Shown here: positions 1 through 64,000 of the stretch, in pieces
Layout of the letters: each line of letters opens with the position of its first letter
Numbering within the stretch: the stretch's first letter is position 1
Source of the DNA: an uncultured virus (IMG/VR IMGVR_UViG_3300029319_000023)
Taxonomy: Duplodnaviria; Heunggongvirae; Uroviricota; Caudoviricetes
Direction: 5' to 3' (one strand)
Virus record (IMG/VR): IMGVR_UViG_3300029319_000023
Length of the DNA: 64,000 bases
Notes under the pieces: generated by a model
Database searches by the model: none
The model's input: only the letters and a program-made list of their open reading frames with translations
Told to the model about the DNA's origin: nothing
Position numbers and translations under genes: made by a program

Positions 1-1
1 C

Positions 2-1276
2 TTTTACATTTATAAGGGTGGTATGGCAGCTAATGATGGTTCAATTCTAGGATCTGCTGACGAGAAGATTGGTGGTAGAGGTATGCCATTTTATGATAAT
101 GAAATAGGTTCATTAAAAGAAGCAATTGGTGATACTGATGCTGATAATATTATCAGAGTTGGTATCTTCACTGATACTTCTGGTTCTGTTGGTGTTGGAT
201 CTACTGCAAGATACAAGATTGGTGATTATGTACAGGTCAACAATGAGATTATGAGAGTTTCCAGAAATGATCTTTCTGGTGTTAATAATGATGGTCTTAC
301 TGTTATTAGAGGTTACTTTGGTACAGAGAAGAAATCTCAACCTATTGATTCCAGAGTCAAGAAGATTAGGGCAATTCCTGTAGAACTTCGTAGAAACTCA
401 ATTCTAAGAGCATCAGGTCACACGTTTGAATATCTTGGTTATGGTCCAGGTAACTACTCTACTGGTCTACCTGCTGTTCAGAACATCACACTGACACCTA
501 TGGAAACTTTCCTTGCACAAGCACAGGAATTATCTGGTGGTGTTATTGTATACACTGGTATGAACAACGATGGTGACTTCTTTATTGGTAACAAGTCTGT
601 TTCTTCTGCAACTGGTAGAGAGACAAGTTATGATACTCCAATTGCATCTGTTACAGGTGAAGAGGGAACTGCTGTTATAGGTGACTTTGATGAAGTTACT
701 ATCTCCCAGAGACTTAAGGTTGAGGGTGGTGCGTCTAAGACGATCTTATCTCAGTTCGATGGTCCTGTAACATTCCAGAATGAGATAAAAATTAACGATG
801 ATGTATTGATTGATGGTGATAAATTTATTATTGATGCTAAGACACAATTAACTGGAGATTTCAATGTCACTGGTGATATAACTGCAACTGGTATCGGTTC
901 CTTTGGTGGAAATGGTAGTTTCGGTGGTGATGTAATTATTCAAGGTGCACTAACAGTTGGTTCACTTAACACTAACCAAAAAGTAGATGGTGATACTATT
1001 GAACTTGGTACAGTCGCATTTGTTAATACTACTTCTGGAACTGTTGCACTTACTGTTCCAGATCCAGGAACTGCTGCTAAGTCATTTAAAGTTATTGATG
1101 TTGCTGGTAATGCATCTGTCAATAATATTACACTTACATTCCAGACAACTGCACCTAATCCCACAAGAAATGTGATGGGATACAGTGAAACTTCATTCAT
1201 TATTAACCAAGATCATGCAGCGATTGGATTTGTATTCAATACCAACGATAATAATTGGTATCCTACCGAGTTCTAA
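2..1276 (+). CDS. C-terminal part of a large tail fibre / virion structural protein (5' end lies before the window)
   Basis: Frame is open from base 2, upstream of the ATG at 23. Gly/Thr/Val-rich with beta-helix-like G-x-(V/L) runs. Motifs ILRASGHTFEYLGYGPGNYSTGLP and YTGMNNDGDFFIGN are typical of cyanophage fibre proteins. Confidence 0.7.
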   Translation, partial: FYIYKGGMAANDGSILGSADEKIGGRGMPFYDNEIGSLKEAIGDTDADNIIRVGIFTDTSGSVGVGSTARYKIGDYVQVNNEIMRVSRNDLSGVNNDGLTVIRGYFGTEKKSQPIDSRVKKIRAIPVELRRNSILRASGHTFEYLGYGPGNYSTGLPAVQNITLTPMETFLAQAQELSGGVIVYTGMNNDGDFFIGNKSVSSATGRETSYDTPIASVTGEEGTAVIGDFDEVTISQRLKVEGGASKTILSQFDGPVTFQNEIKINDDVLIDGDKFIIDAKTQLTGDFNVTGDITATGIGSFGGNGSFGGDVIIQGALTVGSLNTNQKVDGDTIELGTVAFVNTTSGTVALTVPDPGTAAKSFKVIDVAGNASVNNITLTFQTTAPNPTRNVMGYSETSFIINQDHAAIGFVFNTNDNNWYPTEF

Positions 1277-1281
1277 TCGCA

Positions 1282-1288
1282 CTAAATA
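1282..1288 (+). promoter_or_regulatory. T4-type late promoter (CTAAATA)
   Basis: Variant of TATAAATA, intergenic, 35 nt before the ATG at 1324. Confidence 0.6.
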
Positions 1289-1323
1289 CTTAAAATAGTA
1301 TCCCGCGCTATAACTATTGAATA

Positions 1324-4089
1324 ATGGCACAAAATTTTAGAAAGGTATTTACGGTCAGAGATGGTATCCAGGTATCTGGAGAATCTCTAGTCGTCGCTAA
1401 TAATCGAGTTGGTATTGGTACTTCTACCCCGTCAAGACAGGCAGAAGTAGTTGGCGAACTCTTAGTTTCTGGTAAACTATCCAACACTGGTGTGGTTTCT
1501 TTCCGAAACTTAGAATTATCTGGTATAACAACTTTCTATGAGTTTGATGATGTAACGGGATATAAAGGATTAGGTGCGGGTACAACTAATCCAGGTACTG
1601 TTATTGGTATTGGTACTAGTTACGCTGGTATTCAGACTGGTGCAACAATGCAGGTTGGATTTGGTATTACAATGTTTGCCAATTCAGGTAGATTTGAAGC
1701 AGTTGCATTTCATGGTGATGGATCTACATTATCTAATGTTCCTATCTCTGGTTGGACATCTACATCTGAACAACCGCCAGCTCTGGTTGCAGCAAATACG
1801 GAAGACATTTATAGACTGTGTAGTGTAGGTATTGGTACTACGATTGTAACCCACCGATTAACGGTGAAGACAGGTAATTTTGACGGGGATGATATAAAGG
1901 GAGATATTTTTGTAGATCAACATGGACAGTTTGGTGGTATTGTAACAGCAGCTTCTTATAGAGGTGATTTATCATTCATGTCTGGTATCGCCCAGACTGC
2001 AGGATTTGCTAGGACGGCATTTGGATTACAGGGAGATCCCACTATTGGTATTACAACCCTGACTGCATTGGGTGCTGCAACAATTAATGGTAAGGTTGCA
2101 ATTAATACGTCAATTAACCATGAGATTATAGGTGCTGGTGTTAGTGTTACTGGTATTGTAACAGCAACAGCAGGTTTTGCAGGTTCGATTACTGGTGATG
2201 TAACAGGTAATGCCACAGGTCTACGATTAGATCCTGATATTTCCGTAAGTAATATATTTGCCAAAACAGTTGGTATTGGTACTACAAATACTGGTATTGC
2301 AGTAACAAGTAATGGTGGTGTACTTATTGATGGTCTATTAGACCCAACTGGTAACACTTATTCTGGTATTGCTACAGACAACGAACCACCTAATTATCAT
2401 GTATTCCTAAGAAATACGGATGATAAAGATGCTGCCACTATTGGTGTGGGATTTGGTATCGGCATGGGTAATACTGCTGGTGGTGCACTTGTTTATGAGC
2501 AAACTGGTAATGAAGGTGGTAATATTTCGGTATATACAAGAAATTCAACAAGTGCAAGAGCACAAAGAAGATTTACTGTAGGTCAAGAAGGAAACGTTGG
2601 TGTCGGTACCTCACGACCAGGCAAACCACTTTCCGTGATAGGCGATGCTGAATACTATGGTAATGCAGAATTTATTGGTTCAGGAGTAACATTCAGTAAT
2701 GGTACAAACTTAAATGTTGAACTCTTTACTCAAGGAACATTTGCAGGTATTCTGACTGGTCTGACTGCGGTTAAGGCAGAAGATATAAACTATGCGACAG
2801 GTGAAAGAAGTACATTTGGTCTAACTCACTTTAATACATCTACTGGTTTAGGTGTTTCTATTGGTGAACAAACCTCAGGATTGTATGTCGGTCAACCAAG
2901 AGTTGTTATTAATCCTGCTGGTGTTTCAAGTACCATTGATGCTCAGTATACAACATTTGCAAACGGTGGATCTATGTACATAGGTGCTCAAGGTTTAGCA
3001 AGTAAAATTGTTATTGCCAATGATGCCTGTATTGCATTCGCAACTGATAATTACTTACCTGGTATTGTTGCTGACTTAACACCATATTATCTCTCTTCAG
3101 GATTAGGTGGTTACACTGGTATTACTTCAGGATTCCTAAGGTTACCTGTTAACGGAGACCAAAGAGAAAGTGGTATCTTCACTCCTGGTACTTATTCAGC
3201 AGCAGAAGACACAGGATTCTGGGGTCTAGAAGCATTTACTAATGAAGTTGGTTTCGAGTTCATTGCACCCGTAACAAAGACAAGAGTTGGTCTTGGAACT
3301 ACCAACTTTGGTATTACCATGCAGTTCAACTGTCATGCTCCTACTCCAAACGTTGTACAATGGTTCGGATTACCTAAGTGTAGTGTAGAAGCAAGAAATC
3401 AAACAGATTACTTATGGGCGAACTCTGTGGGTATTTCATCTGGTATGTTGTTCTGGGATCAGACGTCAGAACGAATGGCATATCTGGGAAGACCTGAGGA
3501 CTTTACTTCTGGTTATGATGCTTCGTTCAGGAGGGTAGTTAGTTCTAAGGATATTTTTGAATTGGTTGGTATTGCCACAGTAACAACCAATACTGCATAT
3601 CAGTTGGGAACATTTACTGGTGGTACGATCACTAACAACACCACGATCAAGAATGCCCTACAGCAATTAGAGACGGAAGTTGAAACAAAAGCATCAAGTG
3701 CTTCTGTACCAACAACTGTTATCGGATTGAATAGTGTAAATGATATCACTGGTAACAGTAATAAAACTGTAGATGCTGCGGTGTATAATAAAATTTACTG
3801 GACAGCAGCATTCAGTAATAACAGAGATCTGAATATTAGTAATCTAACAGCAGGAAGAGAAATTACTGTTTGGATTAGAAACACTGGTACTCAAGAGAAC
3901 ATCACTGTTCAGGCATCAACCAGTACTTCAGGATATGGTGATGTAAAATTAGCAGATGATGATACTAATGATGGATCAGAGTTAACTACATTTACTCTTG
4001 GTGATGGTACTGGTTCAAATGGTATAGCAGAAGTCCATGTTATTAATATTGGTGGTAACTTTATCGGACATGTTATAGGTAATGTCTAA
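1324..4089 (+). CDS. Tail fibre-like protein with VGIGT repeats
   Basis: 921 aa; repeated VGIGT/VGVGT, GIVTA and GDGSTLSN motifs typical of cyanomyovirus fibres; short coiled-coil segment near the C-terminus. Confidence 0.75.
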   Translation: MAQNFRKVFTVRDGIQVSGESLVVANNRVGIGTSTPSRQAEVVGELLVSGKLSNTGVVSFRNLELSGITTFYEFDDVTGYKGLGAGTTNPGTVIGIGTSYAGIQTGATMQVGFGITMFANSGRFEAVAFHGDGSTLSNVPISGWTSTSEQPPALVAANTEDIYRLCSVGIGTTIVTHRLTVKTGNFDGDDIKGDIFVDQHGQFGGIVTAASYRGDLSFMSGIAQTAGFARTAFGLQGDPTIGITTLTALGAATINGKVAINTSINHEIIGAGVSVTGIVTATAGFAGSITGDVTGNATGLRLDPDISVSNIFAKTVGIGTTNTGIAVTSNGGVLIDGLLDPTGNTYSGIATDNEPPNYHVFLRNTDDKDAATIGVGFGIGMGNTAGGALVYEQTGNEGGNISVYTRNSTSARAQRRFTVGQEGNVGVGTSRPGKPLSVIGDAEYYGNAEFIGSGVTFSNGTNLNVELFTQGTFAGILTGLTAVKAEDINYATGERSTFGLTHFNTSTGLGVSIGEQTSGLYVGQPRVVINPAGVSSTIDAQYTTFANGGSMYIGAQGLASKIVIANDACIAFATDNYLPGIVADLTPYYLSSGLGGYTGITSGFLRLPVNGDQRESGIFTPGTYSAAEDTGFWGLEAFTNEVGFEFIAPVTKTRVGLGTTNFGITMQFNCHAPTPNVVQWFGLPKCSVEARNQTDYLWANSVGISSGMLFWDQTSERMAYLGRPEDFTSGYDASFRRVVSSKDIFELVGIATVTTNTAYQLGTFTGGTITNNTTIKNALQQLETEVETKASSASVPTTVIGLNSVNDITGNSNKTVDAAVYNKIYWTAAFSNNRDLNISNLTAGREITVWIRNTGTQENITVQASTSTSGYGDVKLADDDTNDGSELTTFTLGDGTGSNGIAEVHVINIGGNFIGHVIGNV

Positions 4090-4157
4090 TACCCCTGACA
4101 TTACTTGATGTCCCGAAAAAAGTGTGGTTAAATAATACTAATCACACTCATCAGTTT

Positions 4158-4451
4158 ATGTTATCAACCCAATATCGCCTTAGACTAGAAGGCATTTGCA
4201 AGGACATTGCATCAGGAACACAAGTCAGCATAGACGATATGATATGGGCACAGAAATTAGCAAAAGCAAATACAAGTGCAAGGGGAATGTTAAGTAAGGC
4301 AAGAAGGATGGCAACTGATCCAGATGGATCTTGTTTAAAATTTCTAGACATAGGAGATCCAAAAACAGACAAGAGAGGATTTAATGGTGCAGATGATATA
4401 GCAGATTGGTTCAAGAATGATAGATCAGACGATTGGAGACAACGTGACTAA
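4158..4451 (+). CDS. Cyanophage-type hypothetical protein (MLSTQYRLRLEGICKDIA...DWRQRD)
   Basis: ATG at 4158 preferred over GTG at 4122; late-promoter-like TTAAATA at 4128-4134. Confidence 0.65.
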   Translation: MLSTQYRLRLEGICKDIASGTQVSIDDMIWAQKLAKANTSARGMLSKARRMATDPDGSCLKFLDIGDPKTDKRGFNGADDIADWFKNDRSDDWRQRD

Positions 4452-4776
4452 AGGATACGATTTATTTGGAGATCATGGTAGAAACCTACCCACTCCTCAT
4501 GGTAGTGGTGCAAGACCCATGTATGCTGACATGGGTAAGTCATGTAAACCAGATCCAAATAGAAAGATTGAATATCCTTGTGTTATTGCTTTGTTCACTC
4601 TTGACTCACATAACACCAGTTACTTTTATAAGAGAGAGGATGGCACATATTATTGGCATCATTGTCGTAAAGAAAAGGATGATGTATATGTCGATGCAGA
4701 TGAGTTACAATTAAATCTTCTAGGAGAGGATCCTATTTTAAGTAAAGAATATATAATGAAGGCACTGTATTACTAA
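4444..4776 (+). CDS. Hypothetical protein
   Basis: ORF track 4417-4776; GTG at 4444 overlaps the preceding stop; stop overlaps the next start (TAATG). Confidence 0.55.
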   Translation: MTKGYDLFGDHGRNLPTPHGSGARPMYADMGKSCKPDPNRKIEYPCVIALFTLDSHNTSYFYKREDGTYYWHHCRKEKDDVYVDADELQLNLLGEDPILSKEYIMKALYY

Positions 4777-5015
4777 TGCAATCAGTAATTTATTCTAACG
4801 GAAACCAAGAATGTGAACGTGCTGTTTCACTTCTAAAAACTTTGGGTCATGATATACATGAGTACAAGGTGGGAGATGACTTCACGCAGACAGAATTTGA
4901 AATGGAGTTTGGTGGGGATGCCAATTATCCTATGATTACTGTTGGTATGTTCAGAGGTACATTAAAAGAGACTCTACAATATATGAGTAAGAAAGGTATG
5001 TTGACAAGAAGTTAA
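4776..5015 (+). CDS. Glutaredoxin-like protein (single Cys)
   Basis: 79 aa; VIYSNGNQECERAVSLL...EFG...YPMI...GTLKET fits the glutaredoxin fold with a degenerate CxxC. Confidence 0.65.
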   Translation: MQSVIYSNGNQECERAVSLLKTLGHDIHEYKVGDDFTQTEFEMEFGGDANYPMITVGMFRGTLKETLQYMSKKGMLTRS

Positions 5016-5029
5016 AAATACACTACAAT
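5001..5029 (+). promoter_or_regulatory. Sigma70-type promoter
   Basis: TTGACA (5001-5006), 17 nt, TACAAT (5024-5029). Confidence 0.75.
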
Positions 5030-5035
5030 AATATT

Positions 5036-5416
5036 ATGAAAATTTTACTAACAACCCTAATCACACTAGGTTCTATATCACCTGTTTTTGCAGATCAAAA
5101 GGCAGGATATTCAGAAGATAGAACTTGCTATAAAACTGAATACAGAGAAGAGTATGTACCAGGCACTCTAGAGAATCCAGGTTACATAAGAACATACAAT
5201 GAAACAGTAGAAGTTCCTTGTAGAGATCGTGGTGGATACACCAGAAGAGAGACAATTGAGTACGATAACAATGATTGTACAGATGGAAAGATAGCAGGTG
5301 GTCTTCTTGGAGGTGCTGCTGGTGCTGCCATGTCAAGAGACGATGGAAGATGGTGGGCAATTCCACTAGGTATTGTGGTAGGTAGTACTATTGGTTGTGA
5401 TGTGGATGGTGGTTAA
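5036..5416 (+). CDS. Secreted/membrane protein with glycine-zipper C-terminus
   Basis: Signal peptide (MKILLTTLITLGSISPVFA); GGLLGGAAGAA...WWAIPLGIVVGSTIG glycine zipper. Confidence 0.7.
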   Translation: MKILLTTLITLGSISPVFADQKAGYSEDRTCYKTEYREEYVPGTLENPGYIRTYNETVEVPCRDRGGYTRRETIEYDNNDCTDGKIAGGLLGGAAGAAMSRDDGRWWAIPLGIVVGSTIGCDVDGG

Positions 5417-5889
5417 TGAGTGATATACAATTTAGAAGACACCGTGTGTTCAGAGAAACGGACAGTGTTATCTTTTATGATATATCTGTAGAGGAATCTA
5501 ATGCCAGTGACCTTGTGGTACACACAGGTCCTGCTATATCTCCACCACCTGATTGTGTTGGAAGTAAACAGTTTTATATTCATAGTTTTCAAGACGATGT
5601 TAATAGAGTAATACAAGGTGAGAGAACCTTTGAGTTAGTAAATAAAGATTGGAAATATCCATATCACATAGTACATCTTAATGTACATAGTGGTGCACTA
5701 GTAATACCTCGTGGTACATTTCATAGGTCAGAATCAGGAGAGAGTGGATCAATAGTAATCAATCAGGCAAAGAGATATGATGGGTTTGATCCTAATTGTG
5801 AGTTCGACCCAGTATCCACAGCAGAGAACAGAGATCTATATAATATATTAAGACACGAAAAACCTGTTGTACACACACTAGGCGAATGA
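5416..5889 (+). CDS. RmlC-like cupin protein
   Basis: FYIHSFQDD...LVIPRGTFHRS cupin motifs. Confidence 0.65.
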   Translation: MSDIQFRRHRVFRETDSVIFYDISVEESNASDLVVHTGPAISPPPDCVGSKQFYIHSFQDDVNRVIQGERTFELVNKDWKYPYHIVHLNVHSGALVIPRGTFHRSESGESGSIVINQAKRYDGFDPNCEFDPVSTAENRDLYNILRHEKPVVHTLGE

Positions 5890-6143
5890 AGTATACATGG
5901 TTACTACCAATAATAATCACAGCATGTGGTACTGCACCAGTGACAGATCCACCTGCACATGCCTTGGATGTTGATGAGAATGCAATAGAAAAGATAATGC
6001 GTTATGCAGAGGGATATAGAACAACAGTAATAAATCCTGATATTGAATCCATGCTAAATAGTGCACTACTAGAATTCAACCATGGCAGCAATGATACCAC
6101 CGAGTCGGAAGAGTTGTTACAACTTCCGAGTGACAGAGATTAA
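5886..6143 (+). CDS. Putative lipoprotein
   Basis: Short signal peptide with lipobox-like ITA-C; ATGA overlap with the upstream stop. Confidence 0.55.
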   Translation: MKYTWLLPIIITACGTAPVTDPPAHALDVDENAIEKIMRYAEGYRTTVINPDIESMLNSALLEFNHGSNDTTESEELLQLPSDRD

Positions 6144-6546
6144 CAGAGTATTAGACGGAGATACAATAGATGTTACAATTGACTTAGGATTTGACCTTTA
6201 TAAGAAAGAACGTGTTAGAATAGCAGGGGTTGATACACCTGAAAAACGTACACGCAATTTGGAGGAGAAAGCACTTGGAATCGACGCAACAAACTGGCTC
6301 AAAGAGAAATTGGATGGTGCCATTGCTGGTGACGACGAGCTTACTATTAGGACTGAACTTGATGGTGGCGTCGGCAAATATGGTCGTCTTCTGGGGTGGT
6401 TATATATCGGGGATGGGGACGTGTCGCTTAATGAACAAATGATTACCGAAGGATATGCTCACGCATATGATGGAGGTACAAAAGACATGAACTTAGAAGC
6501 ACTACGTGAGATACGTAGATCATTTGGTACTCTAGATGCTGGCTAA
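6082..6546 (+). CDS. Staphylococcal nuclease (thermonuclease) family protein
   Basis: RVLDGDTI, RVRIAGVDTPE, GKYGRLLG and LNEQMITEGYA motifs; late-promoter-like CTAAATA at 6054-6060. Confidence 0.9.
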   Translation: MAAMIPPSRKSCYNFRVTEINRVLDGDTIDVTIDLGFDLYKKERVRIAGVDTPEKRTRNLEEKALGIDATNWLKEKLDGAIAGDDELTIRTELDGGVGKYGRLLGWLYIGDGDVSLNEQMITEGYAHAYDGGTKDMNLEALREIRRSFGTLDAG

Positions 6547-6919
6547 ACTTTGGAAATCGTATACTAAATTTTGTGGAAAATTAGTTAACGTTGATCATGA
6601 TAAAGAATGGGCAGACCTTAAAGAAAGATGGAAAGGTATGCGAAAGAGTCCGAAAGAATTTGTCAGATTATACATTGAAAAGGTAAAAGAAAACTTCAAG
6701 TGGGCGAAAGGATACAAAGACTTTCCAATTTATAAAATTGGTTCGGGTGTTATGATAACAACAATCTTTATTACTTCTGTACCTGAAAAGATTAGTAACC
6801 ATTTAAGTATACAAAGACTTAAGTATAATTTAGAAAATTGTGATTGTACTGATGAACGGAAACTTCTTATGATAGAAGAATACGAGAACAAGAGAAAACT
6901 TGAACAATATGGAGGATAG
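6536..6919 (+). CDS. Hypothetical Lys-rich protein
   Basis: 127-aa ORF filling the gap between the nuclease gene and a terminator. Confidence 0.55.
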   Translation: MLAKLWKSYTKFCGKLVNVDHDKEWADLKERWKGMRKSPKEFVRLYIEKVKENFKWAKGYKDFPIYKIGSGVMITTIFITSVPEKISNHLSIQRLKYNLENCDCTDERKLLMIEEYENKRKLEQYGG

Positions 6920-6930
6920 GTAACTGTCAC

Positions 6931-6955
6931 AAGCCCCTTACATAAGGGGTTTTTT
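6931..6955 (+). terminator. Rho-independent terminator overlapping an early-type promoter
   Basis: CCCCTT-ACAT-AAGGGG followed by a T run; TGTCAC at 6925-6930 and TATAAT at 6961-6966. Confidence 0.7.
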
Positions 6956-6987
6956 AGTGCTATAATATTAGTATCTAAAGAAAACTG

Positions 6988-8175
6988 ATGCAACTAAGAC
7001 CACACCAAGAGCAAGCAATTCAATCAATGACTGATAATGACAAAGGACAAGTCATTGTTCCTACTGGTGGTGGTAAGACCATCTGTATGATTATGGATGC
7101 TGTCAAGCAGTTAGAAGATTATGGTACAGTTGTAGTTGTTGCACCACGCATACTACTTGCAGAGCAACTATCACATGAGTTTATGGAAATCATTAATGAT
7201 CACTACAGTGATGTTGATGTAATGCATGTACACAGTGGTAGAATCAAAGGTGTATTCAGTAGCACTAGTCCATTTGAGATACAAGCATTTGTTGAGCAAA
7301 ACTCAGTAAACTTTATTAGTAGAACTATTATATTCACAACATATCATTCATTACACAGAGTTCAAGAAAGTGGTATCGATGTTGATACTATCTACTTTGA
7401 TGAAGCACACAACTCAGTTCAAAAGAACTTTATTGAACCAGTTGAGTATTTCTCAATATATGCAGGTAGATCATACTTCTTTACTGCAACACCAAAGCAT
7501 AGTTTCACACCTATGAAAGTTGGTATGAATGATACTGACATCTTTGGTAATGTTATTTGTCAAGTACCTGCACCTAAGTTAGTCAAGCAAGGATACATAC
7601 TACCACCTAAAGTTCAGGTGTTTCGTTCAAGAATACTCAAGAAAGATGAGTTAGTTGCAGAAAGAGACAATGAGCAAATGATCAGTGCGATTGACAATCT
7701 TGATAAGGACAAGGTACTGATATGTGCCAAGTCAACTAAACAGATTGTTGCACTTGTATCACAGACAGATTTTGTACAGCAACTTGCTATCCGTGGTTAT
7801 TCTTGGATGACTATTACATCAAAGACAGGTGCTATCATTGATGGTGAGAAGGTTGACAGAGAGACATTCTTTGATACACTTAATGATTGGGGTAGAACAG
7901 GCAAGAAGTTTGTTGTACTGCATCACAGCATACTCTCAGAGGGCATCAATGTCAATGGTCTTGAAGCAGTATTGTTCATGAGATCCATGGACTACATAGG
8001 TATAAGTCAGACGATTGGGAGGGTCATTCGTAAAGGAGATGTGGACAAAGTATTCGGTCTTGTTTGTGTTCCAGTTTACTCTAATGTTGGTATCTCTACA
8101 GCAAGAAAGGTTGAAGCAGTAGTAGATACTATATTCAACAGAGGAGAAGCAGCAACTACAGTGATTACACGATGA
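6988..8175 (+). CDS. Superfamily 2 DEAH-box helicase (ResIII-like)
   Basis: Q motif LRPHQ, Walker A PTGGGKT, DEAH, TAT, LSEGINV, QTIGRVIR. Confidence 0.92.
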   Translation: MQLRPHQEQAIQSMTDNDKGQVIVPTGGGKTICMIMDAVKQLEDYGTVVVVAPRILLAEQLSHEFMEIINDHYSDVDVMHVHSGRIKGVFSSTSPFEIQAFVEQNSVNFISRTIIFTTYHSLHRVQESGIDVDTIYFDEAHNSVQKNFIEPVEYFSIYAGRSYFFTATPKHSFTPMKVGMNDTDIFGNVICQVPAPKLVKQGYILPPKVQVFRSRILKKDELVAERDNEQMISAIDNLDKDKVLICAKSTKQIVALVSQTDFVQQLAIRGYSWMTITSKTGAIIDGEKVDRETFFDTLNDWGRTGKKFVVLHHSILSEGINVNGLEAVLFMRSMDYIGISQTIGRVIRKGDVDKVFGLVCVPVYSNVGISTARKVEAVVDTIFNRGEAATTVITR

Positions 8176-9008
8176 ACATTTGGGAAACACACGACCTGTC
8201 TAATATGCGTAGAGTCCCCTTACCAAAGGGGGACTTTTACTATGTCATGGATGAATTTTATAAGTATCCTGATCTTGTAGTAAAAGAGATCAAGAAGTTA
8301 ACTCCTGCTACCTTTAAAATTAGACAGATTGAAGAAGATGAATCATCATATAATGATAAGTTTTTTAGAGATCATAGAGGAGAAGGAATGTACAGAGGTC
8401 TGTATCGATTGACCTATGATCTAGGTAAGATTATAAAACAAAAACCCATCAATACAGATCAAATGGAAGAGTATAAGATGGGAACTTTGTACACTAATCA
8501 TGCCACAATTTATAGACATCCATTTAATGAATTGAAGGACTCCTATTGGTATCCTCACATTGACTCAGGGTGGAATGGAATTGTATACTTGAATAAGAAT
8601 GACTCAGGGAAGAATGGTACAAACATATATTCGGTCATGAGAAATAAAAAACGGATCATTGATAGGAACATGAACTCCCATGAACATCATTACCCATATA
8701 TTTCAAAAAGTCAAATAGATCGTCTTGCTTACATACCATCAACATTCAATAAGTTTGCATTTTACAATGGAGTCAAGTACTTTCATGGTATGCATATTGG
8801 GGATGAACAATACGTATGTGATATAGGAGAAGAGTTAGAAGAAGAAAGGATAAATCAGGTATTCTTCTTCCGTAATCAACCTGCTATTGTTAGAAATAGT
8901 TTTGCTTCAATGATATTTTATAGACACTCAGGACCAGTTGGAAGAGTGGCTGATTTTCTAAGAAAAATATTAAAAATGCTTGCATGGAGGGTGCATACTG
9001 GGGTATAA
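8172..9008 (+). CDS. Putative 2OG-Fe(II) oxygenase
   Basis: PHxD (YPHIDSG), GIVYLN, GT, distal FHG and RINQVFF fit the double-stranded beta-helix oxygenase pattern. Confidence 0.7.
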   Translation: MNIWETHDLSNMRRVPLPKGDFYYVMDEFYKYPDLVVKEIKKLTPATFKIRQIEEDESSYNDKFFRDHRGEGMYRGLYRLTYDLGKIIKQKPINTDQMEEYKMGTLYTNHATIYRHPFNELKDSYWYPHIDSGWNGIVYLNKNDSGKNGTNIYSVMRNKKRIIDRNMNSHEHHYPYISKSQIDRLAYIPSTFNKFAFYNGVKYFHGMHIGDEQYVCDIGEELEEERINQVFFFRNQPAIVRNSFASMIFYRHSGPVGRVADFLRKILKMLAWRVHTGV

Positions 9009-9009
9009 T
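8980..9009 (+). promoter_or_regulatory. Sigma70-type promoter for the endonuclease gene
   Basis: TTGCAT (8980-8985), 18 nt, TATAAT (9004-9009). Confidence 0.55.
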
Positions 9010-9015
9010 AATAAC

Positions 9016-9822
9016 ATGGATAAGCAAACAGAATTTATTAATTTAATAGATCATCACTTCAGTGGTCTACGTCAAGAGATTAAGAACTCTCTTAAGTTTA
9101 ACGATGGTGTCTCCTTTGACACTGGTAAGTTTGGTGAGCGTGTGAACTTTGTTCTACATGATACCACAGGTGTTCCATCTAATGGTGGATGTGCATTTGA
9201 TGCTGCTAACGGTGCAGAAGCAAAGGCATGTAACAAGGCACAGACATATGTGTGTCCTGATTGTGGTTCTAAGAACAACTATTATGCTCATGAGTGTCAC
9301 AAGTGTGGTAGCACTGAGCGTAGAGACCCTAATGATACTCGTTGGGGTATTGATACTGAAGCACATTTCAAGTATGTTGATCAAATGCCATACTACTGCT
9401 TCACTATCATCACTCCTTTAAATCGTAGTGTAGAGAATCCTAAGTTTAACATACAAGTCTATCGTATTGACACTAAGAATAAGTTTTTTAATGATATGCT
9501 TTGCTATCAGTTAGAGCATGGTAAGAAAGCACATAAGAACTTTATGCCACTTGGTCGTGATTTCTACATGTCATCACCTAAAATGCTAGTGGATTGTAAT
9601 GTTTCTCTCAGTGATGAAGTTGATGTTGAGTTCAAGGAGTTCAATACTGATGGACGTGAGATAGAAACCATACCTCTTAGTTTGTTTACGAAATCAGAAC
9701 AAGAGCAGTTGCAATCTGTCGATGGATCATGTATAATAACTGAAGCAGTTAATGTCATAGGAGTCAAGAAATCTACCCATGGCAAAGAACGTGGAACTCT
9801 CAACCGTAACAACAGGAGGTAA
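9016..9822 (+). CDS. Putative PD-(D/E)xK endonuclease with Zn ribbon, MamI restriction endonuclease-like
   Basis: GKFGE...D-AANGAEAKAC catalytic-like motif, then CPDC...CHKC-GS...DTRW, and C-terminal KNFMP..DFY; order recalled as matching the MamI family (not searched). Confidence 0.55.
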   Translation: MDKQTEFINLIDHHFSGLRQEIKNSLKFNDGVSFDTGKFGERVNFVLHDTTGVPSNGGCAFDAANGAEAKACNKAQTYVCPDCGSKNNYYAHECHKCGSTERRDPNDTRWGIDTEAHFKYVDQMPYYCFTIITPLNRSVENPKFNIQVYRIDTKNKFFNDMLCYQLEHGKKAHKNFMPLGRDFYMSSPKMLVDCNVSLSDEVDVEFKEFNTDGREIETIPLSLFTKSEQEQLQSVDGSCIITEAVNVIGVKKSTHGKERGTLNRNNRR

Positions 9823-9928
9823 ACTATCTCATCTGAAACATTATTAAAGATACTCAAGATTGTCACTGTACAAAAGGTTGAGTATCCGCCTATTCGTAGG
9901 CACTACAGGTCACATTTATACGGATGAT

Positions 9929-10069
9929 ATGAACTGTTGGCACTGTCAAACTGAACTTATCTGGGGAGGAGATCATGACCTTGATGACCCAGAGTATGAT
10001 ATAGTTACTAACTTATCATGTCCACAGTGTAATTCTTATGTGGAGGTATACCATGTACGAACTGACTGA
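9929..10069 (+). CDS. Small Zn-ribbon protein
   Basis: MNCWHC...LIWGGDHD...LSCPQC; ATG at 9929. Confidence 0.65.
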   Translation: MNCWHCQTELIWGGDHDLDDPEYDIVTNLSCPQCNSYVEVYHVRTD

Positions 10070-10250
10070 GGAAGAGTGGGAGTGTGTAAGGGTATGTGTT
10101 GCTAATGCACCCATACCTTATGACATAACCAAAAAGAAAATACCTGCTGATATCTTATCTAAGATAGGAGAACCAACAAGGATAAAACACGAGGGAATTG
10201 CCAAGGTTAAATATGATTTGACACCCTTTGGAATTGAACCTGACGATTAA
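10053..10250 (+). CDS. Hypothetical protein
   Basis: GGAGG Shine-Dalgarno before ATG 10053; TAATG coupling to the next gene. Confidence 0.6.
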   Translation: MYELTEEEWECVRVCVANAPIPYDITKKKIPADILSKIGEPTRIKHEGIAKVKYDLTPFGIEPDD

Positions 10251-10462
10251 TGGCTATTACACAAGAACAAGCAGATAAGATTGTTGCAATAAACAATCTG
10301 ATAGATGTTATCAAATACCTTGATGCTGATGTAACACACGTAAAAGTAAAGAACAGTTATGGGAAAAAAGAACAACAAATCATTCTCACATGGGAAGACG
10401 GACAAAAAGAAATTGCCGACGCAATTTACATGTACAAGCGAAACACCTTACGACAGACATAG
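10250..10462 (+). CDS. Hypothetical protein
   Basis: 70-aa ORF translationally coupled to the upstream gene. Confidence 0.55.
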   Translation: MAITQEQADKIVAINNLIDVIKYLDADVTHVKVKNSYGKKEQQIILTWEDGQKEIADAIYMYKRNTLRQT

Positions 10463-10583
10463 GTACAAAATGGTATTCACTGGTGCAGATCCTGTTATCT
10501 TAGATGATTGGGAACAAGTAAACTTACTTTGGTTCCAGACTCCACCATTATTCAAATCGCACATTGAAGTTTTAGACAAATGA
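10359..10583 (+). CDS. Hypothetical protein (FTCTSETPYDRHRYK motif)
   Basis: 74-aa ORF; ATGA overlap with the next gene; overlaps the upstream ORF by 104 nt. Confidence 0.55.
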   Translation: MGKKNNKSFSHGKTDKKKLPTQFTCTSETPYDRHRYKMVFTGADPVILDDWEQVNLLWFQTPPLFKSHIEVLDK

Positions 10584-10789
10584 GAAATCAAATTATTTCA
10601 GCACTCCTTGCTCATGCTCAAGGAGACATTCAAAAGCATAAAATGAATGTAGAAGTGTATTTAAGTAATCCTGTTGGTATTGGTGAGCATCCTGATGTAA
10701 TGGAAGCAATAGAACAGGAACTAAACATGATCGCCAAGTATGAAGATCAGGTATCAGTGATCAAAAAACACTTTTTAATCAAGGATTAA
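10580..10789 (+). CDS. Conserved marine T4-like phage hypothetical protein (NPVGIGEHPD motif)
   Basis: 69-aa helical protein with the recognisable VEVYLSNPVGIGEHPD motif. Confidence 0.7.
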   Translation: MRNQIISALLAHAQGDIQKHKMNVEVYLSNPVGIGEHPDVMEAIEQELNMIAKYEDQVSVIKKHFLIKD

Positions 10790-10791
10790 GG

Positions 10792-11754
10792 ATGAAAGAT
10801 ACAATCTTATTTGGAGACTGTCGTGAAACACTTAAGAATCTAACAAATTCAAGTGCTCGCATGTGTGTTACATCCCCACCATATTATGGTCTAAGGGACT
10901 ATGGAGGAGAGAAAAACCAAATAGGGCAAGAAGAGTCACCAGAAGAGTATGTAAAACAAATGGTGGAGGTATTCCGACTAGTACGTGATGTATTAACTGA
11001 TGATGGTACACTATGGTTGAATATTGGTGACTCATATTATAATTACAGATCTGATGGTAACTATCCAAAACAGACAGTATCAAAAACAAGACAGGATTTA
11101 CCACAGAGTACACCAGTAAGAGGTAATAAGTTAAAAGGATTAAAGAGTAAGGATTTAATCGGTATCCCTTGGATGTTAGCATTTGCATTGAGAGCAGACG
11201 GATGGTATCTGAGACAGGATATAATATGGCATAAACCAAATCCAATGCCAGAGTCAGTACAAGACAGGTGTACAAAAGCACATGAGTACATATTTTTATT
11301 AAGTAAAAGCAAAAACTATTTCTATGATAATGAAGCAATCAAAGAACCAGCAAAAGATTGGGGAACAAGAGATCGCACAAATGGCAAGTACCACAATCCT
11401 GGTAGTGGCTTGGCTCCTCATAGTGGGCTTACCAAGTCTTATCCTACAAAAAACAAACGGTCTGTTTGGTCAGTAACAAAGAAACCATATAAAGGAGCAC
11501 ACTTCGCTGTATTTCCACCTGAGTTAATTGAACCTTGTATAAAGGCAGGTAGTGAAGTTGGAGATACAATCCTTGATCCATTCATGGGATCAGGAACAAG
11601 TGCGATGGTTGCGAAGTCACTAGGCAGATATTATACTGGATGTGAACTCCATGAAGAGTATGGTAACCTAATTCAAGAAAGAATACAAGATTATCACCCA
11701 GTTAATGAAGTGGCACAAGAACCTACCATTAACATCCTAGACTTGATACAATAA
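10792..11754 (+). CDS. DNA methyltransferase, N4-cytosine/N6-adenine, beta class
   Basis: Motif IV TSPPY near the N-terminus, IIWHKPNPMPES, HFAVFP, motif I DPFMGSGT near the C-terminus. Confidence 0.93.
   Translation: MKDTILFGDCRETLKNLTNSSARMCVTSPPYYGLRDYGGEKNQIGQEESPEEYVKQMVEVFRLVRDVLTDDGTLWLNIGDSYYNYRSDGNYPKQTVSKTRQDLPQSTPVRGNKLKGLKSKDLIGIPWMLAFALRADGWYLRQDIIWHKPNPMPESVQDRCTKAHEYIFLLSKSKNYFYDNEAIKEPAKDWGTRDRTNGKYHNPGSGLAPHSGLTKSYPTKNKRSVWSVTKKPYKGAHFAVFPPELIEPCIKAGSEVGDTILDPFMGSGTSAMVAKSLGRYYTGCELHEEYGNLIQERIQDYHPVNEVAQEPTINILDLIQ
11695..11752 (+). promoter_or_regulatory. Early-type promoter cassette within the 3' end of the methyltransferase gene
   Basis: CACCCA-N10-TGGCAC (11695-11716), 30 nt, TACAAT (11747-11752). 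Confidence 0.6.
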
Positions 11755-11775
11755 AGATAAGTAAAACAAAGAAAC

Positions 11776-11928
11776 ATGCAATCATTCAATTCAGTCATTC
11801 CAACATATGACTTCCCACAAAGTCCAATTCTCATTATTGGATTCTTTGGTATCATCACAGCACTAGCAGTATTGTATGTTGCCAACAGAAAATACTTCAG
11901 TTCACCATTCAACGAGGATAACAACTAA
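11776..11928 (+). CDS. Small single-pass membrane protein (50 aa; not in ORF track)
   Basis: MQSFNSVIPTYDFPQSPILIIGFFGIITALAVLYVANRKYFSSPFNEDNN; directly downstream of a promoter; TAATG coupling. Confidence 0.65.
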   Translation: MQSFNSVIPTYDFPQSPILIIGFFGIITALAVLYVANRKYFSSPFNEDNN

Positions 11929-12101
11929 TGGCAAGAATGAAACAACTACTCCATGACATGGAATCTTTCCGTTATTCACCTCAGTTCAAACAAACTGTTG
12001 ATGATATGATGACCACAGGTGGATACACCTATGAACAAATCGCATCAAAAGTAGAAATTACTGTTGATGAATTACACCACTATCTTTCCCTTGCTACATA
12101 A
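11928..12101 (+). CDS. Small putative helix-turn-helix protein (57 aa)
   Basis: GYTYEQIASKVEITVDELHHYL resembles an HTH motif. Confidence 0.55.
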   Translation: MARMKQLLHDMESFRYSPQFKQTVDDMMTTGGYTYEQIASKVEITVDELHHYLSLAT

Positions 12102-12107
12102 ATTATT

Positions 12108-12251
12108 ATGAAAGTTAAAGTCACACTTTTTAAAGCAGGTACTATCTTTGAAGAGAGAGTAATTGCTAGAGATTATCAGGATGCAAAACAAGTTGCACTT
12201 GCTCGTAACCCTGGTGCCACCGTTACTGGAGTGACTGCCGTATTTGACTAA
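12108..12251 (+). CDS. Small hypothetical protein (47 aa)
   Basis: MKVKVTLFKAGTIFEERVIARDYQDAKQVALARNPGATVTGVTAVFD; TAATG coupling. Confidence 0.65.
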   Translation: MKVKVTLFKAGTIFEERVIARDYQDAKQVALARNPGATVTGVTAVFD

Positions 12252-12457
12252 TGAGCAGTAAAATCAAAGTATCTGGTAGATATGTTGATCAGTTTGAGGT
12301 CTACACCATGACCCTGACTGATCAACATTTGTCTGTAAATTTTAGTATGACTCAAGAGGATTTACTTGAAGTCAAAGCAGCGATTGATTCTATGTTATTA
12401 GAGAATGAATCACTTGACATGATGCAACAACTGAGGGAACTAACACAAAATGATTGA
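12251..12457 (+). CDS. Hypothetical protein
   Basis: 68-aa ORF overlapping both neighbours. Confidence 0.55.
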   Translation: MSSKIKVSGRYVDQFEVYTMTLTDQHLSVNFSMTQEDLLEVKAAIDSMLLENESLDMMQQLRELTQND

Positions 12458-13187
12458 TGAGCAAAAGCAACCAATTAGTAAAGAGTTTTGGGGCAAGGAT
12501 AATCCAATAAGACAGAGATTTGAACCCATCCATGCATTCAGTGTGCCTCACATGGTATTTCCGATGGAAGATTTTGTGAAGAGATCAGACGAGTTGCAAC
12601 AATTGATGGGAGATAAGTTAGAACTACAGAGTAATACTGATTATAATACTCCCACTGATTTCTATAATCAGGATGAAGATTATTATGACTGGAAAAATAA
12701 GTTATTTACTAACTTCTTTGCCAAGGAGATAGAACTAATATCCAAGGCATTCTTTGACTACATGGTTGATACCTATGAAAACTCAAAAGGACACATACAA
12801 GACTATCCTTATGAAGGTGGAGACACAGTGTATGATGAAGAGACACATGGTATGGTAGTTACAAGTGCATGGATTGAACAGGCACAGACTTTTCATCAAC
12901 ATTTACCACATGATCACGGACATGAAGCATTCTCATGTATTCTATACGCAGGATATGATGAAGACTCCCATGAACCAGTAGCAATTATATCTCCTTATAA
13001 GTCTCCTGATGGTATGACATTTCATTATCATCCTCATGTCAAAGAAGGTGATATTGTGGTGATTCCTGGTAATGTATTACACTACACAACTCAGAATAGA
13101 AGTGTAAAACCCAGAACAGTCATTGTGTTTAATTTAATGTTCAAGGCATATGTAAAAGACTTTGCAAGGGCAATGCCTGATGAATAA
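12450..13187 (+). CDS. 2OG-Fe(II) oxygenase (HxH type)
   Basis: SAW...HLPHDHG..SCILY...EGDIVVIPGNVLHYTTQN...RTVIVFNL. Confidence 0.8.
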   Translation: MIDEQKQPISKEFWGKDNPIRQRFEPIHAFSVPHMVFPMEDFVKRSDELQQLMGDKLELQSNTDYNTPTDFYNQDEDYYDWKNKLFTNFFAKEIELISKAFFDYMVDTYENSKGHIQDYPYEGGDTVYDEETHGMVVTSAWIEQAQTFHQHLPHDHGHEAFSCILYAGYDEDSHEPVAIISPYKSPDGMTFHYHPHVKEGDIVVIPGNVLHYTTQNRSVKPRTVIVFNLMFKAYVKDFARAMPDE

Positions 13188-13548
13188 TTACAGTTATGTT
13201 CCCAAGGTCAATGACTATGTAAGATGGACTACTGCCCTCGGTATGGTACATGAGGGATGGGTATATTATAAAGGAAAACCAGATGATAATGAGAAGAGAA
13301 TTAAAAATTCATGGGTTCCAGTATCAAACTACATCACAATTGAGATAGCAACAAAACCAAGACCACAGTGTGATCTATCGACATTCTTTCATAAACGTAT
13401 CCATGTTTGTCTTTGTTGTTATGAGGATAACTGGCATGAATTAGAATATATTAAGAGAAGAGTAAGCAAGCAAGATGACACTAACCCTGATGAACTGAGT
13501 TATGGTGCATATAAGTCACAACAACACAGATATTTGGATCCACAATGA
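13180..13548 (+). CDS. Hypothetical protein (YVPKVNDYVRW...EGWVY...YITIEI)
   Basis: ATG at 13180 overlaps the upstream stop. Confidence 0.6.
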   Translation: MNNYSYVPKVNDYVRWTTALGMVHEGWVYYKGKPDDNEKRIKNSWVPVSNYITIEIATKPRPQCDLSTFFHKRIHVCLCCYEDNWHELEYIKRRVSKQDDTNPDELSYGAYKSQQHRYLDPQ

Positions 13549-13550
13549 TG

Positions 13551-13557
13551 CTAAATA
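13551..13557 (+). promoter_or_regulatory. T4-type late promoter (CTAAATA)
   Basis: Intergenic, immediately upstream of the tail-collar gene trio. Confidence 0.6.
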
Positions 13558-13584
13558 CAAAGTAGCATGTTATAAAAAGGTCAA

Positions 13585-14199
13585 GTGCCATTATTTCTTG
13601 ATAGATTTAAAGACAGTAATAAAGTAGGAACCATCATGCCATGGCCGAATAGGGAAACTGGTGCCCCAAGTGGATGGTTGTTATGTGATGGGAGTGAGTA
13701 TCCTGGTCCTAGTGCCAGTGGTGGTGATGTGTATTGGCAATTGTATCAGGAAATTGGTACTACATACAATACTGGTGGGGAAACATCTAATTATTTCAGA
13801 GTTCCTAATCTACAAAATAGATTACTGGGACGTGGTGCAGCAATAGGAAACCAAGGTCAGACGTTTGGTAGTGATCCTGGTAATACAAATAATGCATCAT
13901 TGAGTAATAGTCATCTACCTATTCATAACCATAGTGTTGGTTACAGTGGTAATACCAATACTTCTACCAACATGAACCGATCCAATAACCAATACAGGAC
14001 AGGTAGTGGTAGTAGAAACTGGAAACAGTTTACAGGATTCAATAGAAGAACCATATACAACTCAAACAGTACTGGTGGATCTGGTGGATCTGGTAATAAT
14101 CACTCTCATAGTGTGAATGCAAGTAATCGTCAATTAGATTTGACGACAAAGTACATTATTAAGTACAAGTACACCGTCAAGGACGATAACTGGAACTGA
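13585..14199 (+). CDS. Phage tail collar domain protein 1 (gp12 short-fibre-like)
   Basis: VGTIMPW...PSGWLLCDGS...LYQEIGTTY...FRVPNLQ; HxH motifs; C-terminal YIIKY. Confidence 0.85.
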   Translation: MPLFLDRFKDSNKVGTIMPWPNRETGAPSGWLLCDGSEYPGPSASGGDVYWQLYQEIGTTYNTGGETSNYFRVPNLQNRLLGRGAAIGNQGQTFGSDPGNTNNASLSNSHLPIHNHSVGYSGNTNTSTNMNRSNNQYRTGSGSRNWKQFTGFNRRTIYNSNSTGGSGGSGNNHSHSVNASNRQLDLTTKYIIKYKYTVKDDNWN

Positions 14200-14202
14200 A
14201 CC

Positions 14203-14799
14203 ATGGGAATCGCACAAAACTATTTCAAAGGAAAGTCAAAAGGTGGAAGGATAGGAACCATTGTACTGGTTGCCAGTATTCCTACTGACTTTGCAAATAA
14301 GTATATCCTATGTGATGGTCAGAGTCTTAATGGTTTCCAGTACAGAAGACTACACAGAACAATAAGCAATGTCTATGGTGGTGATCAGTATGTTCCGAAC
14401 GTAACCGATCTTCCTGGTAGTACATTTACATTCAAAGTACCAAATTTAATAGGACGAACACTCAGAGGTGCACCGAACATGGCTTCTGCTGCGAATATGG
14501 CACAACAAACTGGATCTGCAAATATGGCAATAGATCCACATACATTGACAAGTAGTGAAGTACCATCACATACTCATAGTATAAATGCCAATACAGGTTA
14601 TGCATACTCAATCAATTTAAATAACCATAGTTCATCTGGTCAGGTTCAGGTTGCATCATATACTCCCAGTTATAATAGAAGTTTCCGACCAGAGAGTGCA
14701 AGTAGTTATTTGAACAATGCCACATCTGGTCATAGTCATAGTGAAGCATCGACATTGCAACCGTCCATCTTTTTAAATTATTACATACAGTCAGCATAA
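14203..14799 (+). CDS. Phage tail collar domain protein 2
   Basis: IGTIV...YILCDGQSL...FKVPNLIGR...HTLTSSEVPSHTH...LQPSIFLNYYI. Confidence 0.85.
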   Translation: MGIAQNYFKGKSKGGRIGTIVLVASIPTDFANKYILCDGQSLNGFQYRRLHRTISNVYGGDQYVPNVTDLPGSTFTFKVPNLIGRTLRGAPNMASAANMAQQTGSANMAIDPHTLTSSEVPSHTHSINANTGYAYSINLNNHSSSGQVQVASYTPSYNRSFRPESASSYLNNATSGHSHSEASTLQPSIFLNYYIQSA

Positions 14800-14800
14800 C

Positions 14801-15565
14801 ATGGCATTAAGATACAATCAATTCAAAAACGATCATACTGCCATTGGTACAATCATAACATGGGCAGGTAATTCAGTTCCGAACGGATACTTACAGTGTG
14901 ACGGGACACAATACACAATTACGGGTGTAAGTAACGTCCGATATCGTGGTCTGGCATCTGTTGTGTCTGGTCAGTATGATGGAGGTGACACTTACCCATA
15001 TGGTGATCTCAATGGTACTGGTACATTTACCGTACCGAACATGAGTCCTGATGATGTCGTTGTTCAACGTAATGGTGAGACACTCGGTAGTCGAGGTGGT
15101 AATACATCATCATCATTTGGTAGTACAGCATTAAATACATCACAGTGGCCAAGACACAGACATAATCTACCACGACAGAATTATAACCTGACCAATAACG
15201 TCAATGTAACCAGACAACCAAACCACTGGGGTGCAGTCGTCAACAGTCCACGTTGTTGGGATGGAAGAGCATGTATGTCATATCGAATACTAATCAGAAG
15301 AGGAAGATGGAGAAGATGGATTCAGTCACCATGTCCCACACGAGGTGGTGGATGGTGGAGTTCAGGTAACTATACTCCATGTGCACGTCCTGGTAGTACA
15401 AGTTATGGTCCAAGAGACGCAGGTTCTGCCCTTGGAATGGGACCTCGTACCAACTTCTCATATAACATGGGTAATGCAGGTGCAAACAGTCCAAGTTCAC
15501 ATACACACAGTGCCAACCCCATCCAACAGTCCATGAGAATGCAGTTCCTTATAAAAGCATTCTAA
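14801..15565 (+). CDS. Phage tail collar domain protein 3
   Basis: IGTIITWAGNSVPNGYLQCDG...FTVPNM...HRH...HTH...FLIKAF. Confidence 0.85.
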   Translation: MALRYNQFKNDHTAIGTIITWAGNSVPNGYLQCDGTQYTITGVSNVRYRGLASVVSGQYDGGDTYPYGDLNGTGTFTVPNMSPDDVVVQRNGETLGSRGGNTSSSFGSTALNTSQWPRHRHNLPRQNYNLTNNVNVTRQPNHWGAVVNSPRCWDGRACMSYRILIRRGRWRRWIQSPCPTRGGGWWSSGNYTPCARPGSTSYGPRDAGSALGMGPRTNFSYNMGNAGANSPSSHTHSANPIQQSMRMQFLIKAF

Positions 15566-15596
15566 ATAATAGAATACAAGCCAATCTGAAAACATT

Positions 15597-16355
15597 ATGC
15601 ACGGAGTAAACGAAGATTTCATCGAACACGGTGATGATTTTATTTCAATATATCACAATGTATTCCCCAAGAGCAATTGTGATCAAATAATCAAGAAGTT
15701 TGAGTTCCTTGATCAGGCATGTTGCCATAATGATGAGGTCAAGAGACTACACGAGGAATGGAGAGAGAGTGGACACGGGGATATCATGATGGACGGGAAA
15801 ACACAGTTCATGAATGCAAGTGGCGGAAGAATGGACAGGTCATATAACCTCATTCATATTGATGACTATTGTACCAGTACATCATATGATCCATCAATAA
15901 GAGAAGAAGGATGTATATGTTCTGTATCATTGATTACAGAGTACCTATACCATGCAATTGATGAATACATTGCACGTTATGGTACACTACGCAACAAAAG
16001 TTTCTACAGTAACTTCAATAAGGTACAAAAGACACCTGCAGGTGGTGGATACCATGTCTGGCACGATGAATTAGGAGAATCAGTACAGCACAGTGACAGG
16101 GCACTAGTCTGGATGTTGTATCTCAATAATGATTTTGAAGGGGGAGAAACAGAGTTCTTATATCAAAAGAGAAGAATAACCCCAGAACCAGGTACTATTG
16201 TGATCTGGCCAGCACAATGGACACATCAACACAAGGGTAACATGGTTCTAAGTGGTAACAAGTATATTGTAACAGGATGGATACACAACATGTGGACTGA
16301 TCATCATATCGGTGGTCACCTCATTGCACCTGATAATCCACCAGATAAAGAATAA
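15597..16355 (+). CDS. 2OG-Fe(II) oxygenase, prolyl-hydroxylase-like
   Basis: GGYHVWHDE, LYLNNDFEGGETEF, PEPGTIVIWP, HQHKG, KYIVTGW; preceded by CTAAATA (15562-15568). Confidence 0.9.
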   Translation: MHGVNEDFIEHGDDFISIYHNVFPKSNCDQIIKKFEFLDQACCHNDEVKRLHEEWRESGHGDIMMDGKTQFMNASGGRMDRSYNLIHIDDYCTSTSYDPSIREEGCICSVSLITEYLYHAIDEYIARYGTLRNKSFYSNFNKVQKTPAGGGYHVWHDELGESVQHSDRALVWMLYLNNDFEGGETEFLYQKRRITPEPGTIVIWPAQWTHQHKGNMVLSGNKYIVTGWIHNMWTDHHIGGHLIAPDNPPDKE

Positions 16356-17117
16356 TTAGTCGGCATAATACCAATAATAACCTTTCCATGTCCTTTTACC
16401 AGGATATAATAACGATTTACGAATACCACCGCCACGTTTACCATTAATAGTACGCTCGGCAGCAGATATAGATTCATATACCATTGTCTTCTTACCATTA
16501 GACTTGTGTACACCATATATTTTACGTTTGTGTAGGTTCTTACCTATCTTTTTCCATGTGTACCCGTATGCTTCCCATCCATTACGGGCTGCCAGTACAA
16601 TATTACCATTTCTTTTCTTATCACCTGCGACATCTGCTGCTGCATCACTTATACTATTCCATATCTTAATATCTCCAGTCTTGACACATGTTCCCTCTAT
16701 CTTCTGTTTCATGTGTGTACCGTCACCTCTATGCTCTTCACACATAAAACCCCATTTCTCTCCTGATGCTACTTTCTTATTAATACTATTCTTTATGTTG
16801 TTGACCCATTCCTTGGTCTTCTCCTTATTCTTTATTATTATCTTCTCTGCTACTTCTCGGTTATTATATTCACTACCCAGTTTACTAATATAATAGTCCT
16901 TACGTTCTTCTAACCTATCAGTTGTTGTTTCTTCCAATACAGATATATTAAATCTACCAGTACCTTGTTGTTTTATATCCTTGTATAAGTCCTTATGGGT
17001 AGTATCTGTTATGTGATTCTTCCATATCTTGTTAATTGGTAGAGTTGTATGTCCTACGTATTGTTTCTTATTTACTTTGTTGGTAATACAGTAGATTGTA
17101 CCTTGTTTTATTGCCAT
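16356..17117 (-). CDS. GIY-YIG homing endonuclease (Seg-like) with C-terminal NUMOD1-like DNA-binding repeats
   Basis: GTIYCITNKVNKKQYVGHT, FNISVLE, GSEYN; two WNSISDAA/YESISAAE...(Y/W)GYxW repeats. Confidence 0.85.
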   Translation of the reverse strand: MAIKQGTIYCITNKVNKKQYVGHTTLPINKIWKNHITDTTHKDLYKDIKQQGTGRFNISVLEETTTDRLEERKDYYISKLGSEYNNREVAEKIIIKNKEKTKEWVNNIKNSINKKVASGEKWGFMCEEHRGDGTHMKQKIEGTCVKTGDIKIWNSISDAAADVAGDKKRNGNIVLAARNGWEAYGYTWKKIGKNLHKRKIYGVHKSNGKKTMVYESISAAERTINGKRGGGIRKSLLYPGKRTWKGYYWYYAD

Positions 17118-17246
17118 AGAATAATGAGATGTTCACGTATGTACATGTATATAGGGAATTATTGACAAAAATATGGTTGTGTGATGTAATTGATTCTCAT
17201 TATCATTAATTATTGAGAAAGGTAGAGATCTTATGTTATCTTAGCG

Positions 17247-17275
17247 AGCATAGCATAAGAATCGGAGTTTGTCAA
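17247..17275 (-). promoter_or_regulatory. Sigma70-type promoter with extended -10, pointing away from the repeat array
   Basis: Minus strand: TTGACA (17275-17270), 17 nt ending in TGC, TATGCT (17252-17247). Confidence 0.7.
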
Positions 17276-17290
17276 CCCCACCGCCCCAAA

Positions 17291-17617
17291 ATCTAGTCGA
17301 GATCCGCGCATTATGATCTAGTCGAGATACACACATCATAATTCTCGACTAGCTTTCGCGCATTATAATAATCTCGTCTAGAATGTTCACAAACTGTAAC
17401 AAATCTCGACGAGTTCTCATAAATATGCTATACTACATGTATGACACACACAATCTAGTCGAGCTATGTACGATTGGTCTTATGAATATCTCGTCGAGCT
17501 TCCTGACGCGGACGAGCACATGCGTACTAATCTCGACGAGATACCTGCGCGAGACGTACACAATCTCGACGAGCTTGCGCGCAAACCCTATGAGTGATAT
17601 AATAATCTAGTCGAGCT
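17291..17617. repeat. Array of ten 13-bp quasi-palindromic repeats, consensus ATCT(C/A)G(A/T)C(G/T)AG(A/C)T
   Basis: Copies start at 17291, 17316, 17342, 17371, 17403, 17453, 17488, 17530, 17563 and 17605. Confidence 0.9.
17466..17597 (+). CDS. Possible small acidic protein (43 aa) read through the repeat array
   Basis: MYDWSYEYLVELPDADEHMRTNLDEIPARDVHNLDELARKPYE; -10-like TGCTATACT at 17426-17434. Confidence 0.4.
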   Translation: MYDWSYEYLVELPDADEHMRTNLDEIPARDVHNLDELARKPYE

Positions 17618-17636
17618 TAGCACACCTCTACTCCTT

Positions 17637-17843
17637 ATGTCAACTCCTTACCTCAGTCAAAAACGTAAAGTCTCAGTGCATCTAGATCTAGATGCATACG
17701 GGGATCTAGACGCGCAGGTGCTGCGGGTACTGGATTGGCATAGAATTCTCATGTTGGAATCAGACGAGACAGTCGAGGTTACCGTCTCGGAGCATGAGGA
17801 AGACGATGTGGACCAGGCAGCCGATATTCTTTATTCTCAATAG
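17637..17843 (+). CDS. Hypothetical protein
   Basis: 68-aa acidic ORF; contains a perfect 20-bp palindrome at 17677-17696. Confidence 0.6.
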   Translation: MSTPYLSQKRKVSVHLDLDAYGDLDAQVLRVLDWHRILMLESDETVEVTVSEHEEDDVDQAADILYSQ

Positions 17844-17875
17844 TACCTCGTTATTGAGAATGATGTATACCAGAT

Positions 17876-17933
17876 GTGACAATAATATTAGTGGCACAGG
17901 CATCCACCAAGGGTGCCTTTTTTGATGTATATT
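17876..17933 (+). promoter_or_regulatory. Early-type promoter cassette with embedded terminator
   Basis: GTGACA-N10-TGGCAC (17876-17897), AGGCATCC/GGGTGCCT hairpin plus T run, TATATT (17928-17933). Confidence 0.75.
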
Positions 17934-17941
17934 AAAGATGG

Positions 17942-18028
17942 GAAACAAAACTGGCATGCCCAGATCGGAACAACACTCGAAGAGTTAGTAATTCTCATGT
18001 AAAGCAACATAAGTCCAGTTTTTGTTTC
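17942..18028 (+). ncRNA. Candidate structured RNA (long closing stem) at the start of an early transcript
   Basis: GAAACAAAACTGG (17942-17954) pairs with CCAGTTTTTGTTTC (18015-18028), one bulge; begins at the predicted TSS. Confidence 0.5.
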
Positions 18029-18050
18029 TCTCGTCATTTCTCAGAGGTTT

Positions 18051-18320
18051 ATGGATTATCCTAACAATGTTCCAGAGTTCGTAGATTACGTTGATTCATT
18101 CTACGGTACCAATGATCCGCTCTATCCGCTGATCGAACAAAGCACACAGGAACCACTGCACAAAGTGGATATCTTGAGAGCAGCATTAGATTACATCGAT
18201 CGATGCATGAAAGGTGATTTGGAATATGTGCACTATTCGTGGGGAGATGGTGATTCCTTGGATCGTGAAAGAGTCCGTGACATCCTCCTACAAGATTATG
18301 ATTACGTACATGCCAATTAA
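18051..18320 (+). CDS. Hypothetical early protein (WGDGDSLDRERVRD motif)
   Basis: GAGG Shine-Dalgarno; 89 aa. Confidence 0.7.
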   Translation: MDYPNNVPEFVDYVDSFYGTNDPLYPLIEQSTQEPLHKVDILRAALDYIDRCMKGDLEYVHYSWGDGDSLDRERVRDILLQDYDYVHAN

Positions 18321-18368
18321 TTAACTGGCACACGAGGACTTGCAACTGCAGTTCCTGTAGATTAAATT
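18310..18368 (+). promoter_or_regulatory. Early-type promoter cassette
   Basis: ATGCCA-N10-TGGCAC (18310-18331), 31 nt, TAAATT. Confidence 0.6.
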
Positions 18369-18390
18369 AAATGTAACGTTGAATTTTATT

Positions 18391-18600
18391 ATGGCACAAT
18401 CACCAAACGGCATCAACATTCAATTAACCCCGTCACAATTTGACATGATGTATGACCTAGTCATGATGGGTTATGATTTGGATATCCCTGATCAGAAAGG
18501 ATGGGATCTACAAACTTATGATAACCTGGTTGACAACATCACCAACGGTTACTCTACAATTTTAACCAGCGATGTAAAGGGGGCACTACATGGAAAATAA
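18391..18600 (+). CDS. Hypothetical early protein
   Basis: ATG at 18391 within ORF 18379-18600. Confidence 0.6.
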   Translation: MAQSPNGINIQLTPSQFDMMYDLVMMGYDLDIPDQKGWDLQTYDNLVDNITNGYSTILTSDVKGALHGK

Positions 18601-18814
18601 TTCCCTAGGATGGGCAGTCCAACCGTCTTCGTGGTTTAACTTCGACTCTGATGGTTGTGTCTACTGCGCGGATATTAACACAGCATACCGCGTGGCGCGC
18701 GATCAAACCAGATTCGGTGATCAAATTATTTGGAAGATGACCAGCGGTGATCCGATCCGTTGGGTCCGTGTGACAAAAGAAGAAGTGGCACACTCGGCAT
18801 ATCAAGGTGCGTAA
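18590..18814 (+). CDS. Hypothetical early protein
   Basis: 74-aa ORF with AAGGGG upstream. Confidence 0.6.
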   Translation: MENNSLGWAVQPSSWFNFDSDGCVYCADINTAYRVARDQTRFGDQIIWKMTSGDPIRWVRVTKEEVAHSAYQGA

Positions 18815-18828
18815 TGTGCGGTTATAAT
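18770..18828 (+). promoter_or_regulatory. Early-type promoter cassette
   Basis: GTGACA-N10-TGGCAC (18770-18791), 31 nt, TATAAT (18823-18828). Confidence 0.75.
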
Positions 18829-18854
18829 GGTTATATACCACACAAGAAACAATT

Positions 18855-19343
18855 ATGCCAAACTGGTGCAACAACAGAGTTGACTTCTACTCTGACGATA
18901 CTTCCAAAATTAAGGAACTTCGTGAAATCTTTGAATCTGATGATGTCTTTAAAAAGATAGTTCCACCCCCAAACTGGGAGAAAACACCACTAGCACCAGA
19001 GGACGTGCAAGAATATTCGTTCTCAAAACCTCGTGGTGAAGTTGGTGAACTACCAGTCGTCAAGGACAAAGGATTCGGTAAGGGTCTATACTTTCCGTCA
19101 ACTGATATGAATGACGATAGATGGTATGACTGGAACATCAACAACTGGGGAACTAAATGGGACATTGACGGCAAGTATTCAGAACTAGATGGTGATGATT
19201 ACAGTTTTCAAGTCACCTTTGAAACTGCATGGTCACCACCTGAGCAAATATATTATGCTCTTCGTGAAAAATACCCAACAGTTGATATTACGTGGTTCTA
19301 TGATGAACCAGGCGCCCAAGTTGCAGGATATTTGGGGGCATAA
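18855..19343 (+). CDS. DUF1281/YubB-like protein with ferredoxin-like C-terminal domain
   Basis: MPNWCNN...WYDWNINNWGTKWD...FETAWSPP...YDEPG signature. Confidence 0.8.
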   Translation: MPNWCNNRVDFYSDDTSKIKELREIFESDDVFKKIVPPPNWEKTPLAPEDVQEYSFSKPRGEVGELPVVKDKGFGKGLYFPSTDMNDDRWYDWNINNWGTKWDIDGKYSELDGDDYSFQVTFETAWSPPEQIYYALREKYPTVDITWFYDEPGAQVAGYLGA

Positions 19344-19495
19344 TGGAATATCAAATGCAAGATTTAACACTGGACGACATACGCAGTTTGTCCAGTAATT
19401 ACTTACGCAGTTGTCTCAAAGAGGACATATCACCAGAGACACATGACATGATAACAAAAGAGTTATATGTTAGGGACATGCGTAGACCAATTTAA
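19343..19495 (+). CDS. Small hypothetical protein (50 aa)
   Basis: TAATG coupling; MEYQMQDLTLDDIRSLSSNYLRSCLKEDISPETHDMITKELYVRDMRRPI. Confidence 0.5.
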   Translation: MEYQMQDLTLDDIRSLSSNYLRSCLKEDISPETHDMITKELYVRDMRRPI

Positions 19496-19541
19496 TTAGT
19501 GTCACACAGGGGGTTTCAATCACCCCCTTTTCTGTTAATAT
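19484..19541 (+). promoter_or_regulatory. Early-type promoter cassette with embedded terminator
   Basis: AGACCA-N10-TGTCAC (19484-19505), AGGGGGT/ACCCCCT hairpin plus T run, TAATAT 30 nt after the motif. Confidence 0.7.
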
Positions 19542-19568
19542 TAAAGAGTAAAGCAATTCAATCCACAC

Positions 19569-19904
19569 ATGAGAAAAATTGAACTTGAAATGAATGAAGC
19601 GATCAGAAATGGTCACGCATGGTCTAAAGATAACACTTGCGTTACTTATGACCCAACAAATAATATGTCAGCTGAGGTTTACCTGCATGGAAACCACATT
19701 GCAACAGTCACGGATCAGAATTTGACCCTATTTTCTGGTGGCGGGTGGTTCACCAACACCACAAAATCCAGACTCAATGCACTTATTAATGAGTTTTGTG
19801 AACCAATGTCTAATGGAATTTTTCAGAAGAATTGGAACTGGTACGTTAGGGCATTTAATACAATCGTCCCTTTTCATGATGGCATCTCTATCCCCGTGGT
19901 GTAA
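19569..19904 (+). CDS. Hypothetical early protein (MRKIE...VYLHGNHIA...TTKSRLNAL)
   Basis: 111-aa ORF with a motif common in marine phage early regions. Confidence 0.75.
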   Translation: MRKIELEMNEAIRNGHAWSKDNTCVTYDPTNNMSAEVYLHGNHIATVTDQNLTLFSGGGWFTNTTKSRLNALINEFCEPMSNGIFQKNWNWYVRAFNTIVPFHDGISIPVV

Positions 19905-20152
19905 TGACATTAAACGACAAACTGAAAAAAGAGAGGACGGGACTAACCGCCTCTCAATATTCCACACTACAAGAGTGGTACGTTGAAAGATGGGTTGAGA
20001 CTATGACGACTCAAGACTTGCAAGAGTACGTTTATAATAGTATGATGCAAGACGTTGAAAATCAACCCGAAGCAGAATTTCTTAGTGATTGTGAGGATTT
20101 TTGGTTAGACGATTGGAAGTACACGTTAGAAGAACTTAAGGAGGTTTCGTGA
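19904..20152 (+). CDS. Hypothetical early protein
   Basis: 82 aa, TAATG coupling. Confidence 0.65.
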   Translation: MTLNDKLKKERTGLTASQYSTLQEWYVERWVETMTTQDLQEYVYNSMMQDVENQPEAEFLSDCEDFWLDDWKYTLEELKEVS

Positions 20153-20313
20153 CTAATTTTTCAATTGGTGATAAGGTGAGAGACCCAGAGGATCGGGAGT
20201 GGTGGGTTCTCTCTCTGTTTCCAGAGCTCAATAAGATCGTTTTGATCACCTGCGACGAGTCCCGAAACGATCGTATCACATATCGTCCCGAAGATCTGGA
20301 ATTTATAGAATGA
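20149..20313 (+). CDS. Small hypothetical protein (54 aa, SH3-like)
   Basis: AGGAGG Shine-Dalgarno, GTGA overlap; FSIGDKVRD...YRPEDLE. Confidence 0.6.
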   Translation: MTNFSIGDKVRDPEDREWWVLSLFPELNKIVLITCDESRNDRITYRPEDLEFIE

Positions 20314-20315
20314 TT

Positions 20316-20373
20316 GTGACACTTTACAAGGTGTACATTTTTTATTTCATTTTTAAATATTTTGAATTATACT
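20316..20373 (+). promoter_or_regulatory. Early-type promoter cassette
   Basis: GTGACA-N10-TGTACA (20316-20337), 30 nt, TATACT (20368-20373). Confidence 0.7.
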
Positions 20374-20400
20374 TAAGTCATACAATTCATTAATCCACAC

Positions 20401-20586
20401 ATGAAAAAAATTAACGTTTCAAAACTTTATGATGACTTCGCTAACTTAGGTTGGGACTACACATGTAACAGAATGAGTAGATCAGCGATGGAATGTTATG
20501 ACGCAATCGCGATTAACTTAGGTGTTCTTGAAGATGGGGAACATTGGAATGAAGACGCATACACAGACAAGAGGTGTACTCACTAA
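20401..20586 (+). CDS. Hypothetical early protein
   Basis: 61 aa, downstream of a promoter cassette. Confidence 0.65.
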   Translation: MKKINVSKLYDDFANLGWDYTCNRMSRSAMECYDAIAINLGVLEDGEHWNEDAYTDKRCTH

Positions 20587-20798
20587 TGAAATTTAACGTA
20601 ACCGAAGTTGAGTTTGACTTTGACGATTGGTATGATCGGAACTGGGAAAGTAAACTTACATTTGATGAGGAGATTGAAATTCGTGACCTTGCACTTGGTG
20701 TATGGGAAGCAGACGATGAAGATGACCTTATTGAAGAGATAACCGCAGCATCAGGTTGGTGCATTAAATCCATTGATTACGACATTCAATTAAAATGA
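20586..20798 (+). CDS. Hypothetical early protein (GVWEADDEDDLIEEIT...GWCIKSIDY)
   Basis: TAATG coupling at 20586. Confidence 0.7.
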   Translation: MKFNVTEVEFDFDDWYDRNWESKLTFDEEIEIRDLALGVWEADDEDDLIEEITAASGWCIKSIDYDIQLK

Positions 20799-20977
20799 AC
20801 AGAAACTATCTTATCAAAGAAATCAAAGATTTGGCAAAAAACTTTGATGACAAAACCAAGGAAAGAATCCTTAACTTAATCGTCCCAGATCATCATTTTG
20901 ATAATAAGGAACTTAAGTCATTATATAATGAACTGATGGAGGACGTCTACGGCGACGGGGGCATAAAAGGTTACTAG
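20795..20977 (+). CDS. Hypothetical early protein
   Basis: ATGA overlap; 60 aa. Confidence 0.6.
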   Translation: MNRNYLIKEIKDLAKNFDDKTKERILNLIVPDHHFDNKELKSLYNELMEDVYGDGGIKGY

Positions 20978-20978
20978 T

Positions 20979-21036
20979 GTGCCAATTAAAATAGTGTCCA
21001 TTTTTGCTCGCGTTTTGCAAAAAAATATGCCATACT
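20979..21036 (+). promoter_or_regulatory. Early-type promoter cassette
   Basis: GTGCCA-N10-TGTCCA (20979-21000), 30 nt, CATACT. Confidence 0.7.
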
Positions 21037-21067
21037 AATAGTATAAACAATTAAAGGTTTCCACATT

Positions 21068-21253
21068 ATGATTATGATTGAAAAATTCATTGAAGCAAAA
21101 TTTAACGGTTCAGTAATAAGAGAACCAATACCTTATGGTTCATTCGCTTATGACATGTGCTATGACATGGCACAACAGTACGGGCATGCCGAAGTGGTTT
21201 GGTATTCACTAAACGGCACAAGAGTTACCGAAGGCGAATACTATGCCGATTAA
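21068..21253 (+). CDS. Hypothetical early protein
   Basis: 61 aa between two promoter cassettes. Confidence 0.65.
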   Translation: MIMIEKFIEAKFNGSVIREPIPYGSFAYDMCYDMAQQYGHAEVVWYSLNGTRVTEGEYYAD

Positions 21254-21301
21254 AATAGTGTCACAAGGGTGGGTTATTTTTCTCACCTTTGCGTTTATAA
21301 T
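21243..21301 (+). promoter_or_regulatory. Early-type promoter cassette
   Basis: ATGCCG-N10-TGTCAC (21243-21264), 31 nt, TATAAT (21296-21301). Confidence 0.75.
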
Positions 21302-21330
21302 AGTAGTATAACAAACAGAGGTTTCCACAC

Positions 21331-21585
21331 ATGACCAAAACTCAAAGATTAATTAAAAGAATCAAAGAAGTAGACAACTTTGAAAACGTAGCATATGTCT
21401 GCGAAGACTTCCAAACATTTTGTGATGAAGTTGCCGAGTGGGGTGTTCAGTCAATCGCAAAGGTTGATTTTGATGATCCCGAATTAAACCTTGAAGCATT
21501 AGATGATTTCTTTGCTTCTTTCGGGTGTACACCAGATAATCCACACCCTTGCAGCAAGTACGCATTACCTAAGGTGTTCTCATGA
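21331..21585 (+). CDS. Hypothetical early protein
   Basis: 84 aa. Confidence 0.65.
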   Translation: MTKTQRLIKRIKEVDNFENVAYVCEDFQTFCDEVAEWGVQSIAKVDFDDPELNLEALDDFFASFGCTPDNPHPCSKYALPKVFS

Positions 21586-21710
21586 GTTGCTTACAGAATG
21601 AAATGATCTTAGAAGGAATTTTTGAGGAAGTGCAAGAGTGCTTCCCCTACCTCTCAGAAGATCAACAAATTGAAATTGCACAAAAACGTTTTGAGGATTT
21701 ATGCCAATGA
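21582..21710 (+). CDS. Small hypothetical protein (MSCLQNEMILEGIFEEV...RFEDLCQ)
   Basis: ATGA overlaps at both ends; 42 aa. Confidence 0.65.
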   Translation: MSCLQNEMILEGIFEEVQECFPYLSEDQQIEIAQKRFEDLCQ

Positions 21711-21799
21711 TTGAAACATTTTTAATTCTCTTTTCAGTCGTCCTAATCGCTGACGCAAATGACAGAGTCAGCGAATACATCAGACAAAGGAAGCACTAA
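21707..21799 (+). CDS. Small hydrophobic peptide (30 aa)
   Basis: GAGG upstream; coupled on both sides. Confidence 0.4.
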   Translation: MIETFLILFSVVLIADANDRVSEYIRQRKH

Positions 21800-21951
21800 T
21801 GAACTACGAAGAAATTTTAAAGTGCTACGAAGGTGTAACCGAACAACATGCAAACACTTCGTTTGAGTTCGGGTTAATGAACGACACCTATTACAATTTG
21901 TTCAGAGAGCATGACTTATTAGAGTATGCCAATTCAAACTCTGTCCACTAA
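21799..21951 (+). CDS. Small hypothetical protein (50 aa)
   Basis: TAATG coupling; MNYEEILKCYEG...FEFGLMNDTYY. Confidence 0.55.
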   Translation: MNYEEILKCYEGVTEQHANTSFEFGLMNDTYYNLFREHDLLEYANSNSVH

Positions 21952-21984
21952 CACCTTATTTTCTCACACATTTAAGGTTATAAT
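21926..21984 (+). promoter_or_regulatory. Early-type promoter cassette
   Basis: ATGCCA-N10-TGTCCA (21926-21947), 31 nt, TATAAT (21979-21984). Confidence 0.7.
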
Positions 21985-22009
21985 GAACTCATACCACACA
22001 GGAGCATTC

Positions 22010-22261
22010 ATGACTTCAATTTTTCAAACAGACTTAACACACAAAAACTACAACGGTTGGACAAACTACGAAACGTGGAATGTCTCCCTCTGGATCGGCA
22101 ACGACGAAGGACTTTACGACATAGCACGTAGAGCAATGGACTGGTCACACTTATTGGAGATCTTTGCGAACTACGGAATAGAAACAACTGGTGATGGTGT
22201 CAGATGGGACGACCCAAACGTAAACGCAGTTGAGATGGACGAAATGCTTGAGGAGTTATAA
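22010..22261 (+). CDS. Hypothetical early protein (YNGWTNYETWNVSLWIGNDEGLY)
   Basis: AGGAG Shine-Dalgarno before ATG 22010; widespread phage motif. Confidence 0.75.
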   Translation: MTSIFQTDLTHKNYNGWTNYETWNVSLWIGNDEGLYDIARRAMDWSHLLEIFANYGIETTGDGVRWDDPNVNAVEMDEMLEEL

Positions 22262-22269
22262 CTCTCCTC

Positions 22270-22355
22270 TGGGCATTGGTCAGGCAAGGGTGGGCGACCC
22301 CAGTGGAATATGCCCTTTATGTGTGGAGACCTCTGACCATGTAAGACCCAATGGG
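22270..22355 (+). ncRNA. Candidate GC-rich structured RNA
   Basis: TGGTCAG/CTGACCA, GGGCAT/ATGCCC, GGGT/ACCC and CATTGG/CCAATG complementarities in an intergenic GC-rich patch. Confidence 0.4.
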
Positions 22356-22388
22356 CGCAATGTAGGGGTTGTGCCTAAGTTGTTCGTG

Positions 22389-22414
22389 GGGGGCAGTGCT
22401 TATGCCCCCTTTTT
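22389..22414 (+). terminator. Rho-independent terminator closing the early region
   Basis: GGGGGCA-N7-TGCCCCC followed by TTTTT. Confidence 0.8.
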
Positions 22415-22532
22415 ATTATGGTTTGAAAACCGTTAGGTACCCCTAACCTACAGAGGTGACAATTCGACCTTTAAATATACTTCAAATGAAAAAATTTTCC
22501 GCCATATATAAACTCATAGAGGGTCGATACAA

Positions 22533-22883
22533 ATGAACTACCACGACGTAATGGAAGTATACAAGAGACCAATGAGTGTCAGATATATACCTCAGATTTT
22601 CTGGGTGTTTGTATTCATGATAGTCTTAACTGTATTTCCGACAATCACTCATGCAAATCACTTACCTGTGATGTACGTTCAAGTACCTCAATGGGCAGAT
22701 GACTGGGCAGTATGTGCCGTTGATATACCTGATGCAAAATGTCATTGGTATGTGATGGCACCTGATAACACATTCGGAGAAGGATTCGATTGGGAAAGTG
22801 CACCTTGGTTTGATGCTAATGGATTAAATGATGTTGCACCTATGCAAGCATCAACAGTTGTGGAGAAATTACAGAAGCAATGA
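22533..22883 (+). CDS. Membrane-anchored/secreted hypothetical protein
   Basis: Hydrophobic segment, then WAVCAVDIPDAKCHWYVMAPDNTFGEGFDWE. Confidence 0.65.
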   Translation: MNYHDVMEVYKRPMSVRYIPQIFWVFVFMIVLTVFPTITHANHLPVMYVQVPQWADDWAVCAVDIPDAKCHWYVMAPDNTFGEGFDWESAPWFDANGLNDVAPMQASTVVEKLQKQ

Positions 22884-23059
22884 AGCACATTCGTAAAGCA
22901 GTGATTCAACAAGATGATCTCACAGGAGATCTCTTTGTTACAATTCCAGAAGAAATCCTTAAGGATCTCACATGGGAAGAAGGAGATGTGGTAGAATGGG
23001 AATTGAAATCAGAAGTTGAACTAGCTTGTAAATTTATCGATGAAGAAGAGGATTTCTAA
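22880..23059 (+). CDS. AbrB/MazE/SpoVT-like DNA-binding protein (59 aa)
   Basis: GDLFVTIPEEILKDLTWEEGDVVEW swapped-hairpin signature. Confidence 0.75.
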   Translation: MKHIRKAVIQQDDLTGDLFVTIPEEILKDLTWEEGDVVEWELKSEVELACKFIDEEEDF

Positions 23060-23226
23060 TGTATAATATTGTTATTAAGGAAAAGACATTTTACGAACGT
23101 CTTTCAAAAGAGGAAAAGGATAATACACTTACAATGCTTAAAACAATTATCGATAATAATTTACTTGATACCAAGTACACCTTTGAGGACATTAAAGTAG
23201 AGGAGGTTTATGACTTCGACAACTAG
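23059..23226 (+). CDS. Small hypothetical protein (55 aa)
   Basis: TAATG coupling; MYNIVIKEKTFYERLSKEE. Confidence 0.5.
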   Translation: MYNIVIKEKTFYERLSKEEKDNTLTMLKTIIDNNLLDTKYTFEDIKVEEVYDFDN

Positions 23227-23389
23227 CGTAACGTTTCACATTTACTTGAATGACAAATGTTTATTCAAGAACTTAAATAAAGAAGAATTTGATATAATAT
23301 GGGGAAGAATTTATCACTCATATTTCAAAGAAGAACTAACGTACACAGAATGTGTGGGGGATATGTGTATTGAAGAATCCTCTTATTGA
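23210..23389 (+). CDS. Small hypothetical protein (59 aa)
   Basis: AGGAGG Shine-Dalgarno; FHIYLNDKCLFKNLNKEEFDIIW. Confidence 0.65.
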   Translation: MTSTTSVTFHIYLNDKCLFKNLNKEEFDIIWGRIYHSYFKEELTYTECVGDMCIEESSY

Positions 23390-23414
23390 CAATGACTACA
23401 TACTATAGTATGAT
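23386..23414 (+). promoter_or_regulatory. Sigma70-type promoter
   Basis: TTGACA, 17 nt, TATGAT. Confidence 0.8.
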
Positions 23415-23436
23415 ACTGATGTAACCCAAACAAATT

Positions 23437-24201
23437 ATGGCTAAAGGATTTACTGTAAAGGCAAAGACTCCGACTAAGGGAGGAAAGAAAAAAGAAATAG
23501 AATACGACTACGAAAAAGCAAAGGAAATAGCAAAAGGTAAGGCAGTTGTACTGTGCCTACCTGGTCGTGGTTGTTCATATGCATTCATGAAGAACTTTGT
23601 TCAACTATGTTTTGATCTGGTACAAATGGGTGTGAGTATCCAAATCTCTCAGGATTACTCATCAATGGTCAACTTTGCACGTTGTAAGGTATTAGGTGCA
23701 AATGTCCTACGTGGTCCTAACCAAATCCCATGGGACGGTAAACTCAAGTACGATTATCAACTGTGGATTGATAGTGATATTATCTTTAACTCTGCACAAT
23801 TCTTACAGTTAATCCTTATGGAGAAGGATATTGCTGCAGGTTGGTACATGACCGAAGATGGACGCACAACTTCTGTCGCTCACTGGTTGGAGGAGCAAGA
23901 CTTCCGTACCAATGGAGGTGTCATGAATCATGAAACTGGTGAAAGTATGCAAAAGCGCCGTAAGCCCTTCACGGTGGATTACACAGGATTTGGGTGGGTA
24001 CTCATCAAAAAAGGAGTTTTTGAACACCCAGAAATGAAATATCCTTGGTTTGCTCCAAAAATGCAAGAATTTGAGTCAGGAGAGGTACAAGATATGTGCG
24101 GAGAAGACGTTTCTTTCTGTTTAGATGCGATTGCAGCAGGTTTTGAGATCTGGTGTGACCCAAATATACGTGTAGGACATGAAAAAACAAGAGTTATCTG
24201 A
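23437..24201 (+). CDS. GT-A fold glycosyltransferase-like protein
   Basis: LWIDSDI (DxD), TGFGWVLIKKGVFE, GEDVSFC, RVGHEK. Confidence 0.75.
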   Translation: MAKGFTVKAKTPTKGGKKKEIEYDYEKAKEIAKGKAVVLCLPGRGCSYAFMKNFVQLCFDLVQMGVSIQISQDYSSMVNFARCKVLGANVLRGPNQIPWDGKLKYDYQLWIDSDIIFNSAQFLQLILMEKDIAAGWYMTEDGRTTSVAHWLEEQDFRTNGGVMNHETGESMQKRRKPFTVDYTGFGWVLIKKGVFEHPEMKYPWFAPKMQEFESGEVQDMCGEDVSFCLDAIAAGFEIWCDPNIRVGHEKTRVI

Positions 24202-24349
24202 AACATATAACATTTCAATCAAGGGTGTAGTGGCATGGAAGGATCTTTCAGAGGAAGAAATGTTCGAGACTCTCGAAGATCTTGCCCATCAGTACTACGA
24301 AAAGGGACATCCAGCATCAAAAGACATTAAAGTAGAGGTAAATTCATGA
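24179..24349 (+). CDS. Small hypothetical protein (56 aa)
   Basis: YNISIKG...DLSEEEMFETLEDLAHQYYEKG; ATGA overlap with the next gene. Confidence 0.55.
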   Translation: MKKQELSETYNISIKGVVAWKDLSEEEMFETLEDLAHQYYEKGHPASKDIKVEVNS

Positions 24350-24459
24350 AAACTATTGAAAGAAGACCGAAAAAAACAAGACAAGGGGCAGGTAGACATA
24401 CAAAGTATGCTGCAACTGCTCGAAATCACAAGAAAAAACGTCCTAGAGGTCAAGGATAA
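24346..24459 (+). CDS. Small basic protein (PKKTRQG...RGQG), 37 aa
   Basis: GAGG Shine-Dalgarno; very Arg/Lys-rich. Confidence 0.7.
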   Translation: MKTIERRPKKTRQGAGRHTKYAATARNHKKKRPRGQG

Positions 24460-24482
24460 GAGGGTAAAAACCCTCTTTTTTT
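24458..24482 (+). terminator. Rho-independent terminator
   Basis: AAGAGGGT-AAAA-ACCCTCTT followed by a T run. Confidence 0.85.
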
Positions 24483-24512
24483 ATGTTTTGATAAAAAGTT
24501 GTGAATTATACG

Positions 24513-24520
24513 TATAAATA
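24513..24520 (+). promoter_or_regulatory. T4 late promoter TATAAATA
   Basis: Exact consensus 19 nt upstream of the gp25 start. Confidence 0.85.
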
Positions 24521-24539
24521 AATTTAAAGCCTCCAAAAC

Positions 24540-24947
24540 ATGCCTATTTCTAATAGGATTACTTCAAAATCATTCAAAGATATCAGTTTTTCGTTTACAC
24601 CACACCCAGTAACCAATGATTTGACTGTAGTTAAGAATGAAGATGCAATAAAAACATCAATTAAGAATTGTGTTTTTACACTTCCTGGTGAAAAATTTTT
24701 TAATGCACAATTTGGATCGCCAATAAGAGACACTTTATTCAATTTAATTGATGATGCAACTGCTTCTGTAGTCGCTGATACAATTAAAAACACAATTCAG
24801 TTATATGAAACTAGAGTTAGTAATGTAAGTGTAGAAGTTGAGTCAAGACCTGAGCAAAATGCATTTGGAGTAACTATATTTTATGATATTATTGGTGATT
24901 TATCCGCAACACAAGCAATTTCCTTCATCCTAGAGGCGACAAGATAA
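24540..24947 (+). CDS. gp25: Baseplate wedge subunit gp25
   Basis: FKDISFSF..HPVTNDL...AIKTSIKN...GEKFF...FGS...YETRV; position before gp6. Confidence 0.92.
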   Translation: MPISNRITSKSFKDISFSFTPHPVTNDLTVVKNEDAIKTSIKNCVFTLPGEKFFNAQFGSPIRDTLFNLIDDATASVVADTIKNTIQLYETRVSNVSVEVESRPEQNAFGVTIFYDIIGDLSATQAISFILEATR

Positions 24948-26839
24948 TGCCATCTAACAAGTTTACAAATTTAGACTATGAGGATATCAAATCCTCGATT
25001 AAAGACTACCTAAGAGCGAATACCGACTTTACTGGTTTTGACTATGAAGGGTCAAATATGTCGGTTCTTATCGATACATTAGCATATAATACGTATCAGA
25101 CTGCATTTAACACCAATATGGTCGTTAATGAGTCATTTATTGACTCTGCAACTCTTAGAGAGAACGTTGTTTCGCTTGCTAGAAATATTGGTTATGTTCC
25201 TAGGTCAAGAACTGCTGCAAAAGGTACTGTAAGTCTTAGTGTTACTGATTCAACTGGTGTTATTAACGGAAATACACTGACTTTAAGGAAAGGTTTAGTT
25301 TGTACTGGTGATTCTTCTGGAACAACCTATGCTTTTGCCATTCCAGAGGATAGAACAGTGGCAGTTGTGAATGGAGTTGCTGATTTTGGGCAGTTTGAGG
25401 TATATGAAGGAACATTATTATCAAAAGCATTTACAGTTAGTGGTCATAGTGAGCAAAAGTTCATTTTAGATAATCCATTCATTGATACATCGACTATTAG
25501 AAGCATTGTTTTTAGACCTGGTGAGATTGGAGATGGTAGAAGGTATAGATTAGTTGATAATATCGTTAAAATTACTAAAGACTCTGAAGTTTTCCTACTT
25601 CAGGAGATTGAAGATGAAAAATATGAAATTCTCTTTGGTGATGGATTCTTTGGTAAGAAATTAGATCCAAATACTGATGTTAGGGTAGATTATATTGTAA
25701 CTGAGGGTAGAGAAGGAAATGGTGCTCGTAATTTCTCATTTGGTGGAGATTTTTATGATGGTTTGAATGTAAGTGTGAATCAGAGCAACCTAACTATCAC
25801 TTTAACTACCATTCAACCCGCTCAGAATGGTGATGAGATCGAATCTATTAACTCAGTTAAGTATTATGCTCCTAGGTTATATTCATCGCAGTACAGGGCG
25901 GTTTCTGCGACTGATTATGAAGCAATAATTCAACAAATTTACCCTGATACTGAGAGTGTTTCAGTAGTTGGTGGTGAAGAATTAGACCCACCACAATTTG
26001 GAAATGTTATAATTAGTATTAAACCAAGAAATGCTAACTTTATTTCTGACTTTACTAAACAGCAAATTTCAACTGAGTTAAAGAAATTTGCTCTTGCAGG
26101 AATTAACCAACAGTTAGTTGATCTACAAATATTAACAGTTGAATATGATTGTTTTGTATATTACAACAGTAATATATTCAATGATGTATCTACTCTTCAA
26201 ACAAGAGTCAGTAACTCTATTCAAAAGTATGCTAATTCCTTAGATCTCAATAAATTCGGTGGAAGATTCAAGTATAGTAAGTTCGTTAATATTGTCGATG
26301 ATTCTGATAGATCGATTACTTCAAATATCACAAGAATCCAAATGAGAAGAGACCTTCGTGCAGAAATTAACGTTACGAGTCAATATGAATTATGTTATGG
26401 TAACCAATTCCACGTTAATTTAGAAGGTAGGAACATTAAATCTACTGCTTTTACTATCAGAGGAGAAAGTGCACCTGTTTACTTTAGTGATGAACCAGAT
26501 GGTAGTACAACTTCAGGAAGATTAACTATTGTTAGCGTAGATAGTAATGGTGAAGTTGTTACTATAGACGGTAATGCAGGTACAGTTGATTATATGCACG
26601 GAGAAATCCTTATTAACTCAATTTTCATCACTGGAACTGCTTTAAGTCAAAATATTATTGAAATACAGGCAACTCCAGAGTCCAATGATGTCATAGGATT
26701 AAAAGATTTGTACCTCAATGTTGACTTGTCAAAAAGTACGATAAATATGATTAAAGATACGATTAGTTCAGGAGATCAGATTTCTGGAGTATCATATCCA
26801 ACTTCTTCTAGCTACACTAACGGATCACTCACCAGATAG
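24947..26839 (+). CDS. gp6: Baseplate wedge subunit gp6
   Basis: LDYEDIK...DYEGSNMSVLIDTLAYNT...DSATLRENVVSLARNIGYVPRS; RAVSATDY. Confidence 0.95.
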   Translation: MPSNKFTNLDYEDIKSSIKDYLRANTDFTGFDYEGSNMSVLIDTLAYNTYQTAFNTNMVVNESFIDSATLRENVVSLARNIGYVPRSRTAAKGTVSLSVTDSTGVINGNTLTLRKGLVCTGDSSGTTYAFAIPEDRTVAVVNGVADFGQFEVYEGTLLSKAFTVSGHSEQKFILDNPFIDTSTIRSIVFRPGEIGDGRRYRLVDNIVKITKDSEVFLLQEIEDEKYEILFGDGFFGKKLDPNTDVRVDYIVTEGREGNGARNFSFGGDFYDGLNVSVNQSNLTITLTTIQPAQNGDEIESINSVKYYAPRLYSSQYRAVSATDYEAIIQQIYPDTESVSVVGGEELDPPQFGNVIISIKPRNANFISDFTKQQISTELKKFALAGINQQLVDLQILTVEYDCFVYYNSNIFNDVSTLQTRVSNSIQKYANSLDLNKFGGRFKYSKFVNIVDDSDRSITSNITRIQMRRDLRAEINVTSQYELCYGNQFHVNLEGRNIKSTAFTIRGESAPVYFSDEPDGSTTSGRLTIVSVDSNGEVVTIDGNAGTVDYMHGEILINSIFITGTALSQNIIEIQATPESNDVIGLKDLYLNVDLSKSTINMIKDTISSGDQISGVSYPTSSSYTNGSLTR

Positions 26840-26841
26840 AA

Positions 26842-29800
26842 ATGATAAACAAGAGAGTTAAAATCAAGGACGTTATTGAGAGCCAACTTCCTAGATTTGT
26901 ATTAGAAGATAACCCAAAATTCGCCGATTTTCTAAGACAGTACTACATTTCTCAAGAATTTCAAGGTGGTTCGATTGACCTTGCGGAAAATTTAGATCAA
27001 TATATTAAATTAGACAATCTGATTGATAATGTAATCAATCCAGACATTATTTTAGAGAGAGAATGTACAGCAACATCTAGTGAGATTGTATTGTCTAGTT
27101 CTGAGGGATTGCCTGATGAATATGGTTTAATAAAGATTAATGATGAGATCCTCACATATACTGAACTAGATGGTAACACTATTAAGGGTTGTATTAGAGG
27201 TTTTAGTGGTATTTCAAAATATAGAGATGAAAATAACCCTGAAGAGTTAGTTTTTGAGTCTACAGATGCATCTGCTCATACTTCAGGAGTTCTTGTATTT
27301 GATACAACTGGATATGCTGCTGCCGATTACTATTATCAGAGTGCCACCATCACTAAGATGTTTGGTATTATTCGTGTTAGGGCAAGAGGAACTAGTGGTA
27401 GAAGCACTCCTACTACATTCAGATTAGGTATCACGAATATTGATAATGATTTTTACCAATTAAGTAATGCTAATAGAGATGTAAATACAAATGATTTAAC
27501 CAATCTTGGTATTGATTCTTTAGGTTTAAATCAAACTATTGTCATTGATGAAGGTGATACAATTGAATTTATTGTAAATGCACAGGGATTTCCTGTTTGG
27601 ATTCAAAATATAGGTAATGGATATGATACAACTGCAGTTTTAACAACTGGAGTTACTAATGGTGGAGCAAGTACAACTACAGCAGTTCAAAATCTTAGTG
27701 TAGAATTTTTAAAAGAGTATTATATTAAATTAAAAGAACTATATGCTCCTGGTTTTGAAGATAGAACCTTAAATTCAGGTATTAATGTAGGAAATTTCCT
27801 TAAAAACGTAAATTCTTTCTACAAAACAAAAGGAACAAGAGAATCATTCAGAATTTTATTCAATGTTCTTTATGGTAAAAAGGTTCAAGTAGTTGACCTT
27901 GAAGATTTTGTTGTAAAATCATCTACTTCTGATTACTTAAGAAGAGCAATTGTTGTTGTAAGTGCAATTAGTGGAAATCCTTTACTACTTACTGGTCAAA
28001 CTCTTTATCAAGATGCAGACCCAACTAACCCAGACGTTCAACCTGCATCTGGTCCTATTTCTGAAGTAGAAATTTTTACTCGTCAGGGTGAAGAGTTTTA
28101 TAAAATTCCGCTTTTTGTTGGATATAACGAACAATCTTTGGTCTCTGGTTCATTCTTTGTTCCAGGTTTTACTAAAAATACTTTACTTGCTTCTGCTAAT
28201 ACCAGAGTTATTAACGTAGATAGTACAGTTGGTTTCTCTAGGAGTGGTTCATTCTATATTGATTCCCTTGGAATTACTGTAACTTATACTGATAAAAACC
28301 TAACTCAATTTTTAGGTTGTTCTGGTTTAACATCTGATCTACCAGTTGGAAGCGAAGTCAGATCTACAGTTATTGCATATGGTTATGAGGAAGGAGATTC
28401 TACCAGAAAGGTAGAAATGAGAATCACTGGAGTTCTTGGAGAGTTTGAGGCTCAAGGAAGTAATTACTATCTTGATGTTGGTAATGAAATTTACATCAAG
28501 AGTATTGGTGAAAATATTGCTCCACCAGCAGATCCATTAACTTTACCGACTTACAAACAAAGAATTTTTAACTCTTGGATCTATAATATTGCAACAAGAT
28601 ATGAAGTATCTGAAATTACTGGTTCTACAGTTTCTATTTCAGATAAGTTTGATAAGAGTAATCTAAGAACAGGAGATTCTGTAGATATTCTTGCTAGAGG
28701 AACAAATACAATTACAACAACTGCTGTTGTAACTGTTATCGATAATAATACTGTACAATTATCTAATACAACAGGAATTACTACTGATAGAAATTGGGAT
28801 ATTAGAAGAGTAATTAGTAGGGCAACTTCTAGTAATAATTTGATTGAATTTGGAAATCAAACAATTATTTCCAATATTCAAAATGCATATGTTACTAAAG
28901 ACAAAGTTAATGAGTCCATGTACGTTGCGACTCAAGGTTTACCTTCTTTCTCATTTAGTGTTGATAGAGTTTTTGTAGATTTTAATGGACAAGATGTTGG
29001 TATTGGTCAAATCGATCAATTAGTATCATTCCAGACAAATTTACCCTTTGTTACAGGTGATGAAATTGTATATGAGGCATTATCTGGATCTACTGTTCTA
29101 GAGGGATTAGAAAGTGGTAAAAGATACTTTATTTGGGTAAATCCAGCTGCTAATAATCAATTAAAACTAGCAAATGCTAGATCTTTTATTGAAGTTAGTA
29201 AATTTATTGATTTAAAGCAAGGAACAGGTACACATAGACTAACTCTTGCTTCTCAGTATGGAAAGCAAATACAACCTCAAAAAATTCTAAGGCAATTCCC
29301 ACTAAAACCAAGTGTTTCTTCAGGTCTTGCTCAAACTACTACCTATGGTCCAACAGGAATGTTGATCAATGGTATTGAAATACTAAACTATAAATCAAAT
29401 GATTATTTGTATTATGGTCCTCTTCAGTCTGTTGAATTAGTTAGTGGTGGTACTGATTATGATGTTATTAATCCACCTAAAATTGAAGTATCTAATCCTG
29501 GAGCTGGTGGAACAGTTGCTGTAATTAATCCTGTTCTTAGTGGATCTCTAAAGTCTTTATATCTCGAAAATAGAGAGTCTTATGATATTGACCAAGTTTT
29601 TGGTATCAATATTGAAGGTGGTAATGGAGAAGGTGCTAGTGGTGAAATTACATTATCTCAAGATTATACAGAAGCAAATTTTAATGCTAAAAATATTTTA
29701 GCAAATGGTGGTGTTGATATTCCTGGTAATACACTTACTTTCGTTGGTGCTCATAATTTTAAAACAGGACAGAAAATTGTTTATAATTCAAATGGAAACC

Positions 29801-32800
29801 AACCATTAGGTGTTGCACTTACATTAGGTTCTGATGATATTACCCAATATGATCCTGAAAGTACTTTACAAAATGGTGTTACATATTTTGCCAATGTAAT
29901 TAACACGACTACTATTAAACTTCATGAAACAGAAGATGATGCTAATGCAGGTGTTGCTACTGTTGGTATCACAACTTTCAACACTTTAGGTATTCATAAG
30001 TTTAGATCTTTTGATTTTAAAAATAAAATTCAAAATATTTCTGTTGTTACTGAAGGTTCCGATTATACAAAAAGAACTTATGAAATTAAAACAACTGGTA
30101 TCAGTACAGGAACTAATTGTTTCATTGTAAAAAATCATGGTTTCCAAAACAATGAAGATGTAATTTATCAAGCAACTAATTCTATTCCTGAATTAACCAC
30201 AGATACAAATTATAGAATTATTCGTATAAGTGCAGATGAGTTTAGACTAGCTCTTTCTGAAACTGATGTTACTAGAGGCAGATATATTTTCCTTAGCGAT
30301 GTTGGTAGTGGTATTCATACTGTTAAATATCCAGATATTACTGCTAATATTGTAGCATCTATTGGTGGAACAACAGTATCTATTCCTTGCGAACCAGATG
30401 TAAGGGGTGAAATCATTGGTGCATATCTATCTGAACCTGGATCAGATTATGGTTCTAAGGTATTAAACTTTGAAAAACCACCTCTAATTACAGTTTCAAG
30501 TGGTAGTGGAGCACAATTCCAACCATTGATTAGTAATGGAATTATTACACAGGTTCAAATTATCGGTGCAGGTTCAAATTATACTTCTGCTCCAGATTTA
30601 ACAGTTGTAGGTCCTACAGGTTCTGGTGCCCAATTAAAGGCAAAACTCAATGCATCAGGTAAAGTTGCTACAGTTGAGGTAATTTCTGGTGGTATAGGAT
30701 ATGACGCAGAAGATACAGCTATTGTTGTAAGGTCTGTAGGACAGTCTGGTATTATTGAATCGACAGTAAGACCTTTGACTGTAAACTTACATGAAAAGTA
30801 TTCAACAGATGATTTCTTAAATGCTGAGACTCAATATCCAATTCAATATGCATCTTTAGCATATTCACAAGATCTTCAAACTGATTTTGGAGATACTCTT
30901 GCACAAAGATCTCCTATTATTGGTTGGGCATATGATGGAAACCCAATTTTTGGTCCTTTTGCAACAAGAGATCCAAAACAAAATACAGGTATCACAACAT
31001 ATGTTCGTTCTGGATACCAATTAGCAAGTCATTTAGTTCCAAATAGACCAGATCCAGGAGAATATCCTGCTGGTTTCTTTGTTGAAGATTATAAGTTCAT
31101 GGGAACTGGTGATCTTGACGTTCATAATGGTAGATGGTTTGTTTCTGACGATTTCCCTGATGGAATTTATGGATACGTTGCTACCCTCGAAATTGACCCT
31201 GGAACAGGTTTACCAAGAGCATCCTTCCCATATTATATCGGAGACACTTACATCGCTCCTAAAGCGTCTCAGTCGATCTCTCAGGACGATGATATCAATG
31301 CGTTAGATCTTAGTAGGAATACTTATCCTTACAGATTAAAGAGTAATAGTGCTAGTTACGATTTTGTTATTGAAGCTGATGAATTAGTTGGACAAGAAGG
31401 TGTCATTGATTCTGTTTTGACTGGCGGTGTTGAACAGTTAGAAATTGTTGAAGGTGGTGATCTTTATAAAGTTGGAGATGTTTTAGAATTTGATGAAGAA
31501 GGAACTGGTGGTAATGGAGTATCTGCACAAGTTTCTTTCGTTAAAGGTAAGAGCGTTACTGATTTACAAAGTACTAATGTTCAATTTGATGAAGTAACTT
31601 TCCAAAAAACAGCTGATTCAGAAATTACAGGAATTATTCAACCAAATCATGATTTTAATAATGGAGAGGTTATTGAAATCTTTAACACAAATACTGATGT
31701 TAAAGGTCTTCAAGGATTCCATGTAGTTGGTGTTGCATCAGAAAGAGCTATACTTTTAGATCCAGTTAAAGCGGGAGCGGTTGGTGTTATAACTGATCTT
31801 ATTGTAAGTAGAATTCCACAAAATGTAAGTGGTGGATCTAGTATTAAATTTAGTGATGGTGAAGTTGCTAAAGTCTTAAATGTAATTGAAAGTAAAAATT
31901 TACTACGTATTGAGAGAACAGGTATTGCATCATTTAGTGCTTCTGGTACTATCAGTTATCTGCAAGATAGATTTACTATTGACAGTGATGCTCCACAATT
32001 CGTATCTGAATTCTTCCCTAAAAAATTCTTTAATCCAAAACAAACAGTTGGTGTAGGTACAACTGTAGGAAATTATGAAACTCTTAATTATACAGAAAAT
32101 AATATTGCCCAAACTAGAGTAGTTGAGCATAAATCTATTTTCTTAAATAAACATCCTTTCTTAGATGGACAAAAAGCTTTATTTGTTAAGAAATCAGGTC
32201 AACTCTCTCTTGGTGTTGCCACTGCAATTGGTGTTGGAACAACAGCTACTCTAGTTACTGATTCTTTACCTAGATCAGGTGTTGAGCAAGAAGTTTATAT
32301 TGTATACAAATCAATCAATACAATTGGTATAAAAACTGAGAAAAATGGTGCTGAATTGTTCTTTACTAGCGATGGTAGTAATGATGATGGATATTTTGTT
32401 CAAGGTATTGGTACAGCAGTAAGAGGATCTGTATTACAACCAACTACAACAGTTACTACAACTCAAGCTCATGGGTTACAAGTAGGAGATACTATTAACT
32501 TTAACGTAATTGCAAATCAAGAAGTTGGTATTGGTACAAGTTCTAGAGTAAGATTAGAACTAAATTCTGAAGGTTTGGTTATTGTCGATTCTCAAGGCAT
32601 TTCTTCTGCTGGTGTCAATACATCAACTAATAGAATTTCTATTCAAGGTAATAATTTTAAAACAGGTGATAGAATTTACTATGAACCAAAATGTCCAGAA
32701 CCTATTGGTGGACTGAGTAGGGGTAGATATTACATTTACAGGGATTCTCCTGATAATTTCCGATTATGTGAAACGTATGAAGATGCTGTAGCAGATGTGC

Positions 32801-35800
32801 CTGTTATAGTTCCTTTAACAAGTATTGGTGGAACTGATCATAACTTTGGTTTAATTAATCCAAAAATAGAAATTCCTAGCAGATCTACTGCCGTATTTGA
32901 CTTACAAAACTATGAGTTAAATGGATATGATTTCAAAATTTATTATGACCAAGGATTTAATAGTGAATTTGTAGGAACTGGTCAAAGTACATTTGCTGAA
33001 GTTGGTGATGTTCTTGATGCAGAAGACCGTGTAATTAGTATTGGTAATACTTATGCTAGATTAGATGTTAATAATAATATCTTCTGTCCTAAGATTCTTT
33101 ATTATAATATTACTAAGGATGGAAAACCATTAATACCAGATAGTGATGTAAAAGAAAATAACACTATTAAGTATGTTAATAGTGCATATACTGGTAATTT
33201 TGCAATCACTGGTATCGGTAGTTCTGCAGTTGGAGTTGGTACTACCACATTCAGTTTTGCAATTGCAAAAACTCCAGAGCAAGTTTCTTATGCTGCAACT
33301 GAAGGTAGAAGGTTCTATTCTACAGCTGCCATTGGTCCAGAAGGTCCAATTGATAAAATTAATCTACTATCCAATGGAGAATTCTATACAAAACTACCAA
33401 GATTCTTGGGTGTTGAATCTGTAAAAGGTGATAACTCTACTATTAAACCAAAATCAACTAAAATTGGTCAAATTAATTCAATTCAGTTAGTAAATGAAGG
33501 ATTTAACTATTCTTCTGATAGTACTTTAAGACCAATTGTTGATGTTCCTACTGTTACTACTATTAGAGACTTTAATACTGTTGGTAACATTAGTATTTTG
33601 TCTAATGGTAAAAACTATATTTCTGCTCCTAAGTTAGAACTTGTCGATAGATTTGTAGGTACAAAAGTTGATGGTGCTAATATTGTTGCAAGAATTAATG
33701 AAAACTCAGGTTCTATTGTAGATACAGAAATTGCAGCGAATCCTGTAGGTCTACAAAATAGAGAATATAGGTTATATTCAGTTAATAATACAAATGGTAT
33801 TGTTATCACAAAATCAGAAGCTAACCCAACTAGAAGTGGTATTGTAACATTTACAATTTCTACTCCTGTTCTTGGGTTTAGTGCTCCACCATTTAAAGTT
33901 AATGATGAAGTTTGGATCGAAGGTTTTGAAAAAGATGCTGGTGCAGATGGTTACAACTCAGCGAATCATCAATACAATTTCTTAAAAGTTACTAATGTTG
34001 TAACAACTAACCCATTCTCCTTTACAGTTGATTATTCTGATTATACATTTAATGTTGGTTTAGGTGTTAGTGATACTCAAAACTTCTCTCGTGTTATTCC
34101 AAAAGATGAATTACCTACATTCAGGGTTGATTTAAAACAAGCTTCATTTGATAAAAATGAAAAATTAATTGTAAACAGTGAAGAGAGTGATTTACAAGTA
34201 ATTTCTTTTGATGCAACTGCTGAAAATATTAAGTTTGTTGGTACTTCTCCTATTGTTCCTGATGATATTATCATTGGAGCAAAGAGTGGTTCTCAAGCAA
34301 AAGTTGTAGAAATCTTAAGATTTGATGGTGTTTACAGCGTAGAAGCTGAGACAGATAAGACTATTGAAGGAACATCTGATTCTGGAAAATTAAATTCCAG
34401 TGGTCAAGTTATTCAAGATAACAATTATTATCAGAATCTTTCATATACACTTAAAACTGAAGTTTCTTATGAAGAGTGTATTGATGCGGTAAACAACAGT
34501 GTTCACCCAACAGGTCTTAAAAACTTTGTTGATAATCAGTTAGTAACTGTTGGTAAAAATGCAGGTATTCAAACTTCTACCACTGCTACTGATGCTACAG
34601 TAGATCTTGTTGAAGAAGTAAGAGTTGATGATCAATATTACTTTGATATAGGTAGAGATGTTAATATTGCAACTAGAAGTGAGGTAGAACTCAGTAATGA
34701 AATTGAATTAGAAAATGCAAAATTATCTGACTATTTTGAATCTATTACAAACAGAGTTCTAAACATTGACGATATTTCTAGTCAGTTTAGTAATATTAGT
34801 AATCCAAACACTTTGGATCTATTTGAAAATATTTACAGATATCCATTTAACTTTATCTCAAATAGATTCCTTGTTCAAATCACTAGTGAAGACCGTAGAG
34901 ATTTCCAAGTTTCTGAAATTACTATTCTTCAAGATGGAACTAATACTTACTATTCAGAACCAACCTTTAAGAAATTACATAGTACACCACAAGAGATCGG
35001 AACTCTTGAAGGTTCTGTAGATGTAGATAACTCACAGGTTCGTTTAAGATTTTATCCTGCTGATCCATTTGATAAGAACTATGATATTAAGGTTTTAAAC
35101 CAGTTCTATAATACTGAACCAACACTTACTGGTATCGGAACAACTGCATTTGGTTTTGCTGTTCTAATGGGTTCTGATGCTGAAATTGGACCTAACACAT
35201 CCAAATCTTTTGTTTCTGTTGCTGCAACAAACTTTGATTATCTACATTCTCAAGTTGAAGTAGAAACTGTGTCTGCTGGTCAAAAAGAGACCATGTTTGT
35301 TGAACTAAAAGCAATTCATGATGGAAATGATAGTTATATGTCTGAATATAATATTATTCTTTCTGATGGTTCTTTTGGTGGTACTAACGCAGGTGCATTT
35401 GGTACATTTGGAAGTACTTATGATCCTAGTGGTAATAACTTTAGTATTGAATTCTACAATGCTAGACCTGGTGAGTTTGTAAACTTAAAAGCAAGAACAT
35501 TAGGTTTCGGTAATACTGTTGGAACTACTAATAGAGACTATAGATTCTTAGCAACAGGAATGATTCCTGATAATGAAAGATCTGCTCAGTATTATACTGA
35601 GTATCAGAGTGTTGGTGTTGGATCTACTGCAAACTTTGCTGGTATTAAGAGTGATATTCAGTCCGTAAACCAGTGTACAATGGTTGTTGGATATGGAAGG
35701 ACATTCTCTGCCTTCCAGTACATGTTCTTGAATGACCAACTTGGTGATTCTCTATACTTCTCTGAATATCCCGTACTATCGGTCGGTAATACGACGGGTC

Positions 35801-38800
35801 TGGGAACGGTATTTGCCAAATATGATGGTGAAAAGGCAGTTCTTGTCTTTACACCTGAGGCAGGTATAACTGATAAAATGTCTATGAGGACATTTAATGA
35901 AGTCCTTTACTTAGAACTTGAAAGAAATACTGTAAATCCACTAGAATATGGAGCAGTTGTTGAAGAAACTTTCAATACTACTTACACTGGTTTGAATTTT
36001 AGAAATATCTTTGAATTCCCAATGTTGTGGAATGGATATCCAATTTTCTCTAAAACATTTAACCCTGCTAATACTTCTGCACTTAATCTTGCTACTGGTA
36101 AATTTAGGATTAAAAATCACTTCTTTGCAACTGGTCAAGAATTAAAATATATTCCTGGTGGAACATTTGTTGGTGTTGTCACAGCACCAATGACTCTTGC
36201 AAACGGAGATCCTCTACCATCTCCAGTTTATGCAATTAAAGATAATGAAGATGAGTTTAGAATTGGTCTTACTACAGCAGCTGCCATAGCAGGTATTGGA
36301 ACTACTTTAGGATCTGTTGGTGCAGGTAATCTTCATGAATTTGATACAACTGGTAAATTATCCAGATCTCTTATTGCGATTGACGGTCTTGTTCAGAAAC
36401 CACTTACTTGGGCACCAATTACTAGAACTCTAGAGAATAATACAACTCTTTCTGGGGGTGGAGTTCTTGGTCTTGGTAAAACTTCCACATTTATGGCAAT
36501 TTCAGGTATTTCATCTGTTATTCTTGGTGATATATTTGAAATTAATGATGAATTTGTACTTGTTGAAGCTGTTGGTGTAGGTACTACAAATACTGAAATT
36601 GATACTGCTGGTATTGGTACATTTAACTTATGTAAGATTCAACGTGGTTCAGTAGGAACAGCAGCATCATTCCATCCTAATGGTTCAATAATTCAAAAAT
36701 ACACTGGTTCTTATAGCTTCGCTAGAAATAATATCTTCTTCACTGGTGCTCCTAATGGTGGTAAATCTTCCGATGAAGCATCCACAACTGGTATTCCAGA
36801 AGCAGGATCTAGTTTCAATGGAAGAGTTTATTTGAGGAAAAATTATGATTCTAATAAGATCTTTGATGATATTTCTGGTCAGTTTACTGGTGTTGCGAAA
36901 ACATTTGCTCTTCAGTCTGAAGGTAAAAATATAACTGGTATTGGTAGTGAAGGTGGTTTTGGTATCTTCTTTGTGAACAATATGTTCCAAAAACCACAAA
37001 CTCCAAATAACTTTAATGCAAACCTATTCATTAGAGAACAAGGTGGTGCTACTGATCTAACTTTCACTGGTATTCTTAATGAAAGTGGAGATCCTATTGT
37101 TTCTGCAACAGATATTAACCAAAATGGTTTACCTAGAGGTGGTGTTGTTGTTACTTTAGGTTCTAGTGAAGGAAGAGGATTTGCAAATCTAGGTAATCCT
37201 TCTATTGGTGCTTCTATTAACCATGCAGGTGAAGTTTATAAGGTTCTGACTGCACCTACAACTCAAGGAATGAGTAGCATTACCAATTATGTCTACGATC
37301 ATACCATAGGACTTTCTACAGTTACCACTTCTACTGCTCATGGATTAGAAGCAGGTGATAGTATTGATTTTGTAGGTATTGGATTTACTTGTGTACCAAC
37401 TAAATCTGGAATTACTACTGGTGTCTTCCCATACACTAGAGGTCTTAAGAAGACTGTGGTTGACTTCCTCTATGATAATAAAACTGGAATGGCAACAGTA
37501 ACCACTCTAGAAAGATTTGGTATCTTAGAAGAAGGTGAGGAAGTATTCTTCAATGGTATTGGTTTCACATGTATTGGTCAAAAATATGCTCAAATCAGTC
37601 AGAAAGCTGGAATTACAACCACTCTCTTCCCTTGCAGAGCAGGTATTGCTAAGACTATTTCTGCCTTTAATTATGATAATACATCTGGTCTTGGTACTAT
37701 TACTTTGGCAACTCCTCACAGATATGAGGAAGGAGACAGAATTTATATTGAAGATCTCAACTTAAAATGTGGATATGGCGTTAATATTACTGATGCTCTA
37801 TATGATGCACCAACAGGTCTTACAACAATAACTACAGCATCTGCTCATAATTTCTCCAAAGGAGATAAGGTTAGATTGCAGGGTCTTGAATTCAGTTGTG
37901 CTGGATATGGAATAACATTTGCTATTTCTGCCTTTGAATATAATAATTCTACAGGTATTACTACGATTACAACTCCTAGTCCTCATGGAGCAAAACCTGG
38001 AGAACAGATAAAATTAACAGGTCTTGGATTTACATGTCCAAAAGTTAATGTTGGAACACCTATTGGATTTACTTATGAACCTTCAACTGGTCTTTCTACA
38101 GTCACATTTGCTTCTAATCATGGATTAACAAATGGTGATAAAATCTCCATTGGTGCAAGCAGTATCGTATTTACATGTACTTTAGATGGTGGTGCTACAA
38201 CTCATCCATATCCTCGTGCTACAGACTTTGCATATAATAAGTACCTACCAATTTCAGGTGTAACTACAAATTCATTCCAAGTTAATGTTGGAACTGGTGG
38301 TACAGGTACATTCCCACATACTTTTGTTAGTGCAACTACAAATGCGATTAAAACTCTTAACTATCTTGGCGTAACAACTTCAATATTCCCAGATGGTACA
38401 CAAGGAAGTCAATTCAGAGTTACTAAAGTTCTTTCTCCAACCAAGATTCTAACAAATGTTGGTATAACTTCTATTCCTCATGTTTACGATGCTGGTGGTG
38501 AAATACAGGTTGGTGTTACATCTCACATCTATCCTACTGGTAAATATGGATTTGAATTCATTGTTTCTAGCACACCAACCAAAAATAAGTTCAGAGTTAA
38601 TGTTGGACCTTCTACAATTGCTCACACTTATGTAAGTGGTGGTAATGCACTTCTTGGATTAAGTACAACCATATATCCATCAGCAGCATCAGGTATTGGT
38701 CATAGTATAACAGACTTTATCTACGATAATACTACAGGTCTTTCTACTGTTACTGTTGCAAGAAATTCTCTACCATTTGGATTAGGTGATAGAATTAACT

Positions 38801-41800
38801 TTGCTGGTTTAGGATTTACATGTCCTAGTGGTTTTGCTGGTCTAACATCAACTATTTTCCCACAATCATTAGGAAGAAAATATAATATTGGTACAGTTTA
38901 TTATGATAATTCTACTGGTCTTGCTACTGTAACCACAACTGCTGCTCATGATTTCAAAGTAACAGATAGTTTAGATTTACAAAATCTCCTCTTTAATTGT
39001 TCTTCAGCATATGCTGGCGTAACTACTCACAGATTCCCAGATCCTGCTACAGAACCTAATAGATCTTTCAGAGTTCTAAGAATCGTTGATCCAAATACAA
39101 TCTGGGTTGATGTTGGTGTTTCTACAATTGTTCACACATACAACCTTGGCAGACATACATGGGTAGGTGGTACAGCAAGTGCTGCGGTTCAATCTGGTGG
39201 TAATTACGTACATACATTCTTATCTGCTGTAACAAATGGAGTTCAGAGTGATGTTGGTAACTTACCAAACCCAATCACAAACGTAGCATATACTCCTAAC
39301 ACAGGTAATATGGTAATTACCTCTGCTAATCATTTACTAACAACTTCTAATACACTTACCATCGCTGATAACGCATTGTCCTTCACATGTACAATGGACG
39401 GAAATACAGCAACGAAGACTTATCCAAGATCTACTGACCCTGTATCAGGACAAATTATTAGTATCACAGGAACAACTACTAATACTATTACAGTTAACGT
39501 TGGTGCATCACCTATTGTAAATCATGATGTTACTGATGCGACTTACGATAGTGATACTGGAGTTTTAGTCTTAACTATCGGAGCACATAGTTTGACTGCA
39601 GGAACCAGTGTTAAGATAGCAAACGGAGCATTGAGTTTTACATGTGAGGATGATGGTAATGTATCAACTAAGACTTATCCAAGAGCTAGTGATCCTTATT
39701 ATGATACTGCAATTAACATTGATTCAGTTGGTGCAGATACTATTACATTAAATGTTGGAATTAATACTCGTGGTACAGTTTCTGCAATTAAGAAAACTGG
39801 TCCTTATGAAGTAACCAGACTTCTTCCACCTAGACCATATGACGTAACTAATGCCATTTATGATCCAGTTGTAGGTATCATGACTGTTACTATTGGTAAT
39901 GGACACGGTATTTCTGTTGGTGAAACTGTTGATATTGGAACTAATGCATTAACATTTACCTGTGATATGGATTCCACAGGTTCTCAGAAGACATATCCAA
40001 GAAACTTAATTAAATCCTTTACACCAACTAATGCCATCTATGATCCTGTTGTAGGTGTAACAACTATAACTGTTGCTGATCATGGTATGGATGATGGATC
40101 ATGGGTTAAATTAGCAGATAATGCATTATCATTCAGATGTGGTTATGGTGTAACTGATCATACATTTGTATCTGCAACAACTGGTGCAGTTAATGTTCAG
40201 AGTGGTGCAGTATCTGGAACTGAATTAACACCTGCTAACGCAACTTATAATGCAACAACAGGTGCTCTTACATTAGTATTCCTATCTTCTCATGGAATGT
40301 CAACTAGTGATACAGTTACTCTTGATTATAATTCATTGACATTTACTTGTGCTGCAGATTATCATGCAACAACACACACATATCCTCGTGTTACTGATCC
40401 TATTGCAGGAATAACCACTGCTGTAACTGTTACATCAGGAACTGAGTTTATAATTTATGTCGGAGATGCTCTTGGAAGTAAGAGTACAAAATCATATCCA
40501 CGTTCTAGTGATCCTATTAGTGGACAATGGGTACAAGTTTCTAATACTACAGCAAACACTTTTGAAATTCAGGCGTTATCTGACAATTCTGTTCCATCTA
40601 CAAATGTAGATTCACATACGTTTATATCTGCTGTAACTGATGGTATTACACATAAGGTAGATAGATCATTCGAGCAACCAGTTGAAGTTGTTGGCGTTGG
40701 AAATACTACTATCGATCTTCAAGTTGGTAGATCACCACAACAACTATTCAATGTAACTGGCGCTGCGTATGAACCTAGTACTGGTGTATTAGAACTTACT
40801 ATTGGTGCTCATAATTTTGTAATCGGTCAACATATAAAATTAGCAACTGATTCATTATCATTCAGATGTGCTTTAGATGGTTACTCTGTAACTAAGACAT
40901 ATCCTCGTGCTAGTGGTACTGGTATTAATGCTGGTACTCCAGATTATGCATATGAGAAATCTTTAGAAATTAGTGCAGTAAGTTCAACAACTATTACTAT
41001 CAATGTCAACGGTGCTGTAGGTCTCTCTTCTATCAGTGACTTATCTGCTCACACATTTATTAGTGCAACTGCTGGTGCTGTTATTGCAGGTGGTAATTAC
41101 GCACATACATTTGTTGGTGTTGCTACTGGTGCTATCACAAAAGGTGGTCCTAGATTCAACTGTAACGTTGGTATTACCTCTTACAAACACACATATACAC
41201 CATCAATTGGTGTTGGTGAAGTATCCAAACTCAATTTTGGTGGCGTAGATGATACTTATATCATAACTGGTATTGTCAATAAGAAGGCATTTAATATTGA
41301 TTGTGGTATTTCAACTTATCAACACTTCTACAATGGTGGTGGAATTACTAAGAAGAAATTAAGGACTGATGCCTTTATTGTTGATACTGTTTATGATGAT
41401 AGAACATTTAGAACTAATGTAGGGGTTTCTTCATATCGTCACGTATATGATCCAAAACCAAGTAAAGAACCTGGTGGTATTAGTAGTATTACTGGAATGA
41501 CATACAACACTACTACTGGTATTGCAACATTTACTGTTCCTAGTCATGGAATTAAGGGTGGTGAACTAATCAGTATTTCTGGTCTTGCTTTAACTTGTCC
41601 TGGTGGAACAGGTATTACGACTCATATTTTCCCAGATCCAAATGGTTTGAGTAGAGATATTAGCACCGCTACTTATAATAATGCAACAGGTATAATGACA
41701 GTGACCACTAACGTTGGTCATGGTGTTACATTTGTTGGTCAATTTGTAAAACTTGAAAATCTTGGTTTCGCTTGTACTGGCGGAGCTGGTGGAAGTCATA

Positions 41801-44800
41801 CTTTTGTAAGTGCAGCAACTAGCGCAGTCCAGACTGGTGGTAACTATGCACACACATTTGTTCCTCAATATGGTTTGACACCTGATACTGCTTTATATGA
41901 TCCAGTTACAGGTATAATGACTGTTACTAATCAGCAGTTGACTGTATCAGATGCGATTTATGATCCTGTTAGTGGTGAAATGACATTAACTGTTGGAGTT
42001 CATAGATTGACAAATTATGATAGTGTACGTCTTGATACAGAATCAATATCCTTTAGTTGTGTATTTGAAGGTAAGTTAGAGACTAAGGCATATCCAAGAG
42101 CATCAGGTGATTATGTCAATGGCAAGGATCTTCCAATCATACGTTATACATCTGACACAATTACAGTTAATGTTAATGGCGGAAAAGGTGCTATCAGTCA
42201 TGCTGTTCCTCATACATTCGTAAGTGCTACTTCAAAGGGTGTTAAAGTTAATCATGGATTAAGAAATGGTGATTACATTAAGTTTGATGATTATGCAATT
42301 ACATTTACATGTAATAAAGATGGTAATGCAACAACTCACCCATATCCAAGACCTACTGATCCTCTTAGTGGTACGTTTACACAGGTTACTGTTGTTGATG
42401 AAAACAGATTTAGTGTAGGAGTATTAACAGTTACACCTTCTACAGATGTTTCACCTCATACATTTGTAACTGCACAACCTGGTGGTATTAAGAAAGCAGT
42501 AATCGAGAGTGGTGGTGACCACCCACATACATTTGTTGGTACAGCAACTAGTGCAATCCAATCAGGTGGTGATTACACCCATACATGGGCAGGTGGTACT
42601 GCTTCTAGTGCAATCCAGTCAGGTGGTAATTATCTTCATACATTCGTATCTGCTGGAATAAACAGTGTTACCTCAGATGTTGGTAATTTACCTAATCCAG
42701 TAACAAATGCAGTATACACTCCATCAACAGGTGATATGGTTATCACTTCTGCTGCTCATTTATTAACTACATCAAATACAATTTCTATTACTAATGATGG
42801 GTTATCCTTTAATTGTGCAATGGATGGCAATTCAGCAACGAAGACTTATCCTAGATCAACCGATCCTATTTCTGGAATTGCAACTGCTATTACAGGAACA
42901 ACCACAGATACCTTTACAATCAACGTTGGTGCATCACCTATCGTAAATCATGATGTCACCAATGCAACTTATAATGCAGCGACAGGTGTGATGGAACTAA
43001 CCATCGGTGCTCATACCTTGACAACAGGAACAAGTGTTAAGATTGCTAATAATGGATTATCCTTTACCTGTACAATGGATGGTAATACATCGACTAAGAC
43101 ATATCCTAGATCAACCGATCCATTCTATGATACTGCTGTTGCAATCGCTGCTACAACCAGTAATACAATCAGTTTAAATGTTGGTATATCAACTATCGTA
43201 AATCATGATGTTAGTGCTGCGACTTATGATGCTGCTACAGGTGTAATGGTACTAAACATCGGTGCTCATACCTTAAGAACAGGAACAAGTGTTAAGATTG
43301 CTAATGGTTCACTACCATTTACTTGCACAATGGATGGTAATACATCAACGAAGAATTATCCAAGATCCACTGATCCATTCTATGATACTGCTGTTGGTAT
43401 TGCTTCAACAACTAGTGATACAATCACACTTAATGTAGGTAAATCTCCTATTCTCCCATTTGATGTTAGTTCTGCAACTTACGATCCTGCTACAGGATTA
43501 ATGGTAGCAAACATTGGTGCTCATACCTTAAAAACTGGAACTGCTGTTAAAATTAATGAAAATTCATTACTATTCACATGTTCACAGGATGATAATGCAA
43601 CAGTTCATGCATATCCTCGTTCAACTACTGGTTCTCTTACCGCAACAACTGGTACAGTTTATGATCCTGTTGTAGGTATCATGACTGTTACTACTCCTGC
43701 TGCTCATGGAATGAAAAATGGTGATCTAGTTAAACTTGAAGATGGTGCGGTTTCATTCTCATGTCAATATGGTGTAGGTTCAGTACATACTTGGGCTGGT
43801 GGAACAGTAACTAATGCAATTACAATTACTGTTGGTCCTGTGCAGACACAACATGATGTAACTAATGCCACATATGATCCTGCAACTGGTGATATGGTAA
43901 TTACCATTGGTACTCATAGTTTCACAACTGATGACTTAGTAGAAATTGGTGCTGATAAGTTTGCATTTACTTGTACTGCTGACGGTAACGTCAAGACTAA
44001 GTACTATCCTCGTTCAACCGATCCTGCATATAATACGCCTCTTAATATTACTGCTGTAGACGGAGCAGGTGGAACAATCACAGTTAATGTTGGTGCTACT
44101 AGTGGAACTGTGGCAACTGCATATCCTCGTTCTACTGATTTCATCAGTAATAGATGGGTTGAGATTTCTAATGTAACCACAAAAACATTTGATGTCCAAG
44201 TATTAGATGTAATCCCTTCTACAAATACTGATGCTCATACATTTGTCTCTGGTAAGACTAATGGCATCACATTCAAACGTGCAAAAGACCCATACTATAA
44301 TACTTCTGTTGCTATTGCTGCTACAACTAGTGATACAATCAGTTTAAATGTTGGTGTATCAACTACCGTAAATTATAATGTTTCTGATGCTAGTTACGAT
44401 CCAAATTCAGGTAAAATGGTACTTACCATTGGTTCTCATGACTTAGATGTAGGAACAAGTATCAAGATAGCAGATAACTCACTCACATTTACATGTGATA
44501 AAGATAATAATGCGACTCAGCATAGTTATCCTAGAACTCTTATAGAGACCAAAACTGTAACTGATGCTACTTACGATCCTACTACTGGTATGATGGTACT
44601 TACTGTTCCTAACCACGGATTTGAGAATGGTAGACAAATTAAGTTAGCAGATAATTCATTATCATTTACATGTACTTTAGATGGTAACACTTCAGTTAAA
44701 ACTTATCCAAGAGCAACTGATCCTGTAAGTGGTAAGTGGATAAAGGTAGAAAACGTCACTACAAATACTTTTGAAGTACAAACATTAGCAACTGTACCTT

Positions 44801-47800
44801 CTACAAACGTTTCTGTACATACATTTGTAAGTGCAACTGATGAAGGTTTATCACATAAGAGAGATCCATTCTACGATAATAATATTAATATTGAGGCAAG
44901 AACTCCAAATACAATTACAGTTAATATTGGAGCAACTCCAGATCTTCAGCAGAGCACTGGATTAACAGGACCAACATATTTCACTGATGTTCCTATCACT
45001 GGATTTAACTACACTAACACTACTGGTGTTACAACTATAACCGCAGTTGGTCATGGACTAACAACAGGTGAAAATGTAAAACTATCTGGTATTGCTTTGA
45101 CATGTACTTCTGGTATGAAGACATATCCAGATGGTGGAACAGGATTCTTCTTCGGAGTAACTGATGTTATTGATGCTAATACCTTCGTAACAAACACAGG
45201 TATCTCAACTATAGTACACACATATGTCAGTGGTGGTAATGTAAGAACTGGTGTTACAAGTGACAGGTTCCCTAATCCTCAAGGTGCATTTATTAAGATT
45301 GCTAATTTTGAATATAATAATATGACTGGTTTGGCAACAGTAACAACCAATGGATTCAATCAACTTGGAACTGGGCAGTTAATTAACTTTGAAAATATCC
45401 ATATGCTTTGCCCAATTGGTAGTGGTACTACACATGTATTCCCACAAGATACTGGAACCGCTGTTAATATCAGTAACTTCCAATATGATAATCAATCAGG
45501 TATTGCGACTGTTACTACCGCAACCAACCATAATTTTGTCCGATTTAAGAAGGTTAGATTGCAGGGTATGACCGTATCATGTGCATATGGTTCTAAGACT
45601 TATCCAGATAAGCAAACTGACTTTGAATTGACGACTATTGTTAACTCAACAACATTTGTAACTAATGTAGGAGTATCAACTCTTGCTCATACATATGTTT
45701 CTGGTGGTACTGCTGCAGAAGTTAAATTCGCTGGTCCTTACACAGTTAAGGAAAGAATTGACAGAAATACATTCACTGTTAATGTTGGTGTTTCTACTTA
45801 CGTCCATACTTACGATCACTCTGGTAGAGTATCTCCTGTAAGATATACTGGACCTTATGAAGTACTTGCTATTGCTAATAGTAAGGAATATACCATTAAT
45901 GTTGGAAGATCCCCAATTGCTCATACTTACACTGGTGGTGGTACATCCAAACCACAACAATATACTGGTCCTTATAAAGTAATCAGTGCAGATGACGCAA
46001 ATACAATAAGAGTAAGAGTTGGTATTTCAACTTATCAGCACTTCTACGGTAGTGGTGGTATGGTTACCCAATTACGTTCTGGTATTGCTGAGAAGAAATT
46101 AAATCCAGGTCCATTTAGAGTTAAGGAAGTATATTCTGCTACTGAATTTACTGCTGATGTTGGTATCTGTACATTTAAACACTTCTATCATTCTGGTGGT
46201 AAAGTTGGTAAGGTTAATCAGTTCTTCCCTGGTAGTGGATTCTATGGAAATAGTGTTCCAGTAACAGTAGTTCCTGAAAATAATGTTGGAACTGGTTTAA
46301 CAATTACTACTACAGTTGGTTTTGGTGGAAGTCTCGTTCCTTCTCTAGATTATGTTGGAACTGGATTTACTATTGCTCCAAGGTTAGAAACTCCTGGACC
46401 ATCTTATGATGATCTACCAGTTAGAGGTCTCTTTAGATTAGGTATTGGTGAGACAACCCAGACTGGTATTGGATTATCTGTAACTCTAAATGTTGGTGGT
46501 ATTAGTACTAGTGGTGTTGCATCAGAGTCAAGTGGAGTTAAGAACTTTACAATCGGAAACAGAGGATATGGTTTCCAAGTTAATGATAAGGTTAGTCCTG
46601 TTGGTTTGGTAACTGCTGCAAAAGTCCTTGCTGGATCTAAGACAGTTGGTTATACAACTGAAACTGAACCATTTGAACTTCAAGTTGTTGATACATTCTC
46701 CGATACTTTCTATGGATGGCAATTCGGTCAACTTGATTATATTGATGATATTACCTCACTACAAGATGGTGTAACAAAGAGATTCCCACTATTCCAAAAT
46801 GAGCAGTTAGTCAGTTTTGAGAAACAAGATGGAACACCTATTAGTTTCCCATCACTTCTTATCATCTTTATCAATGGTGTTCTTCAAATACCAGAGAAAG
46901 ATTACAGCTTTGAAGGTGGTACTGCATTTGAATTTACAAGTGCTCCAGCAGAGGCTGACCAAGTTACAATTTACTTCTATAGAGGTAGTAATGATGATGT
47001 TAATACTGTTAACGTAGTTGAATCAATCAAAATTGGTGATGAATTAATCTTAATTAAACCAGTTGGTGTTTCTACTGTTCCAGATCAAGAACCAAGAGTT
47101 GTTAATGACATTGTTGCATCCGATATTCTTGCAACTAACTTATACTCTAGACAGGGTATTGATGGTAACTTCAAGAGACCTGTTGTTTGGAGAAAACAAA
47201 AAGTTGATAGAACTGTTGATGGACGTATTATTCCTAAGACTCGTGAAGCACTAGAACCACAAATCTATCCAACAGCAAGAATTATTGGTTCTGCATCTTC
47301 AACTCAAGATTACCTCTTCCTTGATAATACTAGTTTGTTTAACTATGAAAATGTTAGTCCATCTACTAATTTTGATGGCATCATTACTCCAGGAACAGAT
47401 CCAGTTGTAGGTATTCTAAGCGTTGGAGTTGGAACTACAGGTGCAAGTGCTGGTACGATTTCCACAATCACTGTTCTTAATGGTGGTTCTGGATATACTG
47501 GAATCGTAACAATTTCTATATCAAATCCACCTGATATTACTGTTGGTTTCGGAACAACTGCACTAGCAACTGCAATTATTTCTGGCGGTTCAATCATTGG
47601 TGCAAATATTACCAATGCTGGTAGTGGATATGGAACTAGTGCATTTGCGTTAGTACCAAATCCAGTTGTGGAGATTGAAAGTATCACAATAACACCAACT
47701 GTAAATGGTTATGATGGTGATATTATTGGAATTACAACTTCTACTGGAATCGGTACTGATCTCTGTTTGAAGTTTACTTTAACTCTTCCATCTTCCCCAT

Positions 47801-48204
47801 CAGATACCCTTAGAGATGGAATGAGAATCTTTATTAACGATACTAATGTTGGTACAGGTGTAACTTCTATCGATACTCACAATTCCCAAGTAATTGGTAT
47901 TGGTACAACTGCTTGTAACAACATCTATAAAGTTCACCAAGTTCAGTATGATGCAGGTAACGGAATCATAACCACTTTCTGCAATATTGATTCAAATTCA
48001 AATACTTCTGGACTCAGTACTGTTGGATTTGCATACACTAATGTTGGTACCTACAGTTGGGGAATTGTTACTGGATTTAGTAGAGGAAGTAATCCAATCG
48101 CACTTAATGTCGATGGAAATACGTTCTCTGTTGGTCTAGGATCTTACCCACTTTTCCAGAGAAGAGGGTTCGGTTTAAGGGGTACTGGAGGAATCACAAA
48201 ATAA
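26842..48204 (+). CDS. gp7: Giant baseplate wedge initiator (gp7-like), 7120 aa, with an extensive repeat region
   Basis: Between gp6 and gp8; N-terminal QLPRFV...FLRQYY and FYKTKGT.ESFRILFNVLYG; YYQNLSY...VHPTG; YHYH-like SPIIGWAYDGNPIFGP segment; late-promoter-like ATAAATA at 26741. Confidence 0.85.
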   Translation: MINKRVKIKDVIESQLPRFVLEDNPKFADFLRQYYISQEFQGGSIDLAENLDQYIKLDNLIDNVINPDIILERECTATSSEIVLSSSEGLPDEYGLIKINDEILTYTELDGNTIKGCIRGFSGISKYRDENNPEELVFESTDASAHTSGVLVFDTTGYAAADYYYQSATITKMFGIIRVRARGTSGRSTPTTFRLGITNIDNDFYQLSNANRDVNTNDLTNLGIDSLGLNQTIVIDEGDTIEFIVNAQGFPVWIQNIGNGYDTTAVLTTGVTNGGASTTTAVQNLSVEFLKEYYIKLKELYAPGFEDRTLNSGINVGNFLKNVNSFYKTKGTRESFRILFNVLYGKKVQVVDLEDFVVKSSTSDYLRRAIVVVSAISGNPLLLTGQTLYQDADPTNPDVQPASGPISEVEIFTRQGEEFYKIPLFVGYNEQSLVSGSFFVPGFTKNTLLASANTRVINVDSTVGFSRSGSFYIDSLGITVTYTDKNLTQFLGCSGLTSDLPVGSEVRSTVIAYGYEEGDSTRKVEMRITGVLGEFEAQGSNYYLDVGNEIYIKSIGENIAPPADPLTLPTYKQRIFNSWIYNIATRYEVSEITGSTVSISDKFDKSNLRTGDSVDILARGTNTITTTAVVTVIDNNTVQLSNTTGITTDRNWDIRRVISRATSSNNLIEFGNQTIISNIQNAYVTKDKVNESMYVATQGLPSFSFSVDRVFVDFNGQDVGIGQIDQLVSFQTNLPFVTGDEIVYEALSGSTVLEGLESGKRYFIWVNPAANNQLKLANARSFIEVSKFIDLKQGTGTHRLTLASQYGKQIQPQKILRQFPLKPSVSSGLAQTTTYGPTGMLINGIEILNYKSNDYLYYGPLQSVELVSGGTDYDVINPPKIEVSNPGAGGTVAVINPVLSGSLKSLYLENRESYDIDQVFGINIEGGNGEGASGEITLSQDYTEANFNAKNILANGGVDIPGNTLTFVGAHNFKTGQKIVYNSNGNQPLGVALTLGSDDITQYDPESTLQNGVTYFANVINTTTIKLHETEDDANAGVATVGITTFNTLGIHKFRSFDFKNKIQNISVVTEGSDYTKRTYEIKTTGISTGTNCFIVKNHGFQNNEDVIYQATNSIPELTTDTNYRIIRISADEFRLALSETDVTRGRYIFLSDVGSGIHTVKYPDITANIVASIGGTTVSIPCEPDVRGEIIGAYLSEPGSDYGSKVLNFEKPPLITVSSGSGAQFQPLISNGIITQVQIIGAGSNYTSAPDLTVVGPTGSGAQLKAKLNASGKVATVEVISGGIGYDAEDTAIVVRSVGQSGIIESTVRPLTVNLHEKYSTDDFLNAETQYPIQYASLAYSQDLQTDFGDTLAQRSPIIGWAYDGNPIFGPFATRDPKQNTGITTYVRSGYQLASHLVPNRPDPGEYPAGFFVEDYKFMGTGDLDVHNGRWFVSDDFPDGIYGYVATLEIDPGTGLPRASFPYYIGDTYIAPKASQSISQDDDINALDLSRNTYPYRLKSNSASYDFVIEADELVGQEGVIDSVLTGGVEQLEIVEGGDLYKVGDVLEFDEEGTGGNGVSAQVSFVKGKSVTDLQSTNVQFDEVTFQKTADSEITGIIQPNHDFNNGEVIEIFNTNTDVKGLQGFHVVGVASERAILLDPVKAGAVGVITDLIVSRIPQNVSGGSSIKFSDGEVAKVLNVIESKNLLRIERTGIASFSASGTISYLQDRFTIDSDAPQFVSEFFPKKFFNPKQTVGVGTTVGNYETLNYTENNIAQTRVVEHKSIFLNKHPFLDGQKALFVKKSGQLSLGVATAIGVGTTATLVTDSLPRSGVEQEVYIVYKSINTIGIKTEKNGAELFFTSDGSNDDGYFVQGIGTAVRGSVLQPTTTVTTTQAHGLQVGDTINFNVIANQEVGIGTSSRVRLELNSEGLVIVDSQGISSAGVNTSTNRISIQGNNFKTGDRIYYEPKCPEPIGGLSRGRYYIYRDSPDNFRLCETYEDAVADVPVIVPLTSIGGTDHNFGLINPKIEIPSRSTAVFDLQNYELNGYDFKIYYDQGFNSEFVGTGQSTFAEVGDVLDAEDRVISIGNTYARLDVNNNIFCPKILYYNITKDGKPLIPDSDVKENNTIKYVNSAYTGNFAITGIGSSAVGVGTTTFSFAIAKTPEQVSYAATEGRRFYSTAAIGPEGPIDKINLLSNGEFYTKLPRFLGVESVKGDNSTIKPKSTKIGQINSIQLVNEGFNYSSDSTLRPIVDVPTVTTIRDFNTVGNISILSNGKNYISAPKLELVDRFVGTKVDGANIVARINENSGSIVDTEIAANPVGLQNREYRLYSVNNTNGIVITKSEANPTRSGIVTFTISTPVLGFSAPPFKVNDEVWIEGFEKDAGADGYNSANHQYNFLKVTNVVTTNPFSFTVDYSDYTFNVGLGVSDTQNFSRVIPKDELPTFRVDLKQASFDKNEKLIVNSEESDLQVISFDATAENIKFVGTSPIVPDDIIIGAKSGSQAKVVEILRFDGVYSVEAETDKTIEGTSDSGKLNSSGQVIQDNNYYQNLSYTLKTEVSYEECIDAVNNSVHPTGLKNFVDNQLVTVGKNAGIQTSTTATDATVDLVEEVRVDDQYYFDIGRDVNIATRSEVELSNEIELENAKLSDYFESITNRVLNIDDISSQFSNISNPNTLDLFENIYRYPFNFISNRFLVQITSEDRRDFQVSEITILQDGTNTYYSEPTFKKLHSTPQEIGTLEGSVDVDNSQVRLRFYPADPFDKNYDIKVLNQFYNTEPTLTGIGTTAFGFAVLMGSDAEIGPNTSKSFVSVAATNFDYLHSQVEVETVSAGQKETMFVELKAIHDGNDSYMSEYNIILSDGSFGGTNAGAFGTFGSTYDPSGNNFSIEFYNARPGEFVNLKARTLGFGNTVGTTNRDYRFLATGMIPDNERSAQYYTEYQSVGVGSTANFAGIKSDIQSVNQCTMVVGYGRTFSAFQYMFLNDQLGDSLYFSEYPVLSVGNTTGLGTVFAKYDGEKAVLVFTPEAGITDKMSMRTFNEVLYLELERNTVNPLEYGAVVEETFNTTYTGLNFRNIFEFPMLWNGYPIFSKTFNPANTSALNLATGKFRIKNHFFATGQELKYIPGGTFVGVVTAPMTLANGDPLPSPVYAIKDNEDEFRIGLTTAAAIAGIGTTLGSVGAGNLHEFDTTGKLSRSLIAIDGLVQKPLTWAPITRTLENNTTLSGGGVLGLGKTSTFMAISGISSVILGDIFEINDEFVLVEAVGVGTTNTEIDTAGIGTFNLCKIQRGSVGTAASFHPNGSIIQKYTGSYSFARNNIFFTGAPNGGKSSDEASTTGIPEAGSSFNGRVYLRKNYDSNKIFDDISGQFTGVAKTFALQSEGKNITGIGSEGGFGIFFVNNMFQKPQTPNNFNANLFIREQGGATDLTFTGILNESGDPIVSATDINQNGLPRGGVVVTLGSSEGRGFANLGNPSIGASINHAGEVYKVLTAPTTQGMSSITNYVYDHTIGLSTVTTSTAHGLEAGDSIDFVGIGFTCVPTKSGITTGVFPYTRGLKKTVVDFLYDNKTGMATVTTLERFGILEEGEEVFFNGIGFTCIGQKYAQISQKAGITTTLFPCRAGIAKTISAFNYDNTSGLGTITLATPHRYEEGDRIYIEDLNLKCGYGVNITDALYDAPTGLTTITTASAHNFSKGDKVRLQGLEFSCAGYGITFAISAFEYNNSTGITTITTPSPHGAKPGEQIKLTGLGFTCPKVNVGTPIGFTYEPSTGLSTVTFASNHGLTNGDKISIGASSIVFTCTLDGGATTHPYPRATDFAYNKYLPISGVTTNSFQVNVGTGGTGTFPHTFVSATTNAIKTLNYLGVTTSIFPDGTQGSQFRVTKVLSPTKILTNVGITSIPHVYDAGGEIQVGVTSHIYPTGKYGFEFIVSSTPTKNKFRVNVGPSTIAHTYVSGGNALLGLSTTIYPSAASGIGHSITDFIYDNTTGLSTVTVARNSLPFGLGDRINFAGLGFTCPSGFAGLTSTIFPQSLGRKYNIGTVYYDNSTGLATVTTTAAHDFKVTDSLDLQNLLFNCSSAYAGVTTHRFPDPATEPNRSFRVLRIVDPNTIWVDVGVSTIVHTYNLGRHTWVGGTASAAVQSGGNYVHTFLSAVTNGVQSDVGNLPNPITNVAYTPNTGNMVITSANHLLTTSNTLTIADNALSFTCTMDGNTATKTYPRSTDPVSGQIISITGTTTNTITVNVGASPIVNHDVTDATYDSDTGVLVLTIGAHSLTAGTSVKIANGALSFTCEDDGNVSTKTYPRASDPYYDTAINIDSVGADTITLNVGINTRGTVSAIKKTGPYEVTRLLPPRPYDVTNAIYDPVVGIMTVTIGNGHGISVGETVDIGTNALTFTCDMDSTGSQKTYPRNLIKSFTPTNAIYDPVVGVTTITVADHGMDDGSWVKLADNALSFRCGYGVTDHTFVSATTGAVNVQSGAVSGTELTPANATYNATTGALTLVFLSSHGMSTSDTVTLDYNSLTFTCAADYHATTHTYPRVTDPIAGITTAVTVTSGTEFIIYVGDALGSKSTKSYPRSSDPISGQWVQVSNTTANTFEIQALSDNSVPSTNVDSHTFISAVTDGITHKVDRSFEQPVEVVGVGNTTIDLQVGRSPQQLFNVTGAAYEPSTGVLELTIGAHNFVIGQHIKLATDSLSFRCALDGYSVTKTYPRASGTGINAGTPDYAYEKSLEISAVSSTTITINVNGAVGLSSISDLSAHTFISATAGAVIAGGNYAHTFVGVATGAITKGGPRFNCNVGITSYKHTYTPSIGVGEVSKLNFGGVDDTYIITGIVNKKAFNIDCGISTYQHFYNGGGITKKKLRTDAFIVDTVYDDRTFRTNVGVSSYRHVYDPKPSKEPGGISSITGMTYNTTTGIATFTVPSHGIKGGELISISGLALTCPGGTGITTHIFPDPNGLSRDISTATYNNATGIMTVTTNVGHGVTFVGQFVKLENLGFACTGGAGGSHTFVSAATSAVQTGGNYAHTFVPQYGLTPDTALYDPVTGIMTVTNQQLTVSDAIYDPVSGEMTLTVGVHRLTNYDSVRLDTESISFSCVFEGKLETKAYPRASGDYVNGKDLPIIRYTSDTITVNVNGGKGAISHAVPHTFVSATSKGVKVNHGLRNGDYIKFDDYAITFTCNKDGNATTHPYPRPTDPLSGTFTQVTVVDENRFSVGVLTVTPSTDVSPHTFVTAQPGGIKKAVIESGGDHPHTFVGTATSAIQSGGDYTHTWAGGTASSAIQSGGNYLHTFVSAGINSVTSDVGNLPNPVTNAVYTPSTGDMVITSAAHLLTTSNTISITNDGLSFNCAMDGNSATKTYPRSTDPISGIATAITGTTTDTFTINVGASPIVNHDVTNATYNAATGVMELTIGAHTLTTGTSVKIANNGLSFTCTMDGNTSTKTYPRSTDPFYDTAVAIAATTSNTISLNVGISTIVNHDVSAATYDAATGVMVLNIGAHTLRTGTSVKIANGSLPFTCTMDGNTSTKNYPRSTDPFYDTAVGIASTTSDTITLNVGKSPILPFDVSSATYDPATGLMVANIGAHTLKTGTAVKINENSLLFTCSQDDNATVHAYPRSTTGSLTATTGTVYDPVVGIMTVTTPAAHGMKNGDLVKLEDGAVSFSCQYGVGSVHTWAGGTVTNAITITVGPVQTQHDVTNATYDPATGDMVITIGTHSFTTDDLVEIGADKFAFTCTADGNVKTKYYPRSTDPAYNTPLNITAVDGAGGTITVNVGATSGTVATAYPRSTDFISNRWVEISNVTTKTFDVQVLDVIPSTNTDAHTFVSGKTNGITFKRAKDPYYNTSVAIAATTSDTISLNVGVSTTVNYNVSDASYDPNSGKMVLTIGSHDLDVGTSIKIADNSLTFTCDKDNNATQHSYPRTLIETKTVTDATYDPTTGMMVLTVPNHGFENGRQIKLADNSLSFTCTLDGNTSVKTYPRATDPVSGKWIKVENVTTNTFEVQTLATVPSTNVSVHTFVSATDEGLSHKRDPFYDNNINIEARTPNTITVNIGATPDLQQSTGLTGPTYFTDVPITGFNYTNTTGVTTITAVGHGLTTGENVKLSGIALTCTSGMKTYPDGGTGFFFGVTDVIDANTFVTNTGISTIVHTYVSGGNVRTGVTSDRFPNPQGAFIKIANFEYNNMTGLATVTTNGFNQLGTGQLINFENIHMLCPIGSGTTHVFPQDTGTAVNISNFQYDNQSGIATVTTATNHNFVRFKKVRLQGMTVSCAYGSKTYPDKQTDFELTTIVNSTTFVTNVGVSTLAHTYVSGGTAAEVKFAGPYTVKERIDRNTFTVNVGVSTYVHTYDHSGRVSPVRYTGPYEVLAIANSKEYTINVGRSPIAHTYTGGGTSKPQQYTGPYKVISADDANTIRVRVGISTYQHFYGSGGMVTQLRSGIAEKKLNPGPFRVKEVYSATEFTADVGICTFKHFYHSGGKVGKVNQFFPGSGFYGNSVPVTVVPENNVGTGLTITTTVGFGGSLVPSLDYVGTGFTIAPRLETPGPSYDDLPVRGLFRLGIGETTQTGIGLSVTLNVGGISTSGVASESSGVKNFTIGNRGYGFQVNDKVSPVGLVTAAKVLAGSKTVGYTTETEPFELQVVDTFSDTFYGWQFGQLDYIDDITSLQDGVTKRFPLFQNEQLVSFEKQDGTPISFPSLLIIFINGVLQIPEKDYSFEGGTAFEFTSAPAEADQVTIYFYRGSNDDVNTVNVVESIKIGDELILIKPVGVSTVPDQEPRVVNDIVASDILATNLYSRQGIDGNFKRPVVWRKQKVDRTVDGRIIPKTREALEPQIYPTARIIGSASSTQDYLFLDNTSLFNYENVSPSTNFDGIITPGTDPVVGILSVGVGTTGASAGTISTITVLNGGSGYTGIVTISISNPPDITVGFGTTALATAIISGGSIIGANITNAGSGYGTSAFALVPNPVVEIESITITPTVNGYDGDIIGITTSTGIGTDLCLKFTLTLPSSPSDTLRDGMRIFINDTNVGTGVTSIDTHNSQVIGIGTTACNNIYKVHQVQYDAGNGIITTFCNIDSNSNTSGLSTVGFAYTNVGTYSWGIVTGFSRGSNPIALNVDGNTFSVGLGSYPLFQRRGFGLRGTGGITK
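37275..46215 (+). repeat. Intragenic region of ~85-100-aa beta-rich repeat modules in gp7
   Basis: Recurrent YDxxTGxxTxT...H...G...FTC, KTYPRxTDP, TITxNVG and HTFVSA motifs; 255-nt tandem period at 42940/43195. Confidence 0.9.
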
Positions 48205-48208
48205 TGAG

Positions 48209-48216
48209 TATAAATA
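48209..48216 (+). promoter_or_regulatory. T4 late promoter TATAAATA
   Basis: Exact consensus, intergenic before gp8. Confidence 0.85.
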
Positions 48217-48253
48217 ATACCTAGATCCAATGTGTTTTAATTTTTAGAAAGCA

Positions 48254-49810
48254 ATGCCCGCTATAGTATCAGACCAATTTAGGATCCTAAACGCAGCCAA
48301 TTTCGTGTCTGATGTTTCAGATTCAAATAATTCGTATTATGTCGTTCTTGGACTCGCGAACCCAACTCAGGTTGGTTTTGGTAGGAGTTCCGATTGGGAT
48401 AATTCAACCCCGTATCCAGTAGATGATTTCAACTATGCTAATCATGTTCGTGATACTGCACTTTTTGGTAAGAAAATTACCAAAGACAATATCAGAAGAT
48501 TAATTAGAAGAGTTGACTGGACGCAAGGTACAATTTATGAAATGTACCGACACGATTACAGTATTCAATCTCCATCTCCTGTAACCAACTCTACTAGATT
48601 ATATGATGCGAACTACTATGTAATGAACTCAGACTTCCAAGTCTATATTTGTTTACAGAACGGTTCTTCAGGTATCAATACTGTTGGTAATCAATCTCTT
48701 GATGAACCAACTTTTACTGACCTTGAACCATCTAAAGCGGGTAATAGTGGAGATGGTTATGTTTGGAAATATATGTATACTGTCTCACCTGGAGATATTA
48801 TTAAGTTTGATACTTTGGAGTACATACCTGTACCAAATGAATGGGAAACGGCTACAGGTCCAGTTGCAGCGGTTAGAGATAATGGAAACTCGGATGTAAA
48901 CCTGAATCAAATTAAAACAGTTTATATTGAAAAACAAGGTGCGGGATATGGTATTGGGCAAAACCAACCCGTTGATATCCTTGGTGATGGAACAGGAGCA
49001 AAGGCAGTTTTATCTGTAGATACTTCAGGTAAGATTACTAGTGCCACTGTATCATCTGGTGGTAGTGGTTATTCTTTTGGTATTGTTGATTTATCTTCAA
49101 TTAATACTGGATCTATTACTGATAGAGCATTCTTAATTCCAATCATTCCACCAACAAAAGGACATGGTTTTAATGCATATAATGAATTAGGTGCTGACAA
49201 AGTTTTGATCTATGCTCGTTTTGACGATATCGGTGATTTCCCAACTTCTACAAAATTCTCACAAGTTGCTCTACTTAAGAACCCACTTTCTGTTGGTTCG
49301 ACATCTGTACAGTCTTCTAATTCATTTAGTTCCACAAATGCGATTGTTTTAGATACAATTTCTGACATTACGCAAATTAACGTAGGATCTAAAATTTCTC
49401 AAACTATCGGTGCTGGTGTTACTGCCTTTGGATGGGTAACATCTTTTGATAGTTCAACAAATGTTGTTAGATATGCTCAAGATAGATCTTTATACTTTAA
49501 CCAGTCTACAACAAATCAAGAAGACGACCCATTTGCTTCTCGTCAATCTTTCATCAAACATGCCTTTACAAGTGCCGTAGCGAACGTCACAATTGGTTCT
49601 GCAAGTTGCACAATCAATACAGGATTTACTGGTATTAATACAGTAAGTAGCGCAGGTGCTCTAATAGATCTTGGAATTAACTTCACAAGCGGTCTTTCTG
49701 GTCCAGAAATTGAAGTCTCATCGGGTGAGCTTATATATATTGATAACAGGCAAACCGTTTCGAGGAACCTGAGACAAAGAGAAGACGTAAAAATCGTACT
49801 GGAATTCTAA
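48254..49810 (+). CDS. gp8: Baseplate wedge subunit gp8
   Basis: MPAIVSDQFRILNA, YYVMNSDFQVYICL, DGYVWKYMY, YIDNR...QREDVKIVLEF. Confidence 0.92.
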   Translation: MPAIVSDQFRILNAANFVSDVSDSNNSYYVVLGLANPTQVGFGRSSDWDNSTPYPVDDFNYANHVRDTALFGKKITKDNIRRLIRRVDWTQGTIYEMYRHDYSIQSPSPVTNSTRLYDANYYVMNSDFQVYICLQNGSSGINTVGNQSLDEPTFTDLEPSKAGNSGDGYVWKYMYTVSPGDIIKFDTLEYIPVPNEWETATGPVAAVRDNGNSDVNLNQIKTVYIEKQGAGYGIGQNQPVDILGDGTGAKAVLSVDTSGKITSATVSSGGSGYSFGIVDLSSINTGSITDRAFLIPIIPPTKGHGFNAYNELGADKVLIYARFDDIGDFPTSTKFSQVALLKNPLSVGSTSVQSSNSFSSTNAIVLDTISDITQINVGSKISQTIGAGVTAFGWVTSFDSSTNVVRYAQDRSLYFNQSTTNQEDDPFASRQSFIKHAFTSAVANVTIGSASCTINTGFTGINTVSSAGALIDLGINFTSGLSGPEIEVSSGELIYIDNRQTVSRNLRQREDVKIVLEF

Positions 49811-49819
49811 ACTGAGACA

Positions 49820-52800
49820 ATGCCACAAAGAACCAATTTAAATATCAATCCATATTATGACGATTTTGACGCAGAAAACAATTACTATAGGGTATTGTTT
49901 AAGCCTGGTTTTCCAGTACAGGCTAGAGAATTAACTACGTCTCAATCTATTCTTCAGAATCAGATTGAAAAATTTGCTAGACATACTTTCAAAGATGGAT
50001 CTGTTGTAATACCTGGTGGAGTTAGCTATGATTTTGATTATCAATCAATTCAGATTGAATCAACTTTCCTTGGTTTAAATGTTAGTGATTATATTTCATC
50101 CTTTGTAGGAAAAGAGATTAGAGGACAACAAACAGGTCTTGAAGCAAAGATCGTAAATGTTCTTCTATCTTCGCAAACAGAAAGTGGTAATATTACTCTT
50201 TTCATAAAATATACTTCTGGTACAGCTAGTAATGATGTAGGTGCTTTCCAAGATGGAGAGACTTTAATTACTGAAGAAAACGTCGTATATGGAAATACAA
50301 CTATTTCTAGTGGAAACACTTTTGCAGTTACTATTGCAACAAGTGCAGCACAAATAGGTTCTGCTGCTCACGTAGATGCAGGTACTTTCTTCTTCAGAGG
50401 TTACTTCGTTGACGTTAAAAAGCAAACAGTAGTTTTAGACGAAGCAAACGATGCTCCTTCATACAGAGTCGGTCTTCAAATTAGTGAAGAAATTGTAAAC
50501 GCAAAGCAAGATAATACTTTATATGATAATGCAAAGGGTTTCACTAACTTTGCTGCTCCTGGTGCTGATAGATTTAAAATACAAACTACCTTAGTTAAAA
50601 AGAGTCTTACTGATCTTAATGACTCAAGTTTTATTGAACTCTTAAGAGTAGAAGAAGGTGTACTTTTAACAGTTCCTAATAAACCACAATATTCTGTTAT
50701 TAAAGATTATATTGCTGAAAGAGATTTTGAGAAAACTGGTAACTTCTTTGTTGAACCTTTTGACATCACTTTCCATGAGTGTTTGAATAATAGAAGAGGT
50801 AATAATGGTCTTTACTATGATAACCAAGTAACTGATGAAGGTAATGTTCCTTCTGATGATTTAGCTTGTGTTTCTATTGGATCTGGTAAAGCATATGTAA
50901 AAGGTTATGATATCGATAAACCTGTTGCAACAATTTTAGATATTCCAAAACCAAGAACAACTCGTAAAGTTGAACAAGCTTTTGTTCCATATAATCTAGG
51001 TAGTCAAATTCAAGTAAATAATGTTTATGGACATCCTGCAATTAAGAGAGAAATTCAATTATACAGTCAAAGATTAGGTGCTAATGGAACAACTCTTGCA
51101 GGTGAAAGAATTGGTGATGCTAGGTGTTATTCTTTTAATTTAAGTTCTGGAGAATACTTATCTCCTAGTACTCCATTTACTTTATTTGTTTATGACGTAA
51201 CATTATATCAGAAGTTACATCTTGCCAACCCTCTCAGTGCTGCTCAACTTCCTGCAGGTGCATATATCACAGGTCAATCTAGTGGTGCATCTGGATATGT
51301 AACCGCAGCTGGTACTGGAAGTGCTAAGATTTTTGTAAGGGATACATCTGGAACCTTCATCCAAGGTGAACAAATTTATATTAATGGTGTTAAAGAGAAT
51401 GCTAGAAAAACATTAGATGTAAGAGTCTTTGATAGTACTGATGTAAAATCTGTTTATCAGCAAGCTTCTACACTAGGTCTACAGGCAGATTTTTATGGTG
51501 ATGTACTTTTAGTTGGTCAACCTGTTCCTGGATTTAAAGAAACAGACCAGTTTAATATTACCACTACTGGTAAAGTATCACTTAATAGTAAATCTCTTAC
51601 TGGTATTAGGACAGATTCTTTACTTGCTGTTCAACAAGTTGGTTTTACAACTACCACATTGTATAGAGTAAAAGATATTGCAAAAACTGGTAAGGAAGTT
51701 ACTATAGAAGCGACTACAGATGTTATTGGAATTACTACTGGTGCTCTTCCTGCAGCGGATATTACATCAACAATTATTGCTTTTACACCTATTGTACAAA
51801 ACATTCAACAGGATGAGATGTATGTTGCTCTTCCACAAAGTGATGTTGCAACAGTAGATCTAAAAAATTCAAGTCTTGAGTACCATACCCAACTTACTGC
51901 ATTAGCAACTAATGGTTCTGGTGAAATGACAATCACCAATACCAGTGGTGTTCAAGGTGCTATATTTGAAGCATTTGATGAGGACAGATATAGTGTTGTT
52001 TATTCTGATGGTGTTATTGCAACAATCACAGCAAACAAATTTGAATATAATAGTGGTTCAAATACAATCACACTTAAAGGTTTAAGACCATCTCAGACTA
52101 ACGTTGTTGCCAACGTTGTAATGAAGAAACCTCAATTCAAGGCAAAAAATAAGGTTGTTAATCGTTCACATGTCGTAAATATTACCCGATCTGCAAACAA
52201 ACAGTCTGGATCTACAGCAAATAACAGTTTAAATGATGGTTTGTCCTATAGTACATTTTTTGGAACTAGAGTTCAGGACAAGAAAATTTGTTTGAACTAT
52301 CCAGAGGTTATTGAAATTATTGCTGTTCATGAGTCTTTTGATAGTAATGCACCTACATTTGATAAACTAAATCTAACTTCTGTAGAAAATGTACAGACTA
52401 GTGCGATTATTGGTGAAAGTATTATCGGTGCTAGTAGTAAAGCAATTGCAAGACTTGTAGCAAAACCTGGTGCTGCTCAAGTAGATTTTGTATATCTAAC
52501 TGATGCTAGGTTTATTGTTGGAGAAGATATTTCTTTTGATGAGAGTGATATTGTTGCAAGTATTGATAGTATTGTTAATGGAAATTATAAGGATATTACT
52601 TACAGATATGAATTGAATAATGGTCAGGAACATGCGTTCTCTAACTATGCTTCTATTAAGAGAACTGCTACTAGTGGTCAACCTCCAACTAAACAATTAA
52701 AAATTGTATTTGATTATTACTCTGTTCCTTCTGGAGATGATGGCGATGTTGTAACTGTAGATAGTTACCCACAGTCTGTGTTTAGAGGTTTAATACCAGA

Positions 52801-55800
52801 TATGGAGTCTGAAGTAAATGGTTCTACTACTGGTGGTACAAACGTCTTAGACTTTAGACCTGCTGTTTCTGTATATGATCCAGCAACTGCGACTGCACCT
52901 CCATTTAGTTTTGCATCTAGAGACTTTGGTGCTGATAATAAACCAGCTCTACCTTTAGCAGTTGGGGAAGGATCTGTTGTAAGTTTTGAATATTACTTAA
53001 GTAGAACTGATAAACTTTTCTTGAATAAAAATGGTGATCTATCTATTGTTCAAGGTGTGCCTGGTGAGGGTGAACCTGATGATTTAGATGCTGACCATAT
53101 GTTATTGGGTACTATCACTTTACCTGCATATACAGATGAAACTGATTCTATTGATATTGATTTAGAAAACCCAAGAAGATATACCTTTGCTGATATTGGT
53201 AAATTAGATAGAAAGATCAGTGCTCTTGAAAGTGCAGTTACTCTTTCTATGTTAGAAGAGCAAACAAAAAATGTTGACATCAGAGATGCAAGTGGTAAAG
53301 CACGATTCAAAAATGGTTTCTTTGCTGATAATTTCCAAAATAGTGAACAAATTGATGATGGACACCCAGATAATAAGTGTGAACAGAGTGATGAAGGTAG
53401 CGGTACAATTACACCATTACCATCAAATGCATCTTTAAAAACATTAATTGTAACTAAAGACGAAACAACATCTTCTACTTACGATAGTACAATTGATTAT
53501 GACCTTTTAGATGAGAACGTCGTTAAACGTGGTGATCTCTTGATGCTTAAGTATGAAGAGAAAGAGTGGGTAAAACAACTTGCAGCAACTGGTGTAAGTA
53601 ATATTAACCCATTTAACGTTATTACATGGGCAGTTGCAATTACACTAAAACCTGATATTGATAGTTGGTCTAGAAAGATTCAGACTCAGCAAACTGTAAA
53701 GATTAAAGGTAAGCAAAAAACAGTAAAGGTTGTTACCAAACGTTATAAGTGGGTTCGTACTGGTTACTGGTGGGGCTGGTGGGGTCGCTGGCGTTGGTAT
53801 TGGGGTCGTTATAGATGGAGATGGTGCCATTGGCATTGGGGGTACTACTGGTATCGTCGTGGTTGGAGATATGGATATTGGTGGAGATGGGGTTGGTATG
53901 GATATCGTTGGCGCTACGGCTATTGGGGCTGGTGGGGCTGGGGCTGGCGTTGTATGCGTCGCGTCGCTACTTACACCACTACTTACAAGAAAGTTGACGT
54001 ACCAACGCCAACACCCGCAGATAAGGTCGAGAAGATCAAGTCGCAAGCGGAAGAGTATATGCGTTCTAGAAACGTACTTGTTGATGCGCTGTCTTGTAAA
54101 CCAAAAACTAGGTATTACCACTTCTTTGATGGAAGTAATAATTTGGATATCGTACCAAAACTCCTTGAAATCAAGGATGTTACAGGTGCATTCAAAATTG
54201 GTGAAACTGTAATTGGTAAGAAAGGAAAGGCAAAAATTAAGTTCAGAGTTTGTACACCTAACCATAAGAGAGGTAAGTATAACAAACCAGATAGAACTTA
54301 TAGCATAAACCCATACAATACCGCACAGAATATTCCTACGACATATTCTAAGTCTTCGACAATTATAAACGTTGACGTTGCTTCTATGGCAGAAGAAGCA
54401 CAGGGTTCATTCAGTGGATATGTTGTTAATGACATGTTACTGACTGGTCAAAAGTCTGGTGCTACTGCAAAGGTAAGTCAGATTCGTTTGGTTTCTGATA
54501 AGTTTGGTGATATCCAAGCATGCTTCTTTATTAGAGATCCTCTTGCAAATCCTGCACCTCCAAACAGATTTAAGACAGGTACTAAGCAATTTGTTCTTAA
54601 CACTGATATTAACAATACTAAAGCAACTCCTGGATCTACCAAGATCTCCTCAGGACAAGCAGATTATAAGTCTACTGGTGTTATTGAAACTTGGAGAACG
54701 ACAAAGTATAAGGTTTACTTCCACAGAGACCCTCTTGCACAGTCGTTTACAACAGATGCTAGTGGTGTCTTCCTTACTAGTCTTGACGTTTGGTTCTATA
54801 CTAAGGATGAAAAACTCCCAGTATTCCTTGAAGTCAGACAAATGCAGTTGGGTATTCCAACCAGAAATGTTTTAGAATATTCTGAAGTAAAACTTGATCC
54901 AGACCAAGTTACATTGGTTCCTGACACTGGTGCATCTGCAGGTAATGAAACTTATAAGACTACATTTAACTTTAAGTCTCCTGTATTCTGTGCTCCAAAC
55001 ACTGAATTCTGTGTCGTTCTCTTGTCTGAGTCTGATTCTTATGAAGTCTTCCTTGCAAGGATGGGTTCTAAGACACTCAACTTTAAGGCATTAGGATTAG
55101 GTCAGAACTCTCAGCATAGTAAACAGTGGGGTGCTGGTTCTCTATTCAAGTCTCAGAACGGTTCTATTTGGACTCCAACTCAGGAAGAAGATTTAACATT
55201 CAGACTTAAGAGAGCGAAATTTACAGCTACCTCTGGTACTGTTTATATGCACAACCCAGATCTTGATGTAAGTAACAACTACATCAGAAGATTAGATCCT
55301 GATTCATTCCAAGTCATTTCTAGATCTGTAACCGTTGGTATTGATACAGTCACAAATGGAACTGTGATGGCAGGTATTCTTACTACTGGTAGGAAGATTG
55401 GTGAAGCAACTGCTGCTGAAGGTGGTAGTTCTGGTAGTTCCTATAAGTTTGGTACTATTGAAAGTACAGGTGGTCCTATCGACCTAACATTTGGTTCTTA
55501 CGCAGGTATTTCTACAGTTGCTATTGGTGGTACTGATTACATCGATGGTCAATATAATAATGTTGATCTATTCGCTGTTACTGGTAATGGAGTTGGTGCA
55601 AAAGCAAACATCTTTGTTGAAAATGGAAACGTAACTGCTGCTGGTGCAACTATTGTAACTGCAGGACATGGTTATGCTGTAGGTGACATTATCGGTATTA
55701 CAACAGCAGACGCTGGTGGTGCTGGTTCTCAAGCACAGTTGTCAATTGAAGCAACTAGTGGTGTTGATAGATTATTCTTAGAAGATGTACGTGGTAACAC

Positions 55801-57256
55801 CTTTGTTACTAGCGAAAAACTTGTTTACTACAATGACTCTGGAACAAGAATAGCACTTGGAACTACGACAATTACATTGTCCGCAAGAACTGGTCCTACC
55901 TCTAACGAAGGTGACATGATAATTGTTTATCTTCCAAACCACGGAATGTATAGTGGATCTAACAAGATTACTATTAGTGGATGTAAGGATCTTGCTGATG
56001 CAACACAACTATCTGCAGATGTTACTTCTACTAGCACGGTAATTTCGGTTGCTTCTACTGCTGGATATGATACATTTGAAGGAATGCCAGTAACTGCAAC
56101 AAACCCAGGTTATGTTTTGGTTGACCAAGAACTTATTTCTTACACTGGTGTTGGTGCAGGAACATTAACTATCGGCACTAGAGGTGTTGATGGTACAGTT
56201 TCTACCCCACATACTCTTGGAGAAGAAGTTGACTTGTATGAACTACAAGGTGTATCTCTCAGAAGAATTAACACAACTCATGACATTGACCCTTATGAGT
56301 TTGATATTGATAACTTCTATATCAGAATTCAAAGAGATCAAAATGGTACAGACAGAACTGATGATGGATCATTGGTTAACGCTCCACTCCTAAGTTTCGC
56401 TGATAGCGGTGCTGCTGGTGGTGATGAAATCGATACTACAACTAACTTGTTGTACTCTAGCATCAAACCTAACTACAGAGTTATTAAACCTACTGGTAAG
56501 ACTTCTGTTACTGCACAAGCTAGAACGATCACAGGTACAAGTCCAAGTGGAAATGAAGTCTCTTATGTAGATAAGGGTTATGTGAATATTGATCTTGGTA
56601 ATGTTAATGAATTTAGTGATGTAAGAATGATTGCATCCAAAGTTAACGAAGACGCATATAACACTGAATTATTCAGGAATAAGTCTTTCACAACTGCAAT
56701 CACATTACAAACAACAGATGAAAATGTATCTCCAACTATTGACTCTACTGTTGGTGCAACTGAATTTGAATTCTTTAGAATTAATGATCCAGTCAGCAAT
56801 TACGCACTAGACGGTCGTGTTAACATTAGTGGAGAAGATCCACACGCATCTGCTTACGTAAGTAAGAATGTTTCTCTTGAAAATGAATCAGTTGCTTTAA
56901 AAGTTATTATTGAAGCATACAGAAGTGAAACATCTGATTTCCGTGTTGCATATCAACTTCAAACAAGTGCTGAAGGTGGTGCTGCTCCATGGCGTCTCTT
57001 CCCTGGCTATGATAACTTGAAAGACACTGATGGTAACGGATTAGGTGATCAAGTAATTACTCAATTGAATAATAATGGTCGCCCAGATAGAAAGATCAGA
57101 CCATCTGCTCCTCTATCCGATGAATTCATCCAGTATGAGTTTAATGCTCAAGACCTAACTGAATTCACAGGATTTAGAATCAAGATTATGATGTCTGGTA
57201 CAAATGCTGCTGATCCTCCTAAGTTCAGATCAATCAGAGCGATTGCATATACATAA
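49820..57256 (+). CDS. Large virion structural protein, VrlC/DUF4815-like (2478 aa)
   Basis: NLNINPYYDDFD...RVLFKPGFPVQARELT, APGADRF, RFKNGFFADNF, DPLAQSF, GSLFKSQNGSIW; follows gp8 as in cyanomyoviruses. Confidence 0.88.
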   Translation: MPQRTNLNINPYYDDFDAENNYYRVLFKPGFPVQARELTTSQSILQNQIEKFARHTFKDGSVVIPGGVSYDFDYQSIQIESTFLGLNVSDYISSFVGKEIRGQQTGLEAKIVNVLLSSQTESGNITLFIKYTSGTASNDVGAFQDGETLITEENVVYGNTTISSGNTFAVTIATSAAQIGSAAHVDAGTFFFRGYFVDVKKQTVVLDEANDAPSYRVGLQISEEIVNAKQDNTLYDNAKGFTNFAAPGADRFKIQTTLVKKSLTDLNDSSFIELLRVEEGVLLTVPNKPQYSVIKDYIAERDFEKTGNFFVEPFDITFHECLNNRRGNNGLYYDNQVTDEGNVPSDDLACVSIGSGKAYVKGYDIDKPVATILDIPKPRTTRKVEQAFVPYNLGSQIQVNNVYGHPAIKREIQLYSQRLGANGTTLAGERIGDARCYSFNLSSGEYLSPSTPFTLFVYDVTLYQKLHLANPLSAAQLPAGAYITGQSSGASGYVTAAGTGSAKIFVRDTSGTFIQGEQIYINGVKENARKTLDVRVFDSTDVKSVYQQASTLGLQADFYGDVLLVGQPVPGFKETDQFNITTTGKVSLNSKSLTGIRTDSLLAVQQVGFTTTTLYRVKDIAKTGKEVTIEATTDVIGITTGALPAADITSTIIAFTPIVQNIQQDEMYVALPQSDVATVDLKNSSLEYHTQLTALATNGSGEMTITNTSGVQGAIFEAFDEDRYSVVYSDGVIATITANKFEYNSGSNTITLKGLRPSQTNVVANVVMKKPQFKAKNKVVNRSHVVNITRSANKQSGSTANNSLNDGLSYSTFFGTRVQDKKICLNYPEVIEIIAVHESFDSNAPTFDKLNLTSVENVQTSAIIGESIIGASSKAIARLVAKPGAAQVDFVYLTDARFIVGEDISFDESDIVASIDSIVNGNYKDITYRYELNNGQEHAFSNYASIKRTATSGQPPTKQLKIVFDYYSVPSGDDGDVVTVDSYPQSVFRGLIPDMESEVNGSTTGGTNVLDFRPAVSVYDPATATAPPFSFASRDFGADNKPALPLAVGEGSVVSFEYYLSRTDKLFLNKNGDLSIVQGVPGEGEPDDLDADHMLLGTITLPAYTDETDSIDIDLENPRRYTFADIGKLDRKISALESAVTLSMLEEQTKNVDIRDASGKARFKNGFFADNFQNSEQIDDGHPDNKCEQSDEGSGTITPLPSNASLKTLIVTKDETTSSTYDSTIDYDLLDENVVKRGDLLMLKYEEKEWVKQLAATGVSNINPFNVITWAVAITLKPDIDSWSRKIQTQQTVKIKGKQKTVKVVTKRYKWVRTGYWWGWWGRWRWYWGRYRWRWCHWHWGYYWYRRGWRYGYWWRWGWYGYRWRYGYWGWWGWGWRCMRRVATYTTTYKKVDVPTPTPADKVEKIKSQAEEYMRSRNVLVDALSCKPKTRYYHFFDGSNNLDIVPKLLEIKDVTGAFKIGETVIGKKGKAKIKFRVCTPNHKRGKYNKPDRTYSINPYNTAQNIPTTYSKSSTIINVDVASMAEEAQGSFSGYVVNDMLLTGQKSGATAKVSQIRLVSDKFGDIQACFFIRDPLANPAPPNRFKTGTKQFVLNTDINNTKATPGSTKISSGQADYKSTGVIETWRTTKYKVYFHRDPLAQSFTTDASGVFLTSLDVWFYTKDEKLPVFLEVRQMQLGIPTRNVLEYSEVKLDPDQVTLVPDTGASAGNETYKTTFNFKSPVFCAPNTEFCVVLLSESDSYEVFLARMGSKTLNFKALGLGQNSQHSKQWGAGSLFKSQNGSIWTPTQEEDLTFRLKRAKFTATSGTVYMHNPDLDVSNNYIRRLDPDSFQVISRSVTVGIDTVTNGTVMAGILTTGRKIGEATAAEGGSSGSSYKFGTIESTGGPIDLTFGSYAGISTVAIGGTDYIDGQYNNVDLFAVTGNGVGAKANIFVENGNVTAAGATIVTAGHGYAVGDIIGITTADAGGAGSQAQLSIEATSGVDRLFLEDVRGNTFVTSEKLVYYNDSGTRIALGTTTITLSARTGPTSNEGDMIIVYLPNHGMYSGSNKITISGCKDLADATQLSADVTSTSTVISVASTAGYDTFEGMPVTATNPGYVLVDQELISYTGVGAGTLTIGTRGVDGTVSTPHTLGEEVDLYELQGVSLRRINTTHDIDPYEFDIDNFYIRIQRDQNGTDRTDDGSLVNAPLLSFADSGAAGGDEIDTTTNLLYSSIKPNYRVIKPTGKTSVTAQARTITGTSPSGNEVSYVDKGYVNIDLGNVNEFSDVRMIASKVNEDAYNTELFRNKSFTTAITLQTTDENVSPTIDSTVGATEFEFFRINDPVSNYALDGRVNISGEDPHASAYVSKNVSLENESVALKVIIEAYRSETSDFRVAYQLQTSAEGGAAPWRLFPGYDNLKDTDGNGLGDQVITQLNNNGRPDRKIRPSAPLSDEFIQYEFNAQDLTEFTGFRIKIMMSGTNAADPPKFRSIRAIAYT

Positions 57257-57261
57257 ACTAT

Positions 57262-57291
57262 AAAAGACACCTAAATATAGGTGTCTTTTTT
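57262..57291 (+). terminator. Perfect 12-bp hairpin terminator overlapping a late promoter
   Basis: AAAAGACACCTA-AATA-TAGGTGTCTTTT; CTAAATA at 57271-57277. Confidence 0.8.
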
Positions 57292-57300
57292 AATAATAAA

Positions 57301-57756
57301 ATGTCTGATCCTGATTTGTCAGTTTTCAATGAATTTGCCTTCCAAACTAAATTGGATGAATACTCTGAAAAAGAAATTTGGAAGATGTATAAAGATCAGC
57401 AAAAACTTGATGAGCAATTAAAAGAAGAAGAAAAAAATATTGAATACATTGAAGATGCAAGAGAAAAGGATGAAGAATTCTCTTTAATGAATTTTGGTGA
57501 TGATCTTGATATTAGACCAGTAAAAGATAATCCAGGTCTCTTTAAAGACATGAGCACTGGTGCAGTTTTGAATATGGATAATACTTCTTACAAAATCTAT
57601 CAGCAGCAGAAAAAAAGGTCTGAGGCAATCCAGAAGAAACAAGACGAGCAAACTGCTAAGGTTGACAAAATGGATCTTGAAGTTGAAGAAATCAAGGGAG
57701 ATCTTAAAGAATTGAAAGGTTTAATTAGAGATTTAATAAAAGGACTAAATAACTAA
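57301..57756 (+). CDS. Hypothetical coiled-coil protein
   Basis: PVKDNPGLFKDMSTGAVLN followed by a C-terminal coiled coil. Confidence 0.7.
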   Translation: MSDPDLSVFNEFAFQTKLDEYSEKEIWKMYKDQQKLDEQLKEEEKNIEYIEDAREKDEEFSLMNFGDDLDIRPVKDNPGLFKDMSTGAVLNMDNTSYKIYQQQKKRSEAIQKKQDEQTAKVDKMDLEVEEIKGDLKELKGLIRDLIKGLNN

Positions 57757-57775
57757 ACGGTATATATTTTTTCTG

Positions 57776-58114
57776 ATGGCAGCAGTTTACAATAAAAATA
57801 TTGTTATTAATACTGGTTCAACTTTCAATGAAACCTATAACTTAAGAAATCCAGATGAGACTTCTTACAGTTTAGTTGGTGCTGGAATGAGTGCTATTTT
57901 GAAAAAACATCCTGGTGCTAGTTCTGGAGTAGGGTTTGCAATGACTTCTACTGATCTTGCAGGTGGTGAATTAAAATTGACAATGACCGCAACAGATACT
58001 AACAAATTAAAAGAAGGTCGTTACAGATATGATGTTTTGGTTACAGAATCTGGTGGAGATAAAGTCCATATTATAGAAGGTTCTGCAATGGTAAGAGCAG
58101 GAGTAACCACATGA
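57776..58114 (+). CDS. Small virion structural protein (Ig-like)
   Basis: LKEGRYRYDVLV...IIEGSAMVRAGVT; late-promoter-like CTAAATA at 57745. Confidence 0.7.
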   Translation: MAAVYNKNIVINTGSTFNETYNLRNPDETSYSLVGAGMSAILKKHPGASSGVGFAMTSTDLAGGELKLTMTATDTNKLKEGRYRYDVLVTESGGDKVHIIEGSAMVRAGVTT

Positions 58115-58248
58115 CTTATACTCAAAAAATAACTGTTCCTAAATCTGCAGAGGTAGATACTAAGTTAATTAAAACCTCTACTGCCCAGAAGGTAACCGTT
58201 CTAAATAATAACGACAATGAAAATGTTGACATTACTGTAAGCGGGTAA
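58111..58248 (+). CDS. Small hypothetical protein (45 aa)
   Basis: AGGAG Shine-Dalgarno, ATGA overlap; fills the gap to gp13. Confidence 0.5.
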   Translation: MTYTQKITVPKSAEVDTKLIKTSTAQKVTVLNNNDNENVDITVSG

Positions 58249-58250
58249 AT

Positions 58251-59093
58251 ATGGCAAAACCATCTACCAGAGAAGGATTTAAAGACTATTGCCTAAGGCA
58301 ATTAGGTGCTCCTGTACTAGAAATCAATGTTGATGATGACCAACTTGATGATCTAGTCGATGATGCTTTGCAGTTTTGGCAAGAGAGACATTTTGATGGG
58401 ACAGAGAGCCAATACTTAAAATATAAGATTACACAAGATGATATTGATAGAGGAAAGGCAAGAGTTGGAAATCAAGGTGCAGGTATTACTACAACAACAG
58501 ATAGTGCTACTATTACTGGAAGTAGTGTTGCTTTTAACTTTGAGGAAAATAGCAATTTCTTAAAACTTCCAGATGATATCATTGGAGTAAATAAAGTATT
58601 CAGATTTGATAGTAGTAGCATTTCTAGTGGAATGTTTAGTGTTAAATATCAATTATTCTTAAATGACATTTATTGGTTAGGTGCTAGTGAGTTATTAAGT
58701 TACTCTATGGTAAAGAGTCATTTAGAGACTATTGATAGATTACTTACAACTGATAAGCAAATAAGATTCAATAAAACTCAAGGAAAACTTTATATCGACA
58801 TTGAGTGGAATAACGCAACTGTGGATGATTATATTATTATTGATTGTTACAGAGCGATTGATCCATCAACTAATCAGTTAGTTTGGAATAATTCTTTCTT
58901 AAAACGATATACCACCGCATTGATTAAAAGACAATGGGGTCAAAACTTAATTAAGTTCCAAGGTGTAAAACTTCCTGGTGGTATTGAATTAAATGGTAGA
59001 CCAATATATGACGATGCTGAAAGAGAACTTGCCGAATTGAGACAGGCAATGATTAGCGAATACGAACTTCCACCTTTTGATCTTATTGGATAA
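58251..59093 (+). CDS. gp13: Neck protein gp13
   Basis: YCLRQLGAPVLEINVDDDQ...RQWGQNLIKFQGVKLPGGIELNG; CTAAATA at 58201. Confidence 0.95.
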   Translation: MAKPSTREGFKDYCLRQLGAPVLEINVDDDQLDDLVDDALQFWQERHFDGTESQYLKYKITQDDIDRGKARVGNQGAGITTTTDSATITGSSVAFNFEENSNFLKLPDDIIGVNKVFRFDSSSISSGMFSVKYQLFLNDIYWLGASELLSYSMVKSHLETIDRLLTTDKQIRFNKTQGKLYIDIEWNNATVDDYIIIDCYRAIDPSTNQLVWNNSFLKRYTTALIKRQWGQNLIKFQGVKLPGGIELNGRPIYDDAERELAELRQAMISEYELPPFDLIG

Positions 59094-60478
59094 TGGCACT
59101 TAATCCTTTTTTTATACAAGGTTCCACTGGAGAACAGAACCTCGTACAAGATTTGATCAACGAACAGTTGAGGATGTATGGTATCGATGTAACATACATT
59201 CCAAGGAAGTTTGTAAATAAAAAATCAATTATAGAAGAAGTGCAATCATCAAAGTTTGATGATAATTTTACTATTGAAGCCTATTTGCAAAACTATGATG
59301 GGTTCCAAGGTAATGGAGATATAATGACAAAATTTGGAATCACTCTAAAAGATGAAGTATCTTTGATCATTTCTAAAGAGAGATTTACAGATTTTATCCG
59401 TCCATTTATGGATCAGATGGATGATGATGAAGTTGAATTCTTTGATACCCCTAGAGAGGGTGATTTAGTATACTTCCCACTTGGGAAAAAGTTATTTGAG
59501 ATCAAGTATGTAGAAGTAGAAAAACCTTTCTTCATGCTTCGTAAAAACTACGTTTTTGAACTTAGATGTGAATTATTTGAGTACGAGGATGAGGTACTTG
59601 ATACTGGTATTGATAGTATTGATAAGACAGTTCTTGATGAAGGATTCATCACTACATTAAACATTGTAGGAAATGGAACTACTGCTCTAGGAACTGCAAG
59701 TACAACTACTGGTTATGTTGGTCAAGTATTCTTACAAAATGATGGATATGGATATACCAGTACTCCTCTAGTAACATTCACTTCTCCTCCAGTTGGATTT
59801 ACGACTGCTACTGCTGTTGCAATCACAACTGCTATGGGACAATTACAGGCAGTAGAAGCAATTAGATTGACAAATGCAGGTTATGGATATAGTGAAAAAC
59901 CAACCATTTACATTACAGGTGGTGGAGGATCTGGTGCTATTGCAACCTGTACTTTTGTAGTTGGATCTGGAACTTCCTTCGGTGTTGGAGAAATTACTGT
60001 TGGAACAGCAGGAACTCAATATGCTGCTGCACCAACTGTTGCTATCGGAACTGCACCAGCTGGTGGAATTGATGCAACTGCATTTGCAACTCTTAATTCT
60101 AGAGGTCAGGTTACTAATGTATACATTACTAATGCAGGTGCTGGATATACAGAGGCACCTTCTGTAACCTTCTCTGGTGCCCCTCAGAACGGAACTGGCA
60201 CTTATGTGTACAATGAACTAATTACTGGGCAATCAAGCAGTACAACAGCAAGAGTTAGGGAATGGGATGCAACTAAGGGTGTTCTTAAGGTTGGTATTGT
60301 TACTGGAACCTTCTATGACGGAGAAACAGTTGTTGGTTCTACATCATCTGCTACATATACTGTGAGGACGTATAATTTTGAAGATACTTATGATGCCTTC
60401 AATGAAGGAGATGTCTTTGAAACAGAGGCAGATTTAATCTTAGATTTTTCTGAGAAAAACCCATTTGGTGAATTCTAA
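59093..60478 (+). CDS. gp14: Neck protein gp14
   Basis: EQNLVQDLINEQLRMYG, PREGDLVYFP, FEIKYVE, DFSEKNPFG. Confidence 0.93.
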   Translation: MALNPFFIQGSTGEQNLVQDLINEQLRMYGIDVTYIPRKFVNKKSIIEEVQSSKFDDNFTIEAYLQNYDGFQGNGDIMTKFGITLKDEVSLIISKERFTDFIRPFMDQMDDDEVEFFDTPREGDLVYFPLGKKLFEIKYVEVEKPFFMLRKNYVFELRCELFEYEDEVLDTGIDSIDKTVLDEGFITTLNIVGNGTTALGTASTTTGYVGQVFLQNDGYGYTSTPLVTFTSPPVGFTTATAVAITTAMGQLQAVEAIRLTNAGYGYSEKPTIYITGGGGSGAIATCTFVVGSGTSFGVGEITVGTAGTQYAAAPTVAIGTAPAGGIDATAFATLNSRGQVTNVYITNAGAGYTEAPSVTFSGAPQNGTGTYVYNELITGQSSSTTARVREWDATKGVLKVGIVTGTFYDGETVVGSTSSATYTVRTYNFEDTYDAFNEGDVFETEADLILDFSEKNPFGEF

Positions 60479-61332
60479 TGTTAGGACAGTATTACTATCA
60501 CGAAATCCTAAGAAAAACAATTATTGGTTTCGGAACCTTATTTAATAATATTCAACTACGCCATCAAGATGCTGCTGGTAAGGATATTAGTGCGATTAAA
60601 GTACCCCTAGCATATGGTCCTATGCAAAAATTCTTGGCAAGAATTGAGCAAGGTAAAACAAATGAGAGAGACATTGCAATTACTTTACCAAGAATGTCAT
60701 TTGAAATGACTGGTATTGAGTATGATGCAACAAGAAAAACAGGAATTACTCAAACATTCAAAACCACTATAAAACCTAGTGGTTCTTTGAAAAAGGTATT
60801 CATGCCTGTTCCTTATAATCTTAATTTTGAATTAAATATTTTTACAAAATTAAATGATGATGCTTTACAAATTATTGAACAGATATTACCATATTTCCAA
60901 CCAAGTTTTAATGTTACAATAGACCTAGTAAGTTCTATTGGAGAGAAAAGAGATGTTCCTATTACACTAAACAATATTAGTTTTTCTGACGAATATGAGG
61001 GAGACTTTACGACTCGTAGAGCACTCATTTACACATTATCTTTTTCTGCAAAAACTCAACTCTTCGGTGCAATCGCAGATTCTCCAGATGGAATCATCAA
61101 GAAGGTTATGGTCGATATCTACCAAGATACAAATACAAGAACCGCAAGAAAGAGTGTCAGATATACAACTACACCAAAAGCAAAGAAAGATTACAACGAC
61201 GACGGAGCGATTACTGCTGCCGATGATCCGTTAATTGTAGAAGGTGATGATTTTGGATTCAATGAAACTACATCAATATATTTGACTCCAACTAAATATA
61301 GTCCAAGTGAAGGAAAGGATGTTGACGGATGA
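60478..61332 (+). CDS. gp15: Tail sheath stabiliser / tail completion protein gp15
   Basis: FGTLFNNI, VPLAYGP, LPRMSFE, QIIEQILPYFQP. Confidence 0.95.
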   Translation: MLGQYYYHEILRKTIIGFGTLFNNIQLRHQDAAGKDISAIKVPLAYGPMQKFLARIEQGKTNERDIAITLPRMSFEMTGIEYDATRKTGITQTFKTTIKPSGSLKKVFMPVPYNLNFELNIFTKLNDDALQIIEQILPYFQPSFNVTIDLVSSIGEKRDVPITLNNISFSDEYEGDFTTRRALIYTLSFSAKTQLFGAIADSPDGIIKKVMVDIYQDTNTRTARKSVRYTTTPKAKKDYNDDGAITAADDPLIVEGDDFGFNETTSIYLTPTKYSPSEGKDVDG

Positions 61333-61757
61333 TGAAAGACAACAAATTCGACCAAATTAATGAAGCACTAGACACGTCAATCGAGTCTAGTATTACTGAG
61401 ATTAAGAAGGATGCTGTGCCAATTCCTAAACAAGAGACAGATGATGTAACTAAAGATTATGAATATACTAGAGGTAACTTGTATTCCTTAATTGAAAAGG
61501 GACAAGAAGCACTCAATGGAATCATGGAACTAGCAGCAGAAAGTGACAGTCCTAGAGCATATGAAGTTGCTGGACAAATTTTAAAAAGTGTTGGTGACAA
61601 TACAGATAAACTTTTAGATTTACAAAAGAAACTAAAAGATCTTGAGGAAGATAGTGGAAAACCAGTAGGTGGTAATGTGACTAATAATGCAGTTTTTGTT
61701 GGGTCAACTTCAGAATTGCAAAAGTTACTAAAACAAGGAATACTAAATAATAAGTAA
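61329..61757 (+). CDS. gp16: Terminase small subunit gp16
   Basis: DYEYTRGNLYSLIEKG...SPRAYEVAGQ...NNAVFVGSTSELQK. Confidence 0.93.
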   Translation: MMKDNKFDQINEALDTSIESSITEIKKDAVPIPKQETDDVTKDYEYTRGNLYSLIEKGQEALNGIMELAAESDSPRAYEVAGQILKSVGDNTDKLLDLQKKLKDLEEDSGKPVGGNVTNNAVFVGSTSELQKLLKQGILNNK

Positions 61758-61774
61758 TTGTTCCTTCATTTACG

Positions 61775-62584
61775 ATGAATTGGAGATTAGATGAAAACAA
61801 AAGTGGTGATAGTTCTTTGCGCGACTGGTTTAGCAAGAGTCGCTCTTCTGATGGTACCCCTGGTTGGGTTCAACTGGGCGGTAAATACTCAGGAAAGCCC
61901 TGTGCTAAACAACCAGGTCAAACAACTAAACCAAAATGTGGATCTTCAAAAATGAAACGTGCTCTCTCTAAAGATGAAGAGGAGTCAGCATTTCGTCGTA
62001 AGAATCGTCAAGACCCAAACCCAGATAAAAAGGGGAAGGCGAAGAATGTTGCAACAATGAAAGAAGGCAAAAAAGATGCCTGCTATAAAAAAGTAAAATC
62101 TCGCTATTCAGTTTGGCCAAGTGCTTATGCAAGCGGTGCACTTGTCAAATGCCGTAAAGTTGGTGCTAATAATTGGGGAAACAAAAGTAAAAAAGAAGAA
62201 TTTGAAGGTAAAATGTCTTTCCAAGATTTCATGAATGAAGGAAAGAAGTGTTGGAAGGGATATAAAAAAACGGGAACCCAAAAACTATTCGGCAAAACGT
62301 ACAACCGCTGTGTAAAGGCAAACGAAGAACATGGACTCGAAGAAGGAGCAGCATGGACAAAAAAGTCAGGACAGAGTAAGTCAGGCGGACTTAACGAAAA
62401 AGGCAGAAGAAGTTACGAACGCGAAAATCCTGGATCTGACCTTAAAGCACCTAGCAAGAAAGTTGGAAACCCCCGCAGGGCATCATTCTGCGCTAGAATG
62501 AAAGGAATGAGAAAGAGACAGAAACCATCTAATAATACAGGTGATGATAGATTGTCTAAGTCACTCAGAGCATGGAATTGTTAA
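61775..62584 (+). CDS. Basic multi-module protein, putative internal head protein
   Basis: Lys/Arg-rich modules (DACYKKVKSRYSVWPSAYASGALVKCRK; RASFCARMKG) separated by Glu-ending linkers; CTAAATA at 61743. Confidence 0.7.
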   Translation: MNWRLDENKSGDSSLRDWFSKSRSSDGTPGWVQLGGKYSGKPCAKQPGQTTKPKCGSSKMKRALSKDEEESAFRRKNRQDPNPDKKGKAKNVATMKEGKKDACYKKVKSRYSVWPSAYASGALVKCRKVGANNWGNKSKKEEFEGKMSFQDFMNEGKKCWKGYKKTGTQKLFGKTYNRCVKANEEHGLEEGAAWTKKSGQSKSGGLNEKGRRSYERENPGSDLKAPSKKVGNPRRASFCARMKGMRKRQKPSNNTGDDRLSKSLRAWNC

Positions 62585-62585
62585 G

Positions 62586-63095
62586 ATGAAAAGTTTTAAA
62601 CAGTTTATGTTAGAGGGTAACCCCACTACCCGTATGATGACAAAGGCAAAGACACAGCAGACTGGTAACATTGCTGCTGATCGTGGAACTGATGAAAAGA
62701 AAAATAGAGAAAGTAGAAAGTCTCTTGAAAAAGATTTAAAAAAGAAAGGGATTGGGTACAAAAAAGGAGTTGGTGAATATAAGTATTCATCAGGTGAAGG
62801 AACAGGACGTGAGGTTTCATACCAAACAAGTCCTGGTAAAGGAATGTCTAAGAGACGTTTTGGTAAGGTAATGCGTCGTCTTGGTAGAAAACATGGTCAA
62901 GAGACTGTAATTACAAAGGATAAAAACAAACCTGCAAGATTACATGACACTGAATCTAAGAAACCAAAACCCTCTGGAAATCTAGGTAAGACAACACCTG
63001 GTAAGCATCCTAAAGGTTATGGTGAAACTTCTGGTACAAAAGTAAGAAGTGGAAAACTAGGTAAGACTAACAAACCTACATATCATTATAGTTAA
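62586..63095 (+). CDS. Basic protein with capsid-targeting-like N-terminus (MKSFKQFMLE)
   Basis: ATG at 62586 follows the upstream stop; N-terminus resembles the T4 internal-protein capsid targeting sequence. Confidence 0.7.
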   Translation: MKSFKQFMLEGNPTTRMMTKAKTQQTGNIAADRGTDEKKNRESRKSLEKDLKKKGIGYKKGVGEYKYSSGEGTGREVSYQTSPGKGMSKRRFGKVMRRLGRKHGQETVITKDKNKPARLHDTESKKPKPSGNLGKTTPGKHPKGYGETSGTKVRSGKLGKTNKPTYHYS

Positions 63096-63104
63096 AAAAT
63101 AAAA

Positions 63105-63182
63105 ATGCCAGCTGTTGTTATTATTGTTGTTGTGCTCATCGTCGCTACAGGAGCACTTATAAGGTATTACGATCCACATTAA
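63105..63182 (+). CDS. Tiny hydrophobic peptide (25 aa)
   Basis: MPAVVIIVVVLIVATGALIRYYDPH fills the gap before gp17. Confidence 0.45.
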   Translation: MPAVVIIVVVLIVATGALIRYYDPH

Positions 63183-63185
63183 ATT

Positions 63186-64000
63186 ATGAGTGATAATGTA
63201 TATCTTGGCAATCCGAATCTAAAAAGAGCAAATACTCAAATTCAATTTACAGAGGATCAAGTTATTGAGTTCCTCAAATGTAAAGATGATCCTGTATATT
63301 TTGCCAGAAATCATGTAAAGATCGTTTCTCTTGATGAAGGAGAAGTTCCTTTTAAATTATATCCTTTCCAAGAGAAGTTAGTAAGAAGATTTCATGAGAA
63401 CAGATTTAATATCTGTAAGATGCCACGACAGACAGGTAAGTCTACAACCTGTGTATCGTATCTCTTACACTATGCTATTTTTAATGCTAATGTCAATATT
63501 GCTATTCTAGCAAACAAAGCATCAACTGCTAGAGATCTTTTAAACAGATTACAATTTGCATACGAAAAACTGCCCAAATGGATGCAGCAAGGAATCTTGG
63601 TGTATAATAAGGGTTCAATGGAATTAGAAAATGGATCTAAAATTATCGCCGCCAGCACGTCTGCATCTGCTGTCCGTGGCGGCTCCTATAATATCATCTT
63701 TCTTGACGAATTCGCGTTCATCCCGAATCACATTGCTGATCAATTCTTTGCCTCTGTTTACCCTACTATATCTTCTGGTAAAAACACAAAAGTCATAATG
63801 GTTTCTACCCCTCACGGGATGAATCATTTTTACAGATATTGGCATGATGCCGAGAGAGGAGAAAATGAATATGTACCTACAGAAGTTCATTGGTCAGAAG
63901 TACCAGGTAGAGATGATAAGTGGAGAGCACAAACAATCAAGAACACTTCTGAAGCACAGTTCAGAGTTGAGTTTGAATGTGAGTTCTTAGGATCTGTTGA
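63186..64000 (+). CDS. gp17: Terminase large subunit gp17 (runs off the window end; not in ORF track)
   Basis: MSDNVYLGNPNLKRAN...YPFQ...KMPRQTGKSTT (Walker A)...IFLDEFAFI (Walker B)...VSTPHGMNHFY. Confidence 0.97.
   Translation, partial: MSDNVYLGNPNLKRANTQIQFTEDQVIEFLKCKDDPVYFARNHVKIVSLDEGEVPFKLYPFQEKLVRRFHENRFNICKMPRQTGKSTTCVSYLLHYAIFNANVNIAILANKASTARDLLNRLQFAYEKLPKWMQQGILVYNKGSMELENGSKIIAASTSASAVRGGSYNIIFLDEFAFIPNHIADQFFASVYPTISSGKNTKVIMVSTPHGMNHFYRYWHDAERGENEYVPTEVHWSEVPGRDDKWRAQTIKNTSEAQFRVEFECEFLGSV

Follow-up and report, generated by a model that had tools for sequence, protein, structure and literature searches.

Residues 3478-6460 of a 7120-residue gp7-type protein probably form a branched tree, produced by recursive self-insertion of one closed beta-barrel of about 90 residues, of which the array holds 29 copies. 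The protein is encoded in the window, that is, the whole stretch of 64,000 nucleotides analysed here. A host barrel would be left unfinished at a loop, after which the chain would build at least one further barrel, return and add the missing strands. Insertion is envisaged at four sites: past the initial hairpin of the opening half, past the F-T-C strand, past the T..YPR linker, and within the closing hairpin. Nesting of a module in its own paralogue had been proposed in an earlier note on this DNA, and it is supported here by the order of profile matches, by AlphaFold2 models and by shorter homologues.

The gene is the ORF 26842..48204 (+); its profile matches and surroundings identify the translated product as a marine cyanophage baseplate wedge protein of the gp7 type. 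Matches to phrog_2885 flank the repeat region on both sides: profile positions 152-3329 of 4179 are matched in the N part, at 2517.9 bits (E 0), and positions 3527-4177 in the C part (E 1.3e-125). The gene order gp6 - gp7 - gp8 of the baseplate module is present, with a gp6-like gene on the 5' side (phrog_219, 24947-26836) and a gp8-like gene on the 3' side (phrog_438, 48254-49807). Pfam Baseplate_wedge (PF23786) reached 20.3 bits over one short stretch, below the cut-off of 27 (E 0.00041), and is carried by several of the giant homologues in precomputed annotation.

Each unit runs in the order opening half A, linker L (T..YPR), closing half B and last strand H. It can be read from the translation that YDxxTG opening hairpins lie at nt 37294, 37471, 37672, 37801, 37939 and 38074, and the opener HMM likewise places six full openers (aa 3480-3780) ahead of any closer, as had been noticed before. 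The three closing halves and the terminal run of five described earlier were also recovered, both as (V/T)NVG...H.Y motifs (nt 38281, 38452 and 38596; nt 45661, 45781, 45898, 46015 and 46156) and by the closer HMMs (aa 3797, 3857 and 3905; aa 6261, 6299, 6338, 6377 and 6424). Over the whole array, 28 full opener matches and one split opener give 29 openers, and the closers also number 29. The split opener has HMM positions 4-16 at aa 5017-5029 and positions 19-40 at aa 5137-5158, with a whole unit in between. When parsed with an HMM for each half, as the earlier note had suggested, the token string AAAAAAbbbAAbAbAbAAAbbbAbbbbAA<Ab>bAbAbAbAAAbbbAAbbAbAAbbbbb is a balanced bracket (Dyck) word seven levels deep, in which 14 units are continuous and 15 are hosts, about half of the 29 being interrupted by further copies. 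With opener i-E-values of 1e-5 to 1e-24 and the order statistics given below, the opener/closer pattern is far beyond chance.

Bracket parsing of 121 giant homologues left 118 of 4177 tokens unmatched, against a mean of 760 (minimum 664) in 200 full shuffles and of 440 (minimum 370) in 200 shuffles that kept run lengths. A violation-free parse was obtained in only 44 of the 121, and since these proteins are related the counts are not independent. It could be argued that opening and closing halves are independent small domains strung like beads, their runs being ordinary tandem duplications, as a succession of like halves, such as six A or five B-H, resembles a tandem array and tandem duplication is the commonest route of repeat growth. 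Such a reading, already disfavoured, is very improbable in view of the unmatched tokens (118 against at least 370 with run lengths kept), the equal counts of 29 in bracket-word order, the opener split by a whole unit and the complementary placement of linkers. Moreover, both AlphaFold2 models predict A+L+B+H as one closed barrel (rmsd 2.2-2.6 over 81-83 residues against single solved barrels) and not as separately folding halves, the outcome that the earlier note had named as speaking against nesting.

The linkers provide a check on the nested reading, for they played no part in opener-closer matching. A linker was found on exactly one side in 11 of the 14 nested pairs of the 7120-residue protein, and two stand-alone linkers together with one sub-threshold linker account for the remaining three. 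Among 427 nested pairs in the 121 proteins, the linker was on one side in 352, on both in 8 and on neither in 67 (Fisher odds ratio 0.03, p 6e-29), whereas 1000 within-protein permutations gave a one-side count of 310 on average and 332 at most.

Along the (+) strand, on which all elements lie, the tree would have its single root in D1, whose opener A1 with linker L1 (37279..37455, aa 3480-3538; A-HMM E 3e-09, L core) is followed by A2 with L2 (37456..37656, aa 3539-3605; A-HMM, L core). Three A-HMM openers without linker succeed them: A3 (37657..37770, aa 3606-3643), A4 (37786..37899, aa 3649-3686; outer barrel of the three-level AlphaFold2 model) and A5 (37924..38037, aa 3695-3732; middle barrel), D5 being orthologous to the basal nest of shorter gp7 homologues. 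The continuous unit U6 (38062..38367, aa 3741-3842; HMM, inner barrel, model range 86..192) precedes the L-B-H segments closing D5 (38368..38508, aa 3843-3889) and D4 (38509..38652, aa 3890-3937), both found by closer HMM, L core and model. A stand-alone linker (38653..38700, aa 3938-3953; L core GLSTTIYPS) is interpreted as that of D3.

D7 opens with A7 and L (38707..38886, aa 3956-4015; A-HMM, L core), followed by U8 (38887..39153, aa 4016-4104; unit and closer HMMs), two extra H' strands (39154..39273, aa 4105-4144) and U9 and U10 without an H strand of their own (39274..39771, aa 4145-4310; unit HMM). The putative first strand of the D7 closing hairpin, TGPYEVTRL (39796..39831, aa 4319-4330), is placed by its likeness to YTGPYEVLAI closers. 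Thereafter come the A-HMM openers A11 with L (39844..40023, aa 4335-4394) and A12 without linker (40027..40140, aa 4396-4433), an extra H' strand (40159..40233, aa 4440-4464) and U13 (40234..40476, aa 4465-4545; unit and closer HMMs), the deepest unit at level 7. L-B*-H' closing D12 (40477..40650, aa 4546-4603; closer HMM, linker check), B closing D11 (40663..40752, aa 4608-4637; HMM, linker check), U14 with one extra H' (40753..41154, aa 4638-4771; unit and closer HMMs) and the second strand and H closing D7 (41155..41211, aa 4772-4790; BI-HMM positions 13-27, E 1e-06) lead to the B-H closers of D3 (41230..41349, aa 4797-4836; closer HMM) and D2 (41350..41481, aa 4837-4880; closer HMM, linker check). 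Examples of degenerate or shortened elements in the array are the H strands of three units (U10, U13 and U24), the aa 4772-4790 closer and the segment spanning aa 4307-4334; this segment and the extra H' strands at aa 4755, 4986 and 5004 were placed by eye.

The second large branch opens with A15 and L (41488..41658, aa 4883-4939; A-HMM, L core) and A16 without linker (41659..41775, aa 4940-4978; A-HMM), followed by two extra H' strands of uncertain partner bodies (41797..41886, aa 4986-5015). The split opener of D17 begins with its first hairpin (41887..41943, aa 5016-5034; A-HMM positions 4-16), takes up U18 (41944..42246, aa 5035-5135; unit HMM, A-HMM) and resumes with the rest of A17 and L-B*-H' (42247..42507, aa 5136-5222; A-HMM positions 19-40, closer HMM). 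Three extra H' strands (42526..42699, aa 5229-5286) and U19, U20 and U21 without their own H strand (42700..43464, aa 5287-5541; unit HMM) precede A22 with L (43465..43647, aa 5542-5602; A-HMM, linker check), A23 without linker (43648..43764, aa 5603-5641; A-HMM), an extra H' with a short strand (43786..43857, aa 5649-5672), U24 (43858..44106, aa 5673-5755; unit HMM, A-HMM) and the closers of D23 (L-B*-H', 44107..44259, aa 5756-5806; closer HMMs, linker AYPRSTD E 0.022) and D22 (B-H, 44260..44379, aa 5807-5846; HMM, linker check). Next are A25 with L (44380..44556, aa 5847-5905; A-HMM, residues 1-58 of the two-level model), the unit U26 inserted in D25 (44557..44847, aa 5906-6002), B closing D25 (44848..44946, aa 6003-6035; HMM, model strands 169-174 and 178-182) and U27 (44995..45249, aa 6052-6136; unit and closer HMMs). 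A stand-alone linker (45250..45291, aa 6137-6150; L core TGVTSDRFPNPQG) is assigned by interpretation to D16. A28 with L (45298..45468, aa 6153-6209; A-HMM, L core) and U29 (45469..45717, aa 6210-6292; unit and closer HMMs) are followed by the B-H closers of D28 (45718..45834, aa 6293-6331), D16 (45835..45951, aa 6332-6370), D15 (45952..46071, aa 6371-6410) and D1 (46087..46215, aa 6416-6458), all matched by the closer HMM and, except for D16, the linker check.

The opener and the closer of D1 are about 2,880 residues apart, and the conserved C-terminal part of gp7 begins directly after the closer, as judged from the phrog_2885 match. The longest path would be D1 > D2 > D3 > D7 > D11 > D12 > U13, of seven levels. 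With the root closing at aa 6458, the start and the end of the 2,980-residue array would coincide at one point of the conserved gp7 body; therefore the baseplate core would be left undisturbed, and gain or loss of barrels could proceed by entire cassettes.

As had been reported, stacked HT(F/W) strands stand ahead of bodies that lack such a strand: four of them (aa 5206, 5229, 5247 and 5266; nt 42457-42640) precede three units (aa 5287-5541) ending in ..IVNHD or ..ILPFD and not in H.Y..GG. They had been taken for a second repeat type; since one unit HMM matches both, they are instead a subfamily of the same unit. That the stacking reflects nesting is supported in part, in that at four sites there are as many extra H' strands as H-less units following them, and in a relative (P0002), 89% identical across the searched region, two H' and two units stand where the present protein has three and three, one fewer of each.

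Two stretches were modelled with AlphaFold2. The two-level model (aa 5847-6051, MSA of 24) reached pLDDT 85.1 and pTM 0.74; its residues 54-165 form one barrel built of A+L+B*+H', the strands by which the chain enters (55-58) and leaves (157-160) both lie inside the span matched as one barrel, and the outer closing strands are in blocks of pLDDT 86-96. The three-level model (aa 3649-3938, MSA of 23, with near-identical sequences only in the alignment of the outermost level) reached pLDDT 78.6 and a pTM of only 0.46. Over span 40..247 (middle barrel) 83 residues align to one solved 85-residue barrel and over span 1..290 (outer barrel) 70-75 residues align to one solved barrel, while span 86..193 (inner barrel) accounts for 4 among the 50 matches listed in the VIA search. 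The split-barrel reading is arithmetic from the first and last aligned residues: with about 80 residues aligned to a single 85-residue barrel over 40..247 and 1..290, the only fit is that the separated halves form one barrel. Separated halves are accordingly predicted to pair at three levels in the models. The folded pairs lie at most about 200 residues apart; by the bracket grammar, the long-range halves of D1, D2, D3, D7, D15 and D16 would likewise pair as partners.

Alternatively, the strands could be swapped or shared, with barrels completed by neighbours or by another gp7 copy of the baseplate, giving an interdigitated lattice and not a tree. The low pTM of the three-level model would agree with this, as would the extra H' strands, which sit away from the bodies they would complete, and a nearest-neighbour subtype test on 137 unique AAbb blocks, in which the closer type predicted for the outer opener was the second closer in only 59, leaving specific outer partners unsupported; the better fit of mirrored than parallel pairing in 135 of the 137 is carried by the inner, adjacent pair. 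We consider swapping unlikely, as linkers fall on one side of a bracket pair more often than in all 1000 permutations, separated halves already share one barrel in monomer models, and openers and closers balance inside each single chain.

The nested arrangement can also be followed in relatives. In 23 fragments the two-level nest keeps its colinear order, at 38-54% identity with the window and in one near-identical case at 97%. In the shorter gp7 homologues, whose comparison the earlier note had recommended, the same conserved flanks enclose just the basal nest A[unit]LBH; this nest, A5[U6]LBH, is colinear in 20 fragments of 44-51% identity, and one fragment (L256) has just AAbb and Ab between the flanks. 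Orphan halves could conversely be debris of broken duplications, tolerated as disordered linkers of no structural role, and the truncated or degenerate closer, H strands and segment named above would fit such decay. This is the least probable of the explanations weighed, as the frame is open across 7120 codons, the orphan halves keep their motifs in relatives of 94-100% identity and are modelled at block pLDDT 65-89 and not as disorder, and both halves of the basal nest are retained in the 20 shorter-gp7 fragments.

Judged from the models, the gp7 unit is a barrel of the ubiquitin-E1 FCCH / phage endosialidase type. In structure searches this match spans the whole unit and lies above background, the best matches being FCCH, endosialidase and FAD-binding-type closed barrels, and an Atlas E1_FCCH cluster scored 0.90. 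Pfam E1_FCCH (PF16190) and End_beta_barrel (PF12195) each matched one of 14 units weakly (E 0.0048 and E 0.43, respectively). A scan of the whole region gave no Pfam match at E 0.01, and a PDB profile search returned nothing significant. Concerning function, the tree-like appendage on the baseplate that we infer, as did the earlier note, could conceivably be a branched, multivalent structure on the baseplate rim binding the host surface, a role we put forward tentatively at somewhat less than even likelihood.

Our literature search found no description of recursive domain nesting in a phage protein, in agreement with the earlier impression that it is undescribed for gp7. The baseplate wedge protein gp7 of phage T4 has about 1,000 residues and no repeat region of the present type; the gene analysed here likewise lies between gp6 and gp8 homologues and belongs to a PHROG baseplate-wedge family. 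We know of no self-nesting in endosialidase beta-barrel or E1 FCCH domains; the barrel of phage endosialidase (phi92 4hiz, K1F 1v0e; PF12195) and the FCCH domain (PF16190) each interrupt an unrelated host fold as a single insertion. P-SSM2 orf113 and P-SSM4 orf080 belong to the same gene family, and their giant size was noted earlier. In the available part of the paper on them, these gp7-fused ORFs are read as tail fibres joined N-terminally to the baseplate, and no description of a nest returning to its start was found in that part; the present repeats are instead an internal insertion with conserved gp7 on both sides.

The closest described case is Si3 of the cyanobacterial RNA polymerase beta' subunit (RpoC2), with SBHM / HABAS domains inserted recursively to six levels. 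The G-D-x-V motif of the gp7 unit resembles the GD-box named for HABAS (PMC11515920), a resemblance only. The 50 matches listed in each VIA search include no RNA polymerase beta' chain, though the two may nonetheless be related. Si3 sits in an enzyme, comprises 8-10 domains and has been solved experimentally, whereas the predicted gp7 nest sits in a virion baseplate protein and by its sequence grammar would comprise 29 domains in seven levels. The two share a build in which loops of a small beta domain take up paralogues of that domain, so that several domains each draw on stretches lying far apart in the chain.

The window is a structural module of a T4-like marine cyanophage, whose nearest named phages, S-SSM6a and S-SSM7, match it at 84% but over 199 bases only. 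Both the first 3465 residues of gp7 (7120 aa; 26842..48204 (+)) and its last 650 match the baseplate wedge subunit family phrog_2885 (E 0, profile positions 152-3329 of 4179, and E 1.3e-125, profile positions 3527-4177, respectively), a sub-threshold Baseplate_wedge match is found in Pfam, and the adjoining genes match wedge proteins of gp6 type (phrog_219) and gp8 type (phrog_438). Because conserved gp7 sequence flanks both sides, the 2,980 residues encoded at nt 37273-46215 represent an internal expansion of gp7. The whole of this repeat region (aa 3478-6460) gave no Pfam match at E 0.01, and a link to the tail-fibre HxH repeat was dropped on that account. The conserved N-terminal body carries a YHYH domain (PF14240, E 2.4e-23; aa 1274-1450, window 30661-31191 (+)) that many giant homologues also carry. 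A second giant ORF of 2478 aa (49820-57256 (+)) directly follows the gp8-like gene and is matched end to end by phrog_358 (unknown function, E 0) and over parts of its length by phrog_877 and phrog_5986. The rest of the window is read on the plus strand apart from one long minus-strand ORF (253 aa; 16356-17117 (-)), which coincides with the single stretch of negative GC skew.

The repeat is a unit of about 90 residues, predicted to be a beta-barrel, which can be divided into four parts: a first part A of about 40 aa (hairpin YDxxTGxxTVT, then HGLxxGDxVxL, then F-T-C), a linker L (DGNxxTKTYPR or GITTxIFPDG), a hairpin B whose end reads TFxVNVG, and a last strand H (S...HxYxSGG, or its variant H', HTFVSAxxxAIQSGGNY). 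An iterated profile HMM of 77 positions, seeded from one full unit, found 39 places in the repeat region (aa 3480-6316), many of which correspond to the first or second half of the model only. Every position at which the earlier note had placed an opening or a closing half was confirmed on re-reading of the sequence. Its HT(F/W) pattern is likewise real, but this pattern marks a subfamily of the same unit and not a second repeat type.

When opening and closing halves were modelled separately, as the earlier note had advised for a balanced-bracket check, 29 openers (A) and 29 closers (b) were counted in gp7 and their order proved balanced. The opener HMM gave 28 full matches and one opener in two pieces, with model positions 4-16 at aa 5017-5029 separated from positions 19-40 at aa 5137-5158 by a complete unit (aa 5035-5129); closers were taken as the union of three closer HMMs. 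The resulting string, AAAAAAbbbAAbAbAbAAAbbbAbbbbAA<Ab>bAbAbAbAAAbbbAAbbAbAAbbbbb, has a running count that never becomes negative and reaches a maximum depth of 7. The middle of the opener HMM also partly matches the non-repeat gp7 body at aa 964-980 (..HNFKTGQKIV, E 0.006; window 29731-29781 (+)) and at aa 1870-1887 (..AHGLQVGDTINF, E 0.0006; window 32449-32502 (+)), the latter being kept out of the token count as it lies outside the repeat region; both may be chance matches or may stem from hairpins of other domains that resemble a GD-box.

Bracket order was further examined in giant homologues, for which the protein search was limited to lengths of 3916-12460 residues (774 scored, 552 at E <= 0.001, best 120 kept). 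Only 118 of 4177 tokens in 121 tokenised proteins were left unmatched by brackets, against a mean of 760 (minimum 664) in full shuffles and a mean of 440 (minimum 370) in shuffles that kept run lengths (n=200 each), the proteins being related and the trials hence not independent. With the full grammar, including split openers, 44 of the 121 proteins are free of violation, and in 672 cases an opener is directly followed by another opener. Depth 7 is confined to the gp7 of the window and its closest homologue P0002, the others ranging from 1 to 6, while the arrangements <<Ab>b>b, AAAbbb and a seven-fold AbAbAAbb super-repeat recur across different lineages.

The linker played no role in tokenising or matching and thus offers a check independent of the bracket calls. 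If two separated halves make up one domain, they should share a single linker, which may follow the opener or precede the closer. This was observed in 11 of the 14 nested pairs of gp7, the exceptions being the host barrels D3 and D16, each with a stand-alone linker between its halves, and D23, where the linker (AYPRSTD, E 0.022) missed the coverage rule. Of the 427 nested pairs in the 121 proteins, 352 have a linker at one half, 8 at both halves and 67 at none (Fisher odds ratio 0.03, p 6e-29); when closers were reassigned at random to openers of the same protein, 1000 trials averaged 310 such one-sided pairs and never exceeded 332, vs the 352 observed. Contiguous units contain the linker in 1253 of 1267 cases. 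A nearest-neighbour test of subtypes, in which outer closers are often truncated, found that the outer opener predicts the subtype of the outer closer in only 59 of 137 unique AAbb blocks and thus did not support the outer pairs. Mirrored pairing was preferred over parallel pairing in 135 of the 137, a result driven by the inner adjacent pair and uninformative on the outer one.

On the bracket reading, gp7 would contain 15 hosts split by inserts (D) and 14 continuous barrels (U), all descending from a single root, D1, which opens at aa 3480-3538, closes at aa 6416-6458 and contains D2 and D15. D2 would contain D3, which is interrupted twice, first by D4 bearing D5 bearing U6 and then by D7. 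D7 would itself have two interruptions, one after the linker (U8, U9 and U10) and one inside the closing hairpin, namely D11 bearing D12 bearing U13, followed by U14; read by eye, this hairpin appears to be split into TGPYEVTRL (aa 4319-4330) and FNCNVGITSYKHTY (aa 4772-4786). D15 would contain D16, which would hold D17 (carrying U18), U19-U21, D22 bearing D23 bearing U24, D25 bearing U26, and U27; its stand-alone linker is then followed by D28 bearing U29. The assignment of the two stand-alone linkers to D3 and D16 was likewise made by eye and is putative. From the sequence we infer that long-range halves, up to ~2,880 residues apart, would pair as the bracket order predicts.

A second ordering is suggested by extra H' strands, which precede runs of units without an H of their own in equal numbers: two (aa 4105 and 4124) ahead of U9 and U10, one (aa 4440) ahead of U13, three (aa 5229, 5247 and 5266) ahead of U19-U21 and one (aa 5649) ahead of U24. 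Such counts would fit barrels whose last strand precedes the body, with strands and bodies nested in mirror order. At the site where the window's gp7 has three extra strands and three units, P0002 has two of each, and it is shorter by 101 residues, approximately one strand plus one unit; the gain or loss of one contiguous cassette of H' and unit would fit this difference equally well. For mirror-ordered barrels, the H' strands at aa 4755, 4986 and 5004 are without a clear partner, and those at aa 4986 and 5004 could possibly pair with the H-less hosts D22 and D25.

Nest geometry was read from the aligned residue ranges of structural matches and not from model coordinates. The second predicted model, a three-level nest (aa 3649-3938), was obtained at pLDDT 78.6 and pTM 0.46 from 23 sequences, its outermost level being covered by near-identical ones only. 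The span 86..193 appears in 4 of the 50 matches listed for this model. Where an 85-residue barrel aligns over a 208-residue span at 2.4 A, ~125 model residues must be skipped, which equals the size of the inserted U6 plus linkers. The three classes of ranges match a predicted middle barrel (A5, the opener of D5, with the distal L-B-H), an outer barrel (A4 with L-B-H) and an inner barrel (U6). Structural evidence for the nest comes chiefly, and indirectly, from these ranges. For the first model, an AlphaFold2 two-level nest (aa 5847-6051), Foldseek against the PDB gave no match at E <= 0.001, the structural matches being yielded by VIA-align, and a PDB sequence search with the unit profile remained at chance level (7c5x, E 0.002, no stretch significant alone; 8bke, E 2.3). 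In BFVD, 36 predicted viral structures match it at E <= 0.001, mostly cyanophage structural proteins together with S-SSM7 gp7, and a Syn30 fragment reaches TM 0.79, normalised to the first model. Sequence signals for this same fold are weak: PF16190 E1_FCCH (1 of 14 units, E 0.0048), PF12195 End_beta_barrel (1 of 14, E 0.43) and an Atlas cluster named E1_FCCH, which scored 0.90.

Fragments of shorter gp7 proteins are colinear with A5[U6]LBH at 44-51% identity, up to the junction C-P-K-x-x-V-G-T-P (20 of 23 rows in alignment A9), and in one of them, L256, nothing but AAbb, a brief segment of no assigned type and a further unit separates the conserved N-flank from the conserved C-flank. As a short gp7 already has A5[U6]LBH, the basal state of the family would hold one nest, and the slot of this nest holds 29 barrels in the window's gp7. 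The 23 fragments that are colinear with the two-level nest at aa 5847-6051 show 38-54% identity to it, apart from a near-identical one (97%). An apparent difference of +110 aa in the locus L248 (99% identical) was discarded as an artefact of joined matches, the sequences being colinear.

Among the best 120 of 552 homologues, P0002 is the closest (7019 aa, 89% identity over the searched region) and the remainder are at most 44% identical. By tblastn, the repeat occurs in 394 phage records, nearly all of Synechococcus or Prochlorococcus phages, in genes for gp7, tail fibre or "structural protein". PF00502 (phycobilisome protein) or LamG/laminin-G (PF13385, PF02210) is precomputed in several homologues, including P0005, P0012, P0023 and P0031; none of the three was found by Pfam in the window's gp7. 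Among IMG/VR contigs (loci L001-L003, L246-L247, L273-L274), several metagenome-derived viral ones encode protein fragments 100% identical to parts of gp7 and others represent a lineage 94-97% identical to it; on contigs L173 and L174, the last closer recurs at 72% identity. Complete type-I units (..FTCxxxHAGVTTTIFPDGTQG..VNVGxSTIxHTYxSGG) are present on many IMG/VR contigs from varied samples (L177-L245), so the barrel may not be confined to marine cyanomyoviruses.

Overall, we regard an architecture of recursive insertion as probable. The two ends of the barrel would adjoin, so that a whole barrel or sub-tree could be inserted in a loop of another barrel without breaking the host. Repeated insertion into four accepting loops would build a tree on one trunk barrel anchored in gp7, so that the chain rejoins the baseplate body 2,980 residues later. 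The tree might tentatively be seen as an appendage of the wedge rim, branched and able to bind surfaces multivalently, since the same barrel is found in phage endosialidases and tail fibres and fibre genes share the repeat. A real tree would mean that a virion protein can gain thousands of residues with its machine undisturbed, because every insert starts and ends at one point, and host-range variation may perhaps be encoded in barrel gain or loss. It would also extend recursive domain insertion from one enzyme family to phage particles, where the family is large (552 giant homologues, 394 phage records with the repeat), and bring a concrete reading to the unexplained giant gp7 genes of marine cyanophages, which rank with the sea's most abundant viruses. 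Structure predictors and domain parsers assume mostly contiguous domains; the nests could serve as a natural test set for both.

In P-SSM2 and P-SSM4, ORFs of very large size fused with gp7 were noted in PMC1079782 and read as tail fibres joined to the baseplate. Full-text searches outside subscription journals, judged by titles and the openings of abstracts, gave no account of such a nest in cyanophages or phage particles. It is conceivable, and somewhat short of an even chance in our estimation, that gp7 surpasses in depth and size every recursive domain nest yet seen, with 29 barrels, 15 hosts and seven levels vs the six of Si3, and that it is the first in a virus particle. On this reading, split barrels would coexist with circularly permuted ones, whose last strand comes before the body in mirror order, as a second bracket system. 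Cassettes would be gained and lost in four fixed loops, and the phage would own a branched, multivalent adhesin that can evolve while its anchor point in the baseplate stays constant. The known counterpart is Si3 of cyanobacterial RNA polymerase, in which a small beta domain is likewise recursively inserted into its own paralogues. It has eight SBHMs, four made from distant segments (PMC10895346), and "HABAS domains ... inserted into other HABAS domains", with swapping in some cases (PMC11515920). In PMC13114784, which surveyed 2.7 million domains, the six-level Si3 nest is the case chosen to illustrate extreme complexity.
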